Positions 1 through 64,000 of a stretch of DNA of 64,000 nucleotides are shown here, one piece after another. A model generated the notes under the pieces. It was given only the letters and a program-made list of their open reading frames with translations, did not search any database and had not been told where the DNA came from. Source of the stretch: Bacillota bacterium (GTDB taxonomy: Bacteria > Bacillota > Dethiobacteria > DTU022 > UBA8154); NCBI GenBank assembly GCA_030656575.1, contig JAUSPO010000030.1, positions 63,298 through 127,297 of the forward strand. Reading direction: 5' to 3'. Numbering within the stretch: position 1 is the first letter of the stretch; every line of letters begins with the position of its first letter. Made by a program: the position numbers and the translations under genes.

Positions 1-644
1 ACAATTGTTTTCTTAGTTCCCGAAAGGCCTGCCGCGCTTTTTTTCTATAAATAGTGATTGCTGCTATCACTAAAGGGATAATACTGAAAGATATGAGTGC
101 CAGAGTAGTATGCAGGCGAAGCATTATAATCACGATTCCTGTCAGCATAAAAAGATCTTTGATAAAATTCACCAGGAAACTGGTGTACATTTCATTTAGA
201 GTCTCTGCATCGTTTGTTACTTTTGTCACCACGCGTCCAACCGGATTCTTATCGAAAAACTGGATCGGCAGCTTCTGTAAGTGGGAAAAGAGTTCCATTC
301 GAATATTATGAATGATACGCTGACCTGTTTGCATGAGTATAATAAACTGGAGATAATTTAAAACCATTCCCAGAGCATAAATAAAAAGAAAATAAATTCC
401 CAGTCTTTGAAGACCCCTTGGTGTTCCGGGTCCAAGAATGTAATCATCGATAGCAATTTTCAGGATATAAGGCTGGGCAAGTTGGATTGATGTTACAATA
501 AGAATTAAAAGAAGAGAAAGGAAGAGCATCCCTGAATAAGGGCGGGCATACGTCAAGAGTCTTTTAAAAACTTTAGGATCGTAACCCGGTGTCAGTTCCT
601 CGTGAAAATTGTGATGATCGTGCATCAATTATCTCCTTCCGCAC
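1..644 (-). CDS. ABC transporter permease/ATP-binding protein, N-terminal transmembrane domain only; gene runs off the window start
   Basis: Minus-strand translation from ATG at 642-644 gives MHDHHNFHEELTPGYDPKVFKRLLTYARPYSGMLF...GRVVTKVTNDAETL. This has the typical type-I ABC exporter TMD architecture. Its start overlaps the stop of the upstream ABC gene, as expected for a heterodimeric pair. It is absent from the ORF track, presumably because it is edge-truncated. Confidence 0.6.
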
Positions 645-2420
645 CTAAAGGATTTCTTCCCAGAGCTGCTGTTCACATAAAAGGAAATACTGTCCTTTTT
701 TTTGCAGAAGCTCCCGGTGATTTCCTTCTTCCACCAGGCGGCCTTTTTCAAAGACCAGAACTTTGTCTGCTCTGCGTAAAACCTTAAGGCGATGGGAACT
801 GATGAGCATTGTGACATTCATACGGTCATCCTGGAGGTTATTAATGATCTGTTCTTCCGTAGTTATATCCACTGAAGAAAGAGCATCGTCTAAAATTAAT
901 AACCTGGGTCTTGCCAGAAGGGCTCTGGCAAGAGCAACCCGTTGCTGCTGACCGCCAGAGAGCGTCACACCCCTTTCCCCCACCATAGTGTCATATTTTT
1001 CAGGAAAATGTTCAATCTCCTGGTCCAGGGCAACTAGCTTTGAGACCTCTTTAATTTCCTCTAAAGATGCTCCGGGGCAGATAAAAGCGATATTTTCTGC
1101 AATTGTGGCAGAAAAGATAAAGTTGTCCTGGGGGACATATCCTATTTGTTCTCTCCAGGTTTTCAGAGGAATTCGATTAAGCTCGTGTCGGCCTACAAGT
1201 ATTCGCCCCTCATTAGGTTCGAAAAGTCGTAGAATTAGATAGATAAGCGTTGATTTTCCGCTTCCTGTCCGGCCTGCGATGGCAGTGGTCTTTCCGTTAG
1301 ATATTGTGAGAGAAATATTGCTTAGCGCATGGTTTGGATCATCAGGAAAGTTAAACGTTATATTCTCTAAGATGATATCATTTTGGAGTTCCTCTTTTTT
1401 TAAGAAAATCGGTTGAGATGGTTCTAATATCTCAGAATTTTTCTGCAAAAGATGGTTAATTCTTTGCATGGATGCTCTTCCCCTCTGGGTGATATTAATC
1501 ACCCAACCCAAAGCAAGCATTGGCCATGTAAGCAGGACGAGGTAGCCGTTAAATGCTACAAAATCCCCCACAGTAATTTGCCCTTCCATAACAAGATTTC
1601 CGCCGTAAATGAGGACAATAATAAAGCTTAAGAAACTGCAGATATAAATAAGGGGGTCGTAAAAAGCCCACATCCTGTATAGTAAAAAATTCTGTTTTAT
1701 ATAATTATGGGAAGATTTACGGAAACGATTTTTTTCTACCTCATCAAGGGCAAAAGCCTGAACCACCCTCATGGCAGAAATGTTTTCCTGAGTTGTTTCT
1801 GTTAAGGCACCGAAAGCTTCCTGCACTTTCATAAACCTGTTGAAAACTCCTAAACCAAGTTTTTGTGTGCCAAGCGCTAAAAAAGGCAGAGGTATTAATG
1901 CTAATAAAGTCAACCTCAGGTCTGCAGTAAAAAACATAAATATTATTGTGAAAACGCTTAAGAAAATGGCATCCACAAGTAAAACAATACTAAAACCAAA
2001 AGAAGTACGCACTGCGTTAATGTCGTTAGTTAGATGAGCCATTAATTCTCCGGTTTTATGCTGAAGATAAAATTTGGGAGATAGTCCCTGAAGATGATTA
2101 AATAAGAGATCACGGAGGTATTTTTCCAGGAGGCGTGCTGTTCCAATAATATAAAGGCGCCAGAGGTATCGGAAGATGGCCATGCCGGCAGCGATAGAAA
2201 TAATCAGCAGAATATATTTATGGAGAATACCCATCCTAACCCCGGGTTCCAGAAGGGCATCGGTAAACAGCCCCAGTATCCTTGGAGTCAGGAGCTGGAG
2301 GGAATCCACAATAATAAGCCAGATTATTCCCAGTAGGTAGCGCCATTTATGTTTGAGGAAAAAATCCTTCAAAGTATAAAAATCTTTCATGGATAATAGC
2401 AGCTCCACTCGGGTTGTCAA
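645..2420 (-). CDS. ABC transporter ATP-binding/permease protein (MsbA/MdlB-like exporter)
   Basis: 591 aa with six TM helices followed by an NBD. Walker A GRTGSGKST, ABC signature LSGGQQQRVALARAL and Walker B LLILDDALSSVD are all present. Confidence 0.85.
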   Translation of the reverse strand: MTTRVELLLSMKDFYTLKDFFLKHKWRYLLGIIWLIIVDSLQLLTPRILGLFTDALLEPGVRMGILHKYILLIISIAAGMAIFRYLWRLYIIGTARLLEKYLRDLLFNHLQGLSPKFYLQHKTGELMAHLTNDINAVRTSFGFSIVLLVDAIFLSVFTIIFMFFTADLRLTLLALIPLPFLALGTQKLGLGVFNRFMKVQEAFGALTETTQENISAMRVVQAFALDEVEKNRFRKSSHNYIKQNFLLYRMWAFYDPLIYICSFLSFIIVLIYGGNLVMEGQITVGDFVAFNGYLVLLTWPMLALGWVINITQRGRASMQRINHLLQKNSEILEPSQPIFLKKEELQNDIILENITFNFPDDPNHALSNISLTISNGKTTAIAGRTGSGKSTLIYLILRLFEPNEGRILVGRHELNRIPLKTWREQIGYVPQDNFIFSATIAENIAFICPGASLEEIKEVSKLVALDQEIEHFPEKYDTMVGERGVTLSGGQQQRVALARALLARPRLLILDDALSSVDITTEEQIINNLQDDRMNVTMLISSHRLKVLRRADKVLVFEKGRLVEEGNHRELLQKKGQYFLLCEQQLWEEIL

Positions 2421-2436
2421 ATATGTTTCAGAACTT

Positions 2437-3069
2437 TCAGCTTAATAGGGCAGCCATTTCCCAGATGATCAGTCCTGGTAAAAGGGCATAATCTTCTGTG
2501 GGAAGATAAGTGGAGGCAGAGGCATCAAAGAGTATATTGGCAGAGGGCGGAAATTCCTCGTCACCATCCCAAAGCACGTAGCCAATGGGTACACGGGGAA
2601 ACGGATGCAAAATCATACAAATGTCACCAAACGGGGCTGGTTTGCCCTCCAGCGATAAAGCAATATTTTCAAATTGCCCGGGCTTATCACCGAAGTATTT
2701 CACAAAAGGTTTAATTGTTCTGTTCTGATAAGGTTCAACATATATCTGCCCGCCGGGGAGTTCTTTAAAAGTAATCCAATCTCCTGTTAGAGGCGTCCCT
2801 GAGGCATTTATGAGATAATGTAAAAATAATATCTGCAGATGGATGGATACTCCCCCACCGTCAAGAAGAGAGCTCACTTCTCCAGTGCGGTGATTTACGA
2901 GATACTTTCTGTTCAGGTAAGGTAAGAGATAACTTTCCTGTTCCCTGTTATAAACCACTCCACTGTTGGTGCAGACTATCCGTGGATCGGCATTGGAAAG
3001 TTCGCTTACGGCTTTCTCCAGAGCCACACCCAGGTTATACTTTTCTTTTTCCGACAATTTTTTATCCAA
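2437..3069 (-). CDS. hypothetical protein (possibly DUF3786-like), first gene of the operon with the two ABC exporter genes
   Basis: 210-aa ORF with an RBS (GGAGG) 6 nt upstream of a TTG start. No motif was recognised with certainty. Confidence 0.35.
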   Translation of the reverse strand: MDKKLSEKEKYNLGVALEKAVSELSNADPRIVCTNSGVVYNREQESYLLPYLNRKYLVNHRTGEVSSLLDGGGVSIHLQILFLHYLINASGTPLTGDWITFKELPGGQIYVEPYQNRTIKPFVKYFGDKPGQFENIALSLEGKPAPFGDICMILHPFPRVPIGYVLWDGDEEFPPSANILFDASASTYLPTEDYALLPGLIIWEMAALLS

Positions 3070-3105
3070 AACGTACCCTCCTGTTCTATTCAGGTATTCA
3101 GAAGC

Positions 3106-3136
3106 CAGTAGTCAGTAGTCAGTAGTCAGTAGTCAG
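3106..3136. repeat. perfect tandem heptanucleotide repeat (CAGTAGT)x4 plus CAG in the 5' leader of the minus-strand operon
   Basis: Direct read of the sequence: cagtagtcagtagtcagtagtcagtagtcag. Confidence 0.9.
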
Positions 3137-3194
3137 AATACTTAAGTTCTCTCATTATTCCAGATTTCGGGCACTCCGACTCCGGCTCCAAAGA

Positions 3195-3360
3195 CACGGG
3201 GACGGTTCCATCGTCTTCCCATTAGCTTAGGTATGGGGACACACCTCATTTTTCAAGTGGTATGGGGACACACCTCATTTTTCAAGTGGTATGGGGACAC
3301 ACCTCATTCAGAGGAATGTCCCCTATGGAATGTCCCCTATGGAATGTCCTCAAGTCCTTC
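3195..3360. repeat. degenerate, internally triplicated copy of the palindromic repeat element (hairpin GGGGACACACCTC...GAGGAATGTCCCC)
   Basis: cacggggacggttccatcgtcttccc matches the element at 55656-55680. It is followed by three copies of a 29-nt unit (gtatggggacacacctcatttttcaagtg) and two or three copies of gaatgtcccctatg. Confidence 0.6.
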
Positions 3361-3487
3361 GCTGCACTAAGCCCGTGTAGTTACTATTATTTTATCATAT
3401 CTCAATATAAGCTGAAAGTTAGATTGCCTAAAAGCTCTCTTTTGGGATAGAATTAAAGTTACAAATTAGAAAATGGTGGAGTGAATA

Positions 3488-3937
3488 ATGTACCTTGTCA
3501 GCGCCTGTCTTTTAGGGTTAAGAACGCGTTTTGATGGTAAGAAGCTTATAGATTCGGGCCCTTTAATAATTCCCCTAAATAAAATTATCCCCTTTTGTCC
3601 GGAACAGTTGGGGGGGTTATCTACGCCCCGCTTTCCAGCTGAAATTGTTAACGGTTGTGGCGAGGATGTTTTAGAGGGAAGGGCTCACGTTATAAATTCC
3701 AAAGGTGAAAATTTAACCGAAACATTTATTCGAGGTGCCCGCGAATCCCTCTACCTCGCCTGCCTTTACAAAGCAGAGGGTATTTATTTAAAAGACGGGA
3801 GCCCTTCGTGTGGATCCTGTTTTATATATGACGGCACCTTCAGCGGCCGGCGGCAACCTGGAAGAGGAGTTACGGCAGCTCTTTTCAGGCTTGAGGGAAT
3901 TCCTGTCTATAATGAGGCAGACCTTTTTAAGCAGTAA
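3488..3937 (+). CDS. DUF523 family protein (TudS/YbbK-like)
   Basis: 149 aa; the N-terminus MYLVSACLLGLRTRFDGKK and internal Cys residues fit the DUF523 pattern. Confidence 0.5.
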   Translation: MYLVSACLLGLRTRFDGKKLIDSGPLIIPLNKIIPFCPEQLGGLSTPRFPAEIVNGCGEDVLEGRAHVINSKGENLTETFIRGARESLYLACLYKAEGIYLKDGSPSCGSCFIYDGTFSGRRQPGRGVTAALFRLEGIPVYNEADLFKQ

Positions 3938-3983
3938 CTTAGAATCAAATATTCAGAATCACCCAAGAATATTCTTCCAGCAA

Positions 3984-4688
3984 TTATATCTTTTTTAAGA
4001 TGTCAGGTGGAACTTTCCCGGGGTGACGCTTGATCATTTTTTTATGAACAAATAGACTGAAAACACATTCCTGATACATCTGCAGACGGTGACAGAAACC
4101 CCCGAAAAAACCCAGTTTTTCTTCTTTTGTTACATGTGTAATGCCGTGAAGTTCCGGATAACTTACCTTCCTTTTTGCAAGTGCTGCGTACCTGGTGAGC
4201 AGAATTTCAACACCAAAACGGGACCAGTTCAGATCGGGCAGAATTTCCACAAATTCCCTTCTTAATGCGCGTTGACCGTTCAGGACGGAAAAATAATGCT
4301 GAGCCATATTCACATGATTCTTATTCCCGTGTTTGAAAACTCCAATCGTCATATCCGCAGGTTCCGGCCAGGTTAGAGGCGTTAGAATTTTTTCAATATG
4401 TTCAATATTGAAATTGATCAGATCTGCATCAAGAAAAAGATAATAATCAGCATCAGGAGCTTTTTCCAATCCTGATTGCAGGACGGCTCCTTTCCCTCTG
4501 TTTTGCTCCCAACGAAGCACCTTTACGGGGAAACGGGAGGCTATCTCAGACGTCTTATCCCGGGAGCCATCGTCCAGAACAATTATTTCGTTTACCAGCG
4601 GTGAGGAAGTTATAACTTCCAATACCCTGGCGATACGAGGTTCTTCGTTATATGCAGGTACCAGAGCAACAGTTTTACGCTCATTCAT
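3984..4688 (-). CDS. family 2 glycosyltransferase
   Basis: ALVPAYNEE...IIVLDDGSRDKT is the GT-A DxD-type N-terminal pattern. Confidence 0.7.
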   Translation of the reverse strand: MNERKTVALVPAYNEEPRIARVLEVITSSPLVNEIIVLDDGSRDKTSEIASRFPVKVLRWEQNRGKGAVLQSGLEKAPDADYYLFLDADLINFNIEHIEKILTPLTWPEPADMTIGVFKHGNKNHVNMAQHYFSVLNGQRALRREFVEILPDLNWSRFGVEILLTRYAALAKRKVSYPELHGITHVTKEEKLGFFGGFCHRLQMYQECVFSLFVHKKMIKRHPGKVPPDILKKI

Positions 4689-4729
4689 AATTATTCTCCC
4701 TTTACCCTTTTCCTTTTACCCTTTTCCTT

Positions 4730-5542
4730 TTATAGTTTTTCCAAAAAGTTGAGAATTCCTTTATTCACTTCCATGCTTTTTTCCAGCATAGGAAGGTGTC
4801 CGCTTCCTGGTATTATTTCCAAATCCGCTTCGGGGATATTACCGGCAAGAAAACGGCTGTATTTTGGAGGTGTCATGAGATCCTGATCCCCGCAAAGTAC
4901 CAATGTAGGCACAAGAATATTCCAAAGCTGTTCCATTACGTCAAAATCATTACATGCTGTGAAATCAGCTAAAAAAACCCCGGGAGAAACAGCTGAGATT
5001 ATTTCCTTCCCTTTTTCAACTAACCCCTGATCTGCTTCTGGCCCATAAAGATATTTATACATTTCCGGAACAAGTTTTCCTTGGCGCAGTGTTTTCATAA
5101 ACCTATCCGCAACGCGCAGTCTTGCCCCTGTAGAAACCAAAATAAGACCCTTTAAATCGGCGGGATACTGCAGTAAGTAAGAAAGAGCAATAGCGCCGCC
5201 AAGGGAATGTCCTATCATAACAAAAGAAGGAAAGTTTAAGCTCTCTGTAAACTCCTTAATGTAATCACAGTAAAGAGATATCTTCTCAGCTGGAACTCCT
5301 GCCGATTTTCCGTGACCGGGAAGATCAACGGCAACGGGGGAAAACCGAATGGCCAGGTCCTTTAATTGATAATACCAAAGCAGACCGTTACTACCTGAGC
5401 CATGGATAAAAAGAAGTGGTGTTTTTGCTAAATCAGGTCTCCCATAGTAAGAGATTGTAAGTCCACTTTTTTTTAGAGTCGTAGAACCTTGTTCAACAGG
5501 CATAACAGTTCTCCTAAAGTGTATTGACAACCCTCTTTTCAT
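4730..5542 (-). CDS. alpha/beta-fold hydrolase
   Basis: Oxyanion/nucleophile motifs HGSGSNG and GHSLGG in a 270-aa protein. Confidence 0.7.
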   Translation of the reverse strand: MKRGLSIHFRRTVMPVEQGSTTLKKSGLTISYYGRPDLAKTPLLFIHGSGSNGLLWYYQLKDLAIRFSPVAVDLPGHGKSAGVPAEKISLYCDYIKEFTESLNFPSFVMIGHSLGGAIALSYLLQYPADLKGLILVSTGARLRVADRFMKTLRQGKLVPEMYKYLYGPEADQGLVEKGKEIISAVSPGVFLADFTACNDFDVMEQLWNILVPTLVLCGDQDLMTPPKYSRFLAGNIPEADLEIIPGSGHLPMLEKSMEVNKGILNFLEKL

Positions 5543-5605
5543 ATTTCTACATTAAATGGAATTTTCCTTTTTAGAGTGATGAACTTTTTGTAGCTTTCTA
5601 TAACC

Positions 5606-5650
5606 CCTGTAACATATCAGATCATGATTGTATATATTATAGTGGGCTTG
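5606..5650 (+). promoter_or_regulatory. candidate promoter shared with the paralogous gene at 7220 (TGTAACA-N17-TATATATTATAGTG)
   Basis: cccctgtaacatatcagatcatgattgtatatattatagtg, about 30-70 nt upstream of the ATG at 5677. The -10-like element resembles the mother-cell sigma (sigK/sigE) CATATA-TA consensus. Confidence 0.3.
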
Positions 5651-5676
5651 TTAATAAGAAGATACGCCCAATAATA

Positions 5677-7074
5677 ATGAAAGGAGAAAATACAATGTCA
5701 AACGATTTAATTGTGAAGCGAAGGCTACTTAAAGTTGAAAAAGTCATTGGTGAAGATACTGTTCGCAGGACTGTGGCAGCAGATGTGGTCCTGCCATTTA
5801 AAGTATTAAAAGTTTTTGATGTCATTGCCCATGTTATGGCCGTTGAAACAGCAGTTCAGGAAGGTGGAGTGCGCGTTGCCGGTGTTGTTCATAAACAGCT
5901 TTTTGTCGTCGATCGAGGAGATATAGTACGGCATGTGGAGGAGGACATTCCTTTTGAGTTCCTTGTTCCTGTTGAAGGGGTTCTGCCTGGAATGAACGTT
6001 CAGACAAATATCCGTATTCTCGAAATAGATAAAACCTTGGTTGATCCCCAAACAGTAAGACAGGTTATTGTTTTAGAGATTTTTGTTAAGGTAACTGTTA
6101 CAAAACAGATTGAAGTAGTTGTGGATGTACGCGGCAAGGATATTATCGTCAAAAAAGAGTTACTAAAGGTTGACAGCGTGGTTGGAGAAGATACTGTCAG
6201 TCAGGTTATTACACCGGTGGCGACACTACCCATAGTTGCCAGGAAAATTTTCCGAATCATACCGTCAGTACGCAATGTAACGGCAGAAGTTCGAACTGAT
6301 ACGGTAATCGTGCGGGGAGTAATTCATAAGCAGGTCTTCCTTGTCGATGAAGGCGATCTGGTACGCCATGTGTCAGAAGATATTCCTTTTACAAATACAA
6401 TAGCTATACCTGGTGCCAGGCCAGGGATGGATGTGCAATTTGATGTGAGTGTTTTCCTGGAAGAATTTAAGTTAATAGATCCTCCCAGCCGAATGCTGCG
6501 CCAGGTTTTGACAATAGAAGCTTTTGTTAAAGTAACTGAAACGCTGCAGATCGAAGTTGTCATCGATGTCAAGGGTCGGAATATAGTCGTAAAAAGAAAA
6601 CTTCTGAAAGTTGAGTCCGTCGTCGTGGATGTCCTCCAGCAGGAGACGGTGCGAGCAGTTGTAAGATTGCCTGTCCAGGCCATTAAGATATTTGATATCA
6701 TGGCCAGCATTGTCAACCTTCAGGCGGAAGCCCGTTTTGACCAGGTAGTTGTGCGGGGGATACTGCACAAGCAGCTCTTCTTCGTTGACCCCGGCGGCCT
6801 GGTACGCCACGAAAGGGAGGATATACCCTTTACCTTTGTGAAATCGGCACCGGGTGCCCGTCCGGGGATGAATGTACAGGTGCGTGCCCGTATTATTGGT
6901 GATATTCGGGCCAGGATAATTGATAACAAGGGTTTGGAAATAGAGCAGGTTGCGGTTATTGAAATCTTTGCAAAAGTTACCCGTACGGTTCAGCTGGAAG
7001 TGGTGGTTGATGTAAAAAGAGTTTTACCTCCACCGAAGCCGTCAAATGACCCACAGCCTTCACCAGAAAGCTAA
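5677..7074 (+). CDS. DUF3794 (SPOCS-type) repeat protein, three internal repeats of about 150 aa; putative spore coat/sporulation protein
   Basis: Internal repeats begin LLKVEKVIGEDTV / LLKVDSVVGEDTV / LLKVESVVVDVLQ, each with HKQ(L/V)F.VD.GD.VRHV and PGARPGM(N/D)VQ. The gene is a paralog of the next one. Confidence 0.55.
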   Translation: MKGENTMSNDLIVKRRLLKVEKVIGEDTVRRTVAADVVLPFKVLKVFDVIAHVMAVETAVQEGGVRVAGVVHKQLFVVDRGDIVRHVEEDIPFEFLVPVEGVLPGMNVQTNIRILEIDKTLVDPQTVRQVIVLEIFVKVTVTKQIEVVVDVRGKDIIVKKELLKVDSVVGEDTVSQVITPVATLPIVARKIFRIIPSVRNVTAEVRTDTVIVRGVIHKQVFLVDEGDLVRHVSEDIPFTNTIAIPGARPGMDVQFDVSVFLEEFKLIDPPSRMLRQVLTIEAFVKVTETLQIEVVIDVKGRNIVVKRKLLKVESVVVDVLQQETVRAVVRLPVQAIKIFDIMASIVNLQAEARFDQVVVRGILHKQLFFVDPGGLVRHEREDIPFTFVKSAPGARPGMNVQVRARIIGDIRARIIDNKGLEIEQVAVIEIFAKVTRTVQLEVVVDVKRVLPPPKPSNDPQPSPES

Positions 7075-7149
7075 GGAGAAAAAGGTGATTATATTCATAG
7101 CTTAATCCCTATGATTATCTGAAACCTTTTATGTTTTCTTAATACCCCT

Positions 7150-7190
7150 GTAACACTACAGGGGTATCTTGTATATATTATAGTGAACCT
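7150..7190 (+). promoter_or_regulatory. candidate promoter for the second DUF3794 gene; includes the perfect palindrome CCCCTGTAACACTACAGGGG
   Basis: acccctgtaacactacaggggtatcttgtatatattatagtg. The TGTAACA to TATATA spacing (17 nt) is the same as at 5606-5650. The palindrome could also terminate the upstream gene. Confidence 0.3.
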
Positions 7191-7219
7191 TAAAAGCATA
7201 ATTGAAAGGAGGGTAAAAA

Positions 7220-8923
7220 ATGTCTGACCTTTTAGTCAAAAGACAATTACTTAAAGTTGATCGGGTAATTGGTGAGGATACGGTTCGGGAAACAGTTGAA
7301 GCCACCATTACACTGCCTTTTTCCATCATCAAAGTATTTGATGTAATCGCCAGCGTAACCGACATTGAAACTGAAACGAAGGAAGGAGGCGTTATGGTCT
7401 CCGGGGTTATTCACAAGCAGCTTTTTGTTGTGGATAAGGGAGATGTGGTACGCCATGTTCCTGAAGACGTTCCCTTTAGCGTCTTTGTAGATATTCCGGG
7501 GACGACCAATAATATGGACGCCCATGTGGATGTGCGCATCCTTGCCCTGGACACAGAAGTGCTAGAATACGGTAAGAAAGTGCGGCAAACCATTGTTCTG
7601 GAGATATTTGTCAAAGTTACCACCATCCAACAGATCGAAGTAGTTATCGATGTTCTTGGTAAGGATATCATCGTCAAAAAAGAACTGCTTAAGGTAGATA
7701 GTGTGGTCGGAGAGGACACTGCAGTCTTTACTCTTACCCCTACCGCAACTCTGCCCATAACGGCCAAGAAAATCTTTCGCATCATCCCTTCAGTGCGTGA
7801 TGTAAGCGCAGAGGTAAAGGAGAACACCGTGATTGTGAAGGGTGTCATCCACAAGCAGATTTTCCTCGTTGATGAAGGGGATCTGGTGCGCCATGTCGCT
7901 GAGGATGTTCCCTTTACCCGGACGGTCGATATTCCCGGTGCCAGGCCTGGTATGGATGTGCAGGTGAGAGTCAGGGTAGTACTTGAAGATTTTCAGTTAG
8001 TTAATCCTCCCAGCCGTCAGCTGCGCCAGACCCTTGTTGTGGAAGCCTTTGTGAAGGTTACGGAGGTACTTCAGATCGAAGTAGTGGTTGATGTGCAGGG
8101 TAGGGGCATTGAGGTAATCAAAAAGCTTCTCAAAGTGGAAAGCGTGGTTGTAGATGTGCGTCAGAAAGAGACGCTCCGCTCGACTGTAACCCTGCCGCAG
8201 AAGCCTACCAAGATTCTCGAGATTGTGGCCGAAATTGTCAACCTGAGGGCGGAGGCCCGTACCGACCAGGTGATCGTGAAGGGTATTCTCCATAAACAGA
8301 TCTTCTTTGTGGAAGAAGCAGGAGACCTGCTGCGCCACTTCCGGGAAGATGTGCCCTTTACCTTTGTAAAGACGGCCAGAGGGGCACGTCCGGGTATGAA
8401 CGTGCAGGTCCGGGCCAGTATTGTCGGAGAGATCATAACCAGGCTTAACGGCAGAGAACTGGAACAGACCGCCGTGATCGATATCTTTGCGAAAGTCACC
8501 CGCACGGTCCAACTTGAAGTATTAGTCGATGTAAGAAGAGTAGCGCCAGTTCCGCCAGTTCCGCCAGTTCCGCCGATTCCGCCGTTCCCGCCGAAGCCGC
8601 CACCGCTGGCGAAGAAGTACATTGTGCAGAAGGGTGATACTCTCTGGAAAATCGCCAAGCGCTTTGGGGTATCACTGGATGCCCTTATCAGGGCAAATCC
8701 ACAGATCCAGAATCCCGATCTGATTTTCCCGGGTGATGTTGTCTTTATTCCCGAAGTACATGTGCCAAAGCCTCCCACAAAGAGGTATGTAGTCCAAAAG
8801 GGAGATACTCTCTTTCTCATTGCCAAGCGCTTTGGGGTATCACTGGATGCTCTTATCAGGGCCAATCCACAGATTGCGAATCCTAACCTGATTTTCCCTG
8901 GAGATATAGTATTTATTCCTTAA
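7220..8923 (+). CDS. DUF3794 repeat protein with a Pro-rich linker and two C-terminal LysM domains (SipL/SpoVID-like morphogenetic coat protein candidate)
   Basis: Four DUF3794-like repeats, then PVPPVPPVPPIPPFPPKPPP, then two LysM units (YIVQKGDTLWKIAKRFGVSLDALIRANPQI.NP.LIFPGD.VFIP). Confidence 0.6.
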   Translation: MSDLLVKRQLLKVDRVIGEDTVRETVEATITLPFSIIKVFDVIASVTDIETETKEGGVMVSGVIHKQLFVVDKGDVVRHVPEDVPFSVFVDIPGTTNNMDAHVDVRILALDTEVLEYGKKVRQTIVLEIFVKVTTIQQIEVVIDVLGKDIIVKKELLKVDSVVGEDTAVFTLTPTATLPITAKKIFRIIPSVRDVSAEVKENTVIVKGVIHKQIFLVDEGDLVRHVAEDVPFTRTVDIPGARPGMDVQVRVRVVLEDFQLVNPPSRQLRQTLVVEAFVKVTEVLQIEVVVDVQGRGIEVIKKLLKVESVVVDVRQKETLRSTVTLPQKPTKILEIVAEIVNLRAEARTDQVIVKGILHKQIFFVEEAGDLLRHFREDVPFTFVKTARGARPGMNVQVRASIVGEIITRLNGRELEQTAVIDIFAKVTRTVQLEVLVDVRRVAPVPPVPPVPPIPPFPPKPPPLAKKYIVQKGDTLWKIAKRFGVSLDALIRANPQIQNPDLIFPGDVVFIPEVHVPKPPTKRYVVQKGDTLFLIAKRFGVSLDALIRANPQIANPNLIFPGDIVFIP

Positions 8924-8992
8924 GTTGAAGGGGAAAAGATGATGAGTTGAAATCCTGAGATTGTGGGAAGCCTAAGGGTGAGCTGAATAGAA

Positions 8993-9024
8993 GGAGTCGG
9001 TTAAGTAAACCGGCTCCTTTTCCG
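8993..9024 (+). terminator. rho-independent terminator after the DUF3794/LysM gene
   Basis: ggagtcggtt-aagtaa-accggctcc followed by ttttcc. Confidence 0.5.
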
Positions 9025-9236
9025 TTTCTGTGCTTAAATTACCATTATCTGTTATATAGTAGTATTTGTTGACATTTTCCTCTAATAAAGACTATCATTT
9101 TCCTGGGAAGGTATCTTCAGGGAATAGAGGATGAAAAGAAAGGAGAAGGGTCAGCATACAGTTTGTGTATAAGCTGTAATTTGATTATAATTATAGCACA
9201 GATTACCAGATATGTAAGAAAGGAGAATTTAAGTTT

Positions 9237-9950
9237 ATGTTTAGAAGAAAACATTCTTTTATCATCTTTACCGTGGTTTTTCTTTTCCTGGTTTCCATGG
9301 TTCCTACCGCTGCAGCCTGTCAATATGGAAACTGGACCACGCAATTCAATGGTGTAAGAGTTCCTTTAAACTTTGTTTCAGGAACAGCAGATCAATCCGT
9401 TTACAGAGTTGAGGTTCCCCTTAAGGATGGACAGGCCGACAGGAAAATAGTTATTTATTACAGGATAAACTTGCGAACGGGAAATGTTACACTCATTCCA
9501 GCACCGACGCCGCCTGCACCCGTGCCGCCTGAGCCGACGCCGCCAGCACCCGGGCAATCAATATTGTCAGCAGATGAGCTGCAGATGTTTAATCTGGTAA
9601 ATGAAGAAAGAAAGCAAAGGGGACTAAATGAGTTAATAATTCATGAAAACCTTGTGAAAGTAGCCCGACTGAAGAGCAAGGATATGATTGACCGGGGTTA
9701 TTTTGCCCATCAATCTCCCACATATGGTTCACCCTTTGATATGATCAAAAATGCAGGAATTGCATTTACCTATGCCGGTGAAAACCTTGCCGGTGCATCT
9801 ACTGTTGCCCGTGCCCATACGTCCCTCATGAACAGTCCCGGACACCGCGCCAACATTTTAAATGTAAATTATACCCATGTGGGAATAGGTATAGTGAATG
9901 GCGGTCCCTACGGTAAGATGTTTACGCAAATGTTTATCAGGCCAAGATAA
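9237..9950 (+). CDS. secreted CAP/SCP (PR-1-like) domain protein, YkwD-like
   Basis: Signal peptide, a PAPTPPAPVPPEPTPPAPG linker, and CAP motifs (YFAHQSP, NSPGHRANILN, THVGIGIV). Confidence 0.7.
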   Translation: MFRRKHSFIIFTVVFLFLVSMVPTAAACQYGNWTTQFNGVRVPLNFVSGTADQSVYRVEVPLKDGQADRKIVIYYRINLRTGNVTLIPAPTPPAPVPPEPTPPAPGQSILSADELQMFNLVNEERKQRGLNELIIHENLVKVARLKSKDMIDRGYFAHQSPTYGSPFDMIKNAGIAFTYAGENLAGASTVARAHTSLMNSPGHRANILNVNYTHVGIGIVNGGPYGKMFTQMFIRPR

Positions 9951-9956
9951 CTTAAG

Positions 9957-10042
9957 CGGTGCCATGGGGACGGTTCGAGCGTCACCGTAGCGCAGCGAAG
10001 GACTTGGGGACATTCCTCTAAAAGAGGTGTGTCCCCTTACCA
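9957..10042 (+). repeat. left part of the palindromic repeat element (copy A), ending in hairpin GGGGACATTCCTC-taaaa-GAGGTGTGTCCCC then TTACCA; serves as the 5' exon of the intron
   Basis: Nearly identical (reverse complement) to 55689-55776. Confidence 0.7.
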
Positions 10043-11963
10043 GTGCGCCACGCATGGCGATTAACTTGGTGGTGAAAGTCCACTATGGGGGTCTGTAGTT
10101 ACCAACCATTAGCCAAGAGCAAGGGTGTCCATCGTGAGGTGGAATCTGAAGGAAGCTGGAGGCAAAATTCCGACCCAAGGAACACGAACATCATCAGGCA
10201 TAAGGTATGGGATGAGTTTGCTGGACAAAACGAAATCCAATAACTACACGGACATACCACTGTAAATGATGTGGGTACATGGAATGAAAGTGAATCGTCT
10301 TACCGTGGGAGGTCTCATGGACGTGAGGAGATGGAATTCGAATCACGGTTGAAACAAGATTTATCATGAGAAGTCAGCAGATACCATAGTACTCGATGAA
10401 GTCTACGTCGTCGAGGAAGGGTTGAACCTCAGGGGGTGAAAGTAAATGAATGTTACCGAGACAGAAGGAAAGTACAGCCAACCTCAGAGGGCTTCCGAAG
10501 GAAGCAGCAACGAGGGCTTACCGCAAAAGGATAGTGCGGAACACGAAAGATATGCGGGAGCGTACAATTCTGGGAGGATAACGGAAAACAACCTCACCGA
10601 TGCAAACAAGCCGAAGGAAAGATTACTTGAGGAAATATTGGACAATCAGAATATGAACAACGCATTCAAACGTGTCAAGTCCAATAAAGGAGCTCACGGA
10701 GTCGATGGGATGGGAGTAGATGAACTTCTACAATATCTCAAAGAAAACGGAGACCAACTCAGGCAATCAATTCTGGATGGGAAATACCATCCTAACCCCG
10801 TCAGAAGGGTAGAGATACCCAAAGAAAACGGGAAGAAAAGAAAATTGGGAATACCTACGGTAGTGGACCGAGTAATACAGCAGGCAATAGCCCAAGTGCT
10901 TACTCCCATCTTCGAGAAGCAGTTTTCAGACAACAGCTACGGGTTTCGACCCGGGCGGAGTGCTCACGATGCAATCAGGAAATGTCAGGACAACATAGAC
11001 GAAGGATACAAATATGTTGTTGACATGGACTTGGAAAAGTACTTCGACACAGTTAACCAAAGTAAGCTGGCAGAAGTATTATCCAGGACGATAAAAGATG
11101 GGCGCGTAATATCGCTCATCCATAAATATCTGAGAGCAGGAGTAATAGTCAAGCACAGTTTCGAAGAAACGGAAATCGGCGTACCACAGGGTGGACCACT
11201 CAGTCCAATTCTTAGCAACATCATGCTTAACGAACTGGACAAGGAACTCGAAAGAAGGGAACACAGGTTTGTCCGCTTCGCAGATGATATAGTCGTCTTC
11301 TGCAAAAGCAGTAGAAGTGCGAAACGCACACTTGAAAACATACTACCCTTCATCGAGAAGAAGCTATTCCTTAAAGTGAACAGAGAGAAAACGGTGGTTG
11401 ACTACGTAGGAAAAGTGAAATTTCTTGGGCTCTCGTTCTATCGATACAGAGGTAAAACGAGGGTCAGAATTCATCCCAAATCAATTGCAAAGATGAGAAA
11501 TAAAGTAAGAGAGCTTACTTCCAGAAGCAATGGAATGGGCAACACAGCCAGAGCTGAAAAGCTCAGACGCTATATTATGGGGTGGATTAACTACTTCAAG
11601 ATAGCGGACATGAAGAAGCTGATGACCATTACGGACGAATGGATGAGAAGGCGTATCCGCATGATTTACTGGAAGCAATGGAAACGAGTGAAGACAAGAG
11701 TTAAAATGCTAAGGTCACTCGGCATCCATGAACAGAAAGCATGGGAATATGCAAACACAAGAAAGGGCTACTGGAGAATCTCCAATAGCCCAATCATGTC
11801 CACATCCCTTGGAAACAATATCATCAAAGGATTTGGATACCTATTCTTTTCTGAGTACTATCGGCGAGTTACAGCGTAAACTGAGGAACCGCCGTGTACC
11901 GAACGGTACGCACGGTGGTGTGGGAGGTCGGCTACTCAAATAATGGGTAGCCTCCTACCCGAT
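10043..11963 (+). mobile_element. group II intron, 1921 nt, hairpin-targeting with an endonuclease-less RT (bacterial class C-like behaviour)
   Basis: 5' end is GTGCG and the 3' end is ...CCCGAT. A domain V-like hairpin (ccgtgtaccgaacggtacgcacgg) lies at about 11890-11915. The intron encodes the RT at 10446-11879. Removing 10043-11963 recreates the junction ccccttacca|tagatagtgggaag seen in the empty copy at 55.6 kb. Confidence 0.8.
10446..11879 (+). CDS. group II intron reverse transcriptase/maturase (no HNH endonuclease domain)
   Basis: RT blocks FRPGRSAHDA, VVDMDLEKYFDTV, GVPQGGPLSPILSNI and the YADD box FADDIVVF, followed by a maturase X domain. The C-terminus lacks Cys/His En motifs. 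Confidence 0.9.
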   Translation: MNVTETEGKYSQPQRASEGSSNEGLPQKDSAEHERYAGAYNSGRITENNLTDANKPKERLLEEILDNQNMNNAFKRVKSNKGAHGVDGMGVDELLQYLKENGDQLRQSILDGKYHPNPVRRVEIPKENGKKRKLGIPTVVDRVIQQAIAQVLTPIFEKQFSDNSYGFRPGRSAHDAIRKCQDNIDEGYKYVVDMDLEKYFDTVNQSKLAEVLSRTIKDGRVISLIHKYLRAGVIVKHSFEETEIGVPQGGPLSPILSNIMLNELDKELERREHRFVRFADDIVVFCKSSRSAKRTLENILPFIEKKLFLKVNREKTVVDYVGKVKFLGLSFYRYRGKTRVRIHPKSIAKMRNKVRELTSRSNGMGNTARAEKLRRYIMGWINYFKIADMKKLMTITDEWMRRRIRMIYWKQWKRVKTRVKMLRSLGIHEQKAWEYANTRKGYWRISNSPIMSTSLGNNIIKGFGYLFFSEYYRRVTA

Positions 11964-12012
11964 TAGATAGTGGGAAGACGATGGAATCGTCCCCATGGCT
12001 TAGCGATGGTGA
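11964..12012 (+). repeat. right part of repeat element copy A (3' exon side), carrying the terminal inverted repeat gaatcgtccccatggc
   Basis: tagatagtgggaagacgatggaatcgtccccatggcttagc equals the reverse complement of 55648-55688. Confidence 0.7.
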
Positions 12013-12042
12013 CGTAGGGGATGTCAGCTTTAGCTTAACAAG

Positions 12043-12588
12043 TTACTTTTCGCGGGGCATGCAGATAATTTCTTTTACAACCGTATCAAAGAACTGGTTG
12101 GAATGAGCAGGAATTATGACACAGGCAGTGTCGGCCCCTTTCCCGCTGCCGGCTACAGACACAATTTCTTCTCCGTAAGGGACAAGCCCGGCATCAAGGG
12201 CCATAGATGCTATTTCGACACAAACCTTTACCCCCTGCCCAAGCATGCGCAGGGATGCAGCGATAATTTCTGCAGGATAGAGCCCGCCAAATTTTAAACG
12301 GAGGGCTCTGTCCACTCCGGCCAGAAGATGGGTGGTGGTGAGGATCTGAACTCCTTTTTGCAGGAGTTCTTCTTTTATTTCAGGGTTCGTTTCGCTGACT
12401 CCAGGACCTGAAAAGCCAACATGATGAGTAACCCAGACCACCTGGACTTCCCTGTCTAAGAAAAGCTGAGCTGTTTTTCCGGTATTTGAGGCTGTAACTA
12501 TGTACTTAATATCTAGCTCTGCAGCTCTTTTTAAAGCTGCTTCCACAGTAGAATTTGTATTCTGAGGACCTCTCTTTTCCCATAGCAC
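12043..12588 (-). CDS. stand-alone pyruvate-kinase C-terminal (alpha/beta) domain-like protein
   Basis: 181 aa with resemblance to the PK C-terminal domain (IVTASNTGKTAQ ... VWVTHH); weak call. Confidence 0.35.
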   Translation of the reverse strand: MLWEKRGPQNTNSTVEAALKRAAELDIKYIVTASNTGKTAQLFLDREVQVVWVTHHVGFSGPGVSETNPEIKEELLQKGVQILTTTHLLAGVDRALRLKFGGLYPAEIIAASLRMLGQGVKVCVEIASMALDAGLVPYGEEIVSVAGSGKGADTACVIIPAHSNQFFDTVVKEIICMPREK

Positions 12589-12688
12589 AAGAAAACACTC
12601 CTTTCCAGCCTATTTTACTACAGATAAAATTATTTTCCAAGCTTCTTAACTCAGGGGTTTCCAGAACAGTCAAACAATATAAGTTGCG

Positions 12689-12718
12689 TTGACATAGTAC
12701 GCCTTGATCTGCTATGAT
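12689..12718 (+). promoter_or_regulatory. sigma-A-type promoter for guaB (TTGACA-N18-TATGAT)
   Basis: ttgacatagtacgccttgatctgctatgat, about 45 nt upstream of the guaB start. Confidence 0.4.
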
Positions 12719-12754
12719 CATTAAAAGTTTTGCTTAAATAAAAAATGGGGGTGA

Positions 12755-14215
<1,461 letters not shown>

Positions 14216-14437
14216 TATGCAAATGGGGTGGGAACAAAAGCGTTTGCGACCCGTAGGGTCATGGTGGTTAGCAGGTAAATGGTATGCTGCGAGCCGACAG
14301 ACCTGCGTCATCACAACAGTAAACAGCACCGCCTTCGAGGCGGTTCTTTTTTCAGCGGAGGCAATTATCCCTTCTGCGGCATAACATAAAGAAAACCTTA
14401 AGATGTAAGAAGTTCTTATGGGAGTTGGTGATAGGTT

Positions 14438-14656
14438 TTGGCTGGAAGGGATCAGAAAAACTGTTTATGCTGTGGTTCGGTAAAAGGCTCCGGGATCACC
14501 GTATTGTCTTCTTTTATTTGCCTTGATTGTGAACAGGAGATCATTAGTGCTTCATTTCATGACAGGAAATACGGGCGTTTTATTGAAATTCTCAAAGAAA
14601 TATGGAGTGGGTTAATAATAGAAGATATTCCTGAGACTGACGATGCAGCGAAGTAG
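14438..14656 (+). CDS. csfB: anti-sigma-G factor Gin (CsfB) family zinc-binding protein
   Basis: 72 aa with CxxCG...CxxCE (CLCCGSVKGSGITVLSSFICLDCEQ). It sits directly upstream of the yaaO-tmk-holB cluster, as in Bacillus. Confidence 0.55.
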   Translation: MAGRDQKNCLCCGSVKGSGITVLSSFICLDCEQEIISASFHDRKYGRFIEILKEIWSGLIIEDIPETDDAAK

Positions 14657-14673
14657 CGATACGTAATGCGGAG

Positions 14674-16158
14674 GTGTTTAAGATACGCAGAAATCTTACC
14701 CAGAGGAAGACGCCACTGTATTCTGCAGTAAGAAATTACCTCAAAAAGGATCAATTGTCCTTTCATGTTCCCCTGCATGGCAGGGGTGACGGCGCCCCTG
14801 TTCTTATGCGTAGAGGTTTTCAGCCGCTCATGCAGTGGGATTTGACTGAGCTGGCTCCTCTTGACGATCTGCATCTTTCCCATCATGCCATCAAGGATGC
14901 CCAGCAGCTTGCTGCGAGGCTTTTTAATGCTGAAGAAACCTTTTTTCTGGTTAACGGTGTGACTGGTGGAATTCTTGCTCTGTTTTTGGCTTTTTGCAGC
15001 CCTGGGGATAAGGTTTTACTCACACGCATATCACATAAATCTGCTTTACATGGAATAGCTTTATCCGGGGCACTTCCTGTTTACCTTCCCGTGGAAAAAG
15101 ATCCGCCCACCGGGTTACCCCTGAATGTATCCGCAAAGATGGTAGAAGAAGCTCTCCAGGAACATCCGGATACGAAACTAATACTTATTACATCACCTTC
15201 TTATTGGGGAATTACTGCTGATCTGCATGCTATCAGGAAAATCGCCATCCGGTATGACGCAATGCTTGCCGTAGACGAAGCGCACGGCACGCATTTTCCA
15301 TTTTACAGGGAAAGCCTGCCACATAGTTCCGCTGCAGGCGTGGATATATGGTTGCAAAGTGCACATAAATCTCTCGGCGCCCTTACACCGGGAGCATTCT
15401 TACATCTGGGCCATAAAAGATTTGCTCCCCCGGTAAAATTTTGGCTGCAGGCTTTGCAGACAAGCAGTCCATCATATCCTGTCATGATTTCCCTCGACCT
15501 GATCAGGATGCAGGCCGCGCTGATGGGGAAAAAGCTTTTTTCTAAATCTTGGAACTGGTCTCTGCGTTTGCGCAGTGGTTTGGAGAAAAAGGGATTTAGA
15601 CTGCTCTCTCCGGAAATATCAGACAGCAGAGATTTTAAATTGGATCCCTGCCGTATTACTTTTTTTTGTCCCCGGGGAGAAGGACGCCTCCTGGCGCGAA
15701 AGTTGGCGAAGCATCGTATCGAGGTGGAAATGTGTGACGACAGTTATCTGCTGGCCGTTGTGGGTCCTTCACAGCTTGCTCTGTCATCAGATTTTGTTGT
15801 CAGGGCTATTACGAATGCAAGGAGCGAAATAACGAGTTTATCTGCGCCGGTTTTTTCAGAGTATTCTTCATTTTTTTTTCTTAGACGAACTGCCGCCTTC
15901 GTAATGTCACCCCAAAAAGCCCTTCGATCTCCATGCATCTCTGTGGCCCTGGAAGAGTCTGTGGGGAAAACAAGTGCAGAAATGGTTGTGCTGTCACCTC
16001 CCGGTATTCCCATTTTGTCCCCCGGAGAAGAGATTACTGAGGAAGCAGTTTCCTATCTTCTACTTAAAAGGACTCAAAAAATGCTTTTTCAGGGTGCTTC
16101 TAATCCTACCCTTCTAACAATTAAAGTTGTTGCAGGAGATATTAATATGGTAGAATAA
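14674..16158 (+). CDS. Orn/Lys/Arg decarboxylase family PLP enzyme (YaaO-like)
   Basis: N-terminus TPLYSAVRNYLKKDQLSFHVPLHGRG and SAHKSLGALT (PLP lysine), in conserved synteny before tmk. GTG start. Confidence 0.8.
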   Translation: MFKIRRNLTQRKTPLYSAVRNYLKKDQLSFHVPLHGRGDGAPVLMRRGFQPLMQWDLTELAPLDDLHLSHHAIKDAQQLAARLFNAEETFFLVNGVTGGILALFLAFCSPGDKVLLTRISHKSALHGIALSGALPVYLPVEKDPPTGLPLNVSAKMVEEALQEHPDTKLILITSPSYWGITADLHAIRKIAIRYDAMLAVDEAHGTHFPFYRESLPHSSAAGVDIWLQSAHKSLGALTPGAFLHLGHKRFAPPVKFWLQALQTSSPSYPVMISLDLIRMQAALMGKKLFSKSWNWSLRLRSGLEKKGFRLLSPEISDSRDFKLDPCRITFFCPRGEGRLLARKLAKHRIEVEMCDDSYLLAVVGPSQLALSSDFVVRAITNARSEITSLSAPVFSEYSSFFFLRRTAAFVMSPQKALRSPCISVALEESVGKTSAEMVVLSPPGIPILSPGEEITEEAVSYLLLKRTQKMLFQGASNPTLLTIKVVAGDINMVE

Positions 16159-16205
16159 ATAAGATGAAATGAAGCCTTCATAGTCAGCGGGTTGGATGGT
16201 GAGTT

Positions 16206-16883
16206 ATGGCAGAGAAAAACGCAAATAACAAAAAAGGTTTATTTATAAGTATAGAAGGCCCGGATGGTGCCGGGAAAACTACTCAGGCGAGGTTGTTAAA
16301 ATCGCGCCTTGAAAATTTTGGATTGGAAGTGATTTTGACCAGAGAACCTGGGGGAACCCCTATTGGAGAAGAGGTCAGGAATCTGCTTTTAAATCCGGAC
16401 TTTTTTGAAATGACAGTTCCATGTGAGGTATTATTGTATACTGCTGCCAGAGCTCAGCTTGTAAGCGAATTTATCCGGCCTTCATTGCAAAAAGGAATAA
16501 TTGTTATAAGTGACCGTTATATGGATTCTAACCTGGTTTACCAGGGTCTCGCCGGCGGTGAGAACCCGGATGTAATTAAAACGATTAACATGTGGGCTAC
16601 AGACAGCCTCATTCCGGATATTACTTTTTTACTGGATTTGGAAGCCGAAACGGGGCTGGAACGTTTGCAAAAAAATGAGAATGGGGCAAAATGGCAGGGT
16701 GACAGAATAGAGCAGCGGAATCTGGAATTTCATCAAAAGGTACGACAGGGTTTTTTGCAGTTAGCATCCGGGGAAGCCGCTCGTTTTATGGTTATCAATG
16801 CCGGGGACGGACCCCATATTGTTCATAAAAAGATTTGGGAGAAGACGCAGTTACTCCTGCAAAACGAAAATCTCTTATCTTAA
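16206..16883 (+). CDS. tmk: thymidylate kinase
   Basis: FISIEGPDGAGKTTQ P-loop and DRY motif. Confidence 0.9.
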   Translation: MAEKNANNKKGLFISIEGPDGAGKTTQARLLKSRLENFGLEVILTREPGGTPIGEEVRNLLLNPDFFEMTVPCEVLLYTAARAQLVSEFIRPSLQKGIIVISDRYMDSNLVYQGLAGGENPDVIKTINMWATDSLIPDITFLLDLEAETGLERLQKNENGAKWQGDRIEQRNLEFHQKVRQGFLQLASGEAARFMVINAGDGPHIVHKKIWEKTQLLLQNENLLS

Positions 16884-16915
16884 GATTCCTATCTCATAAG
16901 AGGTGAGCATGCAAA

Positions 16916-17929
16916 TTGGGTTTTGAGGAAATAGTCGGCCAGGATTTAGCCATAAAGGCCTTACGCCGTTCTCTCCTAAGGGGGGAGATAGCTAATGCGT
17001 ATTTATTTTCAGGAGCTCCCGGAAGCGGCAAAAAAAGCATTACAAATCTTTTTGCCCAGGCCCTGAATTGTGGCAGCGAGGATCCTCCTTGCAGGAATTG
17101 TCTTGTTTGTCGAAAAACCATAAGTCACAATCACCCTGATGTTTACCACATTAAACCGCAGGGCACATCCATTAAAATCGGGCAGCTGCGCGAAGTTAAA
17201 GAGAGCCTTTATTATCTTCCTGAAGAAAGTGGCAAAAAAATTTGTATTATTCACGATGCGGATCTTTTAACACTACCTGCATCTAACAGTATTTTGCAGA
17301 TTCTGGAAGAGCCGCCCGGGGATCTGGTTTTTATGCTGCTAAGTTCCAGGCCCTGGGCTTTACTGCCAACCATTATTTCCAGATGCGTTCATTTTGCGCT
17401 TCTGCCGCTGCCGCCGGAAAAGATGAGCTTTTTATTGAAGAGTCATGGATTTCCAACCACTGAGGATAGTGAAATTGTAATTGCCCTGGCTGGCGGTAAT
17501 CCGGGTAAAGCTCTTCATATGTCTTCCGGCAGCGGGTGGGAAAAGAGCTATGAAGAAGCATTTTCATTGGTGAAAGATATTGAGGGAGGACCTGTTGAAA
17601 ATATTTTTGTCAAAGCTGAAGAATTATCCAAGAGAGATGATTTAAGAGAGCTTCTGGAGATTCTTCTGATTATTTATCGCGACAGGCTTATTTATAAGAT
17701 GAATGGTTGCCTTGATAATGTTCTCATAAAGAAGTTCCTTCAGTTAAATAATAGTAGAAAAGAACACAAATCCTGCAGCGAAGGCAAAAACTTCAATTTG
17801 CAGGAAAATACCTTTTTCCTGGAAAAAATTTGTCGTAACATATTACAGCTTGAGGGAGAACTATTTAATAACATTAATAAACGTTTAGCTATAGAAGTAT
17901 TGTTTTTGAAGATGAGAGGAGCTGTTTGA
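16916..17929 (+). CDS. holB: DNA polymerase III delta-prime subunit
   Basis: HAYLFSGAPGSGKKS, a CxxC zinc module, and position after tmk. Confidence 0.85.
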   Translation: MGFEEIVGQDLAIKALRRSLLRGEIANAYLFSGAPGSGKKSITNLFAQALNCGSEDPPCRNCLVCRKTISHNHPDVYHIKPQGTSIKIGQLREVKESLYYLPEESGKKICIIHDADLLTLPASNSILQILEEPPGDLVFMLLSSRPWALLPTIISRCVHFALLPLPPEKMSFLLKSHGFPTTEDSEIVIALAGGNPGKALHMSSGSGWEKSYEEAFSLVKDIEGGPVENIFVKAEELSKRDDLRELLEILLIIYRDRLIYKMNGCLDNVLIKKFLQLNNSRKEHKSCSEGKNFNLQENTFFLEKICRNILQLEGELFNNINKRLAIEVLFLKMRGAV

Positions 17930-18750
17930 AGATGCCAAAGGTTGTTGGAGTGCGCTTTCGTCGTGCGGGCAAAATTTATTATTTTGATCCTGGTGAGTTG
18001 GAATTGAAACAGGGTCAGGATTTAATTGTGGAAACCAGCCGAGGGCTGGAGTTTGGAGAGGTAGCACAGGAAAACAAAGAAGTCAGTGCGGATGAAATAG
18101 TGCCCCCTCTAAGGCTTGTCCGCAGGGTTGCTGCGGATGTGGATTATAAACAGCTTGATGAAAACAGGCTAAAGGAAAAAGAAGCCCTGCGCGTATGTCA
18201 TGATAAAATAGAAAAGCATAAGTTAGACATGAAACTGGTTGATGTGGAATTTACTTTTGATCATAATAAGATAATATTCTATTTTACATCGGACGGGCGG
18301 GTGGATTTTCGGGAATTGGTTAAGGATCTGGCGGCTGTTTTTCGGACACGTATCGAACTCAGACAAATTGGGGTTAGAGATGAGGCTAAAATGTTAGGAG
18401 GGCTTGGCCCATGCGGGAGAGGTCTGTGCTGCTCTACATTCCTTGGGGATTTTGGCCCTGTTTCCATTCGCATGGCCAAGGACCAGAATCTATCCTTGAA
18501 TCCCACGAAAATATCAGGGATTTGCGGCCGGCTTATGTGCTGCCTCCGCTATGAGGCTGAGCATTACGAGTGTGCCCGGGCAGGTTTCCCATCTATGGGA
18601 GAAGTTGTTACTACCCCACATGGTGAGGGTAAAATTATCAGCCAGAATATCATGAAAAAAACAGTTTATGTTGAGCTGTTGAATGAATCCAAGCATGAGG
18701 AATTTCCTGTGGATGAAATTGTTAGGACGCCTCCCTGTAAAGGCAGGTAA
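17926..18750 (+). CDS. ricT: PSP1-domain protein RicT/YaaT (stage 0 sporulation protein)
   Basis: VVGVRFRRAGKIYYFDPG, Cys-rich C-terminus (GPCGRGLCCSTF...CGRLMCCLRYE), and synteny after holB. Confidence 0.8.
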   Translation: MKMPKVVGVRFRRAGKIYYFDPGELELKQGQDLIVETSRGLEFGEVAQENKEVSADEIVPPLRLVRRVAADVDYKQLDENRLKEKEALRVCHDKIEKHKLDMKLVDVEFTFDHNKIIFYFTSDGRVDFRELVKDLAAVFRTRIELRQIGVRDEAKMLGGLGPCGRGLCCSTFLGDFGPVSIRMAKDQNLSLNPTKISGICGRLMCCLRYEAEHYECARAGFPSMGEVVTTPHGEGKIISQNIMKKTVYVELLNESKHEEFPVDEIVRTPPCKGR

Positions 18751-18752
18751 TT

Positions 18753-19622
18753 ATGGAGAAAAAAGACACTGAGCGTTATTTCGGGGAAGGAACTCTCTAC
18801 ATCTGTGGAACACCAATAGGTAATCTGAAGGATATTACACTCAGATCCCTTGAATATTTAAAAAAGGCCGATTTTATTGCTGTAGAGAGTATTAATCATT
18901 CCAGGAAGCTTTTAAGCCATTATGGAATAAGGGCTCCTCTTATCTCTTTCAGGGAGTCCAATAGGGAAAAGAGGAGTAAGGAGATTCTTCACAAGCTCAG
19001 ACAGGGTGCCAGTGTAGCTTTTATTACCGATGCCGGCATGCCCACTATCTCTGATCCCGGCACCTATCTTGTGAACATGGCTATCCAGGAGCAGGTTTCT
19101 TTTACTGTTCTGCCTGGCCCTTCTGCTGTCCTCACTGCTTTAATAAAATCGGGATATTCCGGAAACAAGTTTGTTTTTTGGGGTTTTTTAAGTCGTAAGG
19201 CAGGTAATCTAAAAAAAGAAATTCAATCCATCGCTGAAGAAGAAAAAACAGGGGTTATTTATGAGGCCCCTCACCGATTGGTTAAGACCCTTAAAGAGAT
19301 GGGAAAAGCCCTAAAAGGAAGAGAAGTAGCTGTATGTCGTGAACTGACAAAGAAATTTGAGGAAGTACGCCGGGGAACTGCCGATGATCTGTTCCTTCAT
19401 TATTCTGAGCATCCTCCCAGAGGTGAGATTACAATTGTAATTTCATCGGTTGATAAAACGAGAAATGAACCGGAAGCCCTGAAAGAAGAATGTATAACTA
19501 AGCTTATGGTCGCTATACAGAAAGGAATTACTCCTAGAGAGGCAGTTAAGCAGGTCGCTGAGAGTTTATCCCTCCGCAGGAACGAAGTGTATAAAATTTA
19601 TTTAGAACTTCAAAAAAATTAA
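18753..19622 (+). CDS. rsmI: 16S rRNA (cytidine1402-2'-O)-methyltransferase
   Basis: Tetrapyrrole-methylase fold N-terminus LYICGTPIGNLKDITLR..IAVE; synteny (yabC). Confidence 0.85.
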   Translation: MEKKDTERYFGEGTLYICGTPIGNLKDITLRSLEYLKKADFIAVESINHSRKLLSHYGIRAPLISFRESNREKRSKEILHKLRQGASVAFITDAGMPTISDPGTYLVNMAIQEQVSFTVLPGPSAVLTALIKSGYSGNKFVFWGFLSRKAGNLKKEIQSIAEEEKTGVIYEAPHRLVKTLKEMGKALKGREVAVCRELTKKFEEVRRGTADDLFLHYSEHPPRGEITIVISSVDKTRNEPEALKEECITKLMVAIQKGITPREAVKQVAESLSLRRNEVYKIYLELQKN

Positions 19623-19638
19623 GTACAAAAATTAAAAA

Positions 19639-19669
19639 ATGCAAGGGAGCCGTTCCCTTGCATTTTTTA
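19639..19669. terminator. bidirectional rho-independent terminator between the convergent rsmI and abrB genes
   Basis: aaaaaa-tgcaaggga-gccgt-tcccttgca-tttttt. Confidence 0.6.
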
Positions 19670-19707
19670 ATAATGATAATAGTGAAAAAAATAACTTAGT
19701 ATTATTG

Positions 19708-19974
19708 CTACATTTTATCGACACATTCCTGGCAAACGATACGACCGCTAAACTGTTTAACGTTATCTGCATTACCACAAAAGATGCATGCAGGTTCATA
19801 CTTCTTAAGAATTATCTTTTCCCCGTCAACGTAAATTTCCAAAGCATCTTTAATGTTGATACCCAGGGTCCGCCGTAATTCTATAGGAATAACAACCCTT
19901 CCTAATTCATCCACTTTTCTAACTATTCCTGTCGACTTCAAACCCTCGCCCCCCTTTTTTACAGTTTTCGACAT
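19708..19974 (-). CDS. abrB: AbrB-family transition-state regulator with a Cys-rich C-terminus
   Basis: KSTGIVRKVDELGRVVIPIELRRTLGI is the swapped-hairpin N-domain. The C-terminus carries CIFCG...CQEC. Confidence 0.8.
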   Translation of the reverse strand: MSKTVKKGGEGLKSTGIVRKVDELGRVVIPIELRRTLGINIKDALEIYVDGEKIILKKYEPACIFCGNADNVKQFSGRIVCQECVDKM

Positions 19975-20183
19975 TTATTGTCAGCCGCATTATACTAGTA
20001 ATTCCCATGAAAAGCAATACCTTTCTTGCACAAAAAAGTAAATTTTGTCAAAATAAAACTAGTAAATAAGTCTAAAAAGTAAAATATGTAATTGTATGTC
20101 AGGAAGTGGATGATCTTACGTTTGCTACGCCACTGGGACGGTCCCATGGCTACGCAAATTGCAAAATTTCGCTGAAGTGATAT

Positions 20184-22247
20184 TTACTTTTTCCAGTAGA
20201 TTTGAATAAGATCATTATTGTTTAGTTTTGCCGTGAGTGAGGCAGGTTGATCATTATGGGTCATAATTAACTGTCCCTGAGGCCTGCTTCGATCGAAGTT
20301 GATATAATTAAAAATATCTACGAATTTAAGATCTTTGGTTTGTCTCAGGTTCAAAGTTTTATCATTGACTGTAACATTGACTACAGACATGTTGTTTATG
20401 GATTTCAGGCTCTTGTCAGAAAGCATCTTTTTTTGAGCCAGGTCTCCCTGCCGATCAGCTTTTTTTATTAGGCTGACAGTGATCCTGTCCTCAGGCTGCA
20501 GTTCGTATGTTAAAGGGCAGGTTCTTTCATTTACCTGAAAAATTATATCCCCGGGATCAAGTTCAGACATATTAAAAAAGTCCTGCAGAGTACCTAAATT
20601 ACCTAATTCAACCCTATCACCTTCTTGGACAATCATTTCAGAGTCGGCTTCTTCTCCGTTGATAAAAATGCGGAAAGAAACATGAGTGAGTTCACCGTTA
20701 AAGTAAATAGAGCAGCCTTGAGAAGGTAATAACTCTTTAACTTTAACAAGCGGCGAAAGCCCTTCCAGAGCTTCTATAACTTCAAGTTTATCGTTATTTT
20801 TTATAATCGTTTCCAGAGAAGCTTCTTTGCCGTTTACAAGGATACGGGCGTTTTCACCCGGAAGTCCGGGAAAAATCTTTTCTTTTCCATTGAGAATAAA
20901 TTTGAGACCTGCTCCCCGGTGTCCAAGCAGTTTTTTGGAGTTAAAGCCTGCTGTTATAAGTGCATTGCCAACCTTGAGATTCTCCGTATCCAGAAGTCGG
21001 ACTACCTTTCCATTAACAGTTAGATAGGAAAATCCGAAATATTCTTTTTGTAAGGCTGAAACAGCAATGCCGAATGGTGTAATGAATTCGGGACCGTTTA
21101 ATTTCTTGCCCGTATAGATCACCTGGCTAATGAACTCCCTGCCTCGTATGGCTACCATTTCAGGGGATAATTGGAGTTGTTCAGCCAATTTTTTTCGTAA
21201 AAAAGGTGTATAACTGCCCCCTCCGATGCAGAATACCGCCCGGGTTGGGCCCTTGTTGTATTCTTTAATTACTGAGGCAATTTCGGAAGCTATTTTTTCC
21301 ACCGCTGGTTCGATTACTTTTAAAATTTCTTCTTCCCTTATAGTATGGCTGTTCCCTATAATATCCTTAAAGGATATATTTCCTTTCTTCTGAGAAAGCA
21401 TCAGCTTAACATTTTCCGCAGTATTAAAGTCCAATAGAAAAGTCTCTGCGATCTGTTCGGTTACTTCATCCCCTGCCAGAGGAACCATGGCGTATCCCAC
21501 TACAGAACCTTTATGAGTGATAGCTATATCTGAGGTTCCTGCTCCTACATCTACAAGAGCAAGATTTAAGGAACGGTACTCCAGTGGAATGGTGACGTTC
21601 AGGGCGGCAATGGGTTCCAGGGTCAGGTTGCTGACACTCAGCCCCAACTCTTCCACAACAGTTAAGAGGCTGTCAACGACTACCTGTGGAAGAAAAGTGG
21701 CCAGCACCTCTATCCCCATTTTCCTTCCTTTCTGGCCAATTAAACTTGAAATAGGGTAGTCATCAAGGTAGTAGGCTGCAGTAGTAAAACCGACGCAGTA
21801 ATAAGCGTCTGCCGAATCAATTTCATCCTCAATGACCAAGATCTCCTGCGCTTTTTCAACGGCTTCCAGTTCTAATGAAGAAATCTCTTCTTTTTTGGTT
21901 TTCCTGCCCGGCTCAATTTCCCTTTCTGCAAGAGAACGGCAGGTTTTCAGAGCCCTTCCCGCTGCAGCAATAGCAACACTCTTCAAAGAAACACCTAATT
22001 TCTTTTCAAGAGCTTCTTTTACGTTCCTGGCAGTATTCACAACCCCTTCAATATTATGGATCTGCCCGTCAAACATATCTCTCCGGGGATGGTAGGCAAT
22101 CTCCGATTCCAATACTTTTATTTTGTTGTTTTCCGGATAACAAACAAGACCCACAATACTCCGGGTACCTATATCCATAGCAAAGATTAAACGGTTGGGA
22201 TCAAGCACAATGCTTCTTTTCGACAATTTAAGACACCTCGCACTCAA
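20184..22247 (-). CDS. FtsA/PilM-like actin-fold ATPase with a roughly 250-aa C-terminal extension of unknown function
   Basis: DIGTRSIVGLV (phosphate 1), ALVDVGAGTSDIAIT (phosphate 2) and CIGGGS (adenosine motif). The C-terminal third has no recognised domain. Confidence 0.45.
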   Translation of the reverse strand: MSARCLKLSKRSIVLDPNRLIFAMDIGTRSIVGLVCYPENNKIKVLESEIAYHPRRDMFDGQIHNIEGVVNTARNVKEALEKKLGVSLKSVAIAAAGRALKTCRSLAEREIEPGRKTKKEEISSLELEAVEKAQEILVIEDEIDSADAYYCVGFTTAAYYLDDYPISSLIGQKGRKMGIEVLATFLPQVVVDSLLTVVEELGLSVSNLTLEPIAALNVTIPLEYRSLNLALVDVGAGTSDIAITHKGSVVGYAMVPLAGDEVTEQIAETFLLDFNTAENVKLMLSQKKGNISFKDIIGNSHTIREEEILKVIEPAVEKIASEIASVIKEYNKGPTRAVFCIGGGSYTPFLRKKLAEQLQLSPEMVAIRGREFISQVIYTGKKLNGPEFITPFGIAVSALQKEYFGFSYLTVNGKVVRLLDTENLKVGNALITAGFNSKKLLGHRGAGLKFILNGKEKIFPGLPGENARILVNGKEASLETIIKNNDKLEVIEALEGLSPLVKVKELLPSQGCSIYFNGELTHVSFRIFINGEEADSEMIVQEGDRVELGNLGTLQDFFNMSELDPGDIIFQVNERTCPLTYELQPEDRITVSLIKKADRQGDLAQKKMLSDKSLKSINNMSVVNVTVNDKTLNLRQTKDLKFVDIFNYINFDRSRPQGQLIMTHNDQPASLTAKLNNNDLIQIYWKK

Positions 22248-22718
22248 ATGTTATGCAAAAAGAAAGAAATTTTTTCCTTATTAAATATATTTATTTCAAT
22301 CTTTTCTTTCAATTTCCTGCAAAAAAAATAATTTGTTTGTGACAAGTGGGAAGAGGAAACCAATGAGTAGTAAAATGGGACAGGGGGACAGTTTTATCTT
22401 ACCCCCGTCAAGTAGACATTAATAAAAAAGAGGCTAGGCAATCTTGATTCTGTATTCTATAGGGCTGAGGTTGTCTAATTTTTGCTGAGAGCGAGACCAC
22501 AAAAAGGCAAGTTATTTCCACCCTGGGACAATTGACCTGTCCCTCCGTCCCACCTCCGTCCCAAAGCTTAACGGGATCCCACGTTATGGTATATTTGCCT
22601 TAAATATTTGTTTATGGTATATTTAAGTTTGGTATGGCAATCGTGTAGTATCTCCAGTTATCTTCTTGAAACCAGTGCAATGGTATTACCTAAAATAAAG
22701 GAGGGGCCCTCCGGAGTT

Positions 22719-24692
22719 ATGTCGAAGAAAACGTTTTATATCACTACACCCATTTACTATCCAAGCGATAAGCTTCATGTGGGGCATTCTTATACGACTG
22801 TCGCCGCCGATGCCATCGCGAGATTTAAAAGGCTTACCGGTTATGATGTATGGTTCCTGACCGGCACCGACGAGCATGGGCAGAAAATACAGCGCAGCGC
22901 GGAGGGCGCAGGGAAAGATCCTCAGCTTTTTGTTGATGAGATCGTTGCGTGGATCAAGGAACTATGGTCCGCTCTTGATATCTCCTATAGTGATTTTATC
23001 AGGACTACAGATTCCCGTCACAAAAAAACGGTCCAGTACATTTTTAAGAGGCTTTTTGAACAGGGGGATATTTACAAGGGGCAATACGAGGGTTGGTACT
23101 GTACGCCCTGTGAATCTTTCTGGGCTGCCAGGCAGGTAGAAGAAGGGAACTGCCCAGACTGCGGCAGGCCTGTGGAGTTGGTGAAAGAAGAGGGTTATTT
23201 TTTTCGCATGGGAAAATATTCCGGGCGTCTCCTGGATTACATAAATTCAAACCCCGAATTTATTCAGCCTCCTTCACGCAAAAACGAAATGATCAATAAT
23301 TTTCTGCAGCCAGGGCTTGAGGATCTTTGCGTTTCCCGCAACACTTTTGATTGGGGTGTTCCTGTCCCATTTGCACCGGGAAATGTAATCTACGTCTGGC
23401 TTGACGCTCTGAGTAATTATATTACCGCTCTTGGTTATTCCACAGATGATGAGACTCTCTTTAATAAGTATTGGCCTGCCGATGTTCATCTTATGGCTAA
23501 GGAAATTGTCCGTTTTCATACCATTTACTGGCCTATTTTTCTAATGGCACTGGACCTTCCCCTGCCTAAACAGATTTTTGGCCATGGCTGGCTGATCATG
23601 AAGGAAGGTAAAATGTCCAAATCAAGGGGTAATGTTGTTGATCCCATGGTTCTTCTTCAGCGCTATGGATCGGACAGCCTGCGTTATTATCTCTTAAGGG
23701 AGATTTCCTTTGGGGCTGACGGGGTTTTTACCAATGAGTCTATGCTGCAGCGGATAAATTCGGATCTGGCTAATGACTTGGGTAATCTTCTGAGCCGTAC
23801 GCTAACAATGGTGGAGCGTTTTTTCTCTGGAGTTATTCCGGCTCCGGCAGGGGATGAGCTTCAAAGTGATAAGGAACTCCGTGAATTGGCTCTATCCACA
23901 CCTTCGCATATAACTGAGCTAATGGACAAACTTCAGCTGAACAGCGCCCTGGAAGTCCTCTGGACACTGGTGAGGCGTTCTAACAAATATATTGACGAAA
24001 ACACACCCTGGCTGTTGGCCAAAAGGGAAGAGGATAAAGAGAGACTGGGTACAGTTCTCTACAATTTATGCGAATCCATACGTTTTATAAGTGTTCTTCT
24101 TTTGCCTTATATGCCGCGCACTCCGATGCGTATCTGGTCCCAGCTGGGGATAGAAGACCTTTCCCGGTTACACGGGTGGGAAAGCCTGGAGAAGTGGGGT
24201 TCTATGCCGACCGGTGTCAAAGCGCAGCGTACTGATGACCTTTTCCCCAGACTGGACATTGAGATGGAGATGGAGTCTTTGTTAGAGGGGAAAGGAAGCG
24301 AACTGAAAAAAAAGATAAAGATTAAGGAGCAGAGCCCTGTGGAAGAAAAAACAGAAGTCAAAACAGAGCTGATCTCCATAGACGAATTTGCCAGGGTAGA
24401 GATCAGGGTTGGGGAGATTCTCACTGCAGAACCGGTTCCTAAAACCGATAAACTTCTTAAACTCCTTGTAAACCTGGGAGAAGAGCAAAGACAGGTAGTG
24501 GCAGGTATGGCTCCATATTATTCCCCTGAAGAAATTACCGGGAAAAAAGTTTTGTTTGTTTCAAATTTAAAGCCGGTAAAAATTCGCGGACTGCTGTCAG
24601 AAGGGATGGTTCTTGCAGCAACAAGTCCCGATGGCAGGGTATTGCTTACAGCTGTTGATGGTGATATTCCACCGGGAAGTAAAATTTCATGA
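22719..24692 (+). CDS. metG: methionyl-tRNA synthetase
   Basis: HVGHSYTT (HIGH) and KMSKS, a Cys4 knuckle (CTPCESF...CPDCGRP), and a C-terminal EMAP/tRNA-binding domain. The start is reassigned to the ATG at 22719 behind RBS AAGGAGG; the track ORF begins upstream at 22608. Confidence 0.95.
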   Translation: MSKKTFYITTPIYYPSDKLHVGHSYTTVAADAIARFKRLTGYDVWFLTGTDEHGQKIQRSAEGAGKDPQLFVDEIVAWIKELWSALDISYSDFIRTTDSRHKKTVQYIFKRLFEQGDIYKGQYEGWYCTPCESFWAARQVEEGNCPDCGRPVELVKEEGYFFRMGKYSGRLLDYINSNPEFIQPPSRKNEMINNFLQPGLEDLCVSRNTFDWGVPVPFAPGNVIYVWLDALSNYITALGYSTDDETLFNKYWPADVHLMAKEIVRFHTIYWPIFLMALDLPLPKQIFGHGWLIMKEGKMSKSRGNVVDPMVLLQRYGSDSLRYYLLREISFGADGVFTNESMLQRINSDLANDLGNLLSRTLTMVERFFSGVIPAPAGDELQSDKELRELALSTPSHITELMDKLQLNSALEVLWTLVRRSNKYIDENTPWLLAKREEDKERLGTVLYNLCESIRFISVLLLPYMPRTPMRIWSQLGIEDLSRLHGWESLEKWGSMPTGVKAQRTDDLFPRLDIEMEMESLLEGKGSELKKKIKIKEQSPVEEKTEVKTELISIDEFARVEIRVGEILTAEPVPKTDKLLKLLVNLGEEQRQVVAGMAPYYSPEEITGKKVLFVSNLKPVKIRGLLSEGMVLAATSPDGRVLLTAVDGDIPPGSKIS

Positions 24693-25480
24693 CAGAAATT
24701 AACACATTCCCTTATCTGGTTGATAGCCATGCCCATCTTGATTTTCGTGATTTTGACAGGGACAGGGATGAAGTTATAGAAAGAGCAGAAAAGATGGGGC
24801 TAAAGCTGATCATAAATATCGGCTTTGATCTGGAATCTTCGCAAAAATCTCTTGCTCTTGCTCATAAATATCCCCCGGTTTATGCCGCAGTGGGAATACA
24901 CCCCCATGATGCCGCCAAAGCTCCTGCCGATTATTTGCGCAGGCTGGAAGAGATGTCGCAGCACCCCAAGGTTGTAGCCATAGGAGAGATGGGCCTGGAT
25001 TTTTACCGGGATCGCTCTCCCCGCAATCTTCAAAAGGATGTTTTCCGCCGGCAATTAAAACTGGCGCAAAAAGTTAACCTTCCTGTTGTAATTCATGACC
25101 GCGATGCTCACGAGGAAGTAATGGCAATTCTAGAGAAAGAGGGTTTGCCTGATCCTGGTGGAGTGATGCACTGTTTTTCTGGCGATCTTGCCCTGGCCCG
25201 GAAAGCATTAAAAATGGGTTTTTATATCTCTATTGCCGGTCCCGTAACATACCCGAAGAACAATAAGTTAAGTCAGGTTGCAGCAGCAATCCCTGAAGAC
25301 AGGCTCTTAATAGAAACAGATGCTCCTTTTTTAACACCCAACCCTTTCCGGGGAAAACGGAACGAACCATCTTATGTAGCATATACTGCAGAAAAGGTAG
25401 CAGCTCTAAGAGGCATTACAGGTGATATAATTGGGAGCCTTTGTCTGGAGAATGCCAAGCGATTATTTTCCATAGAATAA
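24689..25480 (+). CDS. tatD: TatD-family metal-dependent DNase
   Basis: VDSHAHLDF and HCFSG motifs; synteny (yabD). Confidence 0.9.
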   Translation: MTEINTFPYLVDSHAHLDFRDFDRDRDEVIERAEKMGLKLIINIGFDLESSQKSLALAHKYPPVYAAVGIHPHDAAKAPADYLRRLEEMSQHPKVVAIGEMGLDFYRDRSPRNLQKDVFRRQLKLAQKVNLPVVIHDRDAHEEVMAILEKEGLPDPGGVMHCFSGDLALARKALKMGFYISIAGPVTYPKNNKLSQVAAAIPEDRLLIETDAPFLTPNPFRGKRNEPSYVAYTAEKVAALRGITGDIIGSLCLENAKRLFSIE

Positions 25481-25516
25481 CTTAAAGGGGAAATATTTCG
25501 CTGGAGGTAATCACTC

Positions 25517-26545
25517 ATGTTCATGCAGAAAAAATTGTTACCAAAACGAATGCTTTATATAAGTTACTATCTTTTATTCTGCATTTTTGCCTTAAGCATC
25601 GCAACCTATTGTTACATGCTTTCTTTTGCCATGGAAATAACAATAAATGATGATGGAGATATATATTTGGTGGAATCGAAAGCGGTTTATGTGGCAGATT
25701 TGCTTGAGGAGCAGGGGATAGAAATAAGGCCGTTTGACAGGCTTTCACAATCTTTGGGAGACCCACTGGAAGAAGATATGCATATTTACATCAAGAGGGC
25801 TTTTCCCGTTGTAATAAAAACAGAACAGGGAAGCTTTGAGCATTATACCCATGCTGTCACTGTATGGGAGACTTTAAAAGAACTCGATTTTCTGCTGGCA
25901 GGCGGTTTTTCTGTTACTCCGGAATTGAACGAGCCCATCTCTCCGGGAGAAAATATTTCTATCTTACAGCATCTAACAGTTATGGAGGTCAGTTTGGAGG
26001 ATATTCCCTTTGCTGTTGAAAAAACAGAAGATCCAAATCTCTTAAAAGGAAAAATAACTACTCTCCAGGAAGGGACAGCAGGGCGCAGGGAACTTACTTT
26101 CAAAGTTGTTTATGCCGGCGATGAAGAACTATCCCGTGAGTTTATAGGCGAGTGTGTCATTGAAGAGCCGGTCAATTCTATTGTAGCCCTGGGGACAAAA
26201 GTTTCACCGTCTCCTTCTCCTCTGGTTATTGCTTCACGGGGAGAGAGCAATGAAGGAATTGCTTCATGGTATGGTGAGCAGTTCCATGGCAAAAAGACTA
26301 CAAGCGGAGAAGTATTTAACCAGAATGAATTCACTGCTGCTCACCGGAATCTGCCTTTTAACACTTATGTAAATGTTACCTTTTTAAAAACAGGCAAAAG
26401 CGTACTGGTCCGCATTAATGACCGGGGACCGGGCAGTAGAGACAGAATTATCGATCTTTCAAGGGCTGCAGCAGAAGCAATAGGCTTAAGGCCTCACGGA
26501 ATAGGGAAAGTGAGAATTGAAGTAGTGGATGTTAAGAAGAATTAA
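25517..26545 (+). CDS. YabE-like envelope protein with an RlpA-like double-psi beta-barrel C-terminal domain
   Basis: N-terminal TM segment and a DUF348-like region. The C-terminus ASWYGEQFHGKKTTSGEVF...VLVRINDRGP is RlpA/DPBB-like. Confidence 0.6.
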   Translation: MFMQKKLLPKRMLYISYYLLFCIFALSIATYCYMLSFAMEITINDDGDIYLVESKAVYVADLLEEQGIEIRPFDRLSQSLGDPLEEDMHIYIKRAFPVVIKTEQGSFEHYTHAVTVWETLKELDFLLAGGFSVTPELNEPISPGENISILQHLTVMEVSLEDIPFAVEKTEDPNLLKGKITTLQEGTAGRRELTFKVVYAGDEELSREFIGECVIEEPVNSIVALGTKVSPSPSPLVIASRGESNEGIASWYGEQFHGKKTTSGEVFNQNEFTAAHRNLPFNTYVNVTFLKTGKSVLVRINDRGPGSRDRIIDLSRAAAEAIGLRPHGIGKVRIEVVDVKKN

Positions 26546-26730
26546 GGTTTCGTAAAAATCCTTTAGATAATAACAGGGCATCCGTTTATAAGGGTGTTTT
26601 TTTTATGTACGGAAAAACCCCCTCTTTTTGCGCCTGTATAAAACTAGCCTGTCCTGTCAATAATAAGAATTATTGCGTTTAGAGAATGGCTAATTAAAAA
26701 TAAGGCGCAAATATTTATGGAGGGAGACTT

Positions 26731-27840
26731 ATGGACGAGAACGGTTCTGTTCCTTTATGTACGGAGGGGAATGAGGAGAGAAATAAATGGAAATGGAAGG
26801 ACAATAAGCGAAAAATTGTAAAAATTGCAAGTTTTGTGCTATTCACTGCCCTTGTGGTTTTCGCTTTTTATATGCAGCATTATAAGATGTTCGTAGTATT
26901 GGAAGGAAATGAAAAGAAGCAGTATTATACTTTTACTGAAACAGTAGGTGATTTTTTAGATGAGAAGGGCCTGAAAGCCGGTGATTACGATCAAGTAGTT
27001 CCCGGCAGAGACGAACCAATTCAAAGCGGGGATACAATTTCCATCAAAAAAGCAATACCCGTTACGCTGATCGTTGACAGGGATGTTAGGGAAACCTTTT
27101 CCACGGCAGTTGAGGATTTATTAAAGGAGAATTCATTGGAGTTGACAGAAGAAGACACAGTATCCCCTGCACTAAACCATATTCTGAGTCCAGGGGATCA
27201 GATAAAGGTCGCCCGGGTAATTAAAGAGATTGAAAGGGAGAAGGTATTCATACCATATAGCACTGTGAGAGTTTATAATCCTTATCTGGACCGAGGCATT
27301 GTCAAGGCAATCGAAGAAGGGTCAGAGGGTATAAAAGAAATTGTCAACGAAATTGTTAAAAGAGACGGCCTGGAAATTTCCAGAACAGCTGTTTCAACTG
27401 AGGTAGTTGAACAGCCTGTGAACAGAGTATTGGAATACGGCGAGAATACTTTTTTCTCACGTGGTGATCGGAACTATATCTTCGAGACAGTATTATATGT
27501 TTCTGCCACAGCATATTGCGCAGGGACCCCAGGGTCCGGATGTCCCGTGGATCACAGGGGCGCTTCCCATTGTACAGGGTTAAATAATGACGGCTATACC
27601 TATACAGGGATAAAAGCAGTGGCCGGGGATGGAAGTCTCACGTACCCCCATATTTTAGCAGTGGATCCTTCTGTTATACCCCTAAAGACTCTTGTCTATA
27701 TTGACGGTTATGGTTTTGCCCGGGCTGAAGATACAGGTAGTGCAATTAAGGAAAACAGCATTGATCTTCTTTTTGACCAGCATCATGATGCCTATATGTT
27801 TGGACGCAAACAATTAAAAGTGTACATACTCACAGAATAG
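26731..27840 (+). CDS. YabE-like protein (DUF348, G5, C-terminal 3D domain)
   Basis: TM segment, DUF348-like repeats, and a C-terminal 3D-domain pattern (ATAYCAG...HRGA...VAVDPSVIPLKTLVYI). Confidence 0.65.
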   Translation: MDENGSVPLCTEGNEERNKWKWKDNKRKIVKIASFVLFTALVVFAFYMQHYKMFVVLEGNEKKQYYTFTETVGDFLDEKGLKAGDYDQVVPGRDEPIQSGDTISIKKAIPVTLIVDRDVRETFSTAVEDLLKENSLELTEEDTVSPALNHILSPGDQIKVARVIKEIEREKVFIPYSTVRVYNPYLDRGIVKAIEEGSEGIKEIVNEIVKRDGLEISRTAVSTEVVEQPVNRVLEYGENTFFSRGDRNYIFETVLYVSATAYCAGTPGSGCPVDHRGASHCTGLNNDGYTYTGIKAVAGDGSLTYPHILAVDPSVIPLKTLVYIDGYGFARAEDTGSAIKENSIDLLFDQHHDAYMFGRKQLKVYILTE

Positions 27841-27905
27841 GCTATATCTGCATATTTATTGCATATTTATTGCATATTTACGTTACATATTACGTTACAT
27901 ATTTA
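27841..27905. repeat. short tandem direct repeats upstream of csp: (gcatatttatt)x3 and (acgttacatatt)x2
   Basis: Direct read. Confidence 0.7.
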
Positions 27906-28003
27906 TTGAATAATTTTAATTGACAAACTAAATATAATGTGGTACAGTAATTTTTGCGAATCCCAACCTCGCATATTCAAATTTTTAGGGGGTATGTAAT
28001 TTT

Positions 28004-28201
28004 TTGTTGGGTAAGGTAAAATGGTTTAACAAAGAAAAGGGTTATGGGTTTATCGAAAGAGAGGATGGAGAAGATGTCTTCGTCCACTACTCTGCCATTC
28101 AGGAAGAAGGTTTTAAAAGCCTGAGCGAAGGGCAGGATGTTGAGTTTGATATCGTTGAAGGAAGTAGAGGTCCTCAGGCGGCTAATGTAGTTAAAGCATA
28201 G
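28004..28201 (+). CDS. csp: cold-shock protein, CspA family
   Basis: [14 protein letters not shown] (RNP1) and VFVHYSAI (RNP2). Confidence 0.9.
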
Positions 28202-28265
28202 TATAAGCGCAATTATAACTACTGAATTCTGAATGCTTGATTTAATACCTAACCTCGGGAGTATG

Positions 28266-28294
28266 AAGAGGGGCGATTAATGTCCCTCTTTTTA
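28266..28294 (+). terminator. rho-independent terminator after csp
   Basis: aagaggggc-gattaat-gtccctctt followed by tttt. Confidence 0.5.
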
Positions 28295-28397
28295 CTATTT
28301 ATCTTTGTTAAGCTGAAGGGTTTTTCTACTTAATATGGAATATGATAATATTACTAGAACAATGTGTTAAGTTAAGTTTGGAAAGGGGAATGCTCTA

Positions 28398-28937
28398 ATG
28401 CAGATTAATATTCGGGGTAAAAATCTTGAAATTACTCCGGCACTACAGGACTACGTGGGAAAACGGCTGAGTAAACTGGAAAAATACTTGGATGATGCTC
28501 ATACAGATGCACAGGTTACTCTTAGTGTAGCTAAGGAAAACCACATTGTGGATGCTACAATTTCTATTGGTGGTTTATTGCTGCGGGGTGAGGAATCTAC
28601 CCAGGACATGTATGCTTCGATCGATTTAGTTGTTGATAAACTTGAGCGTCAGATGCATAAGTATAAGACCAGGATTAACCGTAAGCTTAGACAAACCGGG
28701 CTTAAGGAACTTAATGAACAATACATAAACAAGAAGCGGGAAGAAGAGGAAAAGGATCCCATTATTGTAAGGACAAAACGTTTTGTTATGAAACCAATGC
28801 CAGTGGAAGAGGCTCTGCTGCAATTAAACCTCCTCGGACATGATTTCTTTGTTTTCACCAATGCTGAATCAGAAGAAATTAACGTCCTTTACAAGCGGAA
28901 AGATGGTAATTACGGCCTCATTGGCCCCATGGAATAG
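28398..28937 (+). CDS. hpf: ribosome hibernation-promoting factor, long form
   Basis: MQINIRGKNLEITPALQDYV, 179 aa. Confidence 0.9.
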   Translation: MQINIRGKNLEITPALQDYVGKRLSKLEKYLDDAHTDAQVTLSVAKENHIVDATISIGGLLLRGEESTQDMYASIDLVVDKLERQMHKYKTRINRKLRQTGLKELNEQYINKKREEEEKDPIIVRTKRFVMKPMPVEEALLQLNLLGHDFFVFTNAESEEINVLYKRKDGNYGLIGPME

Positions 28938-28970
28938 GGTGCAGCCTAAAGTACATTAATGACTTCTGTA

Positions 28971-28993
28971 TGCCGGCGGAATGCCGGTTTTTT
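28971..28993 (+). terminator. rho-independent terminator after hpf
   Basis: gccggc-ggaat-gccgg followed by tttttt. Confidence 0.45.
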
Positions 28994-29050
28994 ACTCATA
29001 AATATTATAGAACCCGGCGATGCTTTTTTTGCAGAAGGATGTGAAAAAAA

Positions 29051-30172
29051 GTGAAGGATAAGGTAAGTGTTGTTCTTTTTGAGGGAGGAGAACCGCTCAG
29101 CGAAATTGAAAAAGAACTTGTAGCTGTCCGTCAAGCTGTTTTGCTGGACAATATTATGAAGATGCAGCAAATACCTGAAGTTGGCGGTATTTATCTTCTT
29201 ACAAATTACCCTTTGTTAGCCGAAGAAGCAGCTGAGATGGGGGTTACAATCTGGAAAAACGAGATTCCAGAGGAAAAGTTTCATTTTGGCAATGAGCTTT
29301 CTAATCTAATTAACAGGGAAAAGTTGGAAAACATTTTCTATATGGGTGGGGCAAGTATTCCCCTTGTGACGGTTAGTGAGCTTCAGGAAATATGCCTTCT
29401 GCTGTTGAATTCTGAGTCCATTATCTATGCTAACAATGCTCAGTCGGCGGATATTATTGCCTTTACTCCAGGCAGCCTGATCAATCAGATTGAACCTCCT
29501 AAAATGGATAATATTTTAGGCATGACCTTACGGGACAGCACCGGTGTTCAGCAGAAGCTTTTTAAAAATACGGCAGGTTTATTGTTCGACCTGGATACTC
29601 CGGCAGATTTGCTTGTTTTGGCCGGCAGTCCATTTACAGGTCTTAGGGCGCGCCGTGTTTTAGATGGCCTGCAGCTTGATCTCTCCCGTTTGGACAAGGC
29701 CAAGGAAGTTCTTCGGGGAGATTACGAAGAAGCATTAATTTTAGGACGGGTGGGCGCACCGGTTATTGCCCGCATTAATCAAAATTTAAAACTGAGGCTG
29801 CGCATTTTTTCAGAAGAAAGAGGAATGAAGGCCCTTGGCAGGGAAGAAAGCGGCGAAGCAATTTCTCTGATGGGGTTTTTTCTCGAAGAAGTTGGCTTAA
29901 ACAAGTTTATTAAGTATCTTGAGAGGGTGGCCCAATGCGCCTTTTTGGATACGAGAGTACTTATGATACATTTGGGTCAAAGGCTCTCAGCCGAGGAACG
30001 TTTCCTTTCGGACCTCGGCCGCTGGCAGGAAATGAAGAACCCTGTTATGAGGGAGTTTACCAGGGCAGTCGTAGAATCAGAGATACCTATTCTCTGTGGA
30101 GGTCACTCCCTTGTCCTCGGGGGATTATGGGCTCTTGTGGACGAGATAGGCCCTACACATGATCACTGGTAA
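29051..30172 (+). CDS. hypothetical protein of unknown function, immediately upstream of and overlapping hisD
   Basis: 373 aa with no recognised motif. The stop overlaps the hisD region, so co-transcription is likely. Confidence 0.5.
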   Translation: MKDKVSVVLFEGGEPLSEIEKELVAVRQAVLLDNIMKMQQIPEVGGIYLLTNYPLLAEEAAEMGVTIWKNEIPEEKFHFGNELSNLINREKLENIFYMGGASIPLVTVSELQEICLLLLNSESIIYANNAQSADIIAFTPGSLINQIEPPKMDNILGMTLRDSTGVQQKLFKNTAGLLFDLDTPADLLVLAGSPFTGLRARRVLDGLQLDLSRLDKAKEVLRGDYEEALILGRVGAPVIARINQNLKLRLRIFSEERGMKALGREESGEAISLMGFFLEEVGLNKFIKYLERVAQCAFLDTRVLMIHLGQRLSAEERFLSDLGRWQEMKNPVMREFTRAVVESEIPILCGGHSLVLGGLWALVDEIGPTHDHW

Positions 30173-30233
30173 GTTAGATTTTAATTTTCGGGGTATTTCC
30201 AGTTACCCCCTGGGAAGGAGGTTACTGTTAATC

Positions 30234-31526
30234 GTGAAAAATTATGATTTGTCCAAGCTTACTGAGCAGCAGTGCAGGGATCTGCTGCGCCGTTCGGAGA
30301 TAGATATCTCAGAGTACTCTTCTATCGCACTGGAGGTCATTAATCGTGTGCGGGAGGAAGGGGATAATGCTGTTATAGAATATACGGCTAAATTTGACGG
30401 TGTTTCCCTGGGCGAAAAAGGTTTGCTAGTCTCAGAGCAGGAAATCGAAGAAGCTTATCAAAGGTTTGACACTAAGACAAAAGAAACTTTGCATTATGCC
30501 GCTGAAAATATAAAAAGATTTCATTTGGAACAGCTTCCTTCAGAGATGTGGATGAAAGAAATTGAAGAAGGTGTCCTGGCGGGGGAGAAAATTACTCCAA
30601 TTACAGATGTCTGTCTTTATGTTCCAAGAGGGAAGGGGAGCTTTCCCTCCGTGATGCTCATGTTAGGGATACCTGCAGTAATCGCGGGAGTTCCGCGAAT
30701 TGTGGTCTGTACGCCTCCCGGCATCGGGGGTGAAATAGACACGGCAACCCTTGCTGCGGCTCACATTGTGGGAGTTAAGGAAATATACAGGGTCGGTGGA
30801 ATGCAGGCAATTGCAGCGGTGGCCTATGGTACGGAAACGATTCCCCGCTGCCGCAAAGTAATCGGACCGGGCAATGCCTATGTTAATGCGGCGAAAAGAT
30901 TGCTCTATGGTGTCTTGGATGTGGGGCTTCCGGCAGGACCCAGTGAGGCCATTATTCTTGCAGACGAATTTGCCGACGTGCATACAGTATCCCTTGACCT
31001 TCTCATTGAAGCGGAGCACGGCCCGGATTCCGCCTCTCTGCTCGTTACGCATTCTAAAGAACTGGCAGAAAATGTAGAAAAATATATCCCCGAACTGATC
31101 AATAATTTGCCCTCTGAGAAACGGGGTTTTGTGGAGAAGGTCTTCAACAATTATGGAGGGATCGTTCTGACCGGGAGCATTGGAGAATCAATTAATTTTA
31201 TTAATGACTATGCTCCGGAACACCTTGAAATTTTAACCGCTGATCCTTTTTCCATGCTTCCCAAGATAAAAAATGCAGGAGAAATTTTAATGGGTCCTTA
31301 CACACCTATTACCCTCTGTAATTTTCTCCTGGGTCCAAATGCCATTCTTCCCACAGGTTCATTTGCAAAAACTTTTTCAGGAGTATCAGTCCACGATTTT
31401 CTAAAGCGTTCTTCTTTTGGCTATGTGACTGAGGATGGTTTTGCCAGAGTAAAGGAAAAAGCTGCGCATTTTGCGGAACTGGAAGGTTTTTGGGCTCATG
31501 CCATGGCTGTAAGAAAGAGAGTTTAA
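30234..31526 (+). CDS. hisD: histidinol dehydrogenase
   Basis: HisD-like body throughout, for example GNAYVNAAKR, LIEAEHGPDS and the metal/NAD motifs. Start assigned to GTG at 30234 behind GGAAGGAGG. Confidence 0.85.
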   Translation: MKNYDLSKLTEQQCRDLLRRSEIDISEYSSIALEVINRVREEGDNAVIEYTAKFDGVSLGEKGLLVSEQEIEEAYQRFDTKTKETLHYAAENIKRFHLEQLPSEMWMKEIEEGVLAGEKITPITDVCLYVPRGKGSFPSVMLMLGIPAVIAGVPRIVVCTPPGIGGEIDTATLAAAHIVGVKEIYRVGGMQAIAAVAYGTETIPRCRKVIGPGNAYVNAAKRLLYGVLDVGLPAGPSEAIILADEFADVHTVSLDLLIEAEHGPDSASLLVTHSKELAENVEKYIPELINNLPSEKRGFVEKVFNNYGGIVLTGSIGESINFINDYAPEHLEILTADPFSMLPKIKNAGEILMGPYTPITLCNFLLGPNAILPTGSFAKTFSGVSVHDFLKRSSFGYVTEDGFARVKEKAAHFAELEGFWAHAMAVRKRV

Positions 31527-31601
31527 ATTTGGGCAGGTATTTGAAAAAAAGGAAAGGGGGGAATCCGGCAAGAGAGCCCTTGGGTTTTTTACCGGAGAAG
31601 T

Positions 31602-32237
31602 ATGCAGGTAATATCAGAAAGAAAAACTGCTGAATCGCAAATCATTGCCAAAATTGATTTTGGACCCCGTTACGCAGATCCCAAAAAGGGATTAAATACG
31701 ACAATGCCATTTTTAAACCATATGATAGAACATGTGATCGCGCGGGGGGAGTTTAATCTGGAGGTTAATGTTGAATTAAAAGACTTTTACCTCTTTCATG
31801 TAGTTTGTGAGGATATAGGGATCACGATTGGTAAAGCTATGAAAGAATATGTTGAATCAAGATTGGATGATGGGATCTCAGGATATGGTTCTGCATTTGC
31901 AATTATTGATGAGGCCCTTTCTCAGTCAGTGATTAGCTTTGAAAACAGGGCTTATCTTGATTTTTACCATCCTGAAGTTGTAATTCCTACTCAGACAGAA
32001 AATACTAATTCGGAAGATCTGAGGACTTTTTTTGAGGGCTTTGTGCAAGGCGCTTCCTGTACGCTGCACTTAAATATTCTCAAAGGAATCAATGGACACC
32101 ACATTTGGGAAGCAGCATTCCGTTCCTTTGGAGAGGCACTTTCCAAAGCATTGAGTTTAAGAGAATGGAGAAAAGGGATCACTTCAGGTGTTGCCGGCCC
32201 CATAAAGACTAAGATTTCTAAAAGTGATAATAGGTAA
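31602..32237 (+). CDS. hisB: imidazoleglycerol-phosphate dehydratase
   Basis: 211 aa; IGPD-like metal motifs (LNHMIEHV, INGHHIWEAAFRSFGEAL). Confidence 0.65.
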   Translation: MQVISERKTAESQIIAKIDFGPRYADPKKGLNTTMPFLNHMIEHVIARGEFNLEVNVELKDFYLFHVVCEDIGITIGKAMKEYVESRLDDGISGYGSAFAIIDEALSQSVISFENRAYLDFYHPEVVIPTQTENTNSEDLRTFFEGFVQGASCTLHLNILKGINGHHIWEAAFRSFGEALSKALSLREWRKGITSGVAGPIKTKISKSDNR

Positions 32238-32262
32238 GGGGACACACCTCATCGAGGAATGT
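32227..32262. repeat. solo copy of the repeat hairpin GGGGACACACCTC-atc-GAGGAATGTCCCC, directly after the hisB stop
   Basis: Direct read; same hairpin as in the 3.3-kb, 10.0-kb and 55.7-kb copies. Confidence 0.55.
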
Positions 32263-32291
32263 CCCCTATGGAATGCCTAATGGATGTCCCT

Positions 32292-33500
32292 ATGCTTCGA
32301 GTCTGGAGGAAATATAATTTGTCTAAAGAATCAGAGCATCCCAAAAAAGTTATCTTCGATATGGATGGCGTCATTTTAAGTGAAGATTGCTACTGGAATA
32401 CTGCCGCCCTTGTGGTCTGGGAATTGCTTTACAGCGATCGGTATCTGGGCAGGCCCCCCGAAGCAGGCCTCCCAACCTTTAAAACCGATCTTTCTCCTCA
32501 GGAAATTTCGGCAGTCAGACGGGTTGTCTTCCAGGATGAGCAGGTAATTTCCTTTTTTAAAAAACGTGCAGTTAATTCCAACTGGGATCTGGCTTTTTAT
32601 ACTTTTGTTTTTCAATTAACCTTGCTTTTTCAAGAGATAAGCGGCAGGGATTTAGCAGGTGGAGTTCAGGTTGAAGATCATGGGATTATGCTGAAGCATC
32701 TCTCTCACCTTTCCAGCCTTTTATCATCGCGGGATGATTGGAGTCCTTCATTTGCTGCAGTCATAGAGAACTGGGCAGGTGAGGCCAGGTGGAAGGATTT
32801 AATGGGAAAACTTTCTTTACAGGTGCCCGGAAGTTTTAAGGGGCTTGTGGAGAATTCTTACAAAGCCTCCTCTCCTTTATGGGAAGAAGTAAGGGACATT
32901 TTTCAGGAGTGGTATTTCGGAGAGGAACAATATAGGGAATTATTCAGCAGGGAGCCTGGCTCTCCCGGGAAAAAGGGGCTTATGCATGAGGAAGAACCTC
33001 TGCTTCCTGTAAGCAAAGTGAAAGATACCCTGCGCCAGCTGAAAGAGAAGGGCATGGTCCTGGGAATAGCAACAGGACGGCCCTATAACGAACTTAACCT
33101 TCCTCTTCAGAAAATGAATATCTGGGAATCATTCGATAAAAAATCTGTAGTAACCTTCAACGATGTGCAGAATGCGGAACAGGCATCCAGCCATAACTCA
33201 GATAATATTTCCCTGGGCAAGCCTCATCCCTTTTCCTTTCTAAAGGCTTACTGGGGGGACAGGTTTAGCGACGATGATCTGCTTTCTTCCACATTTCCCC
33301 GCATAGAACCGGGAAAATGCTGGGCTGTGGGGGACTCCATGGCTGATCTCCTTGCCGCAAAAAAATCGGGGGCTTCCTTTATTGGGGTTTTAACAGGACT
33401 CAGAGGCGCAGTAGATAAAAGTGCCTTCGAAAAAGAGGGCGCCACAGCAGTGCTGCCGGATGTAACTTTTCTTCCACGTTTTTTTGAGGACAATAAATAA
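32292..33500 (+). CDS. HAD-superfamily hydrolase with a large cap insertion (candidate histidinol-phosphatase given its his-gene context)
   Basis: Motif I FDMDGVIL near the proposed N-terminus, a GIATGRP-containing segment, and GDSMADLLAAKKSGA. The start is moved to the ATG at 32292 because the upstream part of the track ORF is a translation of the repeat hairpin. Confidence 0.55.
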   Translation: MLRVWRKYNLSKESEHPKKVIFDMDGVILSEDCYWNTAALVVWELLYSDRYLGRPPEAGLPTFKTDLSPQEISAVRRVVFQDEQVISFFKKRAVNSNWDLAFYTFVFQLTLLFQEISGRDLAGGVQVEDHGIMLKHLSHLSSLLSSRDDWSPSFAAVIENWAGEARWKDLMGKLSLQVPGSFKGLVENSYKASSPLWEEVRDIFQEWYFGEEQYRELFSREPGSPGKKGLMHEEEPLLPVSKVKDTLRQLKEKGMVLGIATGRPYNELNLPLQKMNIWESFDKKSVVTFNDVQNAEQASSHNSDNISLGKPHPFSFLKAYWGDRFSDDDLLSSTFPRIEPGKCWAVGDSMADLLAAKKSGASFIGVLTGLRGAVDKSAFEKEGATAVLPDVTFLPRFFEDNK

Positions 33501-33568
33501 CCCTGCCTGATTAAGACGGCAGGGTTACTGCTTTTATTCTTGCTGAAACGAGTTCAAATACAATGTAA

Positions 33569-34051
33569 TCAGTATTTAGGTTTCAGGCGCAGTGACGCTG
33601 TGAGAAGCGCTATCCCAAAGGCGAGGACAAGATAGTTGGCCTGTTGTGCTCTCTCAAATCCTTTTAAGATAATGGGGCCCACAGAACTGGCTAAGCCGAC
33701 AGAGATATATCCGGGTATAACTGCGAGGGCAACCTGAATGAGGATAAAGGAAATAATTGCCAGTATTGCCGGGGGTAAAAAAATTTGAAAGTTACCATAG
33801 AGGTAATAAAGGGCAATAAGACAGAACCCCATAAAAGACAGTGACAACCAGAAAATATTTCTAACGATATTTGCCTCTATACTGGCAAGAAATACCGCTG
33901 CCTCCGGTGGATAAGGTGTTGCTTCCGTTACGACGATTAGGGTATCTGATGCAATCATACCGACTAAAAAAGTGGTTGTTACAGCTGTAATTAGGGCAGC
34001 AGCGAAACCAACAGACAATAGTATTTTCAATAAAAGTTTGATGCCTTGCAC
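33569..34051 (-). CDS. small integral membrane protein, four predicted TM helices
   Basis: Hydrophobic 160-aa ORF. Confidence 0.45.
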   Translation of the reverse strand: MQGIKLLLKILLSVGFAAALITAVTTTFLVGMIASDTLIVVTEATPYPPEAAVFLASIEANIVRNIFWLSLSFMGFCLIALYYLYGNFQIFLPPAILAIISFILIQVALAVIPGYISVGLASSVGPIILKGFERAQQANYLVLAFGIALLTASLRLKPKY

Positions 34052-34286
34052 TTAGCAGCCCACCTTTCCACATTGGGATATAACTAATAAGTTCTTCGTC
34101 TTTCCTGGTGCAGATTCCTGCTATGAGAAAAAATTAACTTGTTGCAATAAAATACCTTCTTAAGAAAATTCAATCATTGGTGTCTTTTGCGTCCCGCTTG
34201 TATTTTTGTTCTGGTTTTAGTAGAATAATTCTAGATTGTTATATTTTCTGGAATCCCCAAGTGTTTTATCATTAGGAGGAGTTTAG

Positions 34287-36944
34287 ATGGGTTTATTCAC
34301 AAAAATATTTGGAGATCCCCACGTAAAAGAAGCAAAAAAGCTTCAGCGTTATGTTGAAGAGGTAAACTCTTATGAAGAGCGCATGAAAGCTCTTCAGGAA
34401 AACCAGTTTTCAGAGGTTACCGCTCAATTGAAAAAAAAGCTTGCTGACGGGTCAACCCTGGATGATATCCTGCCCGAAGCTTTTGCCCTGGCTCGTGAGG
34501 CTTCCTGGCGAGCTCTTGGCATGAGGCCCTTTGATGTGCAGGTATTAGGTGGCATTGTTCTGCATCAGGGCCGTATTGCAGAGATGAAGACCGGTGAAGG
34601 GAAAACTCTTGCTGCAACAATGCCTGCTTATCTCAATGCCCTAACCGGTAAAGGGGTTCACATTGTTACGGTGAATGATTACCTGGCCAGGCGGGACAGT
34701 GACTGGATGAGGCCTGTCTACGAACTTCTCGGGCTTAAGGTTGGACTTATTGTCCACGACATGACCCCTGCAGAGCGCAGGGAGCATTATAGCGCAGATA
34801 TTACCTATGGGACAAACAATGAATTTGGTTTCGACCATTTGCGTGATAATATGGTCATTTACCGGGAACATCTGGTCCAGCGTCCCCTGAACTATGCAAT
34901 TGTTGATGAAGTTGACAGTATCCTCATAGATGAAGCCCGGACACCATTAATCATCTCCGGGGCTGCGGAAAAGTCTACGGAAAAATATGAAAAGTTTGCT
35001 GCTTTTGTTCCCCGTCTGAAAAATGAAGAGGACTATACCATAGATGAAAAAGCTCACACAGTAATTTTAACCGAAGAAGGGGTTGAACGTGTTGAAAAGC
35101 TTCTCAATATAGATAACCTCTCTGATGAAAGCAATATGGAGGATTCCCATCATTTAAACCAGGCTTTGAAGGCTTATGGACTTATGAAAAGAGACAGGGA
35201 CTACGTGGTGAAAGACGGGGAAGTTGTCATTGTTGATGAGTTTACAGGCCGGCTTATGTTCGGCAGGCGTTACAGTGACGGATTACACCAGGCTATTGAA
35301 GCCAAAGAAAAGGTAAAGGTGGCCCGGGAAAGCCGTACTCTCGCCTCCATTACATTTCAGAATTATTTCAGAATGTATGAGAAGTTGTCCGGCATGACAG
35401 GAACTGCTGTCACAGAGGAAGATGAATTCCGAAAAATCTATGGTATGGATGTAGTGATTATTCCCACCAATGAAGAGATGATCAGAAGAGATTTGCCCGA
35501 CCTTATTTATCGCACCGAACAGGGCAAGTTTAATGCCGTAGTGGATGAAATAGTCAGTCGTCATCAAAATGGGCAGCCTGTACTGGTGGGCACAATCACC
35601 ATTGAGAAATCAGAGGAACTAAGTGGCCTCCTTTCAAAGAAGGGTGTTCGTCACCAGGTCCTTAATGCAAAATATCACGAAAAAGAGGCTGAAATAATTT
35701 CTCAGGCAGGTCAAAAAGAAGCCGTAACAATTGCCACAAATATGGCCGGACGAGGCACGGATATTGTCCTTGGCGGAAATGCTGAATCAGAGTTGGAGAA
35801 AATTAAAGATGACGCCGATTTAACCGATGCAGAAAAAGAGAAAAAAATAGAACAAATTCGCGCACTCTGGAAAGTCCGTCACGATGAAGTGGTACAACTG
35901 GGCGGACTGCATATTATCGGAACTGAGAGGCATGAGTCCAGGCGTATTGATAATCAGCTCCGGGGGCGTTCCGGCCGCCAGGGAGACCCTGGTTCTTCCC
36001 TCTTTTTTGTATCCCTTGAAGATGATCTGATGCGGCTGTTTGGCGGGGACAATGTTAAATCCATGATGGAGAGATTTGGTATGGAAGAAGAAGTTCCTAT
36101 TGAACATCCCATCATCAGCAAAGCCATAGAGAACGCACAGAAGAAGGTAGAAGGACGAAACTTTGAGATCCGTAAACATGTTCTTGATTATGATGATGTT
36201 CTTAACCAGCAAAGGCAAGTGATCTATGGGCAGCGACGTCAGGTTTTGGAGGGTGAAAACCTGCGCGATAATATTATGAAAATGATTGAAGACCTGGTGG
36301 ATAAAGCTCTTTCTACCTATGCAGACGAAAAGATAGATGAAGAGTTATGGGATTTAAACGGGCTCTTAACTCATGCTGAAAGGATCTATCTTCCCCCCGG
36401 GCACTTCAGCTTAAAGGATTTTGAGGAACTCTCCAGGGAAGAGTTGAAGGAGATAATTGTCCAGGCAGCAGATCACGCCTATCATGAACGGGAGAAGGAA
36501 ATAGGTTCGGAAACGATACGTGAACTGGAACGGGTTATCCTTTTGCGTACCGTAGACAGTAAGTGGATGGACCATATTGATGCAATGCATGAGCTTCGCC
36601 AGGGGGTATGGCTGCGGGCCTATGGTCAGCGCGATCCCCTTGTGGAATATAAATACGAAGCTTATGAAATGTTCAGTGAGATGATTAACTCAATTCAGGA
36701 AGAAGTGGTGCGGCTCTTATTCCACCTGCAAGTGAGCCGGAATCCTGAACGTCAAAGAGTGGCCACACCGATGGTAACACTTAGGGGCGATGGCACTGGT
36801 GCCATGGATGAAGCGAGAGGCACAAGAAATGTTACTCCTGAAAAGAAGAAGCCCGTAACTGTTACTAAAGTGGGCCGAAATGAACCATGCACCTGCGGCA
36901 GTGGTAAAAAATTTAAAAAGTGCTGTGGTAAGGATCTTCATTAG
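34287..36944 (+). CDS. secA: preprotein translocase ATPase SecA
   Basis: 885 aa with DEAD-like motifs and the C-terminal zinc finger [14 protein letters not shown]. Confidence 0.95.
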
Positions 36945-36960
36945 GTTGAAAGGATGGTAT

Positions 36961-38078
36961 TATGCTTACTGTTTTAAAGGAACAATGGTCAAAACAAAAA
37001 GAGAGGTTTGAAGAATGGGGGAGGTCTCTTTGACCTCGAGGATAAAAGGAAAAAGGTAAAAATGCTCGAGGAGACAGCCGGTAAACCTGAGTTTTGGAAC
37101 AAATCCGAAGACGCCTCCAAAATCATGCAGGAGATTTCTTTGTTAAAAGAAAGGGTCGAGTCTTATGATCGCTTAGCAGAATTTCTGGAAGAATGGGAAG
37201 TCCTTCTACAGCTTTATGAGGAGTATGATCACGAAGATAATCATGAACTCCTCAAAGAGGCTGAGGATATAAATTCACAGATAGATAAACTGCTGGAGAA
37301 GGAAGAACTTCGCCTCCTCTTTAAAGGTCGCTACGATGAGAACAACGCCATTCTCGCTATCCACCCCGGGGCCGGAGGTCTGGATGCCCAGGATTGGGCA
37401 GAAATGCTTTTGCGCATGTATACCCGCTGGGCAGAGAAGAAAGGCTATACAGTAGAAGTGCTGGATCTGTTACCCGCTGATGAAGCAGGGATTAAAAGTG
37501 TAACGTTCCTTGTCCAGGGAGAAAAAGCGTATGGATATCTTCAGGCGGAGCGTGGTGTTCACCGCCTCGTACGAATATCTCCATTTGATACGGGCGGCAG
37601 GAGACATACATCCTTTGCCTCAATAGACGTTCTGCCGGAAGTGAAAGAGGGTGTTGATGTGGAGATAAATCCCGATGATTTAAGGATCGATACTTATCGT
37701 GCCAGCGGGGCCGGGGGGCAGCATATCAATACCACTGATTCTGCTGTAAGGATTACACATATACCTACAGGATTAGTGGTACAGTGCCAGAATGAGCGGT
37801 CACAACATAGTAATAAAGAAAGCGCTATGCATATACTACTGGCAAAATTGGCTGATTTAACACAGCGACGGCAGAAAGAAGAACTGCATGCCTTAAGGGG
37901 TGAGCAGAAAGAGATTGCCTGGGGCAGTCAGATACGTTCTTATGTTTTTCATCCATATTCCCTTGTAAAAGATCATCGCACAGGTGCTGATACAGGGAAC
38001 ATCCAGGCAGTAATGGACGGGGAGATAGAGCTTTTTCTGGGGGCTTTTCTTCGCTACAGCTCACAGTTAGCAGATTAA
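36961..38078 (+). CDS. prfB: peptide chain release factor 2, expressed through a programmed +1 frameshift
   Basis: A frame-0 ORF MLTVLKEQWSKQKERFEEWGRSL ends at CTT TGA C (about 37021-37027) and is preceded by the SD-like GGGGGAGG. The +1 frame continues as DLEDKRKKV... through SPF, the GGQ motif (RASGAGGQHINT), to 38078. Confidence 0.85.
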
Positions 38079-38119
38079 ATCAAAAACAAATAGGATTCCT
38101 CAGGGGGCCCGTCGAAATA

Positions 38120-38956
38120 ATGCTTAGAAAATATATTTGGGATCTGATTGGCATTATTATTGGAACAGCTGTAATGGCTGTCTCCTTTAATATGTTTCTT
38201 ATTCCAAACAAAATCGCGGCTGGTGGTATAAGCGGCCTGGGTGTTATTTTGTTCCACCTTTTCCAGGTACCTGTAGGACTGACGGTCTTATTAGCGAATG
38301 TGCCCCTCTTTATTTTGGCTTGGTCTGTGCTGGGTTGGAGAATTGTGGCCCACAGCCTGGCAGGCACGATTCTCCTGCCTTTTATGTTAGAGCTTACTGC
38401 TTTCCTTCCTCTTGTTACCAAAGACCTGCTCCTGGCTTCTGTTTTCGGAGGTATAGGAGCGGGATTGGGAATAGGTCTTGTTTTCCGTTCACAGGGTACG
38501 ACAGGCGGGACAGCGCTGGTGGCTCAGCTTTTTAACCGCTTCTGGGGATTCAGCAGCGGGCAGAGCCTTATTGGAGCAGATCTGGTGATCATAGTCGCCG
38601 CCGGATTTTTCTTTGACGCTGAGGTAGCATTATTTGCTTTATTATCTCTTTTTGTCAGCGGTAAAGTGATAGATATTGTACAGGAAGGGTTTTCTTTTTC
38701 AAAAGCAGCCCTTATTATCAGCGAGAAAAAACAGGACGCCATAACCGAAAAAATTTTTGAAGAGCTGGGGCGTGGTGCAACCTTCCTGGATGGAAGGGGC
38801 GCCTATTCCGGGGATCAAAAAGGTATAATTCTTTGTATTGTTTCCCAATCACAGGTAACACGCCTCAAAAATATAGTCAGAGAGATTGATCCTTTAGCTT
38901 TTGTAATTGTAAGCAATGTAGGAGAGGTGCTGGGAGAAGGATTTGGACCAATATAA
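38120..38956 (+). CDS. YitT-family membrane protein (DUF161/DUF2179)
   Basis: Multi-TM N-terminus and C-terminal DUF2179 pattern. Confidence 0.75.
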   Translation: MLRKYIWDLIGIIIGTAVMAVSFNMFLIPNKIAAGGISGLGVILFHLFQVPVGLTVLLANVPLFILAWSVLGWRIVAHSLAGTILLPFMLELTAFLPLVTKDLLLASVFGGIGAGLGIGLVFRSQGTTGGTALVAQLFNRFWGFSSGQSLIGADLVIIVAAGFFFDAEVALFALLSLFVSGKVIDIVQEGFSFSKAALIISEKKQDAITEKIFEELGRGATFLDGRGAYSGDQKGIILCIVSQSQVTRLKNIVREIDPLAFVIVSNVGEVLGEGFGPI

Positions 38957-38992
38957 TCATTTTAGAATACATTTAATAAAGGGGGAATAAAG

Positions 38993-39823
38993 GTGCCGGC
39001 AATTTTGGCTGCTGTATTGGAAGAATTAAGAGTGAAAGCAAGGGACTTACGCAAAGATATTATCACAATGATTTATAAAGCCGGTTCTGGCCATCCGGGA
39101 GGTTCACTGTCTGTTATCGATATTTTAGTGGTCTTGTATTACAAGGTTATGAATATTAACTCTGGTAATTATCTGGATCCCCAAAGAGACAGGCTGGTTT
39201 TAAGCAAAGGGCACGCATGTCCTGCACTTTATGCTGTTCTGGCAGACAAGGGGTTTTTCTCTCGTACTTTTCTTGATACCCTGCGCAAAATCGATTCCCC
39301 GCTTCAGGGGCATCCCGACATGCTAAAGACTCCGGGGATAGAAATCTCCACTGGATCACTTGGTCAGGGACTTTCTGCAGCTAACGGCATGGCCCTGGCA
39401 GCCCGTCTGGATAATTCCAAACGCCGTACATACGTAATTCTTGGGGATGGTGAGCTTCAGGAAGGCCAGATATGGGAGGCAGCCATGTCTTCAGCTCATT
39501 ACAGGTTGGATAATCTTACTGCATTTTTAGATTATAACGGCCTGCAGATAGACGGATGGACCCGTGATGTGAAATCAACCGATCCTATTGTGGATAAATG
39601 GCGCTCTTTTGGCTGGCATGTGCTGGAAGTTGACGGCCATGATTATGCTTCTCTCCTTGAAGCAGTGGGAAGGGCCCATGCTTATAAAGGGGCTCCCACG
39701 ATGATCATAGCCCATACTGTGAAAGGTAAAGGGGTTTCCTTTATGGAAAATCAAATAGATTGGCATGGCCAGGCTCCGAATAAGGAACAATACGAAATAG
39801 CGCTTGCAGATTTAGAAAAGTGA
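38993..39823 (+). CDS. transketolase, N-terminal (TPP-binding) subunit
   Basis: GHPGGSLS and GDGELQEG motifs. Confidence 0.85.
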   Translation: MPAILAAVLEELRVKARDLRKDIITMIYKAGSGHPGGSLSVIDILVVLYYKVMNINSGNYLDPQRDRLVLSKGHACPALYAVLADKGFFSRTFLDTLRKIDSPLQGHPDMLKTPGIEISTGSLGQGLSAANGMALAARLDNSKRRTYVILGDGELQEGQIWEAAMSSAHYRLDNLTAFLDYNGLQIDGWTRDVKSTDPIVDKWRSFGWHVLEVDGHDYASLLEAVGRAHAYKGAPTMIIAHTVKGKGVSFMENQIDWHGQAPNKEQYEIALADLEK

Positions 39824-39824
39824 G

Positions 39825-40784
39825 ATGGAGGGGAATACTTTGACGGAAAAGGCAGCTACAAGGGATGCATACGGCAAGGCTCTGGTGGAGTTAGGACGAC
39901 GGATTGAGAAGGTTGTTGTCCTTGATGCAGACCTTTCAAAATCAACAAAGACAGTATTGTTTGCCGAGGAATTTCCCCTGCGTTTTTTTAATATGGGGAT
40001 TTCTGAAGCTGATATGATGGGGACCGCTGCGGGTCTGGCAGCTTCTGGTTATATTCCATTTGTGAGCACATTCGGCGTTTTTGCCACGGGCAGAGTTTAT
40101 GACCAGGTGCGTAACTCTATAGCCTATACCAAGTTGAACGTAAAAATTGCAGCTACACATACAGGTCTTACAGTAGGCGAAGACGGGGCTTCACACCAGA
40201 CCGTGGAAGATATTGCCCTGATGCGCGTTTTACCAAATATGATCGTCGTTGTGCCTGCTGATGCTGGACAAACCTATCAGGCTGTTGAAGCTGTTGCAGA
40301 ATATGAAGGCCCTGTTTACCTGCGCCTGGGGAGGCCAAAAGTTCCGCACGTTGTCCCTGAAGGCACACCCTTTGAAATTGGCAAAGCACAGATTCTCAGG
40401 GAAGGAAAAGATCTTCTTTTTATTGCAACAGGAATTATGGTGGGAGCTGCTCTGGATGCGGCCGCGCTCATGGAAAAACAGGGCGTCAATGCCGCGGTGC
40501 TAAATGTACATACTATTAAGCCGCTGGACGAGAAGCTTATTCTCCAAATGGCAGCCGAAGCAGGAGCCATTGTCACTGCCGAGGAACACAGTATTATGGG
40601 AGGTCTGGGAGGTGCGGTTGCTGAAATTATTTCCGAAAATTACCCTGTGCCTGTGATAAGAGTAGGGGTAAATGATACCTTCGGAGAATCCGGCTCACCT
40701 GACGACTTACTTATCAAGTATGGTTTGACTGCTGAAAAACTGGTCGAAGCTGGACAGAAGGCTTTGGAGATGAAAAGAAGGTAG
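39825..40784 (+). CDS. transketolase, C-terminal (pyrimidine-binding) subunit
   Basis: Split-tkt partner; starts 2 nt after the N-terminal subunit gene. Confidence 0.85.
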   Translation: MEGNTLTEKAATRDAYGKALVELGRRIEKVVVLDADLSKSTKTVLFAEEFPLRFFNMGISEADMMGTAAGLAASGYIPFVSTFGVFATGRVYDQVRNSIAYTKLNVKIAATHTGLTVGEDGASHQTVEDIALMRVLPNMIVVVPADAGQTYQAVEAVAEYEGPVYLRLGRPKVPHVVPEGTPFEIGKAQILREGKDLLFIATGIMVGAALDAAALMEKQGVNAAVLNVHTIKPLDEKLILQMAAEAGAIVTAEEHSIMGGLGGAVAEIISENYPVPVIRVGVNDTFGESGSPDDLLIKYGLTAEKLVEAGQKALEMKRR

Positions 40785-41046
40785 TGTGTAGAATGGGGTG
40801 TTGAGGGCTGGAGTTCGCTCCAAGTTCTACGGTTCAGCTCGGGTTTCCGGCACCTTCCCGGCAAATCCCTATCAAGGTCTTCTGAAAGAAAAAGACAAGG
40901 GGACAGGGACTTGTCTGATGAAATAATGTTTTAAAAAGCCAGGTGAAATTTGGAGAAAAGCGTGATACCCAAGAAATAAGTAACCGATCAAAGATCTGCG
41001 GGAGAGCAGGCATAAAAAAAAGAATAGACAAGTCTCTGACCCCTTG

Positions 41047-41082
41047 TCTGACCCCTTGTCTGACCCTTTGTTCAAAGTCGGT
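41047..41082. repeat. tandem 12-mer (CTGACCCCTTGT)x3 with an inverted partner at 40893-40918
   Basis: Direct read: ctgaccccttgtctgaccccttgtctgaccctttgt. Upstream, agacaaggggacagggacttgtctga is palindromic and contains the complementary motif. Confidence 0.8.
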
Positions 41083-41124
41083 GGAAAATGCACTGGTCAA
41101 AGCACAGAAAAGGTAAGATAGGTA

Positions 41125-41610
41125 CTAGTTGTGGGCCTTGCGTTCCCGTTTGCGTTCGGCCAGCCTGATCTTCCGTCTTTCGATGGCATCCTGATTGCGC
41201 CTTTTCTCCTCGTCGGTCTTTAGAACAAGAGGGGGAACGCTTTTGGTCTTTCCATGCTCATCTAGCGCAACAAAGGTGAGGTAGGCCGAAGAGGTGTGAC
41301 GGTTGTGGCCTGTGATGACGTTTTCCGCTTCCACCCTGACGCCTACCTCCATGGAGGATGTTCCGACAAAGTTCATGTTGGCGCTCAGTTTGAGGAGCTC
41401 ACCCACATAGACAGGACTGTGAAAATCAAGCCTGTCTATGGATGCGGTCACGACGTTACATGAGGCATGTCGTGCTGCAACTATGCCGGCGGTGCTGTCA
41501 ATTAAACGCATAATTGAACCGCCGTGAACATTTCCCGCCAGATTTGCGTCGGTTTGTATCATCTGTTGTACGATAAACACTGTGCTTTCGCTTACGGTTT
41601 TACCTTTCAT
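41125..41610 (-). CDS. acyl-CoA thioesterase (hot-dog fold, YciA/BFIT type)
   Basis: NVHGGSIMRLIDSTAGIVAARH...VTASIDRLDF. Confidence 0.75.
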   Translation of the reverse strand: MKGKTVSESTVFIVQQMIQTDANLAGNVHGGSIMRLIDSTAGIVAARHASCNVVTASIDRLDFHSPVYVGELLKLSANMNFVGTSSMEVGVRVEAENVITGHNRHTSSAYLTFVALDEHGKTKSVPPLVLKTDEEKRRNQDAIERRKIRLAERKRERKAHN

Positions 41611-41784
41611 GGCAACCTCCGGTTCTCTATCGGACAGTTCGTGACCAAAGTGGGATTTAGGAGATCATTTACTGCAGATTTCTGGATTAATTATAGCTAT
41701 ATTTTGCCATCTAAGTCAACTGAGTTAGAAAACTAGGTATGACACGGTTTAGTTGTTTTATTTAATAATTCCCCTATTTAAAAA

Positions 41785-41814
41785 GTTGTCAATAACCCCG
41801 TCCCCTTGTCAACC
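41785..41814. promoter_or_regulatory. conserved 28-30-bp motif GTTGTCAATAACCCCGTCCCCTTGTCAAC (copy 1 of 2)
   Basis: 27/28 identical to 47778-47806. On the minus strand it reads TTGACA-N15-TTGACA, lying between the hemolysin-III stop and about 175 bp upstream of the thioesterase start. Confidence 0.3.
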
Positions 41815-41818
41815 ACAA

Positions 41819-42463
41819 TTACAGCGGCAGGATAAAAAATATGGCAAAGAAATGACATATGCTTCCGGCCAATACAAATAAGTGCCAGATGGCATGATGC
41901 AGCAGTTTACCTTTTTGGACATAGAAAATAATCCCCAGGGTATAAGAGAGGCCCCCCGCTCCCAGGAAAATTAATGATATGCCGGCCAGGTTTGCAAACA
42001 GGGAACGGATGGAGAAGACAATCAACCAGCCCATCAAGAGGTAAAACAAGGTTGACAAAACGGCATATTTGTTGACGAAAAAAACCTTGAGGACTACCCC
42101 CAGTATGGCCAGGCCCCAAACCAAACCGAAGATGACCCAGCCATATTCCTCTCGCAGGGTCACCAGGGTCAGCGGGGTATAAGTTCCAGCAATTAACAGA
42201 AAAATGGCGGCATGATCAATTATGCGAAAAATATATTTAACCCTTTTGTTCTGAATGCTATGATAGAGCGTTGAGGCCAGGTAAAGCAATACCAGGGTTG
42301 AACCGTAAATACTGAAACTAACAACATGCCAGGGCCCCCCGTACCTGGTGGCAAATACGATTAGTATTACCAGGGCCGCTATTGCCAGGACTGCTCCGAT
42401 TCCGTGGGTAATGGCGTTGGCTATTTCATTGATAATTAAGGTCTTTCTGTTAGAATATTTCAT
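41819..42463 (-). CDS. hemolysin III / PAQR family membrane protein
   Basis: Seven TM helices; N-terminus NEIANAITHGIG. Confidence 0.8.
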   Translation of the reverse strand: MKYSNRKTLIINEIANAITHGIGAVLAIAALVILIVFATRYGGPWHVVSFSIYGSTLVLLYLASTLYHSIQNKRVKYIFRIIDHAAIFLLIAGTYTPLTLVTLREEYGWVIFGLVWGLAILGVVLKVFFVNKYAVLSTLFYLLMGWLIVFSIRSLFANLAGISLIFLGAGGLSYTLGIIFYVQKGKLLHHAIWHLFVLAGSICHFFAIFFILPL

Positions 42464-42664
42464 CGCTTGCTCCTATAAGGATGTATTTAAAAAGTATACC
42501 ATTATTTCACTACGATGCCTATCAAACTGATCACACCCAAAAGAGCGGTAAAGGATAATATTGCTTATTCCTTCTTTACATCCCTTTTGTTACTTCAAGG
42601 GGAACAAATTCGACAGCTTAAAATAACATAATAGTAGTTTAAAGTAGCTCCAGTCCCAGGGATT

Positions 42665-43365
42665 TTGGATATCCTGAAAGTGAGGAGTGCAATGCTTGAT
42701 CTTATTATTATCGGTGGAGGACCAAGTGGAGCTTCTGCAGCACAAAAAGCAGCATCGGTGGGTTTAAATGTACTTTTATTTGAAAAGGAGAAGTTCCCAG
42801 GTATAAGCCTTGCGGAGGGGCCGTATCAGAACGAGCGCTTTCTTACATTGGACATAGTATTCCCGAATCATTAATAGAAAACGAAATTTTTGGAGTTAGA
42901 ATTCAGTATAAAGGTCAAACGATTGAAAGGTTAAAAGACGACAGGATTATCATTCCGTCGGTGTGCCCTAAAGGAAAGCTTGCCGGGAGAAGAACACTAT
43001 TATGCGGAGATGCTGGCGGCTTTGTGGATGCTTTTTCCAGAGAAGGCATTGCCTATGCCATCCGCTCGGGACAAATCGCTGCCGAAAAGATAGCGGAAAT
43101 TATCAAGGAAAAAAGAACATCAAGCATGGGCTCTTATGAAAAAGCATGCCGAAAAGAGTTCGATGAAAACTTGCAGTACTCTCATACAGTATCAAAGTAT
43201 ATATACAAATTTCCTGCGCAGTTCTTTAATGCATTTATCCGTGATGACAGGCTTTTAGATCAACTCTTGGACATTCCCATTATGAAAACAACGTATAAAA
43301 AAATCCTGTTCAATTTGCTGCGAAATTCTTATCATCATTTGCCAGGGCTATCTTTAAAGAATTAA
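42665..43365 (+). pseudogene. geranylgeranyl-reductase-family FAD oxidoreductase remnant (frameshift plus large internal deletion)
   Basis: N-terminal fragment DLIIIGGGPSGASAA (FAD GxGxxG); the frame then switches to ...IENEIFGVRIQYKG.... The C-terminal fragment LLCGDAGGFVDAFSREGIAYAIRSG follows after only about 200 codons in total, versus about 380 expected. Confidence 0.55.
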
Positions 43366-43377
43366 AGGGGTAACGTT

Positions 43378-43740
43378 CTATTGCTCGTCTTGCGATTCGG
43401 GCTCAGGAGAGGGAGCAACTCTTCTTGTGCGCAAGAGATAGGGATGGAAAAATATTTCCACTACCGCAATAAGGGCACCGAAAAAAAGTAGAGACCCTAA
43501 GTTAGGATTAAACACGGTCGTCACCAAGCCCATAATATAAGCAACAACAATACCAAGGGCACCATCTCCAACGGATGCTATCAAATAATTAAAACCCGGT
43601 AAAACATATAAGTCTCCGACTAGATGGTTCACAACGGTAGCAGCTACGGCTACAAAGAAGACCACTCCTGCAGGGTTTACGTCAAAAAAAGAAAAGGCAA
43701 TGATAGAGACAATAAAGGTGATAATAAATCTTACGAGCAT
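43378..43740 (-). CDS. small membrane protein (DUF2512-like)
   Basis: 120-aa hydrophobic ORF. Confidence 0.4.
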   Translation of the reverse strand: MLVRFIITFIVSIIAFSFFDVNPAGVVFFVAVAATVVNHLVGDLYVLPGFNYLIASVGDGALGIVVAYIMGLVTTVFNPNLGSLLFFGALIAVVEIFFHPYLLRTRRVAPSPEPESQDEQ

Positions 43741-43877
43741 AACTTTCCACGTATTCAGAATAACATCTCCTTTTCAAGATTATTATATACCTTGTTAATT
43801 TCCCTTCTTTTATGACATTTATGCAAATACAGAGTCCCTTGAATAAAACACAATTATAAAATACCTTTTAGAAACAA

Positions 43878-44306
43878 CTAATAACCAATTTCCTCTTTTC
43901 CCATTCTACTGGTAAGGTAGTCTGCGGTCCTGGCTGCAATAGCCAAAACCGTTTCGGTGGGGTTGGCGCCACCGGAAGTTACGAAGACGCTGGCGTCGCA
44001 GATAAACAGGTTTGGTATATCATGGCTTTGACAAAAGCCATTAACTACAGATTTTGTTGGGTCATCTCCCATGCGGCAGGTTCCCATCAGGTGTCCGGTA
44101 TCCGGAATTACAAAAGCCGGTTTGCCACCTCTTGCTACCATTATTGCATTAGCCTTCTGTACAGCATGTTTAATCAATTTATTGTCATTTTCCCCAAAAC
44201 TAAAGGTTACTATAGGTCGCGGCAGTCCATATTCGTCTTTCTCATCACTTAAAGTTTCGTTACCTGTATTTTGTATTTTACTGCAGTAGATAGTTCGCCC
44301 AGGCAC
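43878..44306 (-). pseudogene. GMC-family oxidoreductase C-terminal fragment
   Basis: HLMGTCRMGDDPTKSVVNGFCQSHDIPNLFICDASVFVTSGGANPTETVLAIAARTADYL is the GMC_oxred_C pattern. Only 142 aa remain and the N-terminal roughly 350 aa are absent. Confidence 0.5.
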
Positions 44307-44530
44307 ATTAATAAGCCGCCCGATGCAACCTGTCCGGTAATCGCCAGAACTGGTGCCTTATCAAAATAAGCATCAGCTAAACCATTAATCAGATTTGCTG
44401 TACCCGGACCGGATGTTGCGACACAGACTGCTGTTTTACCGGTTAACTTAGCCTGGTATGATGCCATGAATGCAGCAATAGACTCATGACTTGTAATTCC
44501 AGAAGTTGTTGAGACAGATTAAGAGGAGGC
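44249..44530 (-). pseudogene. acetolactate-synthase-like TPP enzyme N-terminal fragment, fused and overlapping with the GMC fragment
   Basis: ...[54 protein letters not shown] with an in-frame stop; it ends inside the GMC remnant. Confidence 0.5.
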
Positions 44531-44709
44531 ATTTTATTAACTTCCTTCCAATACGTTAGAATTTTTTTTAGCATACCACAGCTTACCACTAATAATGCAG
44601 TAAAAAAAATCGTTTTTTGGAACCATGAATTTTTACTTTAAAGTCAGGAAATTATAACGATGAAGAAAAAACTGCATGGATAATGCAGGGAATAAGGAAG
44701 GAGATTATA

Positions 44710-45762
44710 ATGAAAAAATTAAGAATGGGTATTATCGGTATGGGCATGGCTTTTGAAAGATTACATTATCCTGCTTATCAGAAATTAACCGATAAGTTTG
44801 AGATTCGGGCAATTTGTGACCTGGATAGACAAAAGGCGGAAAACTGGCGTAACACTCTTGGTTTAAATCCGGAAGATATATATAATGATTTTCATGAAAT
44901 GCTTAAGCGGGACGACCTGGATGCAATTGATATTATGGTTCCCATTGAGCTGAACTATGAGGTTACGGAAGAGGTTGCTAAAGCAGGAAAGCCAATAATC
45001 TGTGAAAAACCTCTGGCCCCCACAAGAGAACAGGCCATGGAGGCTAGAGCGTTACCGAAAAAATATGATGTTCCTATTATGATTGCAGAAAATTATCGCT
45101 ATAACGATGAAATCAATATAATTCGGGATCTGGTCAGGACTAAAGATATTGGAGATGTTTATTATTTAATCCAAAATAGAGTGGTTAACTTTCCTCATGA
45201 TATGCTAAAAAATAAATTTCCCGCTAAAGAATGGCGGCAGCATCCGGAATTTCCCGGAGGAGTTTATTATGATACGGGAGTTCATGACATAGGAGCCCTT
45301 CAACATATTTTTGGATCCATTGATACTGTTCATGCATTTGGAGTAAAACAGGAAGAAGATTTCTCTCCTTATTCAGTAATCCAGGCTAATCTTCTTTTCA
45401 AAAGCGGAATTACCGGTCATTTTACTTTCTTCTGCGCAGGAAAAGAAATGCAGAGGCCTTTTGTTGGTTTGCGTATTTTCGGGAACAATGGCATGATTTA
45501 TCTTGAAGAGAGAGATTGTGGTACCGTAAATGTTGCGTATAATGATGGAACCAGCAAACAAATTCCATATCAGCCCCAGATGGGATTCTACCATGAATTA
45601 CTGAATTTCTACAAAGCGGCTATTGGGGAAGAACGTAATGCAGTAACTCCAGAACTCGAATATGGTGATGCAATGACTATTTATGCTATTTTAGAATCCA
45701 TAAAAAACGAAGAAATAGTTAAGGTAGTTAAAGAATTAGAGTATGAACCTATGGGTGTATAA
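44710..45762 (+). CDS. Gfo/Idh/MocA-family NAD(P)-dependent oxidoreductase
   Basis: LRMGIIGMGMAFERLHYPAY Rossmann N-terminus and ICEKPLA motif. Confidence 0.8.
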   Translation: MKKLRMGIIGMGMAFERLHYPAYQKLTDKFEIRAICDLDRQKAENWRNTLGLNPEDIYNDFHEMLKRDDLDAIDIMVPIELNYEVTEEVAKAGKPIICEKPLAPTREQAMEARALPKKYDVPIMIAENYRYNDEINIIRDLVRTKDIGDVYYLIQNRVVNFPHDMLKNKFPAKEWRQHPEFPGGVYYDTGVHDIGALQHIFGSIDTVHAFGVKQEEDFSPYSVIQANLLFKSGITGHFTFFCAGKEMQRPFVGLRIFGNNGMIYLEERDCGTVNVAYNDGTSKQIPYQPQMGFYHELLNFYKAAIGEERNAVTPELEYGDAMTIYAILESIKNEEIVKVVKELEYEPMGV

Positions 45763-45824
45763 GAATAAATAAGAGTCTACTATTTCAGTTTAGGGGCACC
45801 CTAAATACTTAAGTGAGGGCAACC

Positions 45825-46985
45825 ATGCACACACGGGAAATGGCATTTCCTGCCTGGTCCGGACTTGATATGCCGGCTGCTAATTGCAATGTAATAACTC
45901 CTTCATTTCCGGAACCCCTATCAGAAGAACAACTTGTTAAAAAAATTGAGCACGCAGTTGAAATGCTTGCGCGGCAAACGCTGTCTGCCGCGCAGCGTAT
46001 CCTAATCATTGTAGAGGACTCGTCCCGCCCTTCACGCACTGCGCCTGTGATAGAAACACTGCTCCGGGTCATTGCCCCCCGCTTACCCAATGACGTCTCC
46101 TTTAAAATGCTTTTCGCCGGAGGTGCCCATTATGGGCTGGAAGAAAAAAATGAATTTAATAAAGCTCCAGCGAAATTTCCCGGACCAATCTTAACACATA
46201 ACTGCTTGGAAACATCCTATTACGGGGATATCGATGGTAAGCCGGTTTTTCTGAATCGGGAAGTTGATACTGCAGATCTGCGCATCTCCATTGGCACAGT
46301 AAACATACATCCTGTGTCCGGCTATACTGGTGGAGCAAAAATACTTGTCCCAGGGGTTGCCGGCTTAAGGACCATTTTTTGCCTTCATGAATTAGAAAGA
46401 GGCAGTCCCGGAGAGGCGGTAACTCCGATGCGTCGTTTTATCACTAATGTACTTGAAGGCCATCCCATTGAACTTGGATTGCAGCTAATAGCAAATGGAA
46501 AAGGAGAGATCGTCAATCTCTTTGTCGGTCCTCTGCAGCAAGCCTGGGATAAGGCTATAGAGTTCTTGAAACCGTGCGTTACACGCAATATCCCGGAATT
46601 AAGCAATATTTGTATAGCTGAAGCAGATCCGTATGACGGTAATTTGCTGGGGATTTTTAAAACACTTCCAGTTCTTATTGCTGCAATGACTGCGAACGGG
46701 CATGGGGTAATCCTAATCAGAGCAATGGAGGGACTGGGTCACCATCACTGGCGTTTAGAGAGTGAAGTAGTAAATAGAGAAAAACAAAGATGGGAAGAAC
46801 AATTGGCAGAGAGGCGTGTTACAGTAATTACAGAAGCTTTACTTGATGCTGCTGCTTGGAAGCATATCTTTCCCATGCAGTTGCAAGCTGTACAGCCAGG
46901 GGAAATAAAAATAGCTAAAAACAAAAAAGCACTGGTTTTGAAAAATGCGCCCCTGATGCTGATTAAAGAAAAGGATAGCCGGTAA
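45825..46985 (+). CDS. LarA-like (nickel-dependent lactate racemase family, DUF2088) protein
   Basis: IIVEDSSRPSRT (DxTRP-like) and FAGGAHYGL (AGGxH-like); moderate resemblance only. Confidence 0.45.
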   Translation: MHTREMAFPAWSGLDMPAANCNVITPSFPEPLSEEQLVKKIEHAVEMLARQTLSAAQRILIIVEDSSRPSRTAPVIETLLRVIAPRLPNDVSFKMLFAGGAHYGLEEKNEFNKAPAKFPGPILTHNCLETSYYGDIDGKPVFLNREVDTADLRISIGTVNIHPVSGYTGGAKILVPGVAGLRTIFCLHELERGSPGEAVTPMRRFITNVLEGHPIELGLQLIANGKGEIVNLFVGPLQQAWDKAIEFLKPCVTRNIPELSNICIAEADPYDGNLLGIFKTLPVLIAAMTANGHGVILIRAMEGLGHHHWRLESEVVNREKQRWEEQLAERRVTVITEALLDAAAWKHIFPMQLQAVQPGEIKIAKNKKALVLKNAPLMLIKEKDSR

Positions 46986-47129
46986 TTAAAAATATGCAAA
47001 TGTTTGGAGCTCTCTTGGAGATATTAGCAGCACGATATTGAGTACCAATCCTTTGTGTTAAAAAACCCACAATGTCTTCTTCCTAAAACGAAGAGGTTTT
47101 TTTGTTTGGATCATTCGCTACGGAAAGTA

Positions 47130-47668
47130 CTAATGCTTTTCCTTTTTTTCTCTCCGGGTCCTCACTTTTTTCACTCGGCGGAATTCTGTACGGTTACCGG
47201 CCTCGTCTTCAGCAGCTACAGAAAAGGTATAGCTTTTGCCGGGTTCAAGGTTGGAAACAATATAAGTGGTATTATCTGTCTCCCCCACAAACACACCGTT
47301 TACCAAAACACTGTATTTAATTTGCCCAGAGTTATCACTGGCAGGTGGCCATTTAATCGTTACACTGTCAGGCATTACCTTTGTAACTTTTATTACGTCT
47401 CCTTTTGACCAGGATGGATTCACTGTGTCATACTTGAGGGTAATGAAAGCCGCGTTTTGATAAGCGGCGTGACCATGTTCATCCTGCAGCCAGACATACA
47501 GATGCTGCTACTTCTTCTGCCGCCGTTACAGTAAAGGGGTTCTTGGTCACATATATGCCGTCGGTATCGCCAGTGGGCGGCACACCCAAAATTTAATAGA
47601 AATATTCCAACACCACCGATTGCTCCGGCAACTAGACCTGCAAAGAACCAATCACGAGTTTTCTTCAT
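47130..47668 (-). pseudogene. membrane-anchored fibronectin type III domain protein, disrupted by frameshifts
   Basis: The N-terminal TM ORF (MKKTRDWFFAGLVAGAIGGVGIFLLNFG) and the Fn3 ORF (VIKVTKVMPDSVTIKWPPASD...YTFSVAAEDEAGN) lie in different frames. Open protein-like stretches in all three frames occur between 47420 and 47600. Confidence 0.4.
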
Positions 47669-47777
47669 TATCTAACCAACTCACTTTAATAAATAGTAAT
47701 TAAATCAAATTGATATTATTTTGTTTAATCGTAAAAATAATATGCCTATGATATGGGATATTAATCTTTAGGAAATG

Positions 47778-47806
47778 TTGTCAATAACCCCGTCCCCTTG
47801 GCAACT
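47778..47806. promoter_or_regulatory. conserved motif GTTGTCAATAACCCCGTCCCCTTGGCAAC (copy 2 of 2)
   Basis: See 41785-41814. It lies about 110 bp upstream of the Fn3 pseudogene start on the minus strand. Confidence 0.3.
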
Positions 47807-48186
47807 TCTGCAAAAGATCGACTCCTTTCCTTATGGAAGGGAGTTTTTTTTATTGGGGGAAAAAAAAATGTAAATTATTGCATAAAAAATTGCTTTGATA
47901 AGAAGGGATTATTCGGGGGCTTGTCGAATAGTAACTCTTATCCATTTTATGTGGAATGTGTTTAACTAAGTATGTTTCCGTTAAAAAGAGCAAGTTATTC
48001 CCCGCTTTTCATATTGTTCCAAAGATTTTACAGGATTCTTTTTTCTTAAAATGGAGTAAAAGTTTCTCTTGGGGGAAACTAAATTTAAAATTGCAGAAAA
48101 TATTTTTAAAAAATGTCAGGAGGTGTAAAGTCTGGTGCGCTGAATTCTTATACTTTTTCGGGAATTTAGTTGTGCCAGGCGAGAAA

Positions 48187-49182
48187 ATGGCGGTAATTTA
48201 TTATGACAAGGATGCGGATTTATCTAATCTGAAGGGTGAAACAGTTGCTATCCTGGGTTATGGCAGTCAGGGGCATGCTCATGCCCAGAATTTGAAGGAA
48301 AGCGGAGTTAGTGTAGTTGTAGCCGATCTTCCAGGAAGCAAAAGCTGGGTGCAGGCTGAAAAGGACGGCCTCGTAGTCAAAAATGTTGCTGAAGCAACGA
48401 AGATGGCACAGGTAATCATGATCCTTTTAGGGGACAATGATCAGCCCGCTGTATTCCAGAATGAAGTTCTGCCAAATCTGACAGAAGGCAAGGCAATAGC
48501 TGTAGCTCACGGTTTTAATATTCTTTATAACCAGGTAGTTGCCCCTCCCTTTGTTGATGTGTTTATGGTCGCTCCCAAGAGCCCGGGACATCTGGTAAGG
48601 CGTATGTATCAGGAAGGAAACGGTGTCCCTGCGCTGGTGGCGGTGCACCAGGATTATACAGGGAAATGCCTGCAGAGAGCTCTTGCTTATGCAAAAGGAT
48701 TGGGCAGCACAAGAGCAGGTGTTATTCAGACCACTTTCCAGGAGGAAACAGAAACTGATTTGTTTGGTGAGCAGGCCATTCTTTGCGGTGGCGCGACAGC
48801 GTTAATCAAAGCTTCCTTTGACACCCTTGTAGAGGCTGGTTATCAGCCCGAGATTGCATATTTCGAGTGTCTTCATGAACTTAAATTGATTGTTGACCTG
48901 ATCTACGAGGGTGGCTTATCCTGGATGCGGTATTCTGTGAGCGATGTGGCCGAGTATGGTGATTTAACCAAGGGCCCCCGCATTATCGATGAAAGAGTCC
49001 GGGAAGAGTTGAAAAAATTACTGAAGGAAATTCAGGAAGGTCAGTTTGCGCTGGAATGTATTACTGAGTTCCGCATGAATCGCCCTCGCTTTACTGCTTT
49101 AAGGAGAATGGATGAGAATCATCTCATTGAAAAAGTGGGCGCGGAACTTCGTTCCATGATGCCCTGGTTGCAAAAAAAGTAA
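48187..49182 (+). CDS. ilvC: ketol-acid reductoisomerase
   Basis: [17 protein letters not shown]ossmann motif and class-I KARI length. Start reassigned to the ATG at 48187; the track ORF is extended upstream. Confidence 0.9.
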
Positions 49183-49330
49183 ACAATTAAAACCAAAAAA
49201 TGATCAATTTTCCATAATATGGCCAAAAATAAAAGAGGATATTACTGGATGCTGTCGAAGTAAAGTAAAACAATTACATTTTCCACCAAATATCTTTGAA
49301 TTTTTTAAGTAAAAGGGATTGGGCCATGTT

Positions 49331-50017
49331 ATGATCGAAATTAATCACCTTTATAAAGAGTACGGAAAAGATGTCCAGGCTTTAAATGATATTAATTTAG
49401 TTATTGACCGCGGTGAGTTTGTATTTATTGTAGGGACCAGCGGCGCAGGTAAATCTACCCTTCTGAGGATGATGATCAGGGAATCTTTACCTACGAAGGG
49501 AAGTATAAAAATCTTTGGCAGAGATATAACAAGGTTAAAAAACCGTGAGGTTCCCTACCTAAGGCGGAATATAGGTGTCGTTTTTCAGGATTTCAGGCTG
49601 CTAAATGACCGCAATGTTTATGAGAATGTGGCATTTACATTAAGGGTTATCGGGTCTCCTACAAAAGAGATTCGAAAAAGAGTCCCTCATGCATTGGAAT
49701 TGGTAAGGTTGAAAGATAAGGCCTACAAAAAACCGGATCAACTCTCCGGTGGTGAACAGCAAAGGGTTTGTGTTGCCCGGGCTTTAGTAAATCGTCCTGC
49801 TGTACTTCTTGCGGATGAGCCTACGGGCAACCTTGACCCCGGCACCTCCATGGAAATCATGAATCTTTTGCATGATATTAATATCAGGGGTGCAACGGTT
49901 ATTGTCGCTACCCATGCAAAGGAAGTTGTTGATCATTTTCAAAAACGTGTAGTTGTGCTCGAAGACGGACGTCTGATCAGCGATCAGGAAAGAGGGGTTT
50001 ATTTCAATGCACATTAG
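49331..50017 (+). CDS. ftsE: cell-division ABC transporter ATP-binding protein
   Basis: [24 protein letters not shown], and FtsX directly downstream. Confidence 0.85.
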
Positions 50018-50897
50018 GAGCCTCTTATATTTCCTGGGAGAGGCGCTAAAAAGTATTGTTCGTAATGGTTGGATGAGCATAGCTTCTACCGGAGTTGTTG
50101 CTATCACCCTTCTCATACTGGGCAGTTTTATGGTATTGAGCGTAAATGTTAACCTTGTAACCCAGGACATTAAAGAACAGGTACAGATAGCGCTTTATAT
50201 CGATGAATCAGCCGATGAAGAAACCAGGGCGGAGTTAGAGAGGATGCTTATAAGACATCCTCAACTGGAACAAGTGCGTTTTGTTTCAAAAGAAGATGCC
50301 CTTACACGCCTTAAACAGCAGTTGGGAGATCGTGCTTACCTGTTGGAGGGGTATGAAGATCTGGATAATCCACTGAGGGATTCTTATGAGCTTCGTACTA
50401 TTATTCCGGAAGATATATCGGATGTGGCACGGGAAGTCAGTAATTACCCCGGCGTAGGTTACCTGGATTACGGAAGTCAGGTAGTGGATCCTCTCTTTCA
50501 GTTCACGGGGCTGCTCCGCTGGATAGGTCTGGTTTTTATGGCCGGGCTTGCTGTTACGGCTATTTTCCTTATCGCCCACACCATACGGCTTACGGTGTAT
50601 ATAAGGCGTAAGGAAATAATGATTATGAAATATGTGGGGGCGACGGACTGGTTTATACGCTGGCCATTCATTTTTGAGGGTTTGATCCTTGGTCTATCCG
50701 GCGCCGTGATACCTATCATTATTCTTTTTTATAGCTATCAGGTTGCAGACGTTTGGATGCAGAGCAATATAGTATTTATTGCCCTCATTCCCCCCCATGA
50801 AATTATCAACGAAATGGTTAAAATTCTCATTCCTTTGGGAATTGCTCTAGGCGTACTTGGAAGCTTTATTTCCGTGAGAAGGTTTTTAAAGGTGTAA
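50007..50897 (+). CDS. ftsX: cell-division ABC transporter permease-like protein
   Basis: One TM, a large periplasmic loop, then three TM helices; overlaps the ftsE stop. Confidence 0.8.
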   Translation: MHIRSLLYFLGEALKSIVRNGWMSIASTGVVAITLLILGSFMVLSVNVNLVTQDIKEQVQIALYIDESADEETRAELERMLIRHPQLEQVRFVSKEDALTRLKQQLGDRAYLLEGYEDLDNPLRDSYELRTIIPEDISDVAREVSNYPGVGYLDYGSQVVDPLFQFTGLLRWIGLVFMAGLAVTAIFLIAHTIRLTVYIRRKEIMIMKYVGATDWFIRWPFIFEGLILGLSGAVIPIIILFYSYQVADVWMQSNIVFIALIPPHEIINEMVKILIPLGIALGVLGSFISVRRFLKV

Positions 50898-50922
50898 AAG
50901 TAAAAGTAAGGAGGTATAAGCA

Positions 50923-52158
50923 GTGTTTTTCCCGAAATTACGCAATCTTTTAATTTTATTAATTATTATTGTATTCAGTACAACCTGTTTACTCACTGGT
51001 TATGCTTCTCCTCTGCAGCAGACGATCAAAAACACAGAAAATGAACTGGCCCGTATCCAGCAAAATTTGGACGGCAGGGGAAAAGTTCTTGCGGAGTATC
51101 AGAATGAAGAGAAGAAGCTCGAAGGAGAACTGTCGCAGCTTGAAAAAAGTTTAGCTGCTCTCCGCAGGGAGTTAACACAGGTAGAAGCCCAAATTGTGGA
51201 AACAGAAACAAACATACAAATTACAGAGCAGGAACTGGCTGAGGCAGAAAGGCAAATAGAACGGAAAGATGATTTATTAAAAAGACGACTCAGGGCAATG
51301 CATGAAAATGGGGAAACAGGCTATCTTGAAGTTCTTTTTAACGCTTACAGTTTTGCTGAATTTCTGACCAGATTAAATGACCTGACCATCATTGCGGAAA
51401 ATGATTTCGATCTTTTAGAGCAGGCATATCTGGAAAGGCTTGCTATTCAAGAAGTAAAGGACAAGCTAGAAGGAGAAAGAGCAGGTTTACTTGATTTAAA
51501 GGTTCAAAGATTGAATCGTCGTGAAGATATTAATAAACAGTTGGCTGACAGGGAAAAATTGCTGGGCGATCTCCAGAAGAACATAGATGCTACAGAAAAA
51601 GCCATCAAAGAACTTGAGAATGAGGCACAAAAAGTTGAGGATATGATCAAGAAGCTCCAGGAAGAGATGCGACGTCAGACAGAGCGTTTCAATTCTTCCG
51701 GAAAGCTGCTGTGGCCTCTGGCCGAATATGGAACTTCATGGATAACTTCCGGGTACGGCACACGGGTTAATCCAATCACAAGAAAGCCGGGAGAGTTTCA
51801 CGGCGCTATCGACATAGGGATTCCCCGTACACGCTGGCCTGCATCTTCAAACTATAACGGAAACCCAGTTTATATCAGGGCCTCAGATAGCGGCGTCGTA
51901 ATCTTTGCGGGCATAAGCGGAAGCCTTACATATGGTTACGGAAGGCTGATCATAATCAGTCATGGCAAAGGACCTGATGGAAAAGAACTTGCCACGGTTT
52001 ACGCTCACTGTCATTCCCTCCTCGTAGCACCCGGGCAAGAGGTTGCCCGTGGGCAAAATATCGGTATAGTGGGTTCAACCGGTTCCAGTACAGGACCTCA
52101 TCTACATTATGAAGTGAGGGTGGATGGAGTAAGGCAAAATCCTATGAGTAGTTTCTAG
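50923..52158 (+). CDS. coiled-coil M23 (LytM-domain) peptidoglycan endopeptidase, EnvC-like FtsEX partner
   Basis: Signal peptide, long coiled coil, C-terminal HxxxD...HLHYEV M23 motifs. GTG start. Confidence 0.8.
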   Translation: MFFPKLRNLLILLIIIVFSTTCLLTGYASPLQQTIKNTENELARIQQNLDGRGKVLAEYQNEEKKLEGELSQLEKSLAALRRELTQVEAQIVETETNIQITEQELAEAERQIERKDDLLKRRLRAMHENGETGYLEVLFNAYSFAEFLTRLNDLTIIAENDFDLLEQAYLERLAIQEVKDKLEGERAGLLDLKVQRLNRREDINKQLADREKLLGDLQKNIDATEKAIKELENEAQKVEDMIKKLQEEMRRQTERFNSSGKLLWPLAEYGTSWITSGYGTRVNPITRKPGEFHGAIDIGIPRTRWPASSNYNGNPVYIRASDSGVVIFAGISGSLTYGYGRLIIISHGKGPDGKELATVYAHCHSLLVAPGQEVARGQNIGIVGSTGSSTGPHLHYEVRVDGVRQNPMSSF

Positions 52159-52262
52159 ATCACTTCTAAATCCTATTGGGTGGAATTATTTCAATAGAAA
52201 AGGTATAATAAATAAGGAGTGAATTTTACACTGTGGTTTTTTGATAGAAAGATGGTGTTTCC

Positions 52263-53657
52263 ATGAAACGACGGGAACTTATAGCTATGTTGCTGTGTTT
52301 GCTTATTATAAGCAACATAGCAACATATATTTTTACCCGTTTTTTCTTTTCTCCCACTGTCCTTGAGGTAGAAGTTCCAGGACAAAGAGAAGAGAGCGGT
52401 TTATTCTGGGAGGTGTGGAATATCCTGGATGGCAGGTATTTCCAGCCCCTCGAAGAGAAAGAACTCATGAGGGGCGCTATCAAGGGAATGTTGGAGTCTT
52501 TAAATGATCCCCATTCAGCATACCTGACTCCTGAATCGTTTCAGGAATTGCTCATTCATGCCACCGGCTCTTTAAGCGGCATAGGGGTGGAAATTGTTGA
52601 AGATGAAGGGGAGATACTCATTTTAAGGGTAATTAAGGACTCCCCTGCACAAAGGGGCGGATTGTCCGAAGGAGATAGAATTGTGGAGGTGGATGGCAGA
52701 AGGGGTCTGCTCCTTGATGAGGCAGTTCAGCTTTTGCGCGGGCCGAGTGGGACAACAGTAAATGTGGTTGTCAGGCGGCTTGGAGAACAGCAGCTTTTGC
52801 CCTTTGATTTAAAGCGGGCAGATATTGAAATGGATACGGTTTTCTCACGAATGATTGAGGATGGGATCGGGTATATACAAATAACCAGTTTTGATCAGGA
52901 TACGGGGAAGGATTTTTTAAATGCCCTTGCGCTTCTGGAAGAAAATAATCTTCGAGGGCTTATATTTGATCTGCGAAGCAATCCTGGAGGCTTGGCCGAT
53001 GAGGCAATTGAAGTAGGCAAGGTAATTGTACCATCCGGAGAGATTACCAGAGTAGTTGACCGCAGCGGGAATATTCAGGAGAGATTTTATTCAGAGGCGG
53101 AGAAAAAGGATTATAAAATTGTCGTTCTGGTTAATGAATATACTGCCAGTGCAGCAGAGATAATTGCGGGAGCCTTACAGGACCGGGAAAAGGCTCTTCT
53201 GATCGGCTTACCCACATTTGGTAAAGCTTCGATGCAGTATTTGCAGTTTCTAAGTGATGGGGGAGGATTACGATATACCATCGCCAAATATCTTACTCCC
53301 AGTGGGGGAGACTGGCACGGGCGCGGTTTAACGCCTGACTTTGAAGTTACACTTCCTGATGAATACTACCTTCAGTACCAGTTCGTTCCCGGAAACCTGA
53401 AGCCGGGGGATACGGGAGAAAGAGTTATTCAATTACAAAAAATGCTTACCTTTCTAGGGTATCCGGTTAAAACCACAGGTCTATTTGATGACCAGACTGT
53501 GAACAGTTTAATGGAATTTCAGAGAATTAATAAATTAGTTCCAACGGGAAGCCTGGAAAATTCCACAAGAGAACATCTGCGCTCCGGGTTGTCGGAAAAA
53601 GCCGCGGAAGTCGATAATCAGTTACAGTATGCAGTTGATATTCTTAAAGGAAAGTAA
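52263..53657 (+). CDS. ctpA: carboxy-terminal processing protease (S41) with a C-terminal peptidoglycan-binding domain
   Basis: PDZ domain, S41 core (NPGG...SASAAEI), and a PG_binding_1-like tail. Confidence 0.85.
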   Translation: MKRRELIAMLLCLLIISNIATYIFTRFFFSPTVLEVEVPGQREESGLFWEVWNILDGRYFQPLEEKELMRGAIKGMLESLNDPHSAYLTPESFQELLIHATGSLSGIGVEIVEDEGEILILRVIKDSPAQRGGLSEGDRIVEVDGRRGLLLDEAVQLLRGPSGTTVNVVVRRLGEQQLLPFDLKRADIEMDTVFSRMIEDGIGYIQITSFDQDTGKDFLNALALLEENNLRGLIFDLRSNPGGLADEAIEVGKVIVPSGEITRVVDRSGNIQERFYSEAEKKDYKIVVLVNEYTASAAEIIAGALQDREKALLIGLPTFGKASMQYLQFLSDGGGLRYTIAKYLTPSGGDWHGRGLTPDFEVTLPDEYYLQYQFVPGNLKPGDTGERVIQLQKMLTFLGYPVKTTGLFDDQTVNSLMEFQRINKLVPTGSLENSTREHLRSGLSEKAAEVDNQLQYAVDILKGK

Positions 53658-53687
53658 ATATTAGTTAATTAGAGAGGAGCATGGCAG

Positions 53688-54992
53688 TTGACTTTTTGGA
53701 TTGATATATCAATATTAATGATCAAAACCATGGCCATGGCTGTGCTGAATCCCTTCTTCTGGCTTGTTGTTTTTATTGTCTTTATGCAGTATCGTCGGGT
53801 TGTAACAATGGAGAAGAAACTTTTTGGCCGACCCATTAATAATATGTGGAAGCAAACCCTTTACTCTGTTGTATTTGGGCTTATGGGAGGTTTTTTTGGC
53901 AGTATCTTTCTTCTCTTGCTGGGGATTTCCCTGGATAGAATAGGTATTACCTATATCTGGCCCATAGCCATCCTGCTGCTGCTCATAAACCCCCGTTTTC
54001 TGTGCTTTGCCTATGCAGGGGGGATTATTGCTGTAGCTGCTATTGCTATCAGGGGCCTGTTACCCTTTTGGCCGGTTCTTGGCGATATTAGTTTTTTTGT
54101 AGGTTTAATTGACATTCACATCCCGAGCCTCCTGGCTTTGGTGGGAATTCTACACCTAACCGAGGCATTTTTAATTTATGTAAGCGGTCACCTGGGAGCA
54201 AGCCCTATTTACCTTAAGACTCCTTCAGGGCAGGTAGTTGGTGGTTACAGCATGCAGCGTTTTTGGCCTCTTCCTTTAATGGGCTTGTGGACCTTGCTTG
54301 TTGCTGAAACCTCTAACATATTTGTGGGAGGAGTTCCCATGCCTGAGTGGTGGCCTCTTCTGGGGACGGTGATGAGCACTGGTGGAGCAGAGGAAAAAAT
54401 AATTTATCTCATGGTTCCCCTCGTGGCGGGATTGGGTTACAGCGATCTGGCTTTATCCAGCCACCCTCAGAAAAAAAGGGTAAAAACTGCCTGGAATCTT
54501 GCTATCTACAGCCTGGTTCTATCAGCTCTGGCCATTACTGCAGCGTTTGTTCCCTTTATGATCATTCCCGCGGCCCTCATGGCGCCCCTTGGTCATGAAT
54601 TCCTGATCAGGCAGGGGAATAAAGATGAATTCTCCAAACCACCACTTTTTGATTCGGACCATAACGATGGTTTAACTATAATGGCTGTCATTCCTGATTC
54701 TCCTGCAGAAAAGGCCGGTTTGCAGAGCGGTGATAAGCTGGTGGAAGTCAATCATCAGCATATTGAATCGGAGTTAGATTTTTGGAATATCTTACGTGTA
54801 AATTATTATCGTGTTTTTTTAACAATTAAGAGGAGTGGGAAGCAAATAAATCTGCCGGTACAGATTCATCCCCTGCCGGTGAGCCAGTTTGGTCTCATTT
54901 TTGCTCCTGGAAGGCTTGCAAATGTATATGTGGAGATGAAACAAAGTTCCATGTTAAAGAATATCCGCCGGCGCTTTTCAAGGCGTAAATAG
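53688..54992 (+). CDS. polytopic membrane protein with a C-terminal PDZ domain; no HExxH seen
   Basis: Multiple TM helices followed by AVIPDSPAEKAGLQSGDKLVEVN. Confidence 0.5.
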   Translation: MTFWIDISILMIKTMAMAVLNPFFWLVVFIVFMQYRRVVTMEKKLFGRPINNMWKQTLYSVVFGLMGGFFGSIFLLLLGISLDRIGITYIWPIAILLLLINPRFLCFAYAGGIIAVAAIAIRGLLPFWPVLGDISFFVGLIDIHIPSLLALVGILHLTEAFLIYVSGHLGASPIYLKTPSGQVVGGYSMQRFWPLPLMGLWTLLVAETSNIFVGGVPMPEWWPLLGTVMSTGGAEEKIIYLMVPLVAGLGYSDLALSSHPQKKRVKTAWNLAIYSLVLSALAITAAFVPFMIIPAALMAPLGHEFLIRQGNKDEFSKPPLFDSDHNDGLTIMAVIPDSPAEKAGLQSGDKLVEVNHQHIESELDFWNILRVNYYRVFLTIKRSGKQINLPVQIHPLPVSQFGLIFAPGRLANVYVEMKQSSMLKNIRRRFSRRK

Positions 54993-55072
54993 GGGTCTTT
55001 TCACTGTAGGTATATTTTAATATCTGTAGGTTAAAATAACCTATTGAAAAATTGTAAAGGATGAGGCGGATT

Positions 55073-55546
55073 ATGCCTGTGTCGGATGAAGTCAATATCA
55101 AACTTGACAAGATAGTAAATAATTTACGTCAAAGCCGTTTTAAGCTGGAGCAATTATTAATTACAATGCAGCAGCAGCAGCAGACCCTTCTGGACAGCAT
55201 GCAGAAGATCATGGAAGAGCAACTGACTTTACAGAACAGTATCTCAGGGAGTCTTTCACAGTTTGAAGAAAAAGCAGGGGCAAGCCAGGGACTGCAGGGG
55301 TTTTTTCATGGGAATCCTCTATTAAAGAATTCAATTATGCAAAAAAGGGTTGCCATGGAACAAAATCTACAGAAATTAAGAGAGATGAGCTTTCAAATGC
55401 AGCAAAAAATTCAGCTCCTGGGGAAATCTATTCAAGATGTTGGACGATATATCTCTCCTGAGATTGAACATGATGAAACAAGTGTGGAAGAAATTATTAA
55501 GTTTTTGGAACAAACTCCTGAAAAGAGGGTCTTGGTAGAGAAGTAA
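55073..55546 (+). CDS. hypothetical Gln-rich coiled-coil protein
   Basis: 157-aa ORF (MPVSDEVNIKLDKIVNNL...) with heptad-like periodicity. Confidence 0.35.
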   Translation: MPVSDEVNIKLDKIVNNLRQSRFKLEQLLITMQQQQQTLLDSMQKIMEEQLTLQNSISGSLSQFEEKAGASQGLQGFFHGNPLLKNSIMQKRVAMEQNLQKLREMSFQMQQKIQLLGKSIQDVGRYISPEIEHDETSVEEIIKFLEQTPEKRVLVEK

Positions 55547-55647
55547 ACTTTCTTTATAGTTAAGCTGAAGCATCCAGGCTGCGGAAACCGTGGCCTTTTT
55601 TTGTAGCTGTTATCACTACATCGAAAGATTGCTTGTTTCGTTACATC

Positions 55648-55776
55648 GCTAAGCCACGGGGACGGTTCCATCGTCTTCCCACTATCTATGGTAAGGGGAC
55701 ACACCTCTTTTAGAGGAATGTCCCCAAGTCCTCCGCTGCGCTGCGGTGACGCTCGAACCGTCCCCATGGCACCGCT
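55648..55776. repeat. intact, intron-free copy (copy B) of the roughly 130-bp palindromic repeat element, inverted relative to copy A; an unoccupied group II intron homing site
   Basis: Terminal inverted repeats ccacggggacggttc / gaaccgtccccatgg, with the internal hairpin ggggacacacctc-tttta-gaggaatgtcccc. The reverse complement matches 9957-10042 plus 11964-12012 contiguously. Confidence 0.75.
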
Positions 55777-55904
55777 TATCTCTTTTCCCCTTGTTTCTCC
55801 TACGTTTGAGTCTTTTTTCTTTTACTGTTTATGTGGTATAATATTCTGATAGGCTGCTTGTAGTTAATAAAATTTTAGAGGAAAAGGGAAGGGTTTGGGG
55901 AACC

Positions 55905-57896
55905 ATGTCAAAGTTTCAATTAGTTTCTGATTTTTTACCCCAGGGAGACCAGCCCCAGGCTATTGAAAGATTATACAGGGGGCTGCAAGAGGGCTTGGAA
56001 CACCAGGTTTTGCTGGGAGTCACTGGTTCTGGCAAGACATTTACGATGGCAAATATCATTGAACGCTTCCAAAAACCCACGCTGGTGATGGCTCCCAACA
56101 AAACCCTCGCCGCTCAGCTCTGTAGTGAGTTTAAAGAGTTTTTCCCCCACAATGCAGTAGAGTTTTTTATAAGTTATTATGACTATTACCAACCAGAGGC
56201 CTATATTCCCCAATCGGATACCTATATTGAGAAAGATTCAGCCATTAATGATGAGATAGATAAGCTCCGGCATTCTGCTACCAGTGCCCTTCTTGAAAGG
56301 GAAGATGTGATCATTGTCGCCAGTGTTTCCTGTATTTACGGACTCGGTTCACCACTGGAATATGGGGAACAGGTTCTTTCACTGAGGGTAGGTATGCAAA
56401 AGAGCCGTGATGAGCTGCTGCGCAAACTAGTTGCCATTCAATATGAGCGAAACGATTATGATTTTTCCAGAGGTACCTTTCGCGTCCGGGGTGATACGAT
56501 CGAGATTTTCCCTGCTTCCTTTACTGACGCTGCTATCCGTGTGGAGATGTTTGGTGATGAAATAGAGAGATTAAGAGAGATCGATGTGGTTACAGGGGTT
56601 GTGCAGGCGGAACGTGATCACGTGGCTATTTTCCCGGCATCCCATTACGTGACGGGCAAGGAGCGCTTGGGGGAGGCAATCAGAGATATTGAAGAAGAAT
56701 TAAGCCAGCAGTTGAGAAGGCTCAGGTCTGAGGGAAAATTACTGGAAGCGCAGCGCCTTGAACAACGGACAATCTATGATCTGGAAATGATGCAGGAAAT
56801 GGGTTTCTGCACAGGTATAGAAAATTATTCCCGCCATCTGGACAGGCGTCCCTCCGGCAGCAGGCCGTATACCCTCATTGATTATTTTCCCCGGGATTTC
56901 CTGCTCTTTGTGGATGAATCACACGTGGGCATTCCACAGGTTAACGGTATGTATGCAGGGGATTTTTCACGTAAGAAAACTTTAGTGGAGCATGGGTTCC
57001 GTCTTCCTTCCGCCCTTGATAACAGGCCCCTGAAGTTTGATGAATTCAGCGCTCTCGTAAACCAGGTTATTTACGTTTCTGCTACTCCCAGCCTCTATGA
57101 GACGGGAAAAAGCGCGCAGATTGTTGAACAGATTATGAGGCCAACAGGTCTGGTTGATCCTGAGATTCATATCCGCCCTGTGGATGGACAGGTTGATGAT
57201 CTCTACGGTGAGATAAAAAAGAGGGTTTCCAAAAAGGAAAGAGTTCTTGTAACTACTCTTACAAAGCGAATGGCGGAAGATCTCACCGATTACTACCAGG
57301 AGATGGGGCTTAAAGTTAAATACATGCATTCGGATATTGATGCTCTGGAGCGTCTGGAAATCATCAGAGGCCTGAGAACAGGAGATTTTGATGTGCTCAT
57401 TGGAATTAACCTTTTAAGGGAAGGCCTAGATCTCCCGGAGGTTTCACTTGTGGCAATTCTGGATGCAGATAAAGAAGGATTTTTGCGTTCTGAGCGTTCT
57501 TTGATCCAGACTACAGGACGCGCTTCCCGTAACATTAACGGCCAGGTTATTATGTATGCTCATAAGATTACTCCTTCCATGCGTGCGGCCATTGACAAAA
57601 CGGAAAAGCGCAGGGAAAGGCAGGTTGCTTTTAACCTGGAGCACAATATTACCCCCAGGTCCATAGTCAAGTCTATCAGGGCACCTCTTGAGGCTACCAG
57701 GGTAATGGAAGAATCTTCTGTCTACTCTACGGAAAAGATCAGGGCTATGGGGCAGAAGGAGCGGGAGAAGCTGTGGCGTGAGCTTGAAAAAGAAATGAAG
57801 TCTGCTTCCCGTGAACTTGATTTTGAAAAAGCAGCGGAGCTAAGGGATATTATCTTTGAAATACGTTCCTCGGGTAAGAAATGGGCACAAAGGTAA
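55905..57896 (+). CDS. uvrB: excinuclease ABC subunit B
   Basis: [12 protein letters not shown], helicase motifs, and the C-terminal UVR domain. Confidence 0.95.
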
Positions 57897-57916
57897 GGAA
57901 CACACAGGAGGCGCAA

Positions 57917-60739
57917 ATGGATAAAATAATTATTAAGGGAGCCAGGGAGCATAATCTAAAAAATATTAACATTGAGATTCCCCGTGACAAGCTGATCATA
58001 ATAACCGGCCTAAGCGGATCGGGCAAATCGTCATTGGCATTTGATACTATCTATGCTGAAGGGCAGCGCCGCTACGTGGAATCTCTCTCTGCCTATGCGC
58101 GGCAGTTTCTGGGGCAGATGGATAAACCGGATGTGGACTTTATTGAGGGGCTCTCTCCTGCCGTTTCTATTGACCAAAAAAGCACTTCACGGAACCCCCG
58201 GTCCACAGTGGGAACTGTAACTGAGATATATGATTACCTACGTCTTTTATATGCCCGAATCGGCCGCCCCCACTGCCCGCACTGTCAGAAGCCAATCACA
58301 GGCCAGACTGTCCAGCAAATAGTGGACCAGCTTACCGGACTGCCGGAAGGGTCCCGCCTGCAGGTCATGGCTCCTCTGGTGCGGGGACGTAAAGGGGAAT
58401 ACGGAGCACTTTTTGAAGAGCTGCGTAAAAAGGGCTATGTACGGATCCGTGTGGATGGAGAGATAAGAGAGCTGGATGAAAATATATCATTGGACAAAAA
58501 AAAGAAGCATCACATTGAAGTTATTATCGATCGCCTCATTGTCCGTGAAGGCATGGGGATGCGGCTGGCCGATTCACTGGAAATCGCCCTGGACTTAGGT
58601 GATGGTTTAGTGATTGTCCAGGAGATTGAGAAAGGGGACGAAAAGATTTTCAGCAGCAGCTTTGCCTGTATAGAATGCGGCTTTAGCTTTGAAGAGCTCT
58701 CCCCGCGCATGTTTTCCTTTAACAGTCCTTACGGTGCCTGTCCCCAGTGCAGCGGCCTTGGCATCACTTTGGAATTCGATCCGGAACTTGTTATTCCCAA
58801 TGACCAGCTTTCCCTTGCGGAAGGGGCTGTTCATCCCTGGGGAGGAAGCCAGGGTTACTACAAGCAATTTTTGGAGTCTTTTGCAAGTCATTTTAATCTG
58901 GACCTGCGTAAACCCTTTGCCTTGTTTAGCGAGGAAGAAAAAGAACTGATTTTTAATGGTGCTCCGGAGACTATTTCTTTTCGCTATGCAAGCCCATACC
59001 GTGGGAGGACAAGGTATCATAAGAAGGCTTTCCCCGGCGTATTAGGCCTTCTGGAAAGACGTTACCGGGACTCTGAAAGTGATGCAAGCAGGGCTGAGTT
59101 GGCTCGTTATATGAGCAGCAAACCCTGTCAGAGCTGCGGAGGCGCCAGGCTTAAGGAAGCCAGCCTCTCAATAACCGTAGGGGGAAAAAATATTTCTGAG
59201 CTGACAAGTTCTACTGTTGAGGAGACTCAGAGTTTTCTTTCCATGCTTACATTAACGGAAAAAGAAAGCTATATTTCCCGCCAGGTATTAAAGGAAATAT
59301 CCACCAGGCTTGGGTTTCTCCTCGATGTGGGCCTGGGTTATCTTACTCTGAACCGCAGCGCTGCCACCCTCTCGGGCGGTGAAGCACAGCGTATACGCCT
59401 TGCCACCCAGATAGGTTCAGGTCTGACAGGAGTAATCTATATTCTGGATGAGCCCAGCATTGGTCTGCATCAGAGGGATAACTGCCGCCTGCTGCAGACT
59501 CTTTTCAGGCTGCGGGATCTGGGTAACACGGTTATCGTTGTGGAACATGATGACGATACGATGCGCAGCGCTGATCATATTATAGATATGGGACCGGGAG
59601 CCGGAGAAACGGGGGGGTATGTTGTCGCCGCCGGTTCTCTGGAAGAGATTATGGCCGAGGCATCCTCGATTACAGGAGATTACCTGGCTGGAAGGCGTTC
59701 TATAGCACTGCCTCAGGCAAGGCGGGATCTGCAGGGTCGCTGGCTGGAAATAAAAGGGGCTCGGGAAAATAATTTAAAAAACATTGATGCCAGGTTTCCA
59801 CTTGGGGTTTTTACTTGTGTTACGGGAGTTTCCGGTTCGGGAAAAAGTACTCTCGTAAACGGACTTCTTGCCAAAGCTCTGGCACAGAAACTGCATAGGG
59901 CAAGAGAACGTCCCGGGGAATTTTTGGAGATCAGCGGTATAGAAAACCTGGATAAGGTTATTGAAATTGACCAATCGCCTATCGGCAGGACCCCCCGTTC
60001 CAATCCGGCAACGTACACAAGTGTATTTGACGGGATCAGGGAACTTTTTTCACAAACAACGGAGGCAAAGATGAGGGGTTATAAGCCCGGACGTTTCAGC
60101 TTTAACGTAAAGGGCGGCCGATGTGAGGCCTGCCGCGGGGATGGTATTCTTCGAATTGAAATGCATTTTCTGCCTGATGTATATGTGCCATGTGAGGTCT
60201 GCAAGGGCAAAAGATATAACAGGGAAACCCTTGAGGTGGCGTATAAGGGGAAAAATATCAGTCAGGTTCTGGAGATGAGCGTTGAAGATGCCCTGGAGTT
60301 TTTTAAGAAGATACCCCGTATTCAGAGGCGCCTGCAGACCCTTGTTGACGTGGGGTTGGGCTATATCCGCCTTGGACAGCCGGCAACAACTCTCTCCGGT
60401 GGGGAAGCCCAGAGGGTTAAACTGGCCAGCGAGCTTTCCCGGCGCAGCAATGGGAGGACTCTGTATATTCTGGACGAACCCACAACAGGCCTGCATGTTG
60501 ATGACATCAAAAAGCTTCTCGCTATTCTGGAAAGATTAGTGGATAACGGAGATACTGTGATAGTGATCGAACATAATATGGAGGTTATCAAGATGGCTGA
60601 TTATATTATCGACCTTGGACCCGAAGGCGGAGAAAAGGGCGGAGAAATCGTTGTGCAGGGAACTCCTGAAGAAGTGGTGGAGGTTGAGAAATCCTATACG
60701 GGAGAATTCTTAAAAGACTATCTTAAATTGCCGGTCTAA
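57917..60739 (+). CDS. uvrA: excinuclease ABC subunit A
   Basis: Two ABC ATPase modules (GLSGSGKSS / GVSGSGKST) and zinc fingers. Start assigned to the ATG at 57917. Confidence 0.95.
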
Positions 60740-60756
60740 ACTGGAGGTTTGTTTTC

Positions 60757-62589
60757 GTGGAAGATCCGAGAGAGCTGCTTCTTGCGCAGGTGCAACAATT
60801 ACCTCATAGCCCCGGGGTTTATCTTTTTAAGGATAAAAAGGATAAGATCATTTATGTGGGCAAGGCTCTGAATTTGCGCAACAGGGTTCGTTCATATTTT
60901 CAGAAACCTTCCCTCAGTGCTCCCCGTTTAAGAATACTGGTGGAGAATATTTCTTATTTCTCTTTTATTATTACGGATTCTGAAGCGGAAGCTTTTATGC
61001 TGGAGTCAAATCTTATTAAAGAGCATTCGCCCCGCTATAATGTTCAGTTTAAGGATGATAAGCATTATCCGTACCTGCGGCTTACCACAGAGGAACCTTT
61101 CCCCCGGCTGGAAGTGGCACGCAGGGTTGAACGGAAGGGTTCCAAGTATTTCGGTCCTTATAGTAAGGCTGGATCCATGAGGGAAACTATTAGGTTGATC
61201 AAAAAGCTCTTTCCCTTGCGCAGCTGTCGGCAGCAGTTGGTTGATGGAGAGACGAAAGGGCGCCCCTGTCTTAATTACCAGATTAAACGCTGCCTGGCTC
61301 CCTGTCGTGGGGACCTGTCCTCTCAGGAATATTCCAGTGTGGTTGAACAGGTTGCTCTTTTTTTAGAAGGGCGGCAGTTATCCCTCCTCAAAAAGATTGA
61401 AAAAGAGATGAATGCTGCAGCAAATGAAATGGAATTTGAAAAAGCTGCCAGACTAAGGGACCAATACTTTTCACTTCAGCGGTTAATGGAGCGTCAAAAG
61501 GCTGTAACTAATGACCTGAAAGACAGGGATATTATTGCCCTCGTAGAACTGGCTCAGGTCTTTACAGTGGGGCTTTTTCGCATTCGTGGAGGAAAATTAC
61601 TTGGATCAGAATATTTTCATCCAAAGGGAACAACTGATGCCGAAGCGGGAGAGGTTATGAAAGAATTTTTAAGACAGTATTATGATCAAGGTTCTTATAT
61701 TCCACCTGAATTATTATTGTCCCATCTTCCTGCGGAAGATGTCCTTCTGTCTGAATGGTTAAGGATCCAGAGAAATAATAAAAAAGTGAAATTGAAAGTT
61801 CCTGTCCGGGGAGAGAAGAAGTCCCTTGTTGATCTTGTCAAAAAAAATGCTCTTTTGCACATAAAACAGGAAAAAGAAGATTTACAGGTAAGAGAGTCCT
61901 CTCTGGAAAAGCTGGCAAAAATTCTTGGCTTGAAGGATGCGCCCAGTAGAATTGAAGGTTATGATATTTCCCACTATGCCGGTCAGGGAACAGTGGGGTC
62001 CATGGTTGTCTTTATGGAAGGGAAGCCCTGGAAGGAAGGATACCGTCGTTATAAGATACGTCAGGCCGGGCCTGCTGATGATTACGGCGCACTGGCGGAA
62101 ATGCTGCAAAGGCGCTTTCTGAATACAGAGCTTCCTTACCCCTCCCTCATTCTCATAGACGGAGGGCGGGGACAGCTTTCCACTGCTCAGTCGGTGCTGG
62201 AAGAGAATGGCCTTCAGGATATTCCCCCTGCTGCCCTGGCAAAAGAGCAGGAACATATATTTATTCCAGGCCAAAGAGCACCTCTTATTTTGCCGGCCTC
62301 TGACCCTGCCCTGAAGCTGCTGCAGCAGGTACGTGATGAGGCTCACCGTTTTGCCGTTTCTTTTAGCCGGGATTTAATGTTGAAAAGCAGTCTTTCTTCT
62401 TTTCTGGAGGATATTCCGGGGATAGGAAAGGTGCGCAGAAAAGCGATTCTTAAGCATTTTACAGATCTGGAAGCAGTCATTAATGCCTCTCTAGACGAGA
62501 TTAAATCCGTACCTGCGATGAACAGGACTACTGCTGAAAGGCTATATAAAGAACTGCAAACAAAAAATTCTGTTTTAAGGAGGCAGTGA
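60757..62589 (+). CDS. uvrC: excinuclease ABC subunit C
   Basis: GIY-YIG N-terminus (GVYLFKDKKDKIIYVGKA), UVR domain and C-terminal HhH. GTG start. Confidence 0.95.
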   Translation: MEDPRELLLAQVQQLPHSPGVYLFKDKKDKIIYVGKALNLRNRVRSYFQKPSLSAPRLRILVENISYFSFIITDSEAEAFMLESNLIKEHSPRYNVQFKDDKHYPYLRLTTEEPFPRLEVARRVERKGSKYFGPYSKAGSMRETIRLIKKLFPLRSCRQQLVDGETKGRPCLNYQIKRCLAPCRGDLSSQEYSSVVEQVALFLEGRQLSLLKKIEKEMNAAANEMEFEKAARLRDQYFSLQRLMERQKAVTNDLKDRDIIALVELAQVFTVGLFRIRGGKLLGSEYFHPKGTTDAEAGEVMKEFLRQYYDQGSYIPPELLLSHLPAEDVLLSEWLRIQRNNKKVKLKVPVRGEKKSLVDLVKKNALLHIKQEKEDLQVRESSLEKLAKILGLKDAPSRIEGYDISHYAGQGTVGSMVVFMEGKPWKEGYRRYKIRQAGPADDYGALAEMLQRRFLNTELPYPSLILIDGGRGQLSTAQSVLEENGLQDIPPAALAKEQEHIFIPGQRAPLILPASDPALKLLQQVRDEAHRFAVSFSRDLMLKSSLSSFLEDIPGIGKVRRKAILKHFTDLEAVINASLDEIKSVPAMNRTTAERLYKELQTKNSVLRRQ

Positions 62590-62590
62590 T

Positions 62591-63319
62591 ATGCAGGAAA
62601 AAGAAAATGAAGGTTTTGCAAAGCCAATCATAAAAAAAGAGCTCATTGTCAGCCTGCCCGGCAGGGAGTTAACGTTTCATATTGCCGCAGATATTGAAGC
62701 CCTCATTACCGATGTTAATGACGAGGATAAGGTTCCCTGTTGGGCTGATGTATGGCCGGCGTCTTACGGGATGGCTTATTTTATCTGGGATACTGTTGAT
62801 TTTAGCCCTGGGGAGAAAGTGCTGGAATTGGGGGCCGGGATGGGCCTTCCGGGAATAGTATCCGCCCTCAAGGGAGCAAAGCTTACTCTTTCCGATTTCA
62901 ATCCCACGGCTCTGGAGATGGCCGGACAAAATGCCCGTCTAAATGGTATTGAAGCAGTCCTCCTGCAGGAGGACTGGAGAGTGTTTGCCTCTAAGGAGAA
63001 ATATGATTATATTTTAGCTTCCGATATTTGTTATGATCCAAAGCTAAACTATTTTTTAGGGAAGATCTTTTTAAATAATTTAAAGCCTGGGGGAAAAGTG
63101 ATAATTTCCCATCACGATCGCAAAGCGACTAAAATGTTTATAAAAGAGTGGTTTGAACAAAATAGCGTTAATTTTCAACAAGAAACATATATGCGGCAAG
63201 TTGTACTGGCAGATGCACTTCTTCCCCGCTACGATATCGTTATTAATATCTTACAGTCCTCCCCGGCGAAGAGAGTACGGAGAGAAGCCTCTATGGTTAA
63301 GCAGTTTAATACTATGTAG
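62591..63319 (+). CDS. class I SAM-dependent methyltransferase (protein-lysine MTase-like)
   Basis: VLELGAGMGLPGI motif I and LSDFN. Confidence 0.65.
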   Translation: MQEKENEGFAKPIIKKELIVSLPGRELTFHIAADIEALITDVNDEDKVPCWADVWPASYGMAYFIWDTVDFSPGEKVLELGAGMGLPGIVSALKGAKLTLSDFNPTALEMAGQNARLNGIEAVLLQEDWRVFASKEKYDYILASDICYDPKLNYFLGKIFLNNLKPGGKVIISHHDRKATKMFIKEWFEQNSVNFQQETYMRQVVLADALLPRYDIVINILQSSPAKRVRREASMVKQFNTM

Positions 63320-63587
63320 GACAGCGCTTTTCCATAAGGCACTGTCTCCTTCGCTTCCCCGAATTCATCCCATCACTGTAAGCTAATCCGCTATGCATGG
63401 AGGAACATAAAGGTGTAAGGGCGTAGTAATCTTCTGTTATTTCCCTTCGTTTTTCTTTCAGGAGTGATTCCCAGAAACATTGTGTTATTTCTTCATCCTG
63501 CCGAGCTTTTAGCATATATTCCAGAAAATCTATTGTTAACTGCACTGGTTCTGCCGTTTCGATTCTTCTTTTTATCAAAGGTTCCAA
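63312..63587 (-). CDS. hypothetical protein (weak)
   Basis: 91-aa ORF only; no motif found. Confidence 0.2.
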   Translation of the reverse strand: MEPLIKRRIETAEPVQLTIDFLEYMLKARQDEEITQCFWESLLKEKRREITEDYYALTPLCSSMHSGLAYSDGMNSGKRRRQCLMEKRCPT

Positions 63588-63789
63588 ATGTGCTGCCTCC
63601 TATTCTGTTAGAGATTGGGGTTCAATGTTTGTTGAGAACGTTTGTTGACAAGGTTCTTTTTTCACTGTAAGCTAATAATAAAAAGCAGTTGTGATATTTT
63701 AACGATTCGTGGGTTATTCTGAATCCTTACTTATGAATACTTGCTTACTTATAATCTCTACTTTATTTTGTGCGAAAGAGGAGAAAGAT

Positions 63790-64000
63790 ATGAAATATAA
63801 ATTATTGGCCCTTGATCTGGATGATACTCTCTTAAATGAGAATTTTAAAATCTCTGCACGAAATATTAAGGCTATCAGGGCAGTTGTGCAAAGAGGGATG
63901 AAGGTAACAATTGCCACCGGTCGTATGTTTCATTCCACTCTCCCTTATGCCAGAGAGTTGGAAGTGGACCTACCTCTTATTACGTACCACGGTGCACTCA
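63790..64000 (+). CDS. Cof-type HAD-IIB phosphatase, 5' portion; gene continues beyond the window end
   Basis: MKYKLLALDLDDTLLNEN...TIATGRMFHS (HAD motifs I and II). Confidence 0.6.
   Translation, partial: MKYKLLALDLDDTLLNENFKISARNIKAIRAVVQRGMKVTIATGRMFHSTLPYARELEVDLPLITYHGAL

Follow-up and report, generated by a model that had tools for sequence, protein, structure and literature searches.

Adaptors of the SipL/SpoVID type connect the remainder of the spore coat with its SpoIVA basement layer, a step whose workings are, to our knowledge, described mostly from Bacillus and C. difficile. Several described proteins serve for comparison. SpoVID of B. subtilis carries a LysM anchor and CotE, which has none, organises the outer layers; both are single-SPOCS proteins, CotE forming trimers. 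SafA/ExsA of the same organism has an N-terminal LysM module and no SPOCS domains, whilst CsxA and CsxC of Clostridium sporogenes, found in the exosporium and parasporal lattice, are cysteine-rich single-SPOCS proteins that trimerise and crystallise via disulfides. C. difficile SipL (CD3567), from which family PF12673 takes its name, comprises three DUF3794 domains followed by a C-terminal LysM that binds SpoIVA and is needed for coat localisation, and an aromatic residue is needed at W475, where W475F is functional (PMC6436350). More generally, SPOCS proteins are predicted to be tripod scaffolds in which three beta modules, with two three-stranded sheets apiece, surround a pseudo-threefold axis, SipL being a pseudo-threefold single chain; members poor in cysteine have been proposed to be morphogenetic (bioRxiv 10.64898/2026.09.03.749163).

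The locus described here, from an uncultured spore former, lies within a 64-kb window (the whole stretch of DNA that was analysed) and consists of two neighbouring near-duplicate spore-envelope scaffold genes of the SipL/SPOCS family, gene 1 without LysM and gene 2 with it. The names of homologs place it in the Dethiobacteria, cultured members of which form endospores (PMC5609068, PMC10608574). The pair is a genuine but rather ordinary expansion of a known family, and no new kind of system. Its features are as follows.

5603 to 5644, plus strand: candidate promoter element of gene 1; -35 GTAACA (5609-5614), 16-nt spacer, -10 TATATATT (5631-5638)
5695 to 7074, plus strand: gene 1; 459 aa, three SPOCS/DUF3794 repeats, short Pro-rich tail
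7142 to 7167, plus strand: hairpin or palindrome ATACCCCTGTA-ACAC-TACAGGGGTAT; 11-bp arms, overlapping the gene 2 -35
7144 to 7185, plus strand: candidate promoter element of gene 2; -35 GTAACA (7150-7155), 16-nt spacer, -10 TATATATT (7172-7179)
7220 to 8923, plus strand: gene 2; 567 aa, SipL-type, with three SPOCS repeats, Pro-rich linker and two LysM modules
about 7220 to 8542, plus strand: the three SPOCS repeats of gene 2 (PF12673)
8543 to 8608, plus strand: Pro-rich linker of gene 2, a 9-bp tandem repeat
about 8618 to 8752, plus strand: LysM1 of gene 2
about 8786 to 8920, plus strand: LysM2 of gene 2
8989 to 9021, plus strand: intrinsic-terminator-like hairpin after gene 2; 14-pair stem, T-rich tail CCGTTTCTGT
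9237 to 9950, plus strand: gene 3; YkwD-family protein, secreted, with a CAP domain

Domain content of the two proteins

The open reading frame of gene 1 opens at 5677 (465 aa), but the public gene model starts at ATG 5695; as both that annotation and a ribosome-binding site (AAAGGAG, 5680-5686) point to the latter, the 459-aa product was adopted. It is identical to public protein P0001, whereas lookup of the 465-aa frame returned no public match because the public model begins at 5695. Both proteins match PF12673, 'SipL, SPOCS domain' (formerly DUF3794), at 104.3 bits for gene 1 and 112.8 bits for gene 2 against a cut-off of 23.6. A first-pass annotation, made from the sequence, had described three to four repeats of about 150 aa in each: the repeats are there, numbering exactly three stretches per protein and measuring about 146 aa. 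The Pro-rich linker and two LysM modules that it assigned to the second protein are likewise confined to that protein, where Pfam finds LysM twice (116 bits) and the SafA/ExsA LysM model TIGR02899 matches two stretches at 140.1 bits (cut-off 67.85). The two proteins share 68% identity over 443 aa, offset SPOCS repeats 47%, and the two LysM modules of gene 2 are 87% identical at the DNA level. Neither protein contains a single cysteine, and direct reading of the sequences revealed no signal peptide or transmembrane segment in either. An AF2 model of gene 1 (pLDDT 91.9) is all-beta, with three repeats of six strands, in keeping with the predicted SPOCS fold, which no solved structure supports. 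In a PDB sequence search the best match was Ecp6 (4b8v), and the second-best the LysM of B. subtilis SafA (7r1l).

By published architecture, gene 2 resembles SipL in having three SPOCS domains and then C-terminal LysM, from which gene 1, lacking LysM, departs. The likeness of gene 2 to SipL extends to a cytoplasmic, cysteine-poor protein with an aromatic residue at the LysM helix-1 position: the GDTL-x position, located via the LysM consensus rather than by alignment to CD3567, holds W in LysM1, F in LysM2, and F, Y or W in all orthologs, which is compatible with SpoIVA binding. Differences from SipL are the presence of two LysM modules of the SafA subtype, a long Pro-rich linker, a LysM-less tandem paralog alongside and, as discussed below, the type of promoter.

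Other relatives are more distant. The SpoVID model TIGR02907 scores 43.4 bits on gene 2 (cut-off 169.85) and matches its LysM modules only, and no match to the CotE family was found in either protein (Pfam and NCBIfam, E <= 0.01), so that any relation to CotE would be at the level of the fold only. Unlike the single-SPOCS SpoVID and CotE, gene 1 and gene 2 are recent paralogs with three SPOCS domains per chain. Gene 1 would share with CsxA and CsxC the character of an anchor-less structural envelope protein of SPOCS fold, but has three domains per chain and no cysteines. Gene 2 shares with SafA/ExsA its TIGR02899-type LysM modules. Several orthologs bear the public annotation 'SafA/ExsA family spore coat assembly protein'; this label reflects the LysM module only and is misleading, because the similarity is confined to that module.

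Downstream, the first-pass annotation had noted a secreted protein of the CAP/YkwD type, and gene 3 indeed scores 176.9 bits with TIGR02909 (spore_YkwD; cut-off 171) and 63 bits with Pfam CAP. It has its own sigma-A-like promoter (TTGACA-18-TATCAT, 9069-9098), and a YkwD-family gene adjoins the SPOCS-LysM gene in most loci, including the distant L037-L049.

Upstream elements and the intergenic palindrome

Identical, equally spaced blocks lie ahead of each gene, ACCCCTGTAACA-N13-TTGTATATATTATAGTG, the first part at 5603-5614 and 7144-7155 and the second at 5628-5644 and 7169-7185; the 17-mer TTGTATATATTATAGTG occurs in the window at these two sites only, with 0 expected. A shared TGTAACA-N17 element had been proposed from the sequence, and it is common to both genes, although the gap from TGTAACA to TATATATTATAGTG is 16 nt. 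A conserved ATAGTG lies downstream of the gene 1 -10. Across orthologous genes a core, GTMACA-N16-(C/T/G)ATATATT, is kept in about 45 of 50 promoters, and the strict family motif occurs twice in 64 kb where 0.07 occurrences would be expected. Generic sigma-K and loose patterns are no more frequent in the window than chance would give, which leaves the strict motif as the only informative one, and the sigma-E pattern [GT][AC]ATA-N15-17-CATA[CT]AnT has no match there. Annotation of the rest of the window in search of sigma-E or sigma-K markers showed housekeeping genes only, with no marker gene for calibration; further copies of the promoter or the palindrome were not found in it either, and no local regulon could be defined.

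Sigma-E and sigma-K share a -10 box and differ at -35, which is ATA in sigma-E promoters but AC in those of sigma-K, the sigma-K consensus being AC - 16/17 nt - CATAnnnTA (PMC3789822). The two promoters in the window read AC-N17-TATAtatTA, with T in place of the consensus C as first base of the -10; that base is T or G within the clade of this locus, and distant orthologs have CATA. The -35 'AC' is present in nearly all orthologs, with 'ATA' in one (L003 gene 2, GTAATA). In the comparison with sigma-E and sigma-K consensus that the first-pass annotation had suggested, the -10 fits the box common to both, and the -35 would be of sigma-K rather than sigma-E type. We infer from these motifs a mother-cell sigma-K/sigma-E -10 box combined with a sigma-K-type -35, with sigma-K as a candidate for the acting factor. 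Because sipL of C. difficile depends on sigma-E, its mapped expression being early in the mother cell (PMC3789822), the timing of expression here may differ from that in the model organism.

Scored as sigma-A/sigma-70-type promoters (GTAACA-18-TATATT), both elements reach 9/12, and LysM is a general peptidoglycan-binding module set here in a housekeeping gene neighbourhood; on such grounds the pair might not be specific to sporulation and might encode proteins of the vegetative cell envelope, or ones associated with peptidoglycan, under a sigma-A promoter. This is highly improbable. Without a signal peptide or transmembrane segment the LysM modules would be out of reach of the vegetative cell wall, promoter conservation concerns ACA in the -35 and (C)ATA in the -10 rather than TTG or TATAAT, the LysM modules belong to the spore-specific SafA/ExsA subtype and have spore_YkwD as a neighbour, and SPOCS proteins are reported within a sporulation-specific network of Bacillota (PMC11513918).

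The second promoter had been described as embedded in a perfect palindrome with an 8-bp stem. Palindrome and overlap with the -35 both hold, but the arms are longer, at 11 bp, and compensatory changes indicate a hairpin rather than mere embedding. At 8 distinct orthologous loci there are perfect palindromes with arms of 9-14 bp, and their AU/GC exchanges are compensatory: the outer stem pair 9-30 is AU in 7 sequences, GC in 6 and unpaired in none, a pattern predicted by base-pairing and not by base-specific protein contacts. The hairpin at 7142-7167 folds as RNA at -17.4 kcal/mol (z -3.5) and is terminator-like in a simple scan (11 pairs, 5 T in 8), its tail being only moderately T-rich; that of L003 is not T-rich. 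At the equivalent position L011, L016 and L020 have an unrelated GC-rich stem followed by GTTT, which in L011, the one of the three put through the terminator scan, was flagged as terminator-like and folds at -29.7 kcal/mol. The hairpin is most likely a terminator of gene 1 that overlaps the -35 of gene 2. After gene 2, the hairpin at 8989-9021 folds at -22.4 kcal/mol, the 3' arm of its stem itself ending in TTTT.

A role purely as terminator does not account for the imperfect palindromes that lie ahead of genes with a divergent upstream neighbour, where no terminator is needed (gene 1 of L006, L007 and L009; the single-copy genes of L026 and L031). These copies, the overlap with the gene 2 -35 and a nearly invariant inner arm (CCCCTGTA/TACAGGGG) across relatives would all suit an operator bound by a dimeric transcription factor, perhaps one of the mother cell's regulators. 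Compared by eye with what we take to be the SpoIIID and GerE consensus sites, the palindrome fits neither. An operator in place of a terminator hairpin is rather unlikely, given the compensatory outer stem and the substituted GC-rich stems; moreover, perfect copies are confined to places with the end of a co-oriented gene 1 just upstream, those elsewhere having 1-2 mismatches, and the window holds no second copy.

Conservation of the pair and the place of gene 1

The tandem arrangement, whose conservation among related spore formers had been put forward as a check, is kept in about 17 Dethiobacteria-type genomes, whilst close relatives, including a Dethiobacter alkaliphilus MAG, have the LysM form only at the equivalent locus. 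Gene 2 relatives carry between 1 and 3 LysM modules, and the C-terminal tails of gene 1 are highly variable and of low complexity between lineages. Values of dN/dS of 0.05-0.18 over both copies, and of 0.06-0.18 for gene 1 against its orthologs, indicate purifying selection. A neighbour-joining tree suggests that duplication took place once in the core clade and, separately, in a Contubernalis-like clade, but with bootstrap values of only 23-68% (23-39% for the split between LysM-less and LysM clades), too weak to settle the duplication history. Concerted evolution of the tandem copies was considered and rejected, as same-genome paralogs are 0.61-0.72 identical against a cross-genome average of 0.65.

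The earlier suggestion that a LysM-less paralog is uncharacterised stands for members of this clade, but such a copy is not unusual: LysM is absent from 83 of 128 full-length family representatives (about 65%), so that LysM-less multi-SPOCS proteins form the family majority, often without a LysM partner nearby. Looked for at >= 80% in each of the two groups, no residue of the SPOCS region distinguishes LysM-less from LysM paralogs. The idea that gene 1 has clearly neofunctionalised was rejected for this reason, the result being more in keeping with a co-assembling partner than with a diverged new function.

Might gene 1 instead be a regulatory decoy or antagonist, competing for coat clients or self-assembly contacts and so limiting or timing coat deposition? 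Its SPOCS body is that of gene 2 minus the LysM, its own transcription unit and the intervening hairpin would allow independent dosage, and its variable tails would suit such a role. Yet the same type of promoter implies co-expression rather than antagonistic timing, purifying selection acts across the whole SPOCS body as it does in gene 2, anchor-less proteins are common in the family whether or not a LysM partner is near, and the characterised examples (CotE, CsxA, CsxC) are structural or morphogenetic and not inhibitors (bioRxiv 10.64898/2026.09.03.749163). A decoy is accordingly quite improbable.

A candidate coat adaptor and its probable partner

Considering together the observed and computed domain content, duplication, pair conservation, promoter core, hairpin and purifying selection, it is reasonably probable, by analogy with the characterised systems, that gene 2 codes for a coat morphogenetic protein of SipL type, and gene 1 for an unanchored co-assembling paralog. 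Both products would be cytoplasmic, cysteine-free spore-envelope scaffolds of the SPOCS (SpoVID-CotE-SipL) family, and from the described relatives we infer their expression in sporulation, their binding partners and their co-assembly. Gene 2 would most likely act as a coat-morphogenetic adaptor: its LysM modules, set behind a flexible Pro-rich linker, may as in SipL and SafA anchor it at the forespore surface to SpoIVA, cortex peptidoglycan or both, and its SPOCS body may serve as a platform for other coat proteins. The gene 1 product would most likely enter the same assembly by SPOCS-SPOCS contacts, as an unanchored subunit or a second layer, in a role relative to gene 2 that may be comparable to that of CotE relative to SpoVID. 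The two genes appear to be separate transcription units, each with its own copy of the conserved mother-cell-type promoter, and the hairpin that probably ends gene 1 transcripts overlaps the -35 of gene 2.

A bolder and doubtful extension is that one clade of Dethiobacteria uses a two-component adaptor, a mixed SPOCS lattice of LysM-anchored and anchor-less subunits in a ratio set by the hairpin and expressed from sigma-K-type promoters. If true, a single dual-purpose hairpin would terminate gene 1 and form part of the gene 2 -35, and the promoters, being of sigma-K rather than sigma-E type, would give SipL-like function a later place in the mother cell's programme than it has in C. difficile.

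The locus offers a natural comparison between LysM-anchored and anchor-less versions of the same SPOCS scaffold, kept as neighbours over long evolutionary time. It also provides a well-conserved candidate mother-cell promoter motif for a poorly studied class, the Dethiobacteria; from this motif the late sporulation regulon of these bacteria of soda lakes and the subsurface might be predicted.

Architecture and distribution of the tandem pair

The two genes lie in the same orientation, and the start of gene 1 (the LysM-less copy) was set at the ATG at 5695 from a public gene model with an identical product (P0001, 459 aa, 100% identity) and a Shine-Dalgarno sequence, AAAGGAG, at 5680-5686.

5677/5695-7074, same orientation as gene 2: gene 1, from the ORF scan
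7220-8923, same orientation as gene 1: gene 2, from the ORF scan
8544-8602, + strand: Pro-rich linker region of gene 2, built from a 9-bp tandem repeat
8603-8923, + strand: two LysM modules of gene 2, 87% identical at the DNA level
8989-9021, + strand: terminator-like hairpin 3' of gene 2 (terminator scan and fold)

Both products match PF12673 ("SipL, SPOCS domain", formerly DUF3794) over three stretches, at 104 bits for gene 1 and 113 bits for gene 2 against the Pfam cut-off of 23.6 bits, bearing out the DUF3794 assignment of the first-pass annotation. The proteins share 68% identity across 443 residues, and their repeats aligned out of register are 47% identical, so that each protein comprises three repeats of about 146 aa; the repeat architecture described earlier thus stands, with its "3-4" repeats corrected to exactly three. 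Two LysM domains had been claimed for the second gene only, and Pfam agrees (two in gene 2, none in gene 1), as does NCBIfam, which places the modules in the SafA/ExsA subtype (TIGR02899, 140 bits vs a cut-off of 67.85). Gene 2 does not reach the NCBIfam SpoVID equivalog cut-off (43 vs 170), the match being confined to the LysM modules. Neither SPOCS protein contains cysteine or, on direct reading of the sequence, a signal peptide, and the gene 1 product closes with a Pro-rich stub of 18 residues.

The locus was surveyed using one genome per species, with ORFs parsed at 76 loci, and named homologs belong to Dethiobacteria (Dethiobacter, Ca. Contubernalis, Ca. Syntrophonatronum), cultured members of which form endospores (PMC5609068, PMC10608574). 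The order GT2(-), optional alpha-beta hydrolase(-), SPOCS3, SPOCS3-LysM, CAP recurs in about 17 Dethiobacteria-type MAGs, establishing that the tandem arrangement is conserved in relatives; in the D. alkaliphilus group, as in several others, this locus holds only SPOCS3-LysM and CAP, and the SPOCS3-LysM and YkwD pair reaches much more distant Bacillota (L037-L049). Several copies of the locus (L007, L010, L014, L025, L031, L056, L068) sit on contigs of MAGs labelled Desulfovibrio/Desulfovibrionaceae, Thermoplasmata archaeon or Bacteroidota; on so clearly Bacillota a sporulation locus, these labels probably reflect binning contamination.

A neighbour-joining tree groups the LysM-less copies together as sister to the LysM copies and suggests that duplication occurred separately in the Contubernalis-like group, but its bootstrap values are weak (23-68%). 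Purifying selection acts on both paralogs, whose dN/dS is 0.05-0.18. No alignment column separates LysM-less from LysM paralogs at >= 80%, leaving the linker-LysM tail as their sole consistent difference. In relatives, LysM modules of the same protein are often 100% identical, and their number ranges from 1 to 3 (L002, L011, L017, L031, L035); together with the 87% identity here, this suggests repeated module amplification or homogenisation. The tails of LysM-less copies are highly variable (Pro-rich, acidic, DH/RD repeats, PEHPQH repeats), hinting at lineage-specific surface or metal-binding properties; these low-complexity C-termini differ by lineage (L008, L009, L010, L017, L016, L020, L019, L022).

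When 1.84 billion cluster representatives were searched in full with HMMER, only 476 relatives were returned. Among the best 150 of these, 83 of the 128 full-length proteins lack LysM by our own LysM HMM, so multi-SPOCS proteins without an anchor are common in this family. A different tandem SPOCS pair, both members LysM-less (~750-950 aa, then ~430-600 aa), occurs in distant Bacillota (L050-L053, L060, L067, L072-L074, L077), which indicates that tandem SPOCS duplication has happened repeatedly.

The shared promoter and the intergenic palindrome

Both genes are preceded by ACCCCTGTAACA, 13 nt and TTGTATATATTATAGTG, with identical spacing:

5603-5644, + strand: gene 1 element, sharing its blocks with that of gene 2
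7144-7185, + strand: gene 2 element, sharing its blocks with that of gene 1

A 17-mer of the element has only these two sites in 64 kb with 2 mismatches allowed (expected 0). The shared TGTAACA element first described is thus real, albeit with a gap of 16 nt rather than 17. When the 130 nt 5' of every SPOCS gene were aligned, the motif proved to be conserved in orthologous loci, with a core of GTMACA (variants GGCACA, TTCACA and similar), ~16 nt and (C/T/G)ATATATT; distant lineages carry the canonical CATA, e.g. GCACACA-N15-GCATATATTTAG and GTCACA-N15-CATATTATGG. Sigma-E and sigma-K promoters have a common -10 and differ at -35, which reads ATA in sigma-E promoters and AC in those of sigma-K (Saujet et al., PMC3789822). 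As nearly all aligned promoters carry AC at -35 (GTAATA appears only at gene 2 of L003, a syntenic locus), the element looks like a conserved mother-cell-type promoter with a sigma-K-like -35, judged from consensus. C. difficile sipL, in contrast, has been mapped as sigma-E-dependent (PMC3789822). A promoter scan also rates this site 9/12 as a sigma-A promoter; the conserved positions (ACA, CATA) are not those that sigma-A reads.

Past the -10 box, 24-38 nt downstream, ATAGTGAG, TAGACTGAG or TAGAGTGAG is retained from Dethiobacteria to the distant L037-L048, and could be a transcription start region or leader element. The distance from -10 to start codon is fairly constant across orthologous loci, at about 31-45 nt.

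The palindrome reported at gene 2 is present, though its perfect arms measure 11 bp (7142-7167) and not 8. Perfect arms of 9-14 bp lie 5' of gene 2 in eight distinct loci, around the core CCCCTGTA / TACAGGGG. Across 13 related sequences, stem pair 9-30 is AU in seven and GC in six, never unpaired, and pair 8-31 is AU, UA, GC or GU in 10/13; the covariation score of 0.243 is higher than in any of 500 shuffles or any slid control, which is suggestive, though not proof, of compensatory change outside the core. The hairpin folds as RNA at -17.4 kcal/mol (z -3.5) and is terminator-like by scan. Three lineages without the palindrome (L011, L016, L020) instead have an unrelated GC-rich stem and GTTT just 5' of the gene 2 -35; that of L011, the one scanned and folded, is terminator-like (-29.7 kcal/mol). 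Copies with 1-2 mismatches lie beside a divergent upstream neighbour, at gene 1 of L006, L007 and L009 and at single-copy L026 and L031. Termination offers no explanation for these imperfect copies, and they keep an operator for a dimeric regulator as the alternative. Given the compensatory pairs, the fold and scan, the replacement stems, and perfect arms here vs mismatches at divergent junctions, we favour a putative gene 1 terminator overlapping the gene 2 -35.

The CAP gene and its surroundings

The secreted CAP/YkwD-type protein expected downstream is encoded by gene 3, which passes the spore_YkwD model.

9069-9098, + strand: sigma-A-like promoter TTGACA-18-TATCAT (11/12), 5' of the YkwD/CAP gene
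9237-9950, + strand: gene 3, secreted CAP-domain protein
10128-11879, + strand: group II intron between the YkwD/CAP gene and guaB
10128-10298 and 10340-10422, + strand: Rfam D1-D4 matches of the intron
10446-11879, + strand: RT/maturase ORF within the intron
20184-22247, - strand: 687-aa ORF with an unusual combination of an FtsA/MreB/PilM-like actin-fold ATPase region and a ThiS-like segment

With this near-consensus promoter-like site, expression of the YkwD/CAP gene may be independent of that of the SPOCS genes, although their adjacency is conserved. The N-terminus of its product (…VPTAAAC) resembles a signal or lipoprotein signal peptide. At L003 guaB lies directly 3' of the CAP gene, and the intron at this junction therefore looks like a recent insertion. 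L003 also has an extra Gin/CsfB gene between guaB and yaaO. The tandem pair is within an origin-proximal housekeeping block conserved in Bacillota, with guaB, an Orn/Lys decarboxylase gene (yaaO-like), tmk, holB, a PSP1/yaaT-like gene and rsmI at 12761-19622, and metS, tatD and a yabE-like gene at 22608-27840.

Proposed roles of the two proteins

The AlphaFold2 model of the gene 1 product (32-sequence alignment; pLDDT 91.9, pTM 0.66) is confident and all-beta, and its six predicted strands per repeat match the published SPOCS module of two three-stranded sheets, SipL being a single-chain pseudo-trimer (bioRxiv 10.64898/2026.09.03.749163). No solved structure resembled the model. SipL of C. difficile binds SpoIVA through its LysM, which requires an aromatic residue at W475 (PMC6436350), and the SafA LysM, as the discussion of that paper relates from earlier work, binds SpoVID and then cortex. 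At the corresponding position, placed by LysM consensus rather than by alignment to CD3567 (C. difficile SipL), LysM1 has W and LysM2 has F, and every ortholog carries F/Y/W.

By analogy with SipL and SafA, the gene 2 product would act as an anchored adaptor, which the gene 1 product might join as an unanchored subunit through SPOCS-SPOCS contacts. Of the partner and decoy roles proposed at first pass, co-assembly is favoured, since no residue is specific to either paralog and both genes have the same type of promoter. The first-pass observation holds and its interpretation was largely right, yet the locus is less unusual than it first appeared: it is a lineage-specific tandem expansion inside the known SipL/SPOCS family, whose useful details are the sigma-K-type promoter core, the putative terminator/-35 overlap with covariation, and the variable LysM copy number.

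Follow-up and report, generated by a model that had tools for sequence, protein, structure and literature searches.

The window, a 64,000-nt stretch of a genome of the class Dethiobacteria, carries a complete bacterial class C (IIC) group II intron inserted within a small palindromic element that is also present, uninterrupted, elsewhere in the same stretch. We consider it very likely that this is an intact and probably mobile intron that was reverse-spliced beside a non-terminator hairpin of a composite palindrome. The intron is a known kind of element and its targeting behaviour is normal for class IIC. The sole twist is that the hairpin comes from a small, apparently mobile repeat element instead of a gene terminator. 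This has little importance for the intron itself beyond its annotation, but it illustrates IIC targeting cleanly, with boundaries exact to the base and with an empty site and a series of EBS1-IBS1 covariation that both occur naturally, and it demonstrates that the terminator stem-loop can be replaced, as a target of these introns, by a palindrome that is not a terminator.

The boundaries of the intron are set by the empty site. A first-pass annotation had proposed that removing the insert restores a contiguous sequence found in inverted orientation at around 55.6 kb, and this holds to the base. When the flanks are joined without the intron (9953-10042 and 11964-12008), they align with the reverse complement of 55644-55778 over 135 nt, with 4 mismatches and no gap (97% identity between the two composites); both junctions are base-precise and the 55.6-kb copy is contiguous. 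The empty-site junction reads ccccttacca/tagatag, and the intron starts with GTGCGCC and ends with CCTACCCGAT (GTGCG...CCCGAT). The GC-rich hairpin followed by TTACCA, which the same annotation had placed directly before the insertion point, is indeed found there (10006-10042). Its 31-mer is repeated at 55695-55725 (-), whereas shuffles predict 0 matches. The coordinates of all features are given in Table 1.

Table 1. Features of the intron, its host element and the related palindromes of the window
Feature	Position	Strand	Remarks
Rearranged third copy	3190-3375	-	3 left half-arms, hairpin 3293-3323, 3 right arms; unoccupied
5' exon half of the 135-nt composite	9953-10042	+	Gap-free match to 55689-55778 (-); includes inner hairpin and tail
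Shell left arm GCCATGGGGACGGTTC	9961-9976	+	Other genomes also have the shell motifs
Target hairpin GGGGACATTCCTC-TAAAA-GAGGTGTGTCCCC	10006-10036	+	Member of the REP-like hairpin family
Spacer/tail TTACCA, 6 nt	10037-10042	+	IBS1 = CCA, 10040-10042
Complete group IIC intron, 1,921 nt, GUGCG...AU	10043-11963	+	Ends set by the empty paralog
Epsilon-prime bulge motif AGGAA	10150-10154	+	Within UCUGAAGGAAG, 10144-10155; from sequence and Rfam alignment
EBS1 loop UGGA	10222-10225	+	UGG (10222-10224) complementary to exon CCA; alignment A1, columns 181-184
RT/maturase ORF, 477 aa	10446-11879	+	Pfam RVT_1 and GIIM
Domains V and VI	11887-11963	+	Rfam Intron_gpII; CGC triad 11890-11892
3' exon half of the composite	11964-12008	+	Gap-free match to 55644-55688 (-); IBS3 = first base T
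Shell right arm GAATCGTCCCCATGGC	within 11964-12008	+	
Fourth hairpin, solitary	32238-32266	-	Loop GAT, tail TTACCTA; unoccupied
Uninterrupted composite paralog	55644-55778	-	Virtual insertion site between 55689 and 55688

The insert was recognised as a group II intron by Rfam models of domains I-IV (group-II-D1D4-3, 145.6 bits, 10128-10298; D1D4-1, 49.5 bits, 10340-10422) and of domains V/VI, where the match to Intron_gpII (44.8 bits), which came solely from a permissive scan of the sub-region, ends at the final intron base. Its membership of class C, as first proposed, is borne out by the catalytic triad, the shortened domain V, the AGGAA motif and the best solved relatives of the RT, which are all IIC proteins. 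In the Rfam alignment, the domain V consensus GAGCCGU lies opposite CCGCCGU, which gives CGC instead of AGC, and the distal stem is 4 nt shorter (a 4-column gap). A CGC triad in place of AGC and a distal domain V stem shorter by 2 bp are traits of class IIC, and AGGAA in the 11-nt epsilon-prime bulge is specific to it (PMC1702495). In the window intron, this motif is part of a segment that is invariant in alignment A1. The ends GTGCG...GAT agree with the GUGYG start and AY finish of group II ribozymes. Both ends of the ribozyme are close to those of related introns (89-92% identity over the first 200 nt and 95-98% over the last ~95 nt), and the bulged branch-point A of domain VI would be the base at 11957.

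Class C proteins combine RT, X/thumb and DNA-binding domains and lack an endonuclease. The RT/maturase matched RVT_1 and GIIM alone in the Pfam domain search, with no HNH or other endonuclease domain in the 477 residues, in agreement with the first reading of the ORF. In NCBIfam, where the comparison set beyond group II comprised retron, Drt and AbiA models, the protein scored 431 bits with group_II_RT_mat (TIGR04416), against a cut-off of 300. A retron identity was rejected, as the retron and Drt scores were far under their cut-offs. The ranking of PDB matches would place the protein among those of class C: the top four are all IIC proteins (6ar1, 7uim, 5hhj and 5hhl, the last two being fragments; E from 1e-92 to 3e-129). 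The GsI-IIC RT was matched across 405 residues (3e-129) and 7uim, the maturase of the E. rectale IIC intron, at 1e-122; LtrA (2e-44) and the 6me0 maturase (7e-42) were weaker. The RT has an N-terminal extension of ~58 aa, common to its close relatives, and an active-site motif RFADD, whereas the other top homologues have RYADD (119 out of 119). The replacement of Y by F in YADD may lower activity. Proliferation is not apparent, as the exact RT sequence is known from a single contig. The ORF is intact and the motifs of the ribozyme are conserved; the intron may be active at present.

Homing to a stem-loop rather than to an extended sequence target, anticipated in the first-pass annotation, fits what is found here: a hairpin and a short, covarying IBS1. 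The stem-loop ends 6 nt before the insertion site; in IIC introns, which lack EBS2/IBS2, a stem-loop takes the place of IBS2, with a published spacing of 3-11 nt. The EBS1-IBS1 pairing could be recovered through covariation among relatives, where the EBS1 variants UGGA, AUAA, UAAA and AUCA accompany exon ends CCA, UAU, UUUA and UGAU, respectively. At least 3 positions pair in the same register at 17 of the 19 distinct sites, the window included. The pairing in the window amounts to 3 bp, position -4 being an A opposite an A, and is within the 3-4 bp that characterise class IIC. A decayed IIC fragment that lies after the same composite in a Dethiobacter MAG (L025), described below, provides an independent case of such targeting. 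The first base of the 3' exon is a T in most relatives, and a C or a G in a few. The relatives with ~80% protein identity are inserted 8-9 nt 3' of GC hairpins with T-runs, i.e. ordinary terminators. Among the relatives with flanks, the closest (L145, 84% RT identity) has a UGG-type EBS1 and uses an unrelated hairpin ending in TCCA, with no tRNA found near the site. Since the relatives use ordinary terminators, the lineage targets a hairpin and 3-4 bases, and not this repeat specifically.

The orientation of the intron relative to replication was deduced from GC skew (positive in 15 of 16 bins, with a cumulative value that climbs across the window) and from gene orientation, with around 40 of 50 long ORFs on the + strand. 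Together, these 64-kb trends, rather than a mapped origin, point to the sense strand of the intron (+) sitting in the lagging-strand template. Class C introns favour this template (PMC8919778; PMC10190682). The 3 unoccupied hairpins of the window are all on the - strand and the filled one alone is on the lagging-strand template, a contrast that fits the replication-fork model for introns lacking an endonuclease. By analogy with the IIC introns that have been studied, the RNA-protein particle would recognise a single-stranded DNA stem-loop by its shape, select the site with the 3-bp EBS1-IBS1 pairing (UGG/CCA) and the first base of the 3' exon, and reverse-splice 6 nt downstream of the stem. 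As the protein lacks an endonuclease, a lagging-strand primer would then serve to copy the intron into DNA. In such a scheme, the palindromic element was probably there first and the intron came second.

The host of the intron is a nested composite of ~135 nt, in which a REP-like hairpin sits inside a shell with inverted-repeat ends. Its outer arms are GCCATGGGGACGGTTC and GAAYCGTCCCCRTGGC, with inverted ends of 13-16 nt, and it has no ORF. The uninterrupted copy at 55644-55778 has a folding energy of -76.7 kcal/mol (z -8.4), and the target hairpin, as single-stranded DNA, one of -11.4 kcal/mol (z -4.0). The hairpin lacks a T-run and was not called a terminator. In other Bacillota genomes, from several classes, the hairpin core was recovered at more than 112 loci, and its variable upper stem covaries (mean of 2.29 consecutive pairs versus 0.51 in shuffles). 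The window has 4 such loci in 64 kb, and the hairpin shares several properties with REP/BIME elements: it is a short, imperfect, intergenic and multi-copy palindrome with compensatory changes. The composite shares several with MITEs, as it is bounded by terminal inverted repeats, contains no ORF and is present in some close relatives and absent from others. Neither of its copies is found in the orthologous spacers when relatives with 92-95% identity in the flanking proteins are compared (loci L158, L159, L160 and L161); for the 55.6-kb copy, this is the spacer upstream of uvrB, in relatives with 92-95% identical UvrB. Hence, the composite is itself a lineage-specific insertion. Across the family, hairpins often have as many left as right half-arms alongside and are sometimes clustered in alternating orientation. 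The right-arm tails of the rearranged third copy of the window read ATACCAC, ATACCAC and ATACCTA. REP/BIME elements have a cognate RAYT (Y1 transposase) in the genome; here, clustering of the ORFs of 112 hairpin loci, up to 8 kb each, revealed no recurrent transposase or neighbour protein. Two 5-bp direct repeats, CTTAA and GATAA, are suggestive as target-site duplications without being significant: they adjoin the left end and are found again 25 and 29 nt beyond the shared right end (chance probabilities of 0.05 and 0.15, respectively). No Rfam family matched the empty element at a permissive threshold; the single match nearby was a chance match of FopS on the neighbouring terminator. A literature search with the arm sequence gave unrelated primer matches only. 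The two strands of the hairpin fold as DNA with equal energy, and no argument is therefore drawn from their asymmetry (G-T wobble versus A-C). The hairpins at 3293-3323 (-) and 32238-32266 (-) are copies that were missing from the first-pass annotation.

The presence of an intron in one composite and its absence from the other could also arise without homing at this site, if the composite had arrived at 9.95 kb with the intron already in it or if the 55.7-kb copy were the product of a precise deletion. Both composites are recent insertions relative to close relatives, and their high identity means that one may derive from the other. However, EBS1-IBS1 complementarity and the canonical geometry of hairpin and spacer are direct predictions of reverse splicing, there is no known mechanism for moving a 2.1-kb intron-bearing palindrome, and the direct repeats that border the element carry little weight given their chance probabilities. 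We therefore regard such hitch-hiking or loss as improbable. It is more improbable still, to the point of being hardly credible, that the intron was mis-joined into the locus through repeats during assembly. The source does appear to be metagenome-assembled (an identical RT is annotated as 'MAG: Bacillota bacterium'), and related metagenomic contigs pair the same 5' exon with different 3' exons, which could be chimeras. Yet both junctions match the paralog to the base, the end of the exon fits the intron's own EBS1, and the halves of one split palindrome stand on either side of the intron. Homing to the composite by reverse splicing remains our preferred reading; the points that weigh against it include the pairing of 3 bp, the identical target that is empty, the record of the exact RT on a single contig, the unique RFADD motif and a strand argument based on skew and gene orientation in 64 kb.

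The dispersed repeat was initially expected to offer the intron many landing pads in the genome. The dispersal is real, but few copies are occupied: 3 of the 4 hairpins of the window are empty, including an identical target 45 kb away, and only 1 of the 119 hairpins in other genomes has an intron (a remnant). A tail ending in CCA was found in 4 of these 119 hairpins, in none of them followed by a T, and usable copies look to be only those with a CCA tail in the lagging-strand template. The idea has little support. A stronger version, in which the intron lineage co-evolved with the hairpin family and uses its copies as dedicated sites, seems unlikely to us. The EBS1 of the window intron (UGG) does fit the CCA tail of the composites found here, while its cousins have AUA, UAA or AUC, and CC is conserved at positions +4/+5 of the hairpin tail. 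Furthermore, the decayed IIC fragment, from a different intron, lies after the same composite in the Dethiobacter MAG (L025), with an EBS1 AGGU complementary to an ACCU whose end is exactly 6 nt past the hairpin. Against this stand the low occupancy and the rarity of CCA tails, the use of an unrelated hairpin by L145 in spite of its UGG-type EBS1, and the ordinary terminators occupied by all other relatives. In addition, a scan of metagenomes for junctions between hairpin arm and intron (GTGTGTCCCC-N3-14-GTGYGCCNNGCATGG) gave 0 matches. What we observe, with a hairpin and a short IBS1 as the target, is ordinary for IIC introns and not a demonstrated specialisation on the repeat. Somewhat less doubtful, though still speculative, is the possibility that the inner hairpin (GGGGACATTCC-stem/loop-GGTGTGTCCCC) with a tail NNNCCT represents an undescribed family of self-nesting mobile palindromes across several Bacillota classes, exploited repeatedly as a terminator mimic by IIC introns with a matching EBS1 (UGG in the window intron, AGGU in the decayed fragment of Dethiobacter). 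There would then be three nested selfish layers, with an intron in a hairpin in a shell.

The window intron resembles the IIC introns of Geobacillus stearothermophilus (GsI-IIC), Bacillus halodurans (B.h.I1), E. rectale and Oceanobacillus iheyensis. These likewise have a compact ribozyme with a CGC triad, a shortened domain V and AGGAA, an EBS1-IBS1 pairing of 3-4 bp with a stem-loop at the position of IBS2 (which the hairpin would also occupy in the window intron), an RT/maturase free of endonuclease, and sites a few nt past a hairpin in the lagging-strand template. It differs from known IIC introns in that its target hairpin has no T-run and comes from a dispersed repeat, and by the shorter spacer (6 nt, versus 8-9 nt in the nearest relatives), the RFADD motif in place of RYADD and the N-terminal extension. 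The stem-loop targeted by IIC-attC introns is the folded single strand of attC, a repeated palindrome that is not a terminator. The target is thus of a similar nature, but the window repeat is not an attC, and neither an integrase nor a cassette array was found near the window intron. The attC-associated IIC introns of integrons are mentioned in PMC7923331.

The host hairpin is more intriguing than the intron, given an arm sequence conserved across Bacillota classes, arrays of half-arms and no known mobilising protein. Like REP/BIME and MITE elements, it is a short, imperfect, intergenic palindrome present several times per 64 kb and sometimes in alternating clusters. It differs from them by the half-arms alongside, of which the left and right ones are often equally numerous, and no transposase was found nearby. 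REPs are usually species-specific, whereas the core sequence of this hairpin is conserved over several classes. A group II intron in or beside a repetitive extragenic palindrome has a precedent, in another phylum and with another repeat family, in Pseudomonas putida KT2440, where such introns were found associated with REPs in 2 of 9 copies (Tobes and Pareja 2006, PMC1525189), a study that gives the ratio of association only, without analysis of EBS/IBS or of empty sites.

When the intron (5' end GTGCGCC, 3' end CCTACCCGAT by direct reading) is removed, 9953-10042 and 11964-12008 join at ccccttacca|tagatag, and the joined sequence aligns with the reverse complement of 55644-55778 over 135 nt, gap-free and with 4 mismatches. 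The first-pass annotation had proposed that excision would restore the contiguous sequence found near 55.6 kb, and this alignment bears it out; a second reading of 9800-12200 also agreed with its description of 9957-12012. The covariance-model check of the group II identity recovered domains V and VI: the Intron_gpII match, obtained by an Rfam scan restricted to the sub-region, terminates at exactly the final base that the empty site predicts.

Features of the window that bear on the intron and its repeat
Feature	Position	Strand	Remarks
Half-arm array of third hairpin copy	~3190-3375	-	three left and three right half-arms
Third hairpin copy	3293-3323	-	two mismatches to GGGGACATTCCTCTAAAAGAGGTGTGTCCCC; 0 expected by chance
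Protein upstream of CAP-domain gene	7220-8923		567 aa
Hairpin, filled copy	10006-10036	+	31 nt, GGGGACATTCCTCTAAAAGAGGTGTGTCCCC
Intron	10043-11963		1,921 nt
group-II-D1D4-3 match	10128-10298		Rfam, 145.6 bits
Domain I loop (EBS1)	10222-10225		UGGA
group-II-D1D4-1 match	10340-10422		Rfam, 49.5 bits
RT/maturase ORF	10446-11879		477 aa, intact
RT active-site motif	11266-11280		RFADD
Intron_gpII match (domains V and VI)	11887-11963		Rfam, 44.8 bits
Small gene after intron	12043-12588		
Fourth hairpin copy, solitary	32238-32266	-	
Region upstream of uvrB compared with L158-L160	55590-55790		contains the ~165-nt block
Hairpin, empty copy	55695-55725	-	identical to filled copy; 0 expected by chance
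uvrB	55905-57896		

Against the Intron_gpII consensus, domain V carries CGC instead of AGC as its triad and lacks 4 alignment columns of its distal stem, and UCUGAAGGAAG lies within the domain I match. Class C (IIC) introns are recognised by the CGC triad, by a 2-bp shortening of domain V and by the AGGAA bulge, and further by an IBS1-EBS1 pairing of 3-4 bp, no EBS2 and a stem-loop at the IBS2 position (Toor et al. 2006, PMC1702495). Pfam assigns the RT two domains, RVT_1 and GIIM (group II maturase), and no other, in agreement with the lack of an HNH endonuclease domain noted at first pass, and the protein reaches 431 bits with NCBIfam group_II_RT_mat (cut-off 300). NCBIfam retron and Drt models fell far under their cut-offs. 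The best four PDB matches are all IIC proteins: the GsI-IIC RT (6ar1, 3e-129), 7uim (1e-122), which we take to be the E. rectale IIC maturase, and the RT fragments 5hhj and 5hhl. The IIA protein LtrA matches at 2e-44 and the 6me0 maturase, presumably a IIB protein, at 7e-42. The predicted membership of intron and RT in class C, as first suggested, is well supported by the Rfam marks (CGC triad, shortened domain V) and by this ranking of protein similarity. Among the thousands of homologues of the RT, an entry labelled 'MAG: Bacillota bacterium' is 100% identical, and Desulfitobacterium, Desulfosporosinus, Desulfotomaculum and Brevibacillus supply a large cluster at ~80%. Its active-site motif, RFADD, is RYADD in 119 of 119 other top homologues; the change from tyrosine to phenylalanine is a conservative one.

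For site comparison, we fetched the DNA flanking seven homologous proteins. The related introns lie 8-9 nt downstream of GC hairpins with T-runs, the textbook IIC position, and their exon ends differ by sub-lineage (UAU, UUUA, UGAU) in step with one small domain I loop (AUAA, UAAA, AUCA), which is UGGA in the window, where the exon ends in ACCA. Because three or four positions pair in this register at 17 of the 19 distinct sites, the covarying loop is identified as EBS1, making the EBS/IBS pairing expected of the annotated intron recoverable. At the window site the pairing is of 3 bp, UGG with CCA. The first base of the 3' exon is T in the window and most relatives, which would fit an EBS3 common to them. 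The nearest relative with usable flanks (L145, 84% protein identity) has EBS1 UGGU after an unrelated hairpin with exon end TCCA, so that the CCA specificity is independent of the repeat. At other loci (L132-L141, L122-L131), one 5' exon leads to different 3' exons through near-identical introns, and the reverse also occurs, pointing either to intron copies that recombined or to chimeras in the metagenome assemblies. On JGI contig Ga0116588_1001165 (L114/L115), a related IIC intron alternates tandemly with an IS91-family (Y2 transposase) unit with a period of 3,464 nt, each intron being placed after the terminator of the small ORF that follows the transposase gene; this array could stem from amplification in tandem, from rolling-circle products or from the assembly.

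Of the 16 4-kb bins, 15 show positive GC skew, the cumulative curve climbs throughout the window, and the + strand carries about 40 of the 50 ORFs of at least 150 aa, which indicates that this strand has leading-strand sequence and that the parental + strand serves as template for lagging-strand synthesis. Introns of class C have no endonuclease and use lagging strands at replication forks (PMC10190682); a passage of PMC8919778 citing Robart 2007 states that they favour the lagging-strand template for insertion. As the filled hairpin is the sole + strand copy among the window's four, we infer that strand orientation would explain why the identical 55.7-kb site is empty. The 3.3-kb (ATACCA|C) and 32.2-kb (TTACCT|A) copies have a mismatch at IBS3 or IBS1.

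In the fetched genomes, intron sequence follows 1 of 119 hairpins, in a Dethiobacter MAG (L025). This domain-I-only IIC fragment (Rfam, 139.7 bits), without RT, is a different intron, 73% identical to that of the window over the first ~275 nt, and follows a composite of the same shell and hairpin; the predicted partner of its EBS1, AGGU, is an ACCU ending exactly 6 nt past the hairpin, and an extra GTG precedes GUGUG. The tail reads ACCT|T in 39 of the 119 hairpins and CCA in 4, followed by T in 0. Hence, IIC introns colonised the repeat at least twice, but rarely, given this occupancy, a metagenome scan with no match to hairpin-arm/intron junctions, and the record of the exact RT on 1 contig only. 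The same three sources gave no evidence of intron proliferation via the hairpin family. While the observation at the locus is confirmed and its interpretation supported, the suggestion of many landing pads finds no support in the occupancy data (1 of 4 hairpins filled in the window). Class C introns are linked with integron attC sites too (PMC7923331), and a REP-associated group II intron is tabulated for P. putida (PMC1525189). This kind of intron is already known; our case offers a naturally empty site for comparison, a series of covarying EBS1-IBS1 pairs and a setting of nested elements.

More surprising is the hairpin family, for which we found neither a published description, nor an Rfam entry, nor a mobilising protein. 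One pass over species-representative genomes with the arm pair GGGGACATTCC-N5-14-GGTGTGTCCCC gave at least 112 loci, which, with four copies in the window, upholds its description as a dispersed repeat. Hosts among the loci listed are Syntrophomonadaceae, Desulfotomaculum, Peptococcaceae, Pelotomaculum, Desulfoscipio, Dethiobacter, Desulfosporosinus and other Clostridia, and no protein family recurs beside the hairpins of these loci. Several Bacillota classes share the sequence of the core GGGGACATTCC-(variable stem/loop)-GGTGTGTCCCC with tail NNNCCT; even a T-T/T-G mismatch pair inside the arms is conserved, and the variable upper stem compensates (mean 2.29 consecutive pairs vs 0.51 in shuffles; 69 distinct variants). 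In the 3' tail, 90% of copies have C at +4, 76% have C at +5 and 79% have T at +6. Many hairpins (L036, L048, L050, L078, others) are flanked by extra half-arms, equal in number left and right, as L L L loop R R R, the right ones carrying tails, a pattern suggestive of copies inserted within each other or of expansion through slippage.

The outer shell GGGGACGGTTCGAGCGTCACCG...GGGAAGACGATGGAACCGTCCCC is seen again in about ten loci. At L046 3952-4000 (Dethiobacter MAG) it lacks the inner hairpin, which argues that the hairpin came into the shell by a secondary insertion and that the composite is nested in this way. The uninterrupted composite folds as RNA into a 16-bp outer stem around three hairpins (-76.7 kcal/mol, z -8.4) and matches no Rfam family. 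In a terminator-dwelling relative of the intron (L137 4013-4057), the 3' exon opens with gtgagacgcGGGGACGGTTCatgcgtcc, similar to the shell left arm.

The window UvrB is 83% identical to those of Dethiobacteria MAGs and 71% to that of Dethiobacter alkaliphilus, placing the organism in class Dethiobacteria. The block upstream of uvrB is wholly absent in relatives' contigs L158-L160, where the flanks align and UvrB is 95% and 92% identical. At L161, whose small gene is 93% identical to that of the window, the two convergent genes are ~16 nt apart vs 2,092 nt of element and intron in the window (9951-12042). Since these orthologous spacers lack the composite, both copies arrived in the window lineage. 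The 5-base direct repeats CTTAA and GATAA adjoin the composite left ends and recur 25-29 nt beyond the shared right ends, with chance probabilities of 0.05 and 0.15, which is not statistically convincing for target-site duplication.

Identity to relatives is 95-98% over the final ~95 nt of the intron and 89-92% over its first 200 nt. Its read-through transcription would be plausible, given a strong promoter-like site (11/12 matches) upstream of the CAP-domain gene that precedes it and a window hairpin with no terminator call. The protein encoded directly upstream of the CAP-domain gene combines three internal repeats and a proline-rich linker with two LysM-like repeats at its C terminus (KGDTLWKIAKRFGVSLDALIRANPQI).

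What the first reader, a model, noticed from the sequence alone, without database searches (positions are those of the whole stretch)
29051..33500. Partial his cluster (unknown 373-aa gene, hisD, hisB, HAD hydrolase) without hisG/Z/H/A/F/I
Only hisD and hisB are present. They are flanked upstream by an uncharacterised 373-aa protein whose stop overlaps hisD, and downstream by a HAD hydrolase with a large cap, which may be the missing histidinol-phosphatase. The unknown ORF is translationally coupled to hisD, so it is a candidate for a new his-pathway step, for example an alternative HisG/HisZ-like or regulatory function. The repeat hairpin sits exactly between hisB and the HAD gene.
Basis: inference. 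Interest (0 to 1): 0.5.

Follow-up and report, generated by a model that had tools for sequence, protein, structure and literature searches.

The report
Variant histidine end-module beside unrelated gene
The unknown 373-aa gene is not a histidine gene: it belongs to a widespread uncharacterised family that always follows the ribosome-hibernation gene hpf. The three genes after it form a conserved module for the last steps of histidine synthesis, built from unusual enzyme variants and a plausible candidate for the often-missing histidinol-phosphate phosphatase.

Summary
The four ORFs exist, but two details of the observation do not hold. hisD starts at about 30234 (430-431 aa), about 60 nt after the 373-aa ORF (X) ends, so there is no overlap. 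The HAD gene starts at TTG 32319 (393 aa); its supposed first 20 codons are repeat DNA.

hisD'-hisB'-HAD recurs as a module in Dethiobacteria, three Clostridia loci and Sulfoacidibacillus. In Thermicanus aegyptius the hisD'-hisB' pair closes an operon that carries hisZ-G-H-A-F-IE, so the pair most likely acts in histidine synthesis.

Both enzymes are distinct subfamilies with remodelled metal sites. HisD' has Q259E, D360N and H367A. IGPD' has lost Mn ligands H74 and H145 and all four phosphate-site residues differ.

The large-cap HAD (PDB 1QYI family, function unknown) is a reasonable but unproven histidinol-phosphatase candidate.

The parts
28398..28937 (+). hpf (ribosome hibernation-promoting factor, long form). 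It is the conserved upstream partner of X.
   Evidence: PF02482 and PF16321; TIGR00741 104 bits. Found upstream of X in 80 of 81 loci.
28972..28995 (+). Terminator-like hairpin plus T-run after hpf.
   Evidence: GCCGGCGGAATGCCGGT followed by TTTTTT. This is a consensus match only.
29051..30172 (+). X: 373-aa protein of an uncharacterised family. Residues 1-195 form a CofC/FbiD-like nucleotidyltransferase fold. Residues 196-373 form a conserved alpha/beta domain with no known relative.
30234..31526 (+). hisD': a variant histidinol dehydrogenase of 430 aa. The true start is GTG 30234, not ATG 30159.
   Evidence: TIGR00069 467 bits. The 430/431-aa forms are in databases and the 455-aa form is not. 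62.6% identical to the Thermicanus his-operon HisD. Q259E, D360N, Y361F (Y in one sequence) and H367A in all 25 partners of IGPD'.
31602..32237 (+). hisB': a variant imidazoleglycerol-phosphate dehydratase of 211 aa.
   Evidence: PF00475 119.6 bits, but below every NCBIfam HisB cut-off. H74V and H145T (Mn ligands); Q51H, H55R, R99G and K177R. 55.7% identical to the Thermicanus his-operon IGPD.
32237..32267 (.). Solo copy of a lineage-specific palindromic repeat (REP/MITE-like). It is not a conserved regulatory hairpin.
   Evidence: 4 copies in the window against 0 expected. In relative L006 a copy sits between hisD' and hisB' instead. No Rfam match.
32319..33500 (+). Large-cap HAD phosphatase of 393 aa, start TTG 32319. 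It is the candidate histidinol-phosphate phosphatase.
   Evidence: HAD_2, Hydrolase and Hydrolase_like domains. P0390 is 100% identical over 393 aa. PDB 1QYI 'hypothetical protein' matches at E 1.7e-48. Homologues follow hisD'-hisB' in at least 4 lineages.
33499..33540 (.). Terminator-like hairpin (AACCCTGCC...GGCAGGGTT) plus T-rich tail. It lies between the HAD gene and the convergent membrane-protein gene.
   Evidence: (I3).

Best explanation
**Layout.** The locus is a mosaic: hpf | X | hisD'-hisB'-HAD | secA.

**X.**
- X belongs to a widespread, uncharacterised Bacillota family whose conserved partner is hpf, not his genes.
- It has a CofC/FbiD-like nucleotidyltransferase fold and a novel C-terminal alpha/beta domain rich in invariant Arg, Glu, His and Gly.
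- My inference is that it binds or transfers a nucleotide onto a small phosphorylated or acidic molecule. Its physiological role, possibly linked to stationary phase or ribosome hibernation, is unknown.

**The his module.** In one Dethiobacteria clade a three-gene module was inserted between X and secA. Because there is a terminator-like hairpin after hpf and another after the HAD gene, with none in between, the module is probably transcribed together with X. The module supplies late steps of histidine synthesis:
- IGPD' dehydrates imidazoleglycerol phosphate.
- A transaminase encoded elsewhere makes histidinol phosphate.
- The large-cap HAD removes the phosphate (inferred).
- HisD' oxidises histidinol to histidine with NAD+.

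**The variants.** HisD' and IGPD' are co-inherited variant subfamilies with remodelled metal and substrate sites.

**What is shown and what is inferred.** Homology, gene order, distribution and the residue substitutions are shown. The enzymatic activities, the HAD substrate and co-transcription are inferred.
For: **X and its distribution**
- hpf lies upstream in 80 of 81 loci. hisD' lies downstream in 18 of 77, and only where X is at least 57% identical to the window copy.
- The hpf-X pairing holds down to 30-35% identity.
- In two loci X is followed directly by secA.

**X fold**
- The AF2 model has pLDDT 91.7.
- A profile of the family matches KdsB at 2.5e-4 and FbiD at 3.5e-4, with the DxDTPxDL motif aligned.

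**The his module**
- In Thermicanus aegyptius the operon is hisZ-G-H-A-F-IE-hisD'-hisB', with no other hisD or hisB in it.
- The window proteins are 62.6% and 55.7% identical to those two.
- The hisD'-hisB'-HAD triple also occurs in L087, L088, L091 and L092.
- The HADs are homologous to each other: E 5.6e-72 against L087 and 4.3e-25 against L088.
- In HisD', E326, H327, H262, E414 and H419 are kept. The last residue of the segment corresponding to the HpsN-specific motif is Phe, not His (PMC11382572).
- In IGPD', E21, E173 and 6 of 8 Mn ligands are kept (PMC4509728).
- The HAD catalytic motifs are intact.
- HAD enzymes have been recruited as histidinol-phosphatases independently several times (PMC10804674).
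Against: - No other his gene lies in the window or within 10 kb in any Dethiobacteria locus. I could not check whether these genomes encode the rest of the pathway or a second, canonical hisD/hisB.
- Both enzymes have lost canonical ligand residues: Zn ligands Q259 and D360 plus H367 in HisD', and Mn ligands H74 and H145 plus all four phosphate-site residues in IGPD'. This would also fit a changed substrate.
- hisC is absent from the module.
- Homologues of the HAD at about 35% identity in Brevibacillus and Kroppenstedtia, and the homologue behind PDB 1QYI, show no his linkage that I could find. The Brevibacillus copy lies near serA and serC.
- X and the module share a strand with no terminator between them, so a clade-specific functional tie cannot be excluded.
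Confidence: 0.62

Rival explanations
1. One reading: X is a new histidine-pathway enzyme or regulator (HisG/HisZ-like), translationally coupled to hisD.
For: In the Dethiobacteria clade X is always immediately upstream of hisD' on the same strand (18 loci). No terminator-like site was found between them. A nucleotidyltransferase-like fold is not absurd for a pathway that starts from ATP and PRPP.
Against: - 59 of 77 loci with X have no his gene nearby.
- The invariant partner of X is hpf.
- The overlap is a start-codon artefact.
- X has no HisG or HisZ similarity by sequence or fold.
- The same his pair occurs without X in Thermicanus, Petroclostridium, Sulfoacidibacillus, L091 and L092.
Confidence: 0.05
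2. The hisD'-hisB'-HAD module is a paralogous pathway acting on a histidine-like but different substrate. It would perform dehydration, dephosphorylation and four-electron oxidation of an amino- or hydroxy-alcohol that is not histidinol. The remodelled metal and substrate sites would then reflect new specificity.
For: - The substitutions are subfamily-wide and sit exactly at ligand positions: HisD' Q259E, D360N and H367A in 25 of 25 sequences; IGPD' H74V/L, H145T/A, H55R, R99G/A and K177R in all 121, and Q51H in 102 of 121.
- IGPD' falls below every curated HisB cut-off.
- The module has no hisC and is isolated from other his genes in most loci.
- The HisD family already contains non-histidinol enzymes, such as HpsN (PMC11382572).
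Against: - In Thermicanus the pair occupies the hisD/hisB slots of an operon that carries hisZ-G-H-A-F-IE and has no other copy of either.
- The HisD' change Gln to Glu together with Asp to Asn keeps the net ligand chemistry.
- The catalytic residues of both enzymes are intact.
- HisD' lacks the HpsN signature His.
Confidence: 0.2
3. The HAD is a general or different phosphatase (for example phosphoserine or a sugar phosphate) that sits next to the his genes by chance. The real histidinol-phosphatase is encoded elsewhere, for example a PHP-type HisK.
For: Homologues in Brevibacillus (next to resDE, about 2 kb from serA and serC) and in Kroppenstedtia are not his-linked. In the aligned his-linked members and in 1QYI the cap motifs (NSNWD, QEWY(L/F)G; FQRFYLG in L088) are conserved, which suggests one common substrate class for the whole family. 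Thermicanus has no such HAD after hisB'.
Against: The adjacency to hisD'-hisB' recurs in lineages where the surrounding genes differ completely. In Petroclostridium it persists despite an inserted chemoreceptor gene.
Confidence: 0.3

Closest known systems
Histidinol dehydrogenase HisD (TIGR00069 / PF00815; E. coli 1KAE, Brucella 4G07)
   Same: Full-length homology: 293 bits to 4G07 and 467 bits on TIGR00069. Catalytic Glu326/His327, ligand His262 and trans-subunit Glu414/His419 are kept. An orthologue lies in a his operon.
   Different: Gln259 is Glu, Asp360 is Asn and His367 is Ala in every member of the subfamily examined; Tyr361 is Phe in all but one. It is not HpsN-like: the last residue of the HpsN motif G-R-Y-A/S-H is Phe here (PMC11382572).
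Imidazoleglycerol-phosphate dehydratase (PF00475; Arabidopsis IGPD2 4MU0/4QNK)
   Same: Same fold family and the same length. Glu21, Glu173, His47, His73, Glu77, His169, His170 and Arg121 are conserved. An orthologue closes the Thermicanus his operon.
   Different: One ligand of each Mn site is lost (His74 to Val/Leu; His145 to Thr/Ala). The phosphate site is rebuilt: Gln51 to His, His55 to Arg, Arg99 to Gly, Lys177 to Arg. It scores below all NCBIfam HisB equivalog cut-offs, and PGAP calls it hypothetical.
HAD-superfamily histidinol-phosphate phosphatases (E. coli HisB-N; P. aeruginosa PA0335/paHisN; archaeal toHisN/nmHisN)
   Same: Same superfamily chemistry, with the DxD, T, K and GDxxxD motifs present. 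It is genomically linked to his genes. There is precedent for repeated independent recruitment of HADs to this step (PMC10804674).
   Different: It has a cap of about 220 residues inserted after motif I, which none of the known enzymes has. It makes only a weak sub-threshold match to HAD-IIIA (26 bits against 44.6). Its closest solved relative is the uncharacterised 1QYI. Its activity is untested.
CofC / FbiD (2-phospho-L-lactate or PEP guanylyltransferase, F420 biosynthesis; 2I5E, 6BWG) and the MobA-like NTP-transferase fold
   Different: No Pfam CofC hit. The Asp of the 'GD.P' motif is Gly/Ser/Ala in X. The N-terminal Lys/Arg loop is replaced by F-E-G-G. X has an extra 180-aa domain of unknown fold relatives. 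Its neighbourhood is hpf and secA, not F420 genes.

Membership tests
HisD (histidinol dehydrogenase) | Profile score above the curated equivalog cut-off | tested here: met
   TIGR00069 467.3 bits against a cut-off of 243.8; PF00815 499.5 bits.
HisD (histidinol dehydrogenase) | Canonical Zn ligands Gln259, His262, Asp360 and His419' (E. coli numbering) | tested here: not met
   The residues are E, H, N, H in the window and in all 25 subfamily members, against Q, H, D, H in three PDB HisDs. A swapped amide/carboxylate pair could still bind metal; that is my inference.
HisD (histidinol dehydrogenase) | Catalytic Glu326/His327 | tested here: met
   The APEHLE motif is conserved.
HisD (histidinol dehydrogenase) | Genomic association with the histidine pathway | tested here: met
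   An orthologue at 62.6% identity lies in the Thermicanus operon hisZ-G-H-A-F-IE-D'-B'.
HpsN (DHPS-3-dehydrogenase) | G-R-Y-A/S-H motif with a sulfonate-binding His (PMC11382572) | tested here: not met
   The window has G-K-G-S-F at that position.
IGPD / HisB | Pfam gathering score | tested here: met
   PF00475 119.6 bits against 27.
IGPD / HisB | NCBIfam HisB equivalog cut-offs | tested here: not met
   The best is NF002114 at 114.2 against 189; all 13 matching models are below cut-off.
IGPD / HisB | Eight Mn ligands: His47, His73, His74, Glu77, His145, His169, His170, Glu173 (PMC4509728) | tested here: not met
   6 of 8 are kept. His74 is Val/Leu and His145 is Thr/Ala in 121 of 121 subfamily sequences.
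IGPD / HisB | Phosphate site Gln51, His55, Arg99, Lys177 | tested here: not met
   The residues are H, R, G, R. Basic character is partly retained.
IGPD / HisB | Catalytic Glu21 and Glu173 | tested here: met
   Glu173 is conserved in 121 of 121 sequences and Glu21 in 118 of 121; the other 3 have a gap at that column.
HAD phosphatase superfamily | Motifs I-IV (DxD, S/T, K, GDxxxD) | tested here: met
   FDMDGV, GIATGRP, LGKPHP and VGDSMAD are present in the alignment. Pfam HAD_2, Hydrolase and Hydrolase_like are above cut-off.
HisB-N type histidinol-phosphatase (HAD-IIIA, capless) | HAD-IIIA profile and no C1 cap | tested here: not met
   TIGR01662 26.4 bits against 44.6; bifunctional HisB NF003937 is not hit by this protein. 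A cap of about 220 aa lies between motifs I and II.
Histidinol-phosphate phosphatase (function) | Hydrolysis of L-histidinol phosphate, or complementation of a hisN/hisB-N/hisJ mutant | not testable with these tools
   Only gene-neighbourhood evidence is available.
CofC/FbiD guanylyltransferase (for X) | Fold | tested here: met
CofC/FbiD guanylyltransferase (for X) | Family profile match and conserved acidic metal-binding residues | tested here: inconclusive
   No Pfam hit at E<=10. The family profile matches FbiD at 3.5e-4. DxDTPxDL is retained, but FbiD's 'LQGD-LP' Asp aligns to G/S/A in X.
CofC/FbiD guanylyltransferase (for X) | Association with F420 genes (cofD/E/G/H) | tested here: not met
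   No such genes were identified beside X: the called genes of seven annotated loci include none, and tblastn of the held loci, run with window-neighbourhood queries only and not with F420 genes, shows hpf and secA as the neighbours. This was not tested genome-wide.

The most novel reading that the evidence does not exclude
Two non-excluded readings go beyond 'ordinary his genes'.

(a) hisD'-hisB'-HAD is a co-evolved, horizontally spreading alternative end-module of histidine synthesis. Its dehydratase and dehydrogenase would use differently built, perhaps differently metallated, active sites. Its phosphatase would be a fifth, independent invention of histidinol-phosphatase, from the 1QYI large-cap HAD family. 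In the more radical form, the module acts on a non-histidine substrate.

(b) X is a new two-domain nucleotidyltransferase-like enzyme functionally tied to the ribosome hibernation factor HPF in hundreds of Bacillota species.

The probability given is for at least the phosphatase assignment, or an HPF-linked function of X, proving true and new.
Probability: 0.4. Interest if true: 0.6.

Novelty: new variant of a known kind. Interest (0 to 1): 0.4.

Why it matters
- **The phosphatase gap.** Histidinol-phosphate phosphatase is the single most frequent unexplained gap in amino-acid biosynthesis annotation. It is missing in 20% of prototrophs in GapMind 2026 (10.1101/2024.10.14.618325). A large-cap HAD that travels with hisD'-hisB' in several Bacillota lineages is a concrete, cheaply testable candidate, and it has a solved homologue (1QYI).
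- **Annotation.** The HisD' and IGPD' subfamilies show that residues treated as invariant metal ligands can be replaced in enzymes that sit in a his operon. PGAP currently leaves this IGPD' as 'hypothetical', which creates false pathway gaps.
- **Enzymology.** IGPD is a herbicide target, so an active site built differently is of mechanistic interest.
- **X.** It is a large unannotated family (at least 578 species, no Pfam model) with a strikingly constant position after hpf. Its link to histidine is an accident of insertion in one clade.

Tried and rejected
- **Searches with X.** Sequence searches against Pfam (to E 10), NCBIfam and PDB found nothing usable. The only PDB hit was a designed helical bundle at E 0.11, which I rejected.
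- **The 209-aa gene after X in Contubernalis.** I tested whether it is a degenerate IGPD. It is not (BLASTP E 5.6).
- **The search for related loci.** It failed on the very diverse alignment A2 because there was no conserved stretch. It was redone with A1.
- **AFDB50 fold search.** It was unavailable.
- **Regulatory RNA.** Rfam found no T-box, leader or other RNA in the locus; the only window hits are group II intron domains at 10128-10422.
- **The hairpin as a regulatory element or terminator.** Rejected. It has no T-run, it is one of four repeat copies, and in relative L006 it sits in a different gap.
- **Literature.** No paper was found on histidine synthesis in Dethiobacter or on 1QYI.
- **HpsN-type function for HisD'.** Considered and rejected on the motif test (PMC11382572).

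Full report
**1. What is in the sequence**

Between hpf (28398-28937) and secA (34287-36944) lie four same-strand ORFs.
- The first, X (29051-30172, GTG start, 373 aa), has no Pfam or NCBIfam match, even at E<=10. It equals NCBI MDO9534200.1, 'hypothetical protein Q7J85_02450', from a 'Bacillota bacterium' MAG contig of 146 kb.
- The second is a HisD homologue: PF00815 499.5 bits, and TIGR00069 467 bits against a cut-off of 243.8.
- The third is an IGPD-family protein: PF00475 119.6 bits.
- The fourth is a HAD hydrolase.

tblastn with HisZ, G, H, A, F and IE from a related operon finds nothing in the window. Ten window ORFs of 337-494 aa were scanned, and none is a HisC-like aminotransferase. 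The 'partial his cluster' is therefore real.

**2. Corrections to the observation**

The overlap of X with hisD depends on taking ATG 30159 as the hisD start.
- The resulting 455-aa protein is absent from a 15-billion-sequence collection. The 430-aa form (GTG 30234) and NCBI's 431-aa form are present.
- Orthologues are 430-435 aa.
- GGAGG lies 12 nt before GTG 30234.
- X and hisD are thus about 60 nt apart, and there is no coupling by overlap.

The HAD ORF was called from ATG 32259. The database protein is 393 aa and starts at TTG 32319, which is preceded by GGAGG.

The hairpin at 32237-32267 is one of four copies in the window of a palindromic element, GGGGACACACCTC-N3-5-GAGGAATGTCCCC, against 0 expected in 100 shuffles. 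In the closest relative that carries the element, L006, a copy sits between hisD and the IGPD gene instead. This is a mobile REP/MITE-like element, not a conserved regulatory hairpin. Rfam finds no RNA family in the locus.

Terminator-like hairpins follow hpf (28972-28995) and the HAD gene (33499-33540), with none in between. X and the three his genes are therefore probably one transcript. That is my inference.

**3. X is linked to hpf, not to histidine**

The X family is large: 522 representatives at 50% clustering and relatives in at least 578 species genomes.
- hpf lies just upstream on the same strand in 80 of 81 loci that have enough upstream sequence.
- hisD follows X in only 18 of 77 loci, all with X at least 57% identical to the window copy (one Dethiobacteria clade).
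- Where X is 30-56% identical (59 loci), no his gene is present.
- In many of those loci X is followed directly by secA.
- In Contubernalis and others it is followed by a protein of about 210 aa with no Pfam hit, plus a MASE9/HD-GYP protein. That 210-aa protein is unrelated to IGPD.
- In the most distant member examined (30% identity) the hpf-X pair persists while everything downstream differs.

Conversely, the same hisD-IGPD pair occurs without X in five other lineages.

**4. What X looks like**

An AlphaFold model built from 40 homologues is confident (pLDDT 91.7, pTM 0.89).
- Residues 1-195 form a GT-A/MobA-like nucleotidyltransferase fold.
- A profile of the family reaches KdsB (E 2.5e-4) and FbiD (E 3.5e-4). 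The near-invariant DxDTPxDL of X aligns with FbiD's DVDTPADL.
- FbiD's 'GD.P' aspartate aligns with Gly/Ser/Ala in X, and the N-terminal loop of X is F-E-G-G rather than Lys/Arg-rich.

I therefore describe X as a CofC/FbiD-like fold fused to a novel domain, with an unknown substrate. My best guess is nucleotide binding or transfer to a small phosphorylated acid, with a role tied to hpf. This is inference only.

**5. The three his genes are a conserved module built from variant enzymes**

*The IGPD-like protein.*
- It scores below the cut-off of all 13 NCBIfam HisB models that match it (best 114 against 189), and NCBI annotates it as 'hypothetical'.
- Its close relatives (50-55% identity) are not confined to Dethiobacteria.
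- In Thermicanus aegyptius the orthologue (55.7% identity) is the last gene of hisZ-hisG-hisH-hisA-hisF-hisIE-hisD-IGPD. The neighbouring HisD is 62.6% identical to the window's.
- In Petroclostridium sp. X23, two other Clostridia contigs and Sulfoacidibacillus thermotolerans the arrangement is hisD-IGPD-HAD, with one inserted chemoreceptor gene in Petroclostridium.
- Those HADs are homologous to the window's (33% identity, E 5.6e-72; 28% identity, E 4.3e-25).

*Active-site changes in IGPD'.* Residues were mapped on Arabidopsis IGPD2. The ligand list was verified in PMC4509728: Mn1 is bound by His47, His74, His169 and Glu173; Mn2 by His73, Glu77, His145 and His170; the phosphate site is Gln51, His55, Arg99 and Lys177. 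In all 121 subfamily sequences:
- His74 is Val/Leu and His145 is Thr/Ala (Val in two);
- His55 is Arg, Arg99 is Gly (Ala in three) and Lys177 is Arg;
- Gln51 is His in 102 of the 121;
- His47, His73, Glu77, Arg121, His169, His170 and Glu173 are retained in all 121, and Glu21 in 118 (the other three have a gap at that column).

*Active-site changes in HisD'.* In all 25 HisD partners, Gln259 is Glu, Asp360 is Asn and His367 is Ala; Tyr361 is Phe in 24 of the 25. His262, Glu326, His327, Glu414 and His419 are kept. Three PDB HisDs show the canonical residues. The enzyme lacks the His of the HpsN-specific motif described in PMC11382572 (GKGSF here).

*Reading.* HisD' and IGPD' are distinct, co-inherited subfamilies with remodelled metal and substrate sites. 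Because they occupy the hisD and hisB slots of an operon that carries hisZ-G-H-A-F-IE, the most economical reading is that they still catalyse the canonical reactions. The Gln/Asp to Glu/Asn swap in HisD' preserves one carboxylate and one amide. A changed substrate cannot be excluded, and I give that reading about 0.2.

**6. The HAD**

- All four catalytic motifs are present: FDMDGV, GIATGRP, GKPHP and GDSMAD. A cap of about 220 residues follows motif I.
- It is not a HisB-N (HAD-IIIA) type enzyme: TIGR01662 scores 26 bits against 44.6.
- Its closest solved relative is PDB 1QYI, a 384-aa 'hypothetical protein' (E 1.7e-48).
- Homologues at about 35% identity in Brevibacillus (after resDE, about 2 kb from serA and serC) and Kroppenstedtia are not his-linked. 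The family as a whole therefore cannot be assigned.
- Its recurrent position after hisD'-hisB' in lineages with otherwise unrelated neighbourhoods makes histidinol-phosphate phosphatase the best guess.
- This fits the documented repeated recruitment of HAD enzymes to this step (PMC10804674). It also fits the fact that this step is the commonest remaining gap in prototroph genomes, at 20% (10.1101/2024.10.14.618325).

**7. Verdict**

The idea that X is a histidine-pathway gene is refuted by its distribution. The HAD-as-phosphatase idea is supported by gene neighbourhood but untested.
- What is really there is an insertion of a variant end-of-pathway histidine module next to a conserved hpf-associated gene of unknown function.
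- Open points:
  - I could not check whether these genomes carry the rest of the pathway or a second, canonical hisD/hisB.
  - The enzymatic activities of HisD', IGPD' and the HAD are inferred, not tested.
  - The function of X is unknown.
- Interest is moderate (0.4). I classify it as a new variant of a known kind.

Noticed in passing
window 3293-3323, 10006-10036, 32238-32266, 55695-55725; L006 973-1003 and 12710-12740: A family of 29-31-nt palindromic elements (GGGGACACACCTC..GAGGAATGTCCCC, with an asymmetric 2-nt mismatch that gives orientation). There are 4 copies against 0 expected. Copies 2 and 4 share a further inverted flank of about 40 nt (AAGTCCTTCGCTGCGC..GACGCTCGAACCGTCCCC), which suggests a larger MITE-like element. 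Copy 1 carries tandem TATGGAATGTCCCC units.
   Followed up: partly
window 10128-10422 (RNA domains) and ORF 10446-11879: A group II intron (Rfam RF02001 145.6 bits; RF01998 49.5 bits) with a 477-aa ORF, presumably the reverse transcriptase. It starts about 90 nt after palindrome copy 2, so the palindrome may be its homing-site hairpin. The 10-12 kb bin also has the window's highest AT skew (0.26).
   Followed up: no
L001 11297-13449; L004 9209-11401; L059, L066-L084: In many lineages X is followed by a conserved protein of about 210 aa with no Pfam hit ('Y') and a MASE9/HD-GYP protein before secA. This is an alternative insertion at the same site as the his module.
   Followed up: partly
L030 11215-14229; L052 11284-14361: SecA in the Syntrophomonadaceae-like group is 1004-1025 aa, against 885 aa in the window. 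The extra length appears to come from an insertion of about 120 aa in the N-terminal half.
   Followed up: no
window 31602-32237: NCBI's pipeline names this IGPD-family protein 'hypothetical protein' (MDO9534202.1), while JGI names close relatives IGPD. The subfamily falls between curated model cut-offs and would create a false hisB gap in pathway reconstructions.
   Followed up: yes
L089 10001-11131 (Brevibacillus brevis): The large-cap HAD homologue lies directly after resD-resE and about 2 kb from divergently oriented serA and serC. This raises the alternative that the family acts on phosphoserine-like substrates.
   Followed up: no
window 33569-34051 (- strand): A 160-aa multi-pass membrane protein with no family match lies between the HAD gene and secA. 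It is conserved at this position in only some relatives (L006, L007, L012, L015).
   Followed up: no
window 25517-26545 and 26731-27840: Two paralogous G5/3D-type (YabE/Rpf-like) secreted proteins and a cold-shock protein (28004-28201) precede hpf. The CSD-hpf-X order is conserved in most related loci.
   Followed up: partly

Follow-up and report, generated by a model that had tools for sequence, protein, structure and literature searches.

Background

Bacterial genes that are no longer needed are reported to be first disrupted and then quickly removed by deletions, in keeping with a deletional bias (Kuo and Ochman 2009, PMC2817411; Kuo and Ochman 2010, PMC2916853; Danneels et al. 2018, PMC6054270). 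The locus described below resembles this picture in that close relatives are found at different stages of the process and the remnants are young, with low dN/dS and few point lesions. It departs from the picture in being a single 2-kb patch and not a genome-wide reduction, and in that its lesions are mostly large, with four of 101–2573 bp against one indel of 1 bp.

Classical gluconate 2-dehydrogenase-type enzymes are three-subunit, membrane-associated flavoprotein sugar/polyol dehydrogenases. The operon lost at our locus shares with them a GMC flavoprotein (PF00732, PF05199) encoded directly after a PF13618 Gluconate_2-dh3 protein. It differs in that no cytochrome c subunit was seen, a membrane protein of ~130 aa without any Pfam or NCBIfam match standing in its place, and in that the set is tied to a TPP-dependent enzyme and a Gfo/Idh/MocA oxidoreductase (GFO) in anaerobic Bacillota. 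No NCBIfam equivalog cut-off is reached by the proteins of the lost operon, and a literature search on the Gluconate_2-dh3/GMC module yielded nothing relevant; a sugar- or polyol-oxidising role may be supposed for the operon.

Two further families provide a point of reference. The TPP enzyme of the operon belongs, like IlvB (TIGR00118), to the three-domain TPP-enzyme fold family (PF02776, PF00205 and PF02775 in its ortholog), and acetolactate synthase (ALS) models are among the top NCBIfam matches of its fragment; it differs from IlvB in its genomic partners, which are GFO and GMC, with no ilvC near it in any of the 45 GFO loci examined. The reductase gene on the opposite strand is of the geranylgeranyl-reductase (GGR) family TIGR02032, both ends of whose model are matched by two pieces at our locus, although this copy is frameshifted and has lost its central codons.

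Remnants and deletions

The window, by which we mean the whole stretch of 64,000 nucleotides that was analysed, comes from a metagenome-assembled genome. As read from its sequence, the part at 42.7–44.5 kb is the young remains, shredded by deletions, of a reductase gene and a four-gene operon of sugar-oxidation type. All features of the preliminary description of this DNA were recovered in place and well above chance, and every fragment is recognised by Pfam and NCBIfam, the E-values of the enzyme fragments ranging from 1e-11 to 1e-23. The fragments are 84–93% identical in nucleotide sequence to full-length genes on a metagenome contig from a close relative (L047), where the distance between the GGR and TPP start codons is 5453 bp, against 1841 bp in the window. 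Relative to L047 the remnants show dN/dS of 0.05–0.30 at dS of 0.2–0.6, and their only stops are those made by frameshifts; the low dN/dS indicates that the decay is recent.

The 5′ part of the GGR gene (42692–42948, plus strand) carries the FAD-binding GxGxxG motif, matches positions 2–37 of TIGR02032 (E 4.6e-11) and is 92% identical to L047 593–854 with one gap. The 3′ part (42949–43365, plus strand) matches positions 257–297 (E 5e-12, for the ORF at 42961–43365), is 84% identical to L047 1325–1703 and ends in a lineage-specific tail formed by its last 39 nt (43327–43365). The frameshift that had been proposed in this gene was confirmed by a three-way alignment as the loss of 1 bp from a T run, TT at 42794–42795 standing against TTT in L047 and in L122, a 96% relative of L047. 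An internal deletion had likewise been correctly recognised, but its size had been put at about 170 codons, whereas the alignment gives 471 bp, or 157 codons, removed in frame at the junction 42948/42949; in L122 the GGR frame is open across this stretch. The two pieces score only 43 and 46 bits against the TIGR02032 subfamily cut-off of 158.8, while a full-length ortholog (P0006) passes it with 228.8 bits, so that the ancestral gene was a member of the family and the remnant is an incomplete one. No equivalog cut-off (ChlP, MenJ, DGGGPL reductase) is reached by the GGR ortholog. The L047 protein has 390 aa, and the other GGR homologues listed all have 371–392 aa.

On the opposite strand, the 3′ remnant of the GMC gene (43878–44255, minus strand) comprises the last ~125 codons and the stop, matches GMC_oxred_C (E 2.6e-23) and is 93% identical to L047 1760–2127, with a dN/dS of 0.07. 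It aligns to residues ~420–540 of full-length GMC proteins (L043, L015, L020), and in the window only PF05199 is present (83.5 bits), PF00732 being absent, whereas L043 and L047 encode GMC orthologs with both. Three pieces of the TPP gene lie upstream on the same strand. The first (44259–44320, minus strand) derives from the C-terminal (PP) domain (TPP_enzyme_C, E 0.0042), being 89% identical to L047 4701–4762 and matching residues 453–475 of the full-length TPP enzyme in L025 (tblastn E 2.5e-5). The second (44322–44494, minus strand) derives from the N-terminal (PYR) domain (TPP_enzyme_N, E 1.9e-14), with 87% nucleotide identity to L047 5736–5908 and 85% amino acid identity to residues 74–128 of the L025 protein. 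The third (44495–44532, minus strand) retains the original start codon and the first ~13 codons, as placed by alignment with L047, whose TPP protein starts MPPLNLAQQLLDL.

Three deletions separate these pieces. A 2573-bp deletion, whose junction at 44256–44258 was placed by alignment with L047 and holds a 3-nt filler, TTC, fuses TPP codon ~475 to GMC codon ~420; judging by the gene content of L047, it took the 3′ end of the TPP gene, the 131-aa membrane protein gene, the Gluconate_2-dh3 gene and ~420 GMC codons. The preliminary description had suggested a deletion-mediated fusion of two separate genes, and this is what the comparison shows, the two genes being co-oriented in L047 with the missing DNA between them. 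The 58-bp overlap reported for TPP and GMC is real at 44249–44306 as a mechanical overlap of reading frames, but it is no overlap of homology, which changes at the junction. The two TPP domain pieces are in frame with each other across a net 972-bp deletion (973 bp lost, 1 nt of filler at 44321) that had gone unnoticed, and the supposed in-frame stop of the TPP fragment is instead the product of a frameshifting deletion of ~101–103 bp just past codon 13 (junction 44494/44495). Together with the 471-bp deletion in GGR, the junctions show 0–2 nt of microhomology or short filler, and no long direct repeats were found when sought at the deletion ends. We also considered an inversion as the origin of the TPP/GMC junction, starting from the convergent arrangement of the two genes in L013, and rejected it, as the co-oriented order of L047 requires only a deletion.

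Between the GGR and GMC remnants lies an intact gene of 120 aa for a small membrane protein (43378–43740, minus strand; NCBI MDO9534214.1, ‘DUF2512 family protein’). It matches PF10710 with E 1.6e-17 and 63.8 bits against a gathering threshold of 26.5, and its homologues have 120–131 aa at 63–77% identity. The preliminary description was right about its intactness. The gene is not a survivor of the decayed set: by blastn, the segment with the gene and its upstream region (43327–43887) has no counterpart in L047, where its flanks are only 56 bp apart; the extra DNA amounts to about 510–560 bp. Its nearest homologues lie in unrelated gene contexts, positions 43402–43831 being 83% identical to L116 and 43397–43831 76% identical to L115. 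The idea that it is the 131-aa membrane gene of the operon in a displaced position was rejected, given a similarity of E 0.86 and a Pfam match for DUF2512 only, with none for the 131-aa protein. The gene, with its own upstream region, may have been inserted in the window lineage or lost from that of L047.

Predicted signals were not clearly in excess over shuffled sequence, with 23 promoters against 16.2 ± 4.3 and 8 terminators against 6.7 ± 1.9.

Comparison with relatives

A comparison with close relatives, which the preliminary description had called for, yields the full-length gene order from L047: a leftward hemolysin-III (HlyIII) gene, the rightward GGR gene, then the leftward GMC, Gluconate_2-dh3, 131-aa membrane protein and TPP genes, followed by rightward GFO and LarA-like genes. 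By blastn the window falls onto this contig in six collinear blocks with the four deletions between them. The full order is seen in this one close relative, the left end of which lies inside HlyIII, and the L047 reading frames of GMC, TPP, GFO, the LarA-like gene and HlyIII each carry 1-bp indels, which may be read errors or decay of their own. What speaks for an intact ancestral operon is hence the length and order of the L047 genes, together with intact orthologs in the more distant L025, L015, L043 and L013. In a second relative, represented by three independent assemblies (L119, L120 and L121), the whole of L047 312–6125 (5.8 kb) is absent, and HlyIII and GFO are ~95 bp apart. The surmise that this is a variable region is thus upheld, with three different states among close relatives: L047, the window, and L119–L121. 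A scan of metagenome contigs with the full-length GGR protein P0006 brought no close relative, the best match being a 2.4-kb contig at 55% identity.

The flanking genes are intact. On the left, the HlyIII gene (41819–42463, minus strand; 214 aa; MDO9534211.1; PF03006, as seen on L046 and L119) is 88–90% identical in nucleotide sequence to relatives and syntenic with L047, L122 and L119–L121. On the right, the GFO gene (44710–45762, plus strand; PF01408, PF22725, PF02894), the divergent partner of the TPP gene, survives in all relatives and is 81% identical in amino acid sequence to that of L001, with a dN/dS of 0.077. The LarA-like gene that follows (45813–46985, plus strand; Lar_N domain, PF09861, E 9.6e-23) is where synteny with L047 ends on the right, and it is far from LarA equivalogs (119 bits, where the cut-off is 500).

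Genome contigs searched with GFO gave 45 loci, the closest GFO being 81% identical, and none of the 45 is syntenic on the GGR/HlyIII side. The association with the operon genes recurs: of 44 loci from other Bacillota, 16 have a TPP gene no more than 8 kb from GFO, mostly directly adjacent and divergent, and in 7 the triad of membrane protein, Gluconate_2-dh3 and GMC genes is found within that distance. The TPP gene is found near GFO also in the closest of the distant genomes, L001 (81–82% GFO identity) and L025 (77%), which fits loss rather than gain in the window lineage. TPP and GMC are accordingly the first and last genes of one operon, whose members recur near GFO, rather than remnants of unrelated enzymes as had been supposed.

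The same comparison bears on the proposed erosion of an ilv operon, which is not borne out. The L025 ortholog of the TPP enzyme (558 aa) scores 271.6 bits against the TIGR00118 equivalog cut-off of 538.35, and the two halves of the L047 protein 154 and 101 bits. The L025 protein is closest to pyruvate oxidase models, the top one being PRK08611 (373 bits against a cut-off of 742), and passes no cut-off among the best 25 of its 54 matching families. Nor do relatives place the TPP gene in an ilvN/ilvC operon: in L047 it heads the operon with the membrane protein, Gluconate_2-dh3 and GMC genes, elsewhere it is paired with GFO, and a tblastn search for ilvC was negative at all 45 GFO loci. The observation of an intact ilvC with neither ilvB nor ilvN nearby is in itself correct: the gene scores 526 bits against an NF004017 cut-off of 336, and the 64-kb window holds no other ALS-type TPP gene. 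It lies 3.6 kb from the remnants, outside the block syntenic with L047 and with unrelated sequence between.

Origin of the locus

The best explanation for the stretch 42692–44532, and one in which we have high confidence, is that it is the remainder, after recent deletions, of 5.45 kb of accessory DNA. This DNA would once have held a gene for a GGR-family FAD oxidoreductase and, on the opposite strand, a four-gene operon for a TPP-dependent enzyme, the 131-aa membrane protein, a Gluconate_2-dh3-type small subunit and a GMC flavoprotein dehydrogenase, transcribed divergently from the still-intact GFO gene. The genes were shredded by a 1-bp loss and a minimum of four deletions, probably after selection on them had ceased, and the deletions presumably arose by illegitimate, microhomology-poor recombination. 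The original reading as a gene-decay island holds, since the fragments are pseudogene remnants when set against the full-length genes of L047: they are homologous to full-length gene families, they carry four deletions and one 1-bp loss relative to orthologs in L047 and L122, and their short ORFs are conserved nowhere else, relatives having the full length or nothing. The locus is thus a case of ordinary deletional pseudogene decay, bacterial gene loss caught midway, and leaves current understanding unchallenged.

There is a slim chance that independent neutral deletions are not what shaped the locus, and that a short element, recombinogenic or mobile, or a single complex repair event with multiple breaks did so instead. 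A 33-nt motif, TTGTCAATAACCCCGTCCCCTTGKCAAC, occurs in the window in exactly two copies, which are direct repeats 5,992 bp apart and bracket the whole variable block, and three synteny breakpoints have a copy of it at the breakpoint itself or no more than ~30 bp away. At L047 344 the copy is close to where homology to the window, and also to L119, ends; the copy at L047 8565 is at the right end of synteny, and the one at window 41781 falls in a stretch of ~90 bp that L119 and L122 lack. A burst would also fit the lesion pattern, in which four large deletions are set against one small change and the remnants still have the look of genes under selection. An Rfam scan of 40500–49500 (E ≤ 1) gave two sub-threshold chance matches and nothing at the 33-nt repeats.

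Decidedly improbable is an artefact of assembly or sequencing, or a minority strain variant taken as consensus, in which the real genome has the full-length genes and the contig skips parts of them through mis-joins or collapsed graph paths. The window does derive from a metagenome-assembled genome, and a 1-bp difference in a T run is of a type that errors can produce; the GGR gene would be dead even without it, however, because 157 codons are missing. A Logan assembly of run SRR13727525 matches window 37401–45236 at 100%, with 7836 identical bases spanning all junctions; it is the sole independent assembly and represents one run, whose reads are probably those behind the source genome, but two different assemblers agree. 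Moreover, four deletions of 101–2573 bp without long end repeats are unlike de Bruijn collapse, and the second relative shows a larger loss at the same site in three independent assemblies.

Still less credible is the view that the short ORFs encode small proteins in their own right, or a functional chimera, namely a 134-aa GGR C-terminal protein, a 142-aa GMC C-terminal protein and a 72-aa in-frame mini-TPP. The 134-aa ORF is annotated by NCBI (PGAP) as a hypothetical protein (MDO9534213.1), the 471-bp and net 972-bp deletions keep the reading frame, and the fragment sequences are still well conserved. Two in-frame deletions of four are near chance expectation, though, and low dN/dS is what young pseudogenes should show, since the sequences had for the most part diverged from L047 before the genes were inactivated. 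Indispensable parts are gone: the middle domain of GGR, the entire FAD-binding N-domain of GMC and most of the TPP enzyme. Among 15 billion proteins each ORF forms a cluster of one, found in this genome only.

That the patch instead preserves an eroded ilvB-ilvN-ilvC operon with two unrelated enzymes in a generic rearrangement hotspot has next to no probability, the ALS matches of the TPP fragment and the nearby lone ilvC being outweighed by a full-length ortholog that falls below every listed ALS cut-off and is paired with GFO.

Annotation and surroundings

The annotation should follow this deletional decay of the accessory DNA: the label of pseudogene remnant is appropriate for the 134-aa ‘hypothetical protein’ as well as for the ORFs of 72 and 142 aa, which are unannotated, and the TPP fragment should not be taken for ilvB. 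The locus and its relatives form a short series that shows accessory operon loss in an uncultured Bacillota lineage at three stages, namely full length, shredded and gone, and the recurrent, uncharacterised association of a TPP enzyme, a small membrane protein, Gluconate_2-dh3, GMC and Gfo/Idh/MocA proteins may merit functional study.

Around this single patch of 2 kb the core region is well packed (his, secA, prfB, tkt ... ilvC, ftsEX, uvrBAC). Beyond the LarA-like gene, an FN3 ORF (47130–47423, minus strand) is a possible further pseudogene: with no ortholog singled out among them, all 150 matches listed are proteins of 719–7327 aa, mostly with many matched stretches.

Results

Gene remnants and their assignment

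The preliminary description placed a gene-decay island at 42665-44530, with pieces of three enzyme genes around one intact small membrane gene, and this observation was borne out by profile matches to the fragments and by a second assembly of the sequence. The geranylgeranyl-reductase-family gene (GGR) begins on the forward strand at 42692 with an FAD-binding N-terminus (MLDLIIIGGGPSGASAAQ...), stops after EKEKFPG, and continues in the next frame (RYKPCGGAVSERAL..., later LLCGDAGGFVDAFSREGIAYAIRSG...) to a stop at 43365. On the reverse strand, six-frame translation and ORF listing place an intact gene for a 120-aa membrane protein (43378-43740), a 142-aa ORF (43878-44306) whose last ~125 residues are the C-terminal domain of a GMC flavoprotein dehydrogenase, and a 72-aa ORF (44249-44467) containing the N-domain of a TPP-dependent enzyme. 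Pfam and NCBIfam matches agree with these assignments: the two GGR pieces match NCBIfam TIGR02032 at positions 2-37 (E 4.6e-11) and 257-297 (E 5e-12), the membrane gene matches Pfam DUF2512 (E 1.6e-17), the GMC fragment GMC_oxred_C (E 2.6e-23), and the TPP fragment TPP_enzyme_N (E 1.9e-14) and, weakly, TPP_enzyme_C (E 0.0042). A Logan contig, assembled independently from run SRR13727525, matches the window at 100% identity across 7836 bp (37401-45236), a stretch that covers all junctions discussed here. In NCBI the locus belongs to a 146-kb MAG contig (locus tags Q7J85_; proteins MDO9534211, MDO9534213 and MDO9534214); the 134-aa GGR C-terminal ORF is a hypothetical protein there, and the GMC and TPP fragments are absent from the protein list.

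Deletions relative to a close relative

Searched with the frame-corrected GGR sequence, homologues among the matches listed were full-length (371-392 aa), the best being P0006 (390 aa, 78% identity) on L047, a 35-kb metagenome contig (JGI 3300076002, contig Ga0645779_12573). Its gene order comprises a leftward hemolysin-III gene (HlyIII), rightward GGR, leftward genes for GMC, a Gluconate_2-dh3 protein, a 131-aa membrane protein and the TPP enzyme, and rightward genes for a Gfo/Idh/MocA oxidoreductase (GFO) and a LarA-like protein. The blastn blocks are collinear: window 42178-42514 pairs with L047 1-335 (90% nucleotide identity), 42688-42948 with 593-854 (92%, one gap), 42948-43326 with 1325-1703 (84%), 43888-44255 with 1760-2127 (93%), 44259-44320 with 4701-4762 (89%), 44322-44494 with 5736-5908 (87%) and 44493-47000 with 6010-8507 (86.5%). 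The gaps between them indicate that four stretches of L047 are missing from the window: 471 bp in the interior of GGR (157 codons, in frame); 2573 bp that begin within TPP and end within GMC; a further 973 bp of TPP (net 972 bp with one filler base, in frame); and, close to the 5' end of TPP, about 101-103 bp, with a frameshift. The distance from the GGR ATG to the TPP ATG is accordingly 1841 bp in the window versus 5453 bp in L047. The single-base frameshift in GGR corresponds to TT (42794-42795) against TTT in L047 and its 96% identical relative L122. Protein-level alignment with intact TPP orthologs agrees with this map, as 44491-44327 aligns to residues 74-128 of the L025 ortholog, 44329-44261 to its residues 453-475, and GMC homology begins at 44255, near residue 420 of 540. 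The earlier proposal of a deletion-mediated fusion of TPP and GMC is supported; the proposed link to ilv genes is not.

In L047 itself, 1-bp indels that mostly fall in short runs interrupt the reading frames of GMC, TPP, GFO (three pieces), LarA-like (at least three pieces) and HlyIII, and GGR, the Gluconate_2-dh3 and 131-aa membrane protein genes and a downstream CheB/CheR gene are open. Either the contig is error-prone or that strain is itself decaying, at genes which the window retains intact; the HlyIII indel is absent from the very close strain L122. The order and length of the genes were therefore taken from L047, and their intactness was judged from more distant genomes.

Stages of loss in other relatives

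In L122 (JGI 3300075907) HlyIII is intact, and at least 200 codons of GGR can be read without interruption, the part deleted from the window among them. A second relative (88-91% nucleotide identity), represented by independent ENA, JGI and Logan assemblies (L119-L121), lacks L047 positions 312-6125 entirely; leftward thioesterase and HlyIII genes are followed after ~95 bp by rightward GFO. Of 44 GFO loci from more distant Bacillota, 16 have the TPP gene no more than 8 kb from the GFO ortholog, mostly directly adjacent and divergent, and the closest ones (L001 and L025) belong to these 16, which makes loss, rather than gain, the parsimonious reading of the state change. The triad of membrane protein, Gluconate_2-dh3 and GMC genes is found at no more than 8 kb in 7 of these 44 loci. 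Both partners are missing from many GFO loci, which shows that GFO can occur by itself, as in the second relative; the window copy evolves under purifying selection (dN/dS of 0.077 in comparison with L001).

A recurrent gene set surrounds GFO in diverse Bacillota (L015, L043, L020, L013, L007, L023, L035): the oxidoreductase is accompanied by a GMC flavoprotein, a Gluconate_2-dh3 protein and a ~130-aa membrane protein that matches no family. A gene for a pyruvate-oxidase-like TPP enzyme is usually close by, though its orientation varies. None of these proteins reaches a curated equivalog cut-off. Beyond a few close Bacillota, most of the listed GGR matches with a source name, themselves a minority, are Methanosarcinales (Methanolobus, Methanosarcina; 39-61% identity), which hints at a possible exchange of the accessory gene between methanogens and this Bacillota lineage.

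Discussion

Age and mechanism of the deletions

Against L047 the fragments show dN/dS of 0.05-0.30 at dS of 0.2-0.6, and they contain no stop codons beyond those from the frameshifts. Divergence therefore built up mostly under selection, and the inactivation and deletions are recent. Published studies describe bacterial pseudogenes as quickly purged, with deletions exceeding insertions (PMC2916853, PMC2817411, PMC6054270); the remnants fit this description, and the locus adds one more example of a process that is well known. None of the four junctions is flanked by long direct repeats. Microhomology amounts to 1 nt at the GGR deletion and 2 nt at the TPP 5' end deletion, and filler is present at 44256-44258 (TTC) and 44321 (C). 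The deletions would have arisen by illegitimate recombination, through end-joining or slippage at minimal homology.

The flanks carry core genes, namely hisD/hisB, secA, prfB, a YitT-family gene and a split transketolase on the left, and ilvC, ftsE, ftsX, an M23 peptidase, an S41 protease and uvrB/uvrA/uvrC on the right. No transposase or integrase match was found among the ~30 proteins scanned, from 29 kb to 63 kb. What has decayed here is a small accessory insert within a conserved backbone, not part of an erosion of the whole genome.

Origin of the DUF2512 gene

Nothing in L047 corresponds to window 43327-43887; the stop codons of its convergent GGR and GMC genes are only 31 bp apart. The DUF2512 gene with 91 bp upstream (43402-43831) is 83% identical to L116 and 76% to L115, contigs from the same two metagenomes as the nearest relatives, in which it occupies unrelated neighbourhoods; in L117 and L118 a homologue of 63% identity lies between aspartate-kinase-type and proC-type genes. 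Absence from L047 and unrelated contexts elsewhere favour the view that this segment of one gene was inserted or relocated in the lineage of the window, loss from L047 being a possible alternative. Identity with the 131-aa membrane protein of the operon was rejected by sequence comparison and Pfam results.

A 33-nt motif and an FN3 region

The motif AAAWGTTGTCAATAACCCCGTCCCCTTGKCAAC contains two TTGTCAA half-sites with a spacing of 21 bp. The 64-kb window has exactly two copies of it (41781-41813 and 47773-47805; none expected in shuffles), as 94% identical direct repeats 5,992 bp apart enclosing the genes from HlyIII to LarA-like. It also lies at or near synteny breakpoints in L047 (344-371 and 8557-8593), the L122 copy being the 344 site, and the left window copy falls within ~90 bp missing from L119 and L122. 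Read on the minus strand it contains two perfect TTGACA hexamers, and its role may therefore be that of a shared promoter or operator and not that of a site of recombination.

Between LarA-like and the right copy, ~770 bp (47000-47764) are absent from L047. Three reverse-strand ORFs there, in different frames, encode a signal-anchor peptide (47420-47668), a middle piece (47479-47589) and one FN3 domain (47130-47423), suggesting that a small gene for an FN3 membrane protein carries two frameshifts and would be a further pseudogene, just beyond the limits of the decay island. All listed homology matches of the FN3 ORF are long proteins (719-7327 aa), most of them with numerous FN3 stretches, and did not confirm this reading.

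The lone ilvC

Erosion of an ilv operon, proposed in the preliminary description, was not borne out. The intact 558-aa TPP ortholog of L025 has all three TPP-enzyme domains and, in the best 25 of 54 matching families, reaches no NCBIfam cut-off; its best model there is pyruvate oxidase PRK08611 (373 bits against 742), and biosynthetic acetolactate synthase (ALS) TIGR00118 scores 271.6 bits against 538.35. The L047 TPP halves give the same outcome. The intact ilvC sits past the right end of L047 synteny, with ~770 bp of unrelated sequence between, and the 64-kb window holds no other ALS-type gene. That ilvC stands by itself therefore has no connection with the TPP pseudogene.

The mechanical ilvC ORF (47956-49182) has 408 aa, and KARI models begin at residue ~79-92; the true start is probably the ATG of MAVIYYDKD, at about 48188. 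The interval from the 33-nt motif to ilvC also contains a terminator-like hairpin (47820-47845), which precedes this ATG by ~340 bp.
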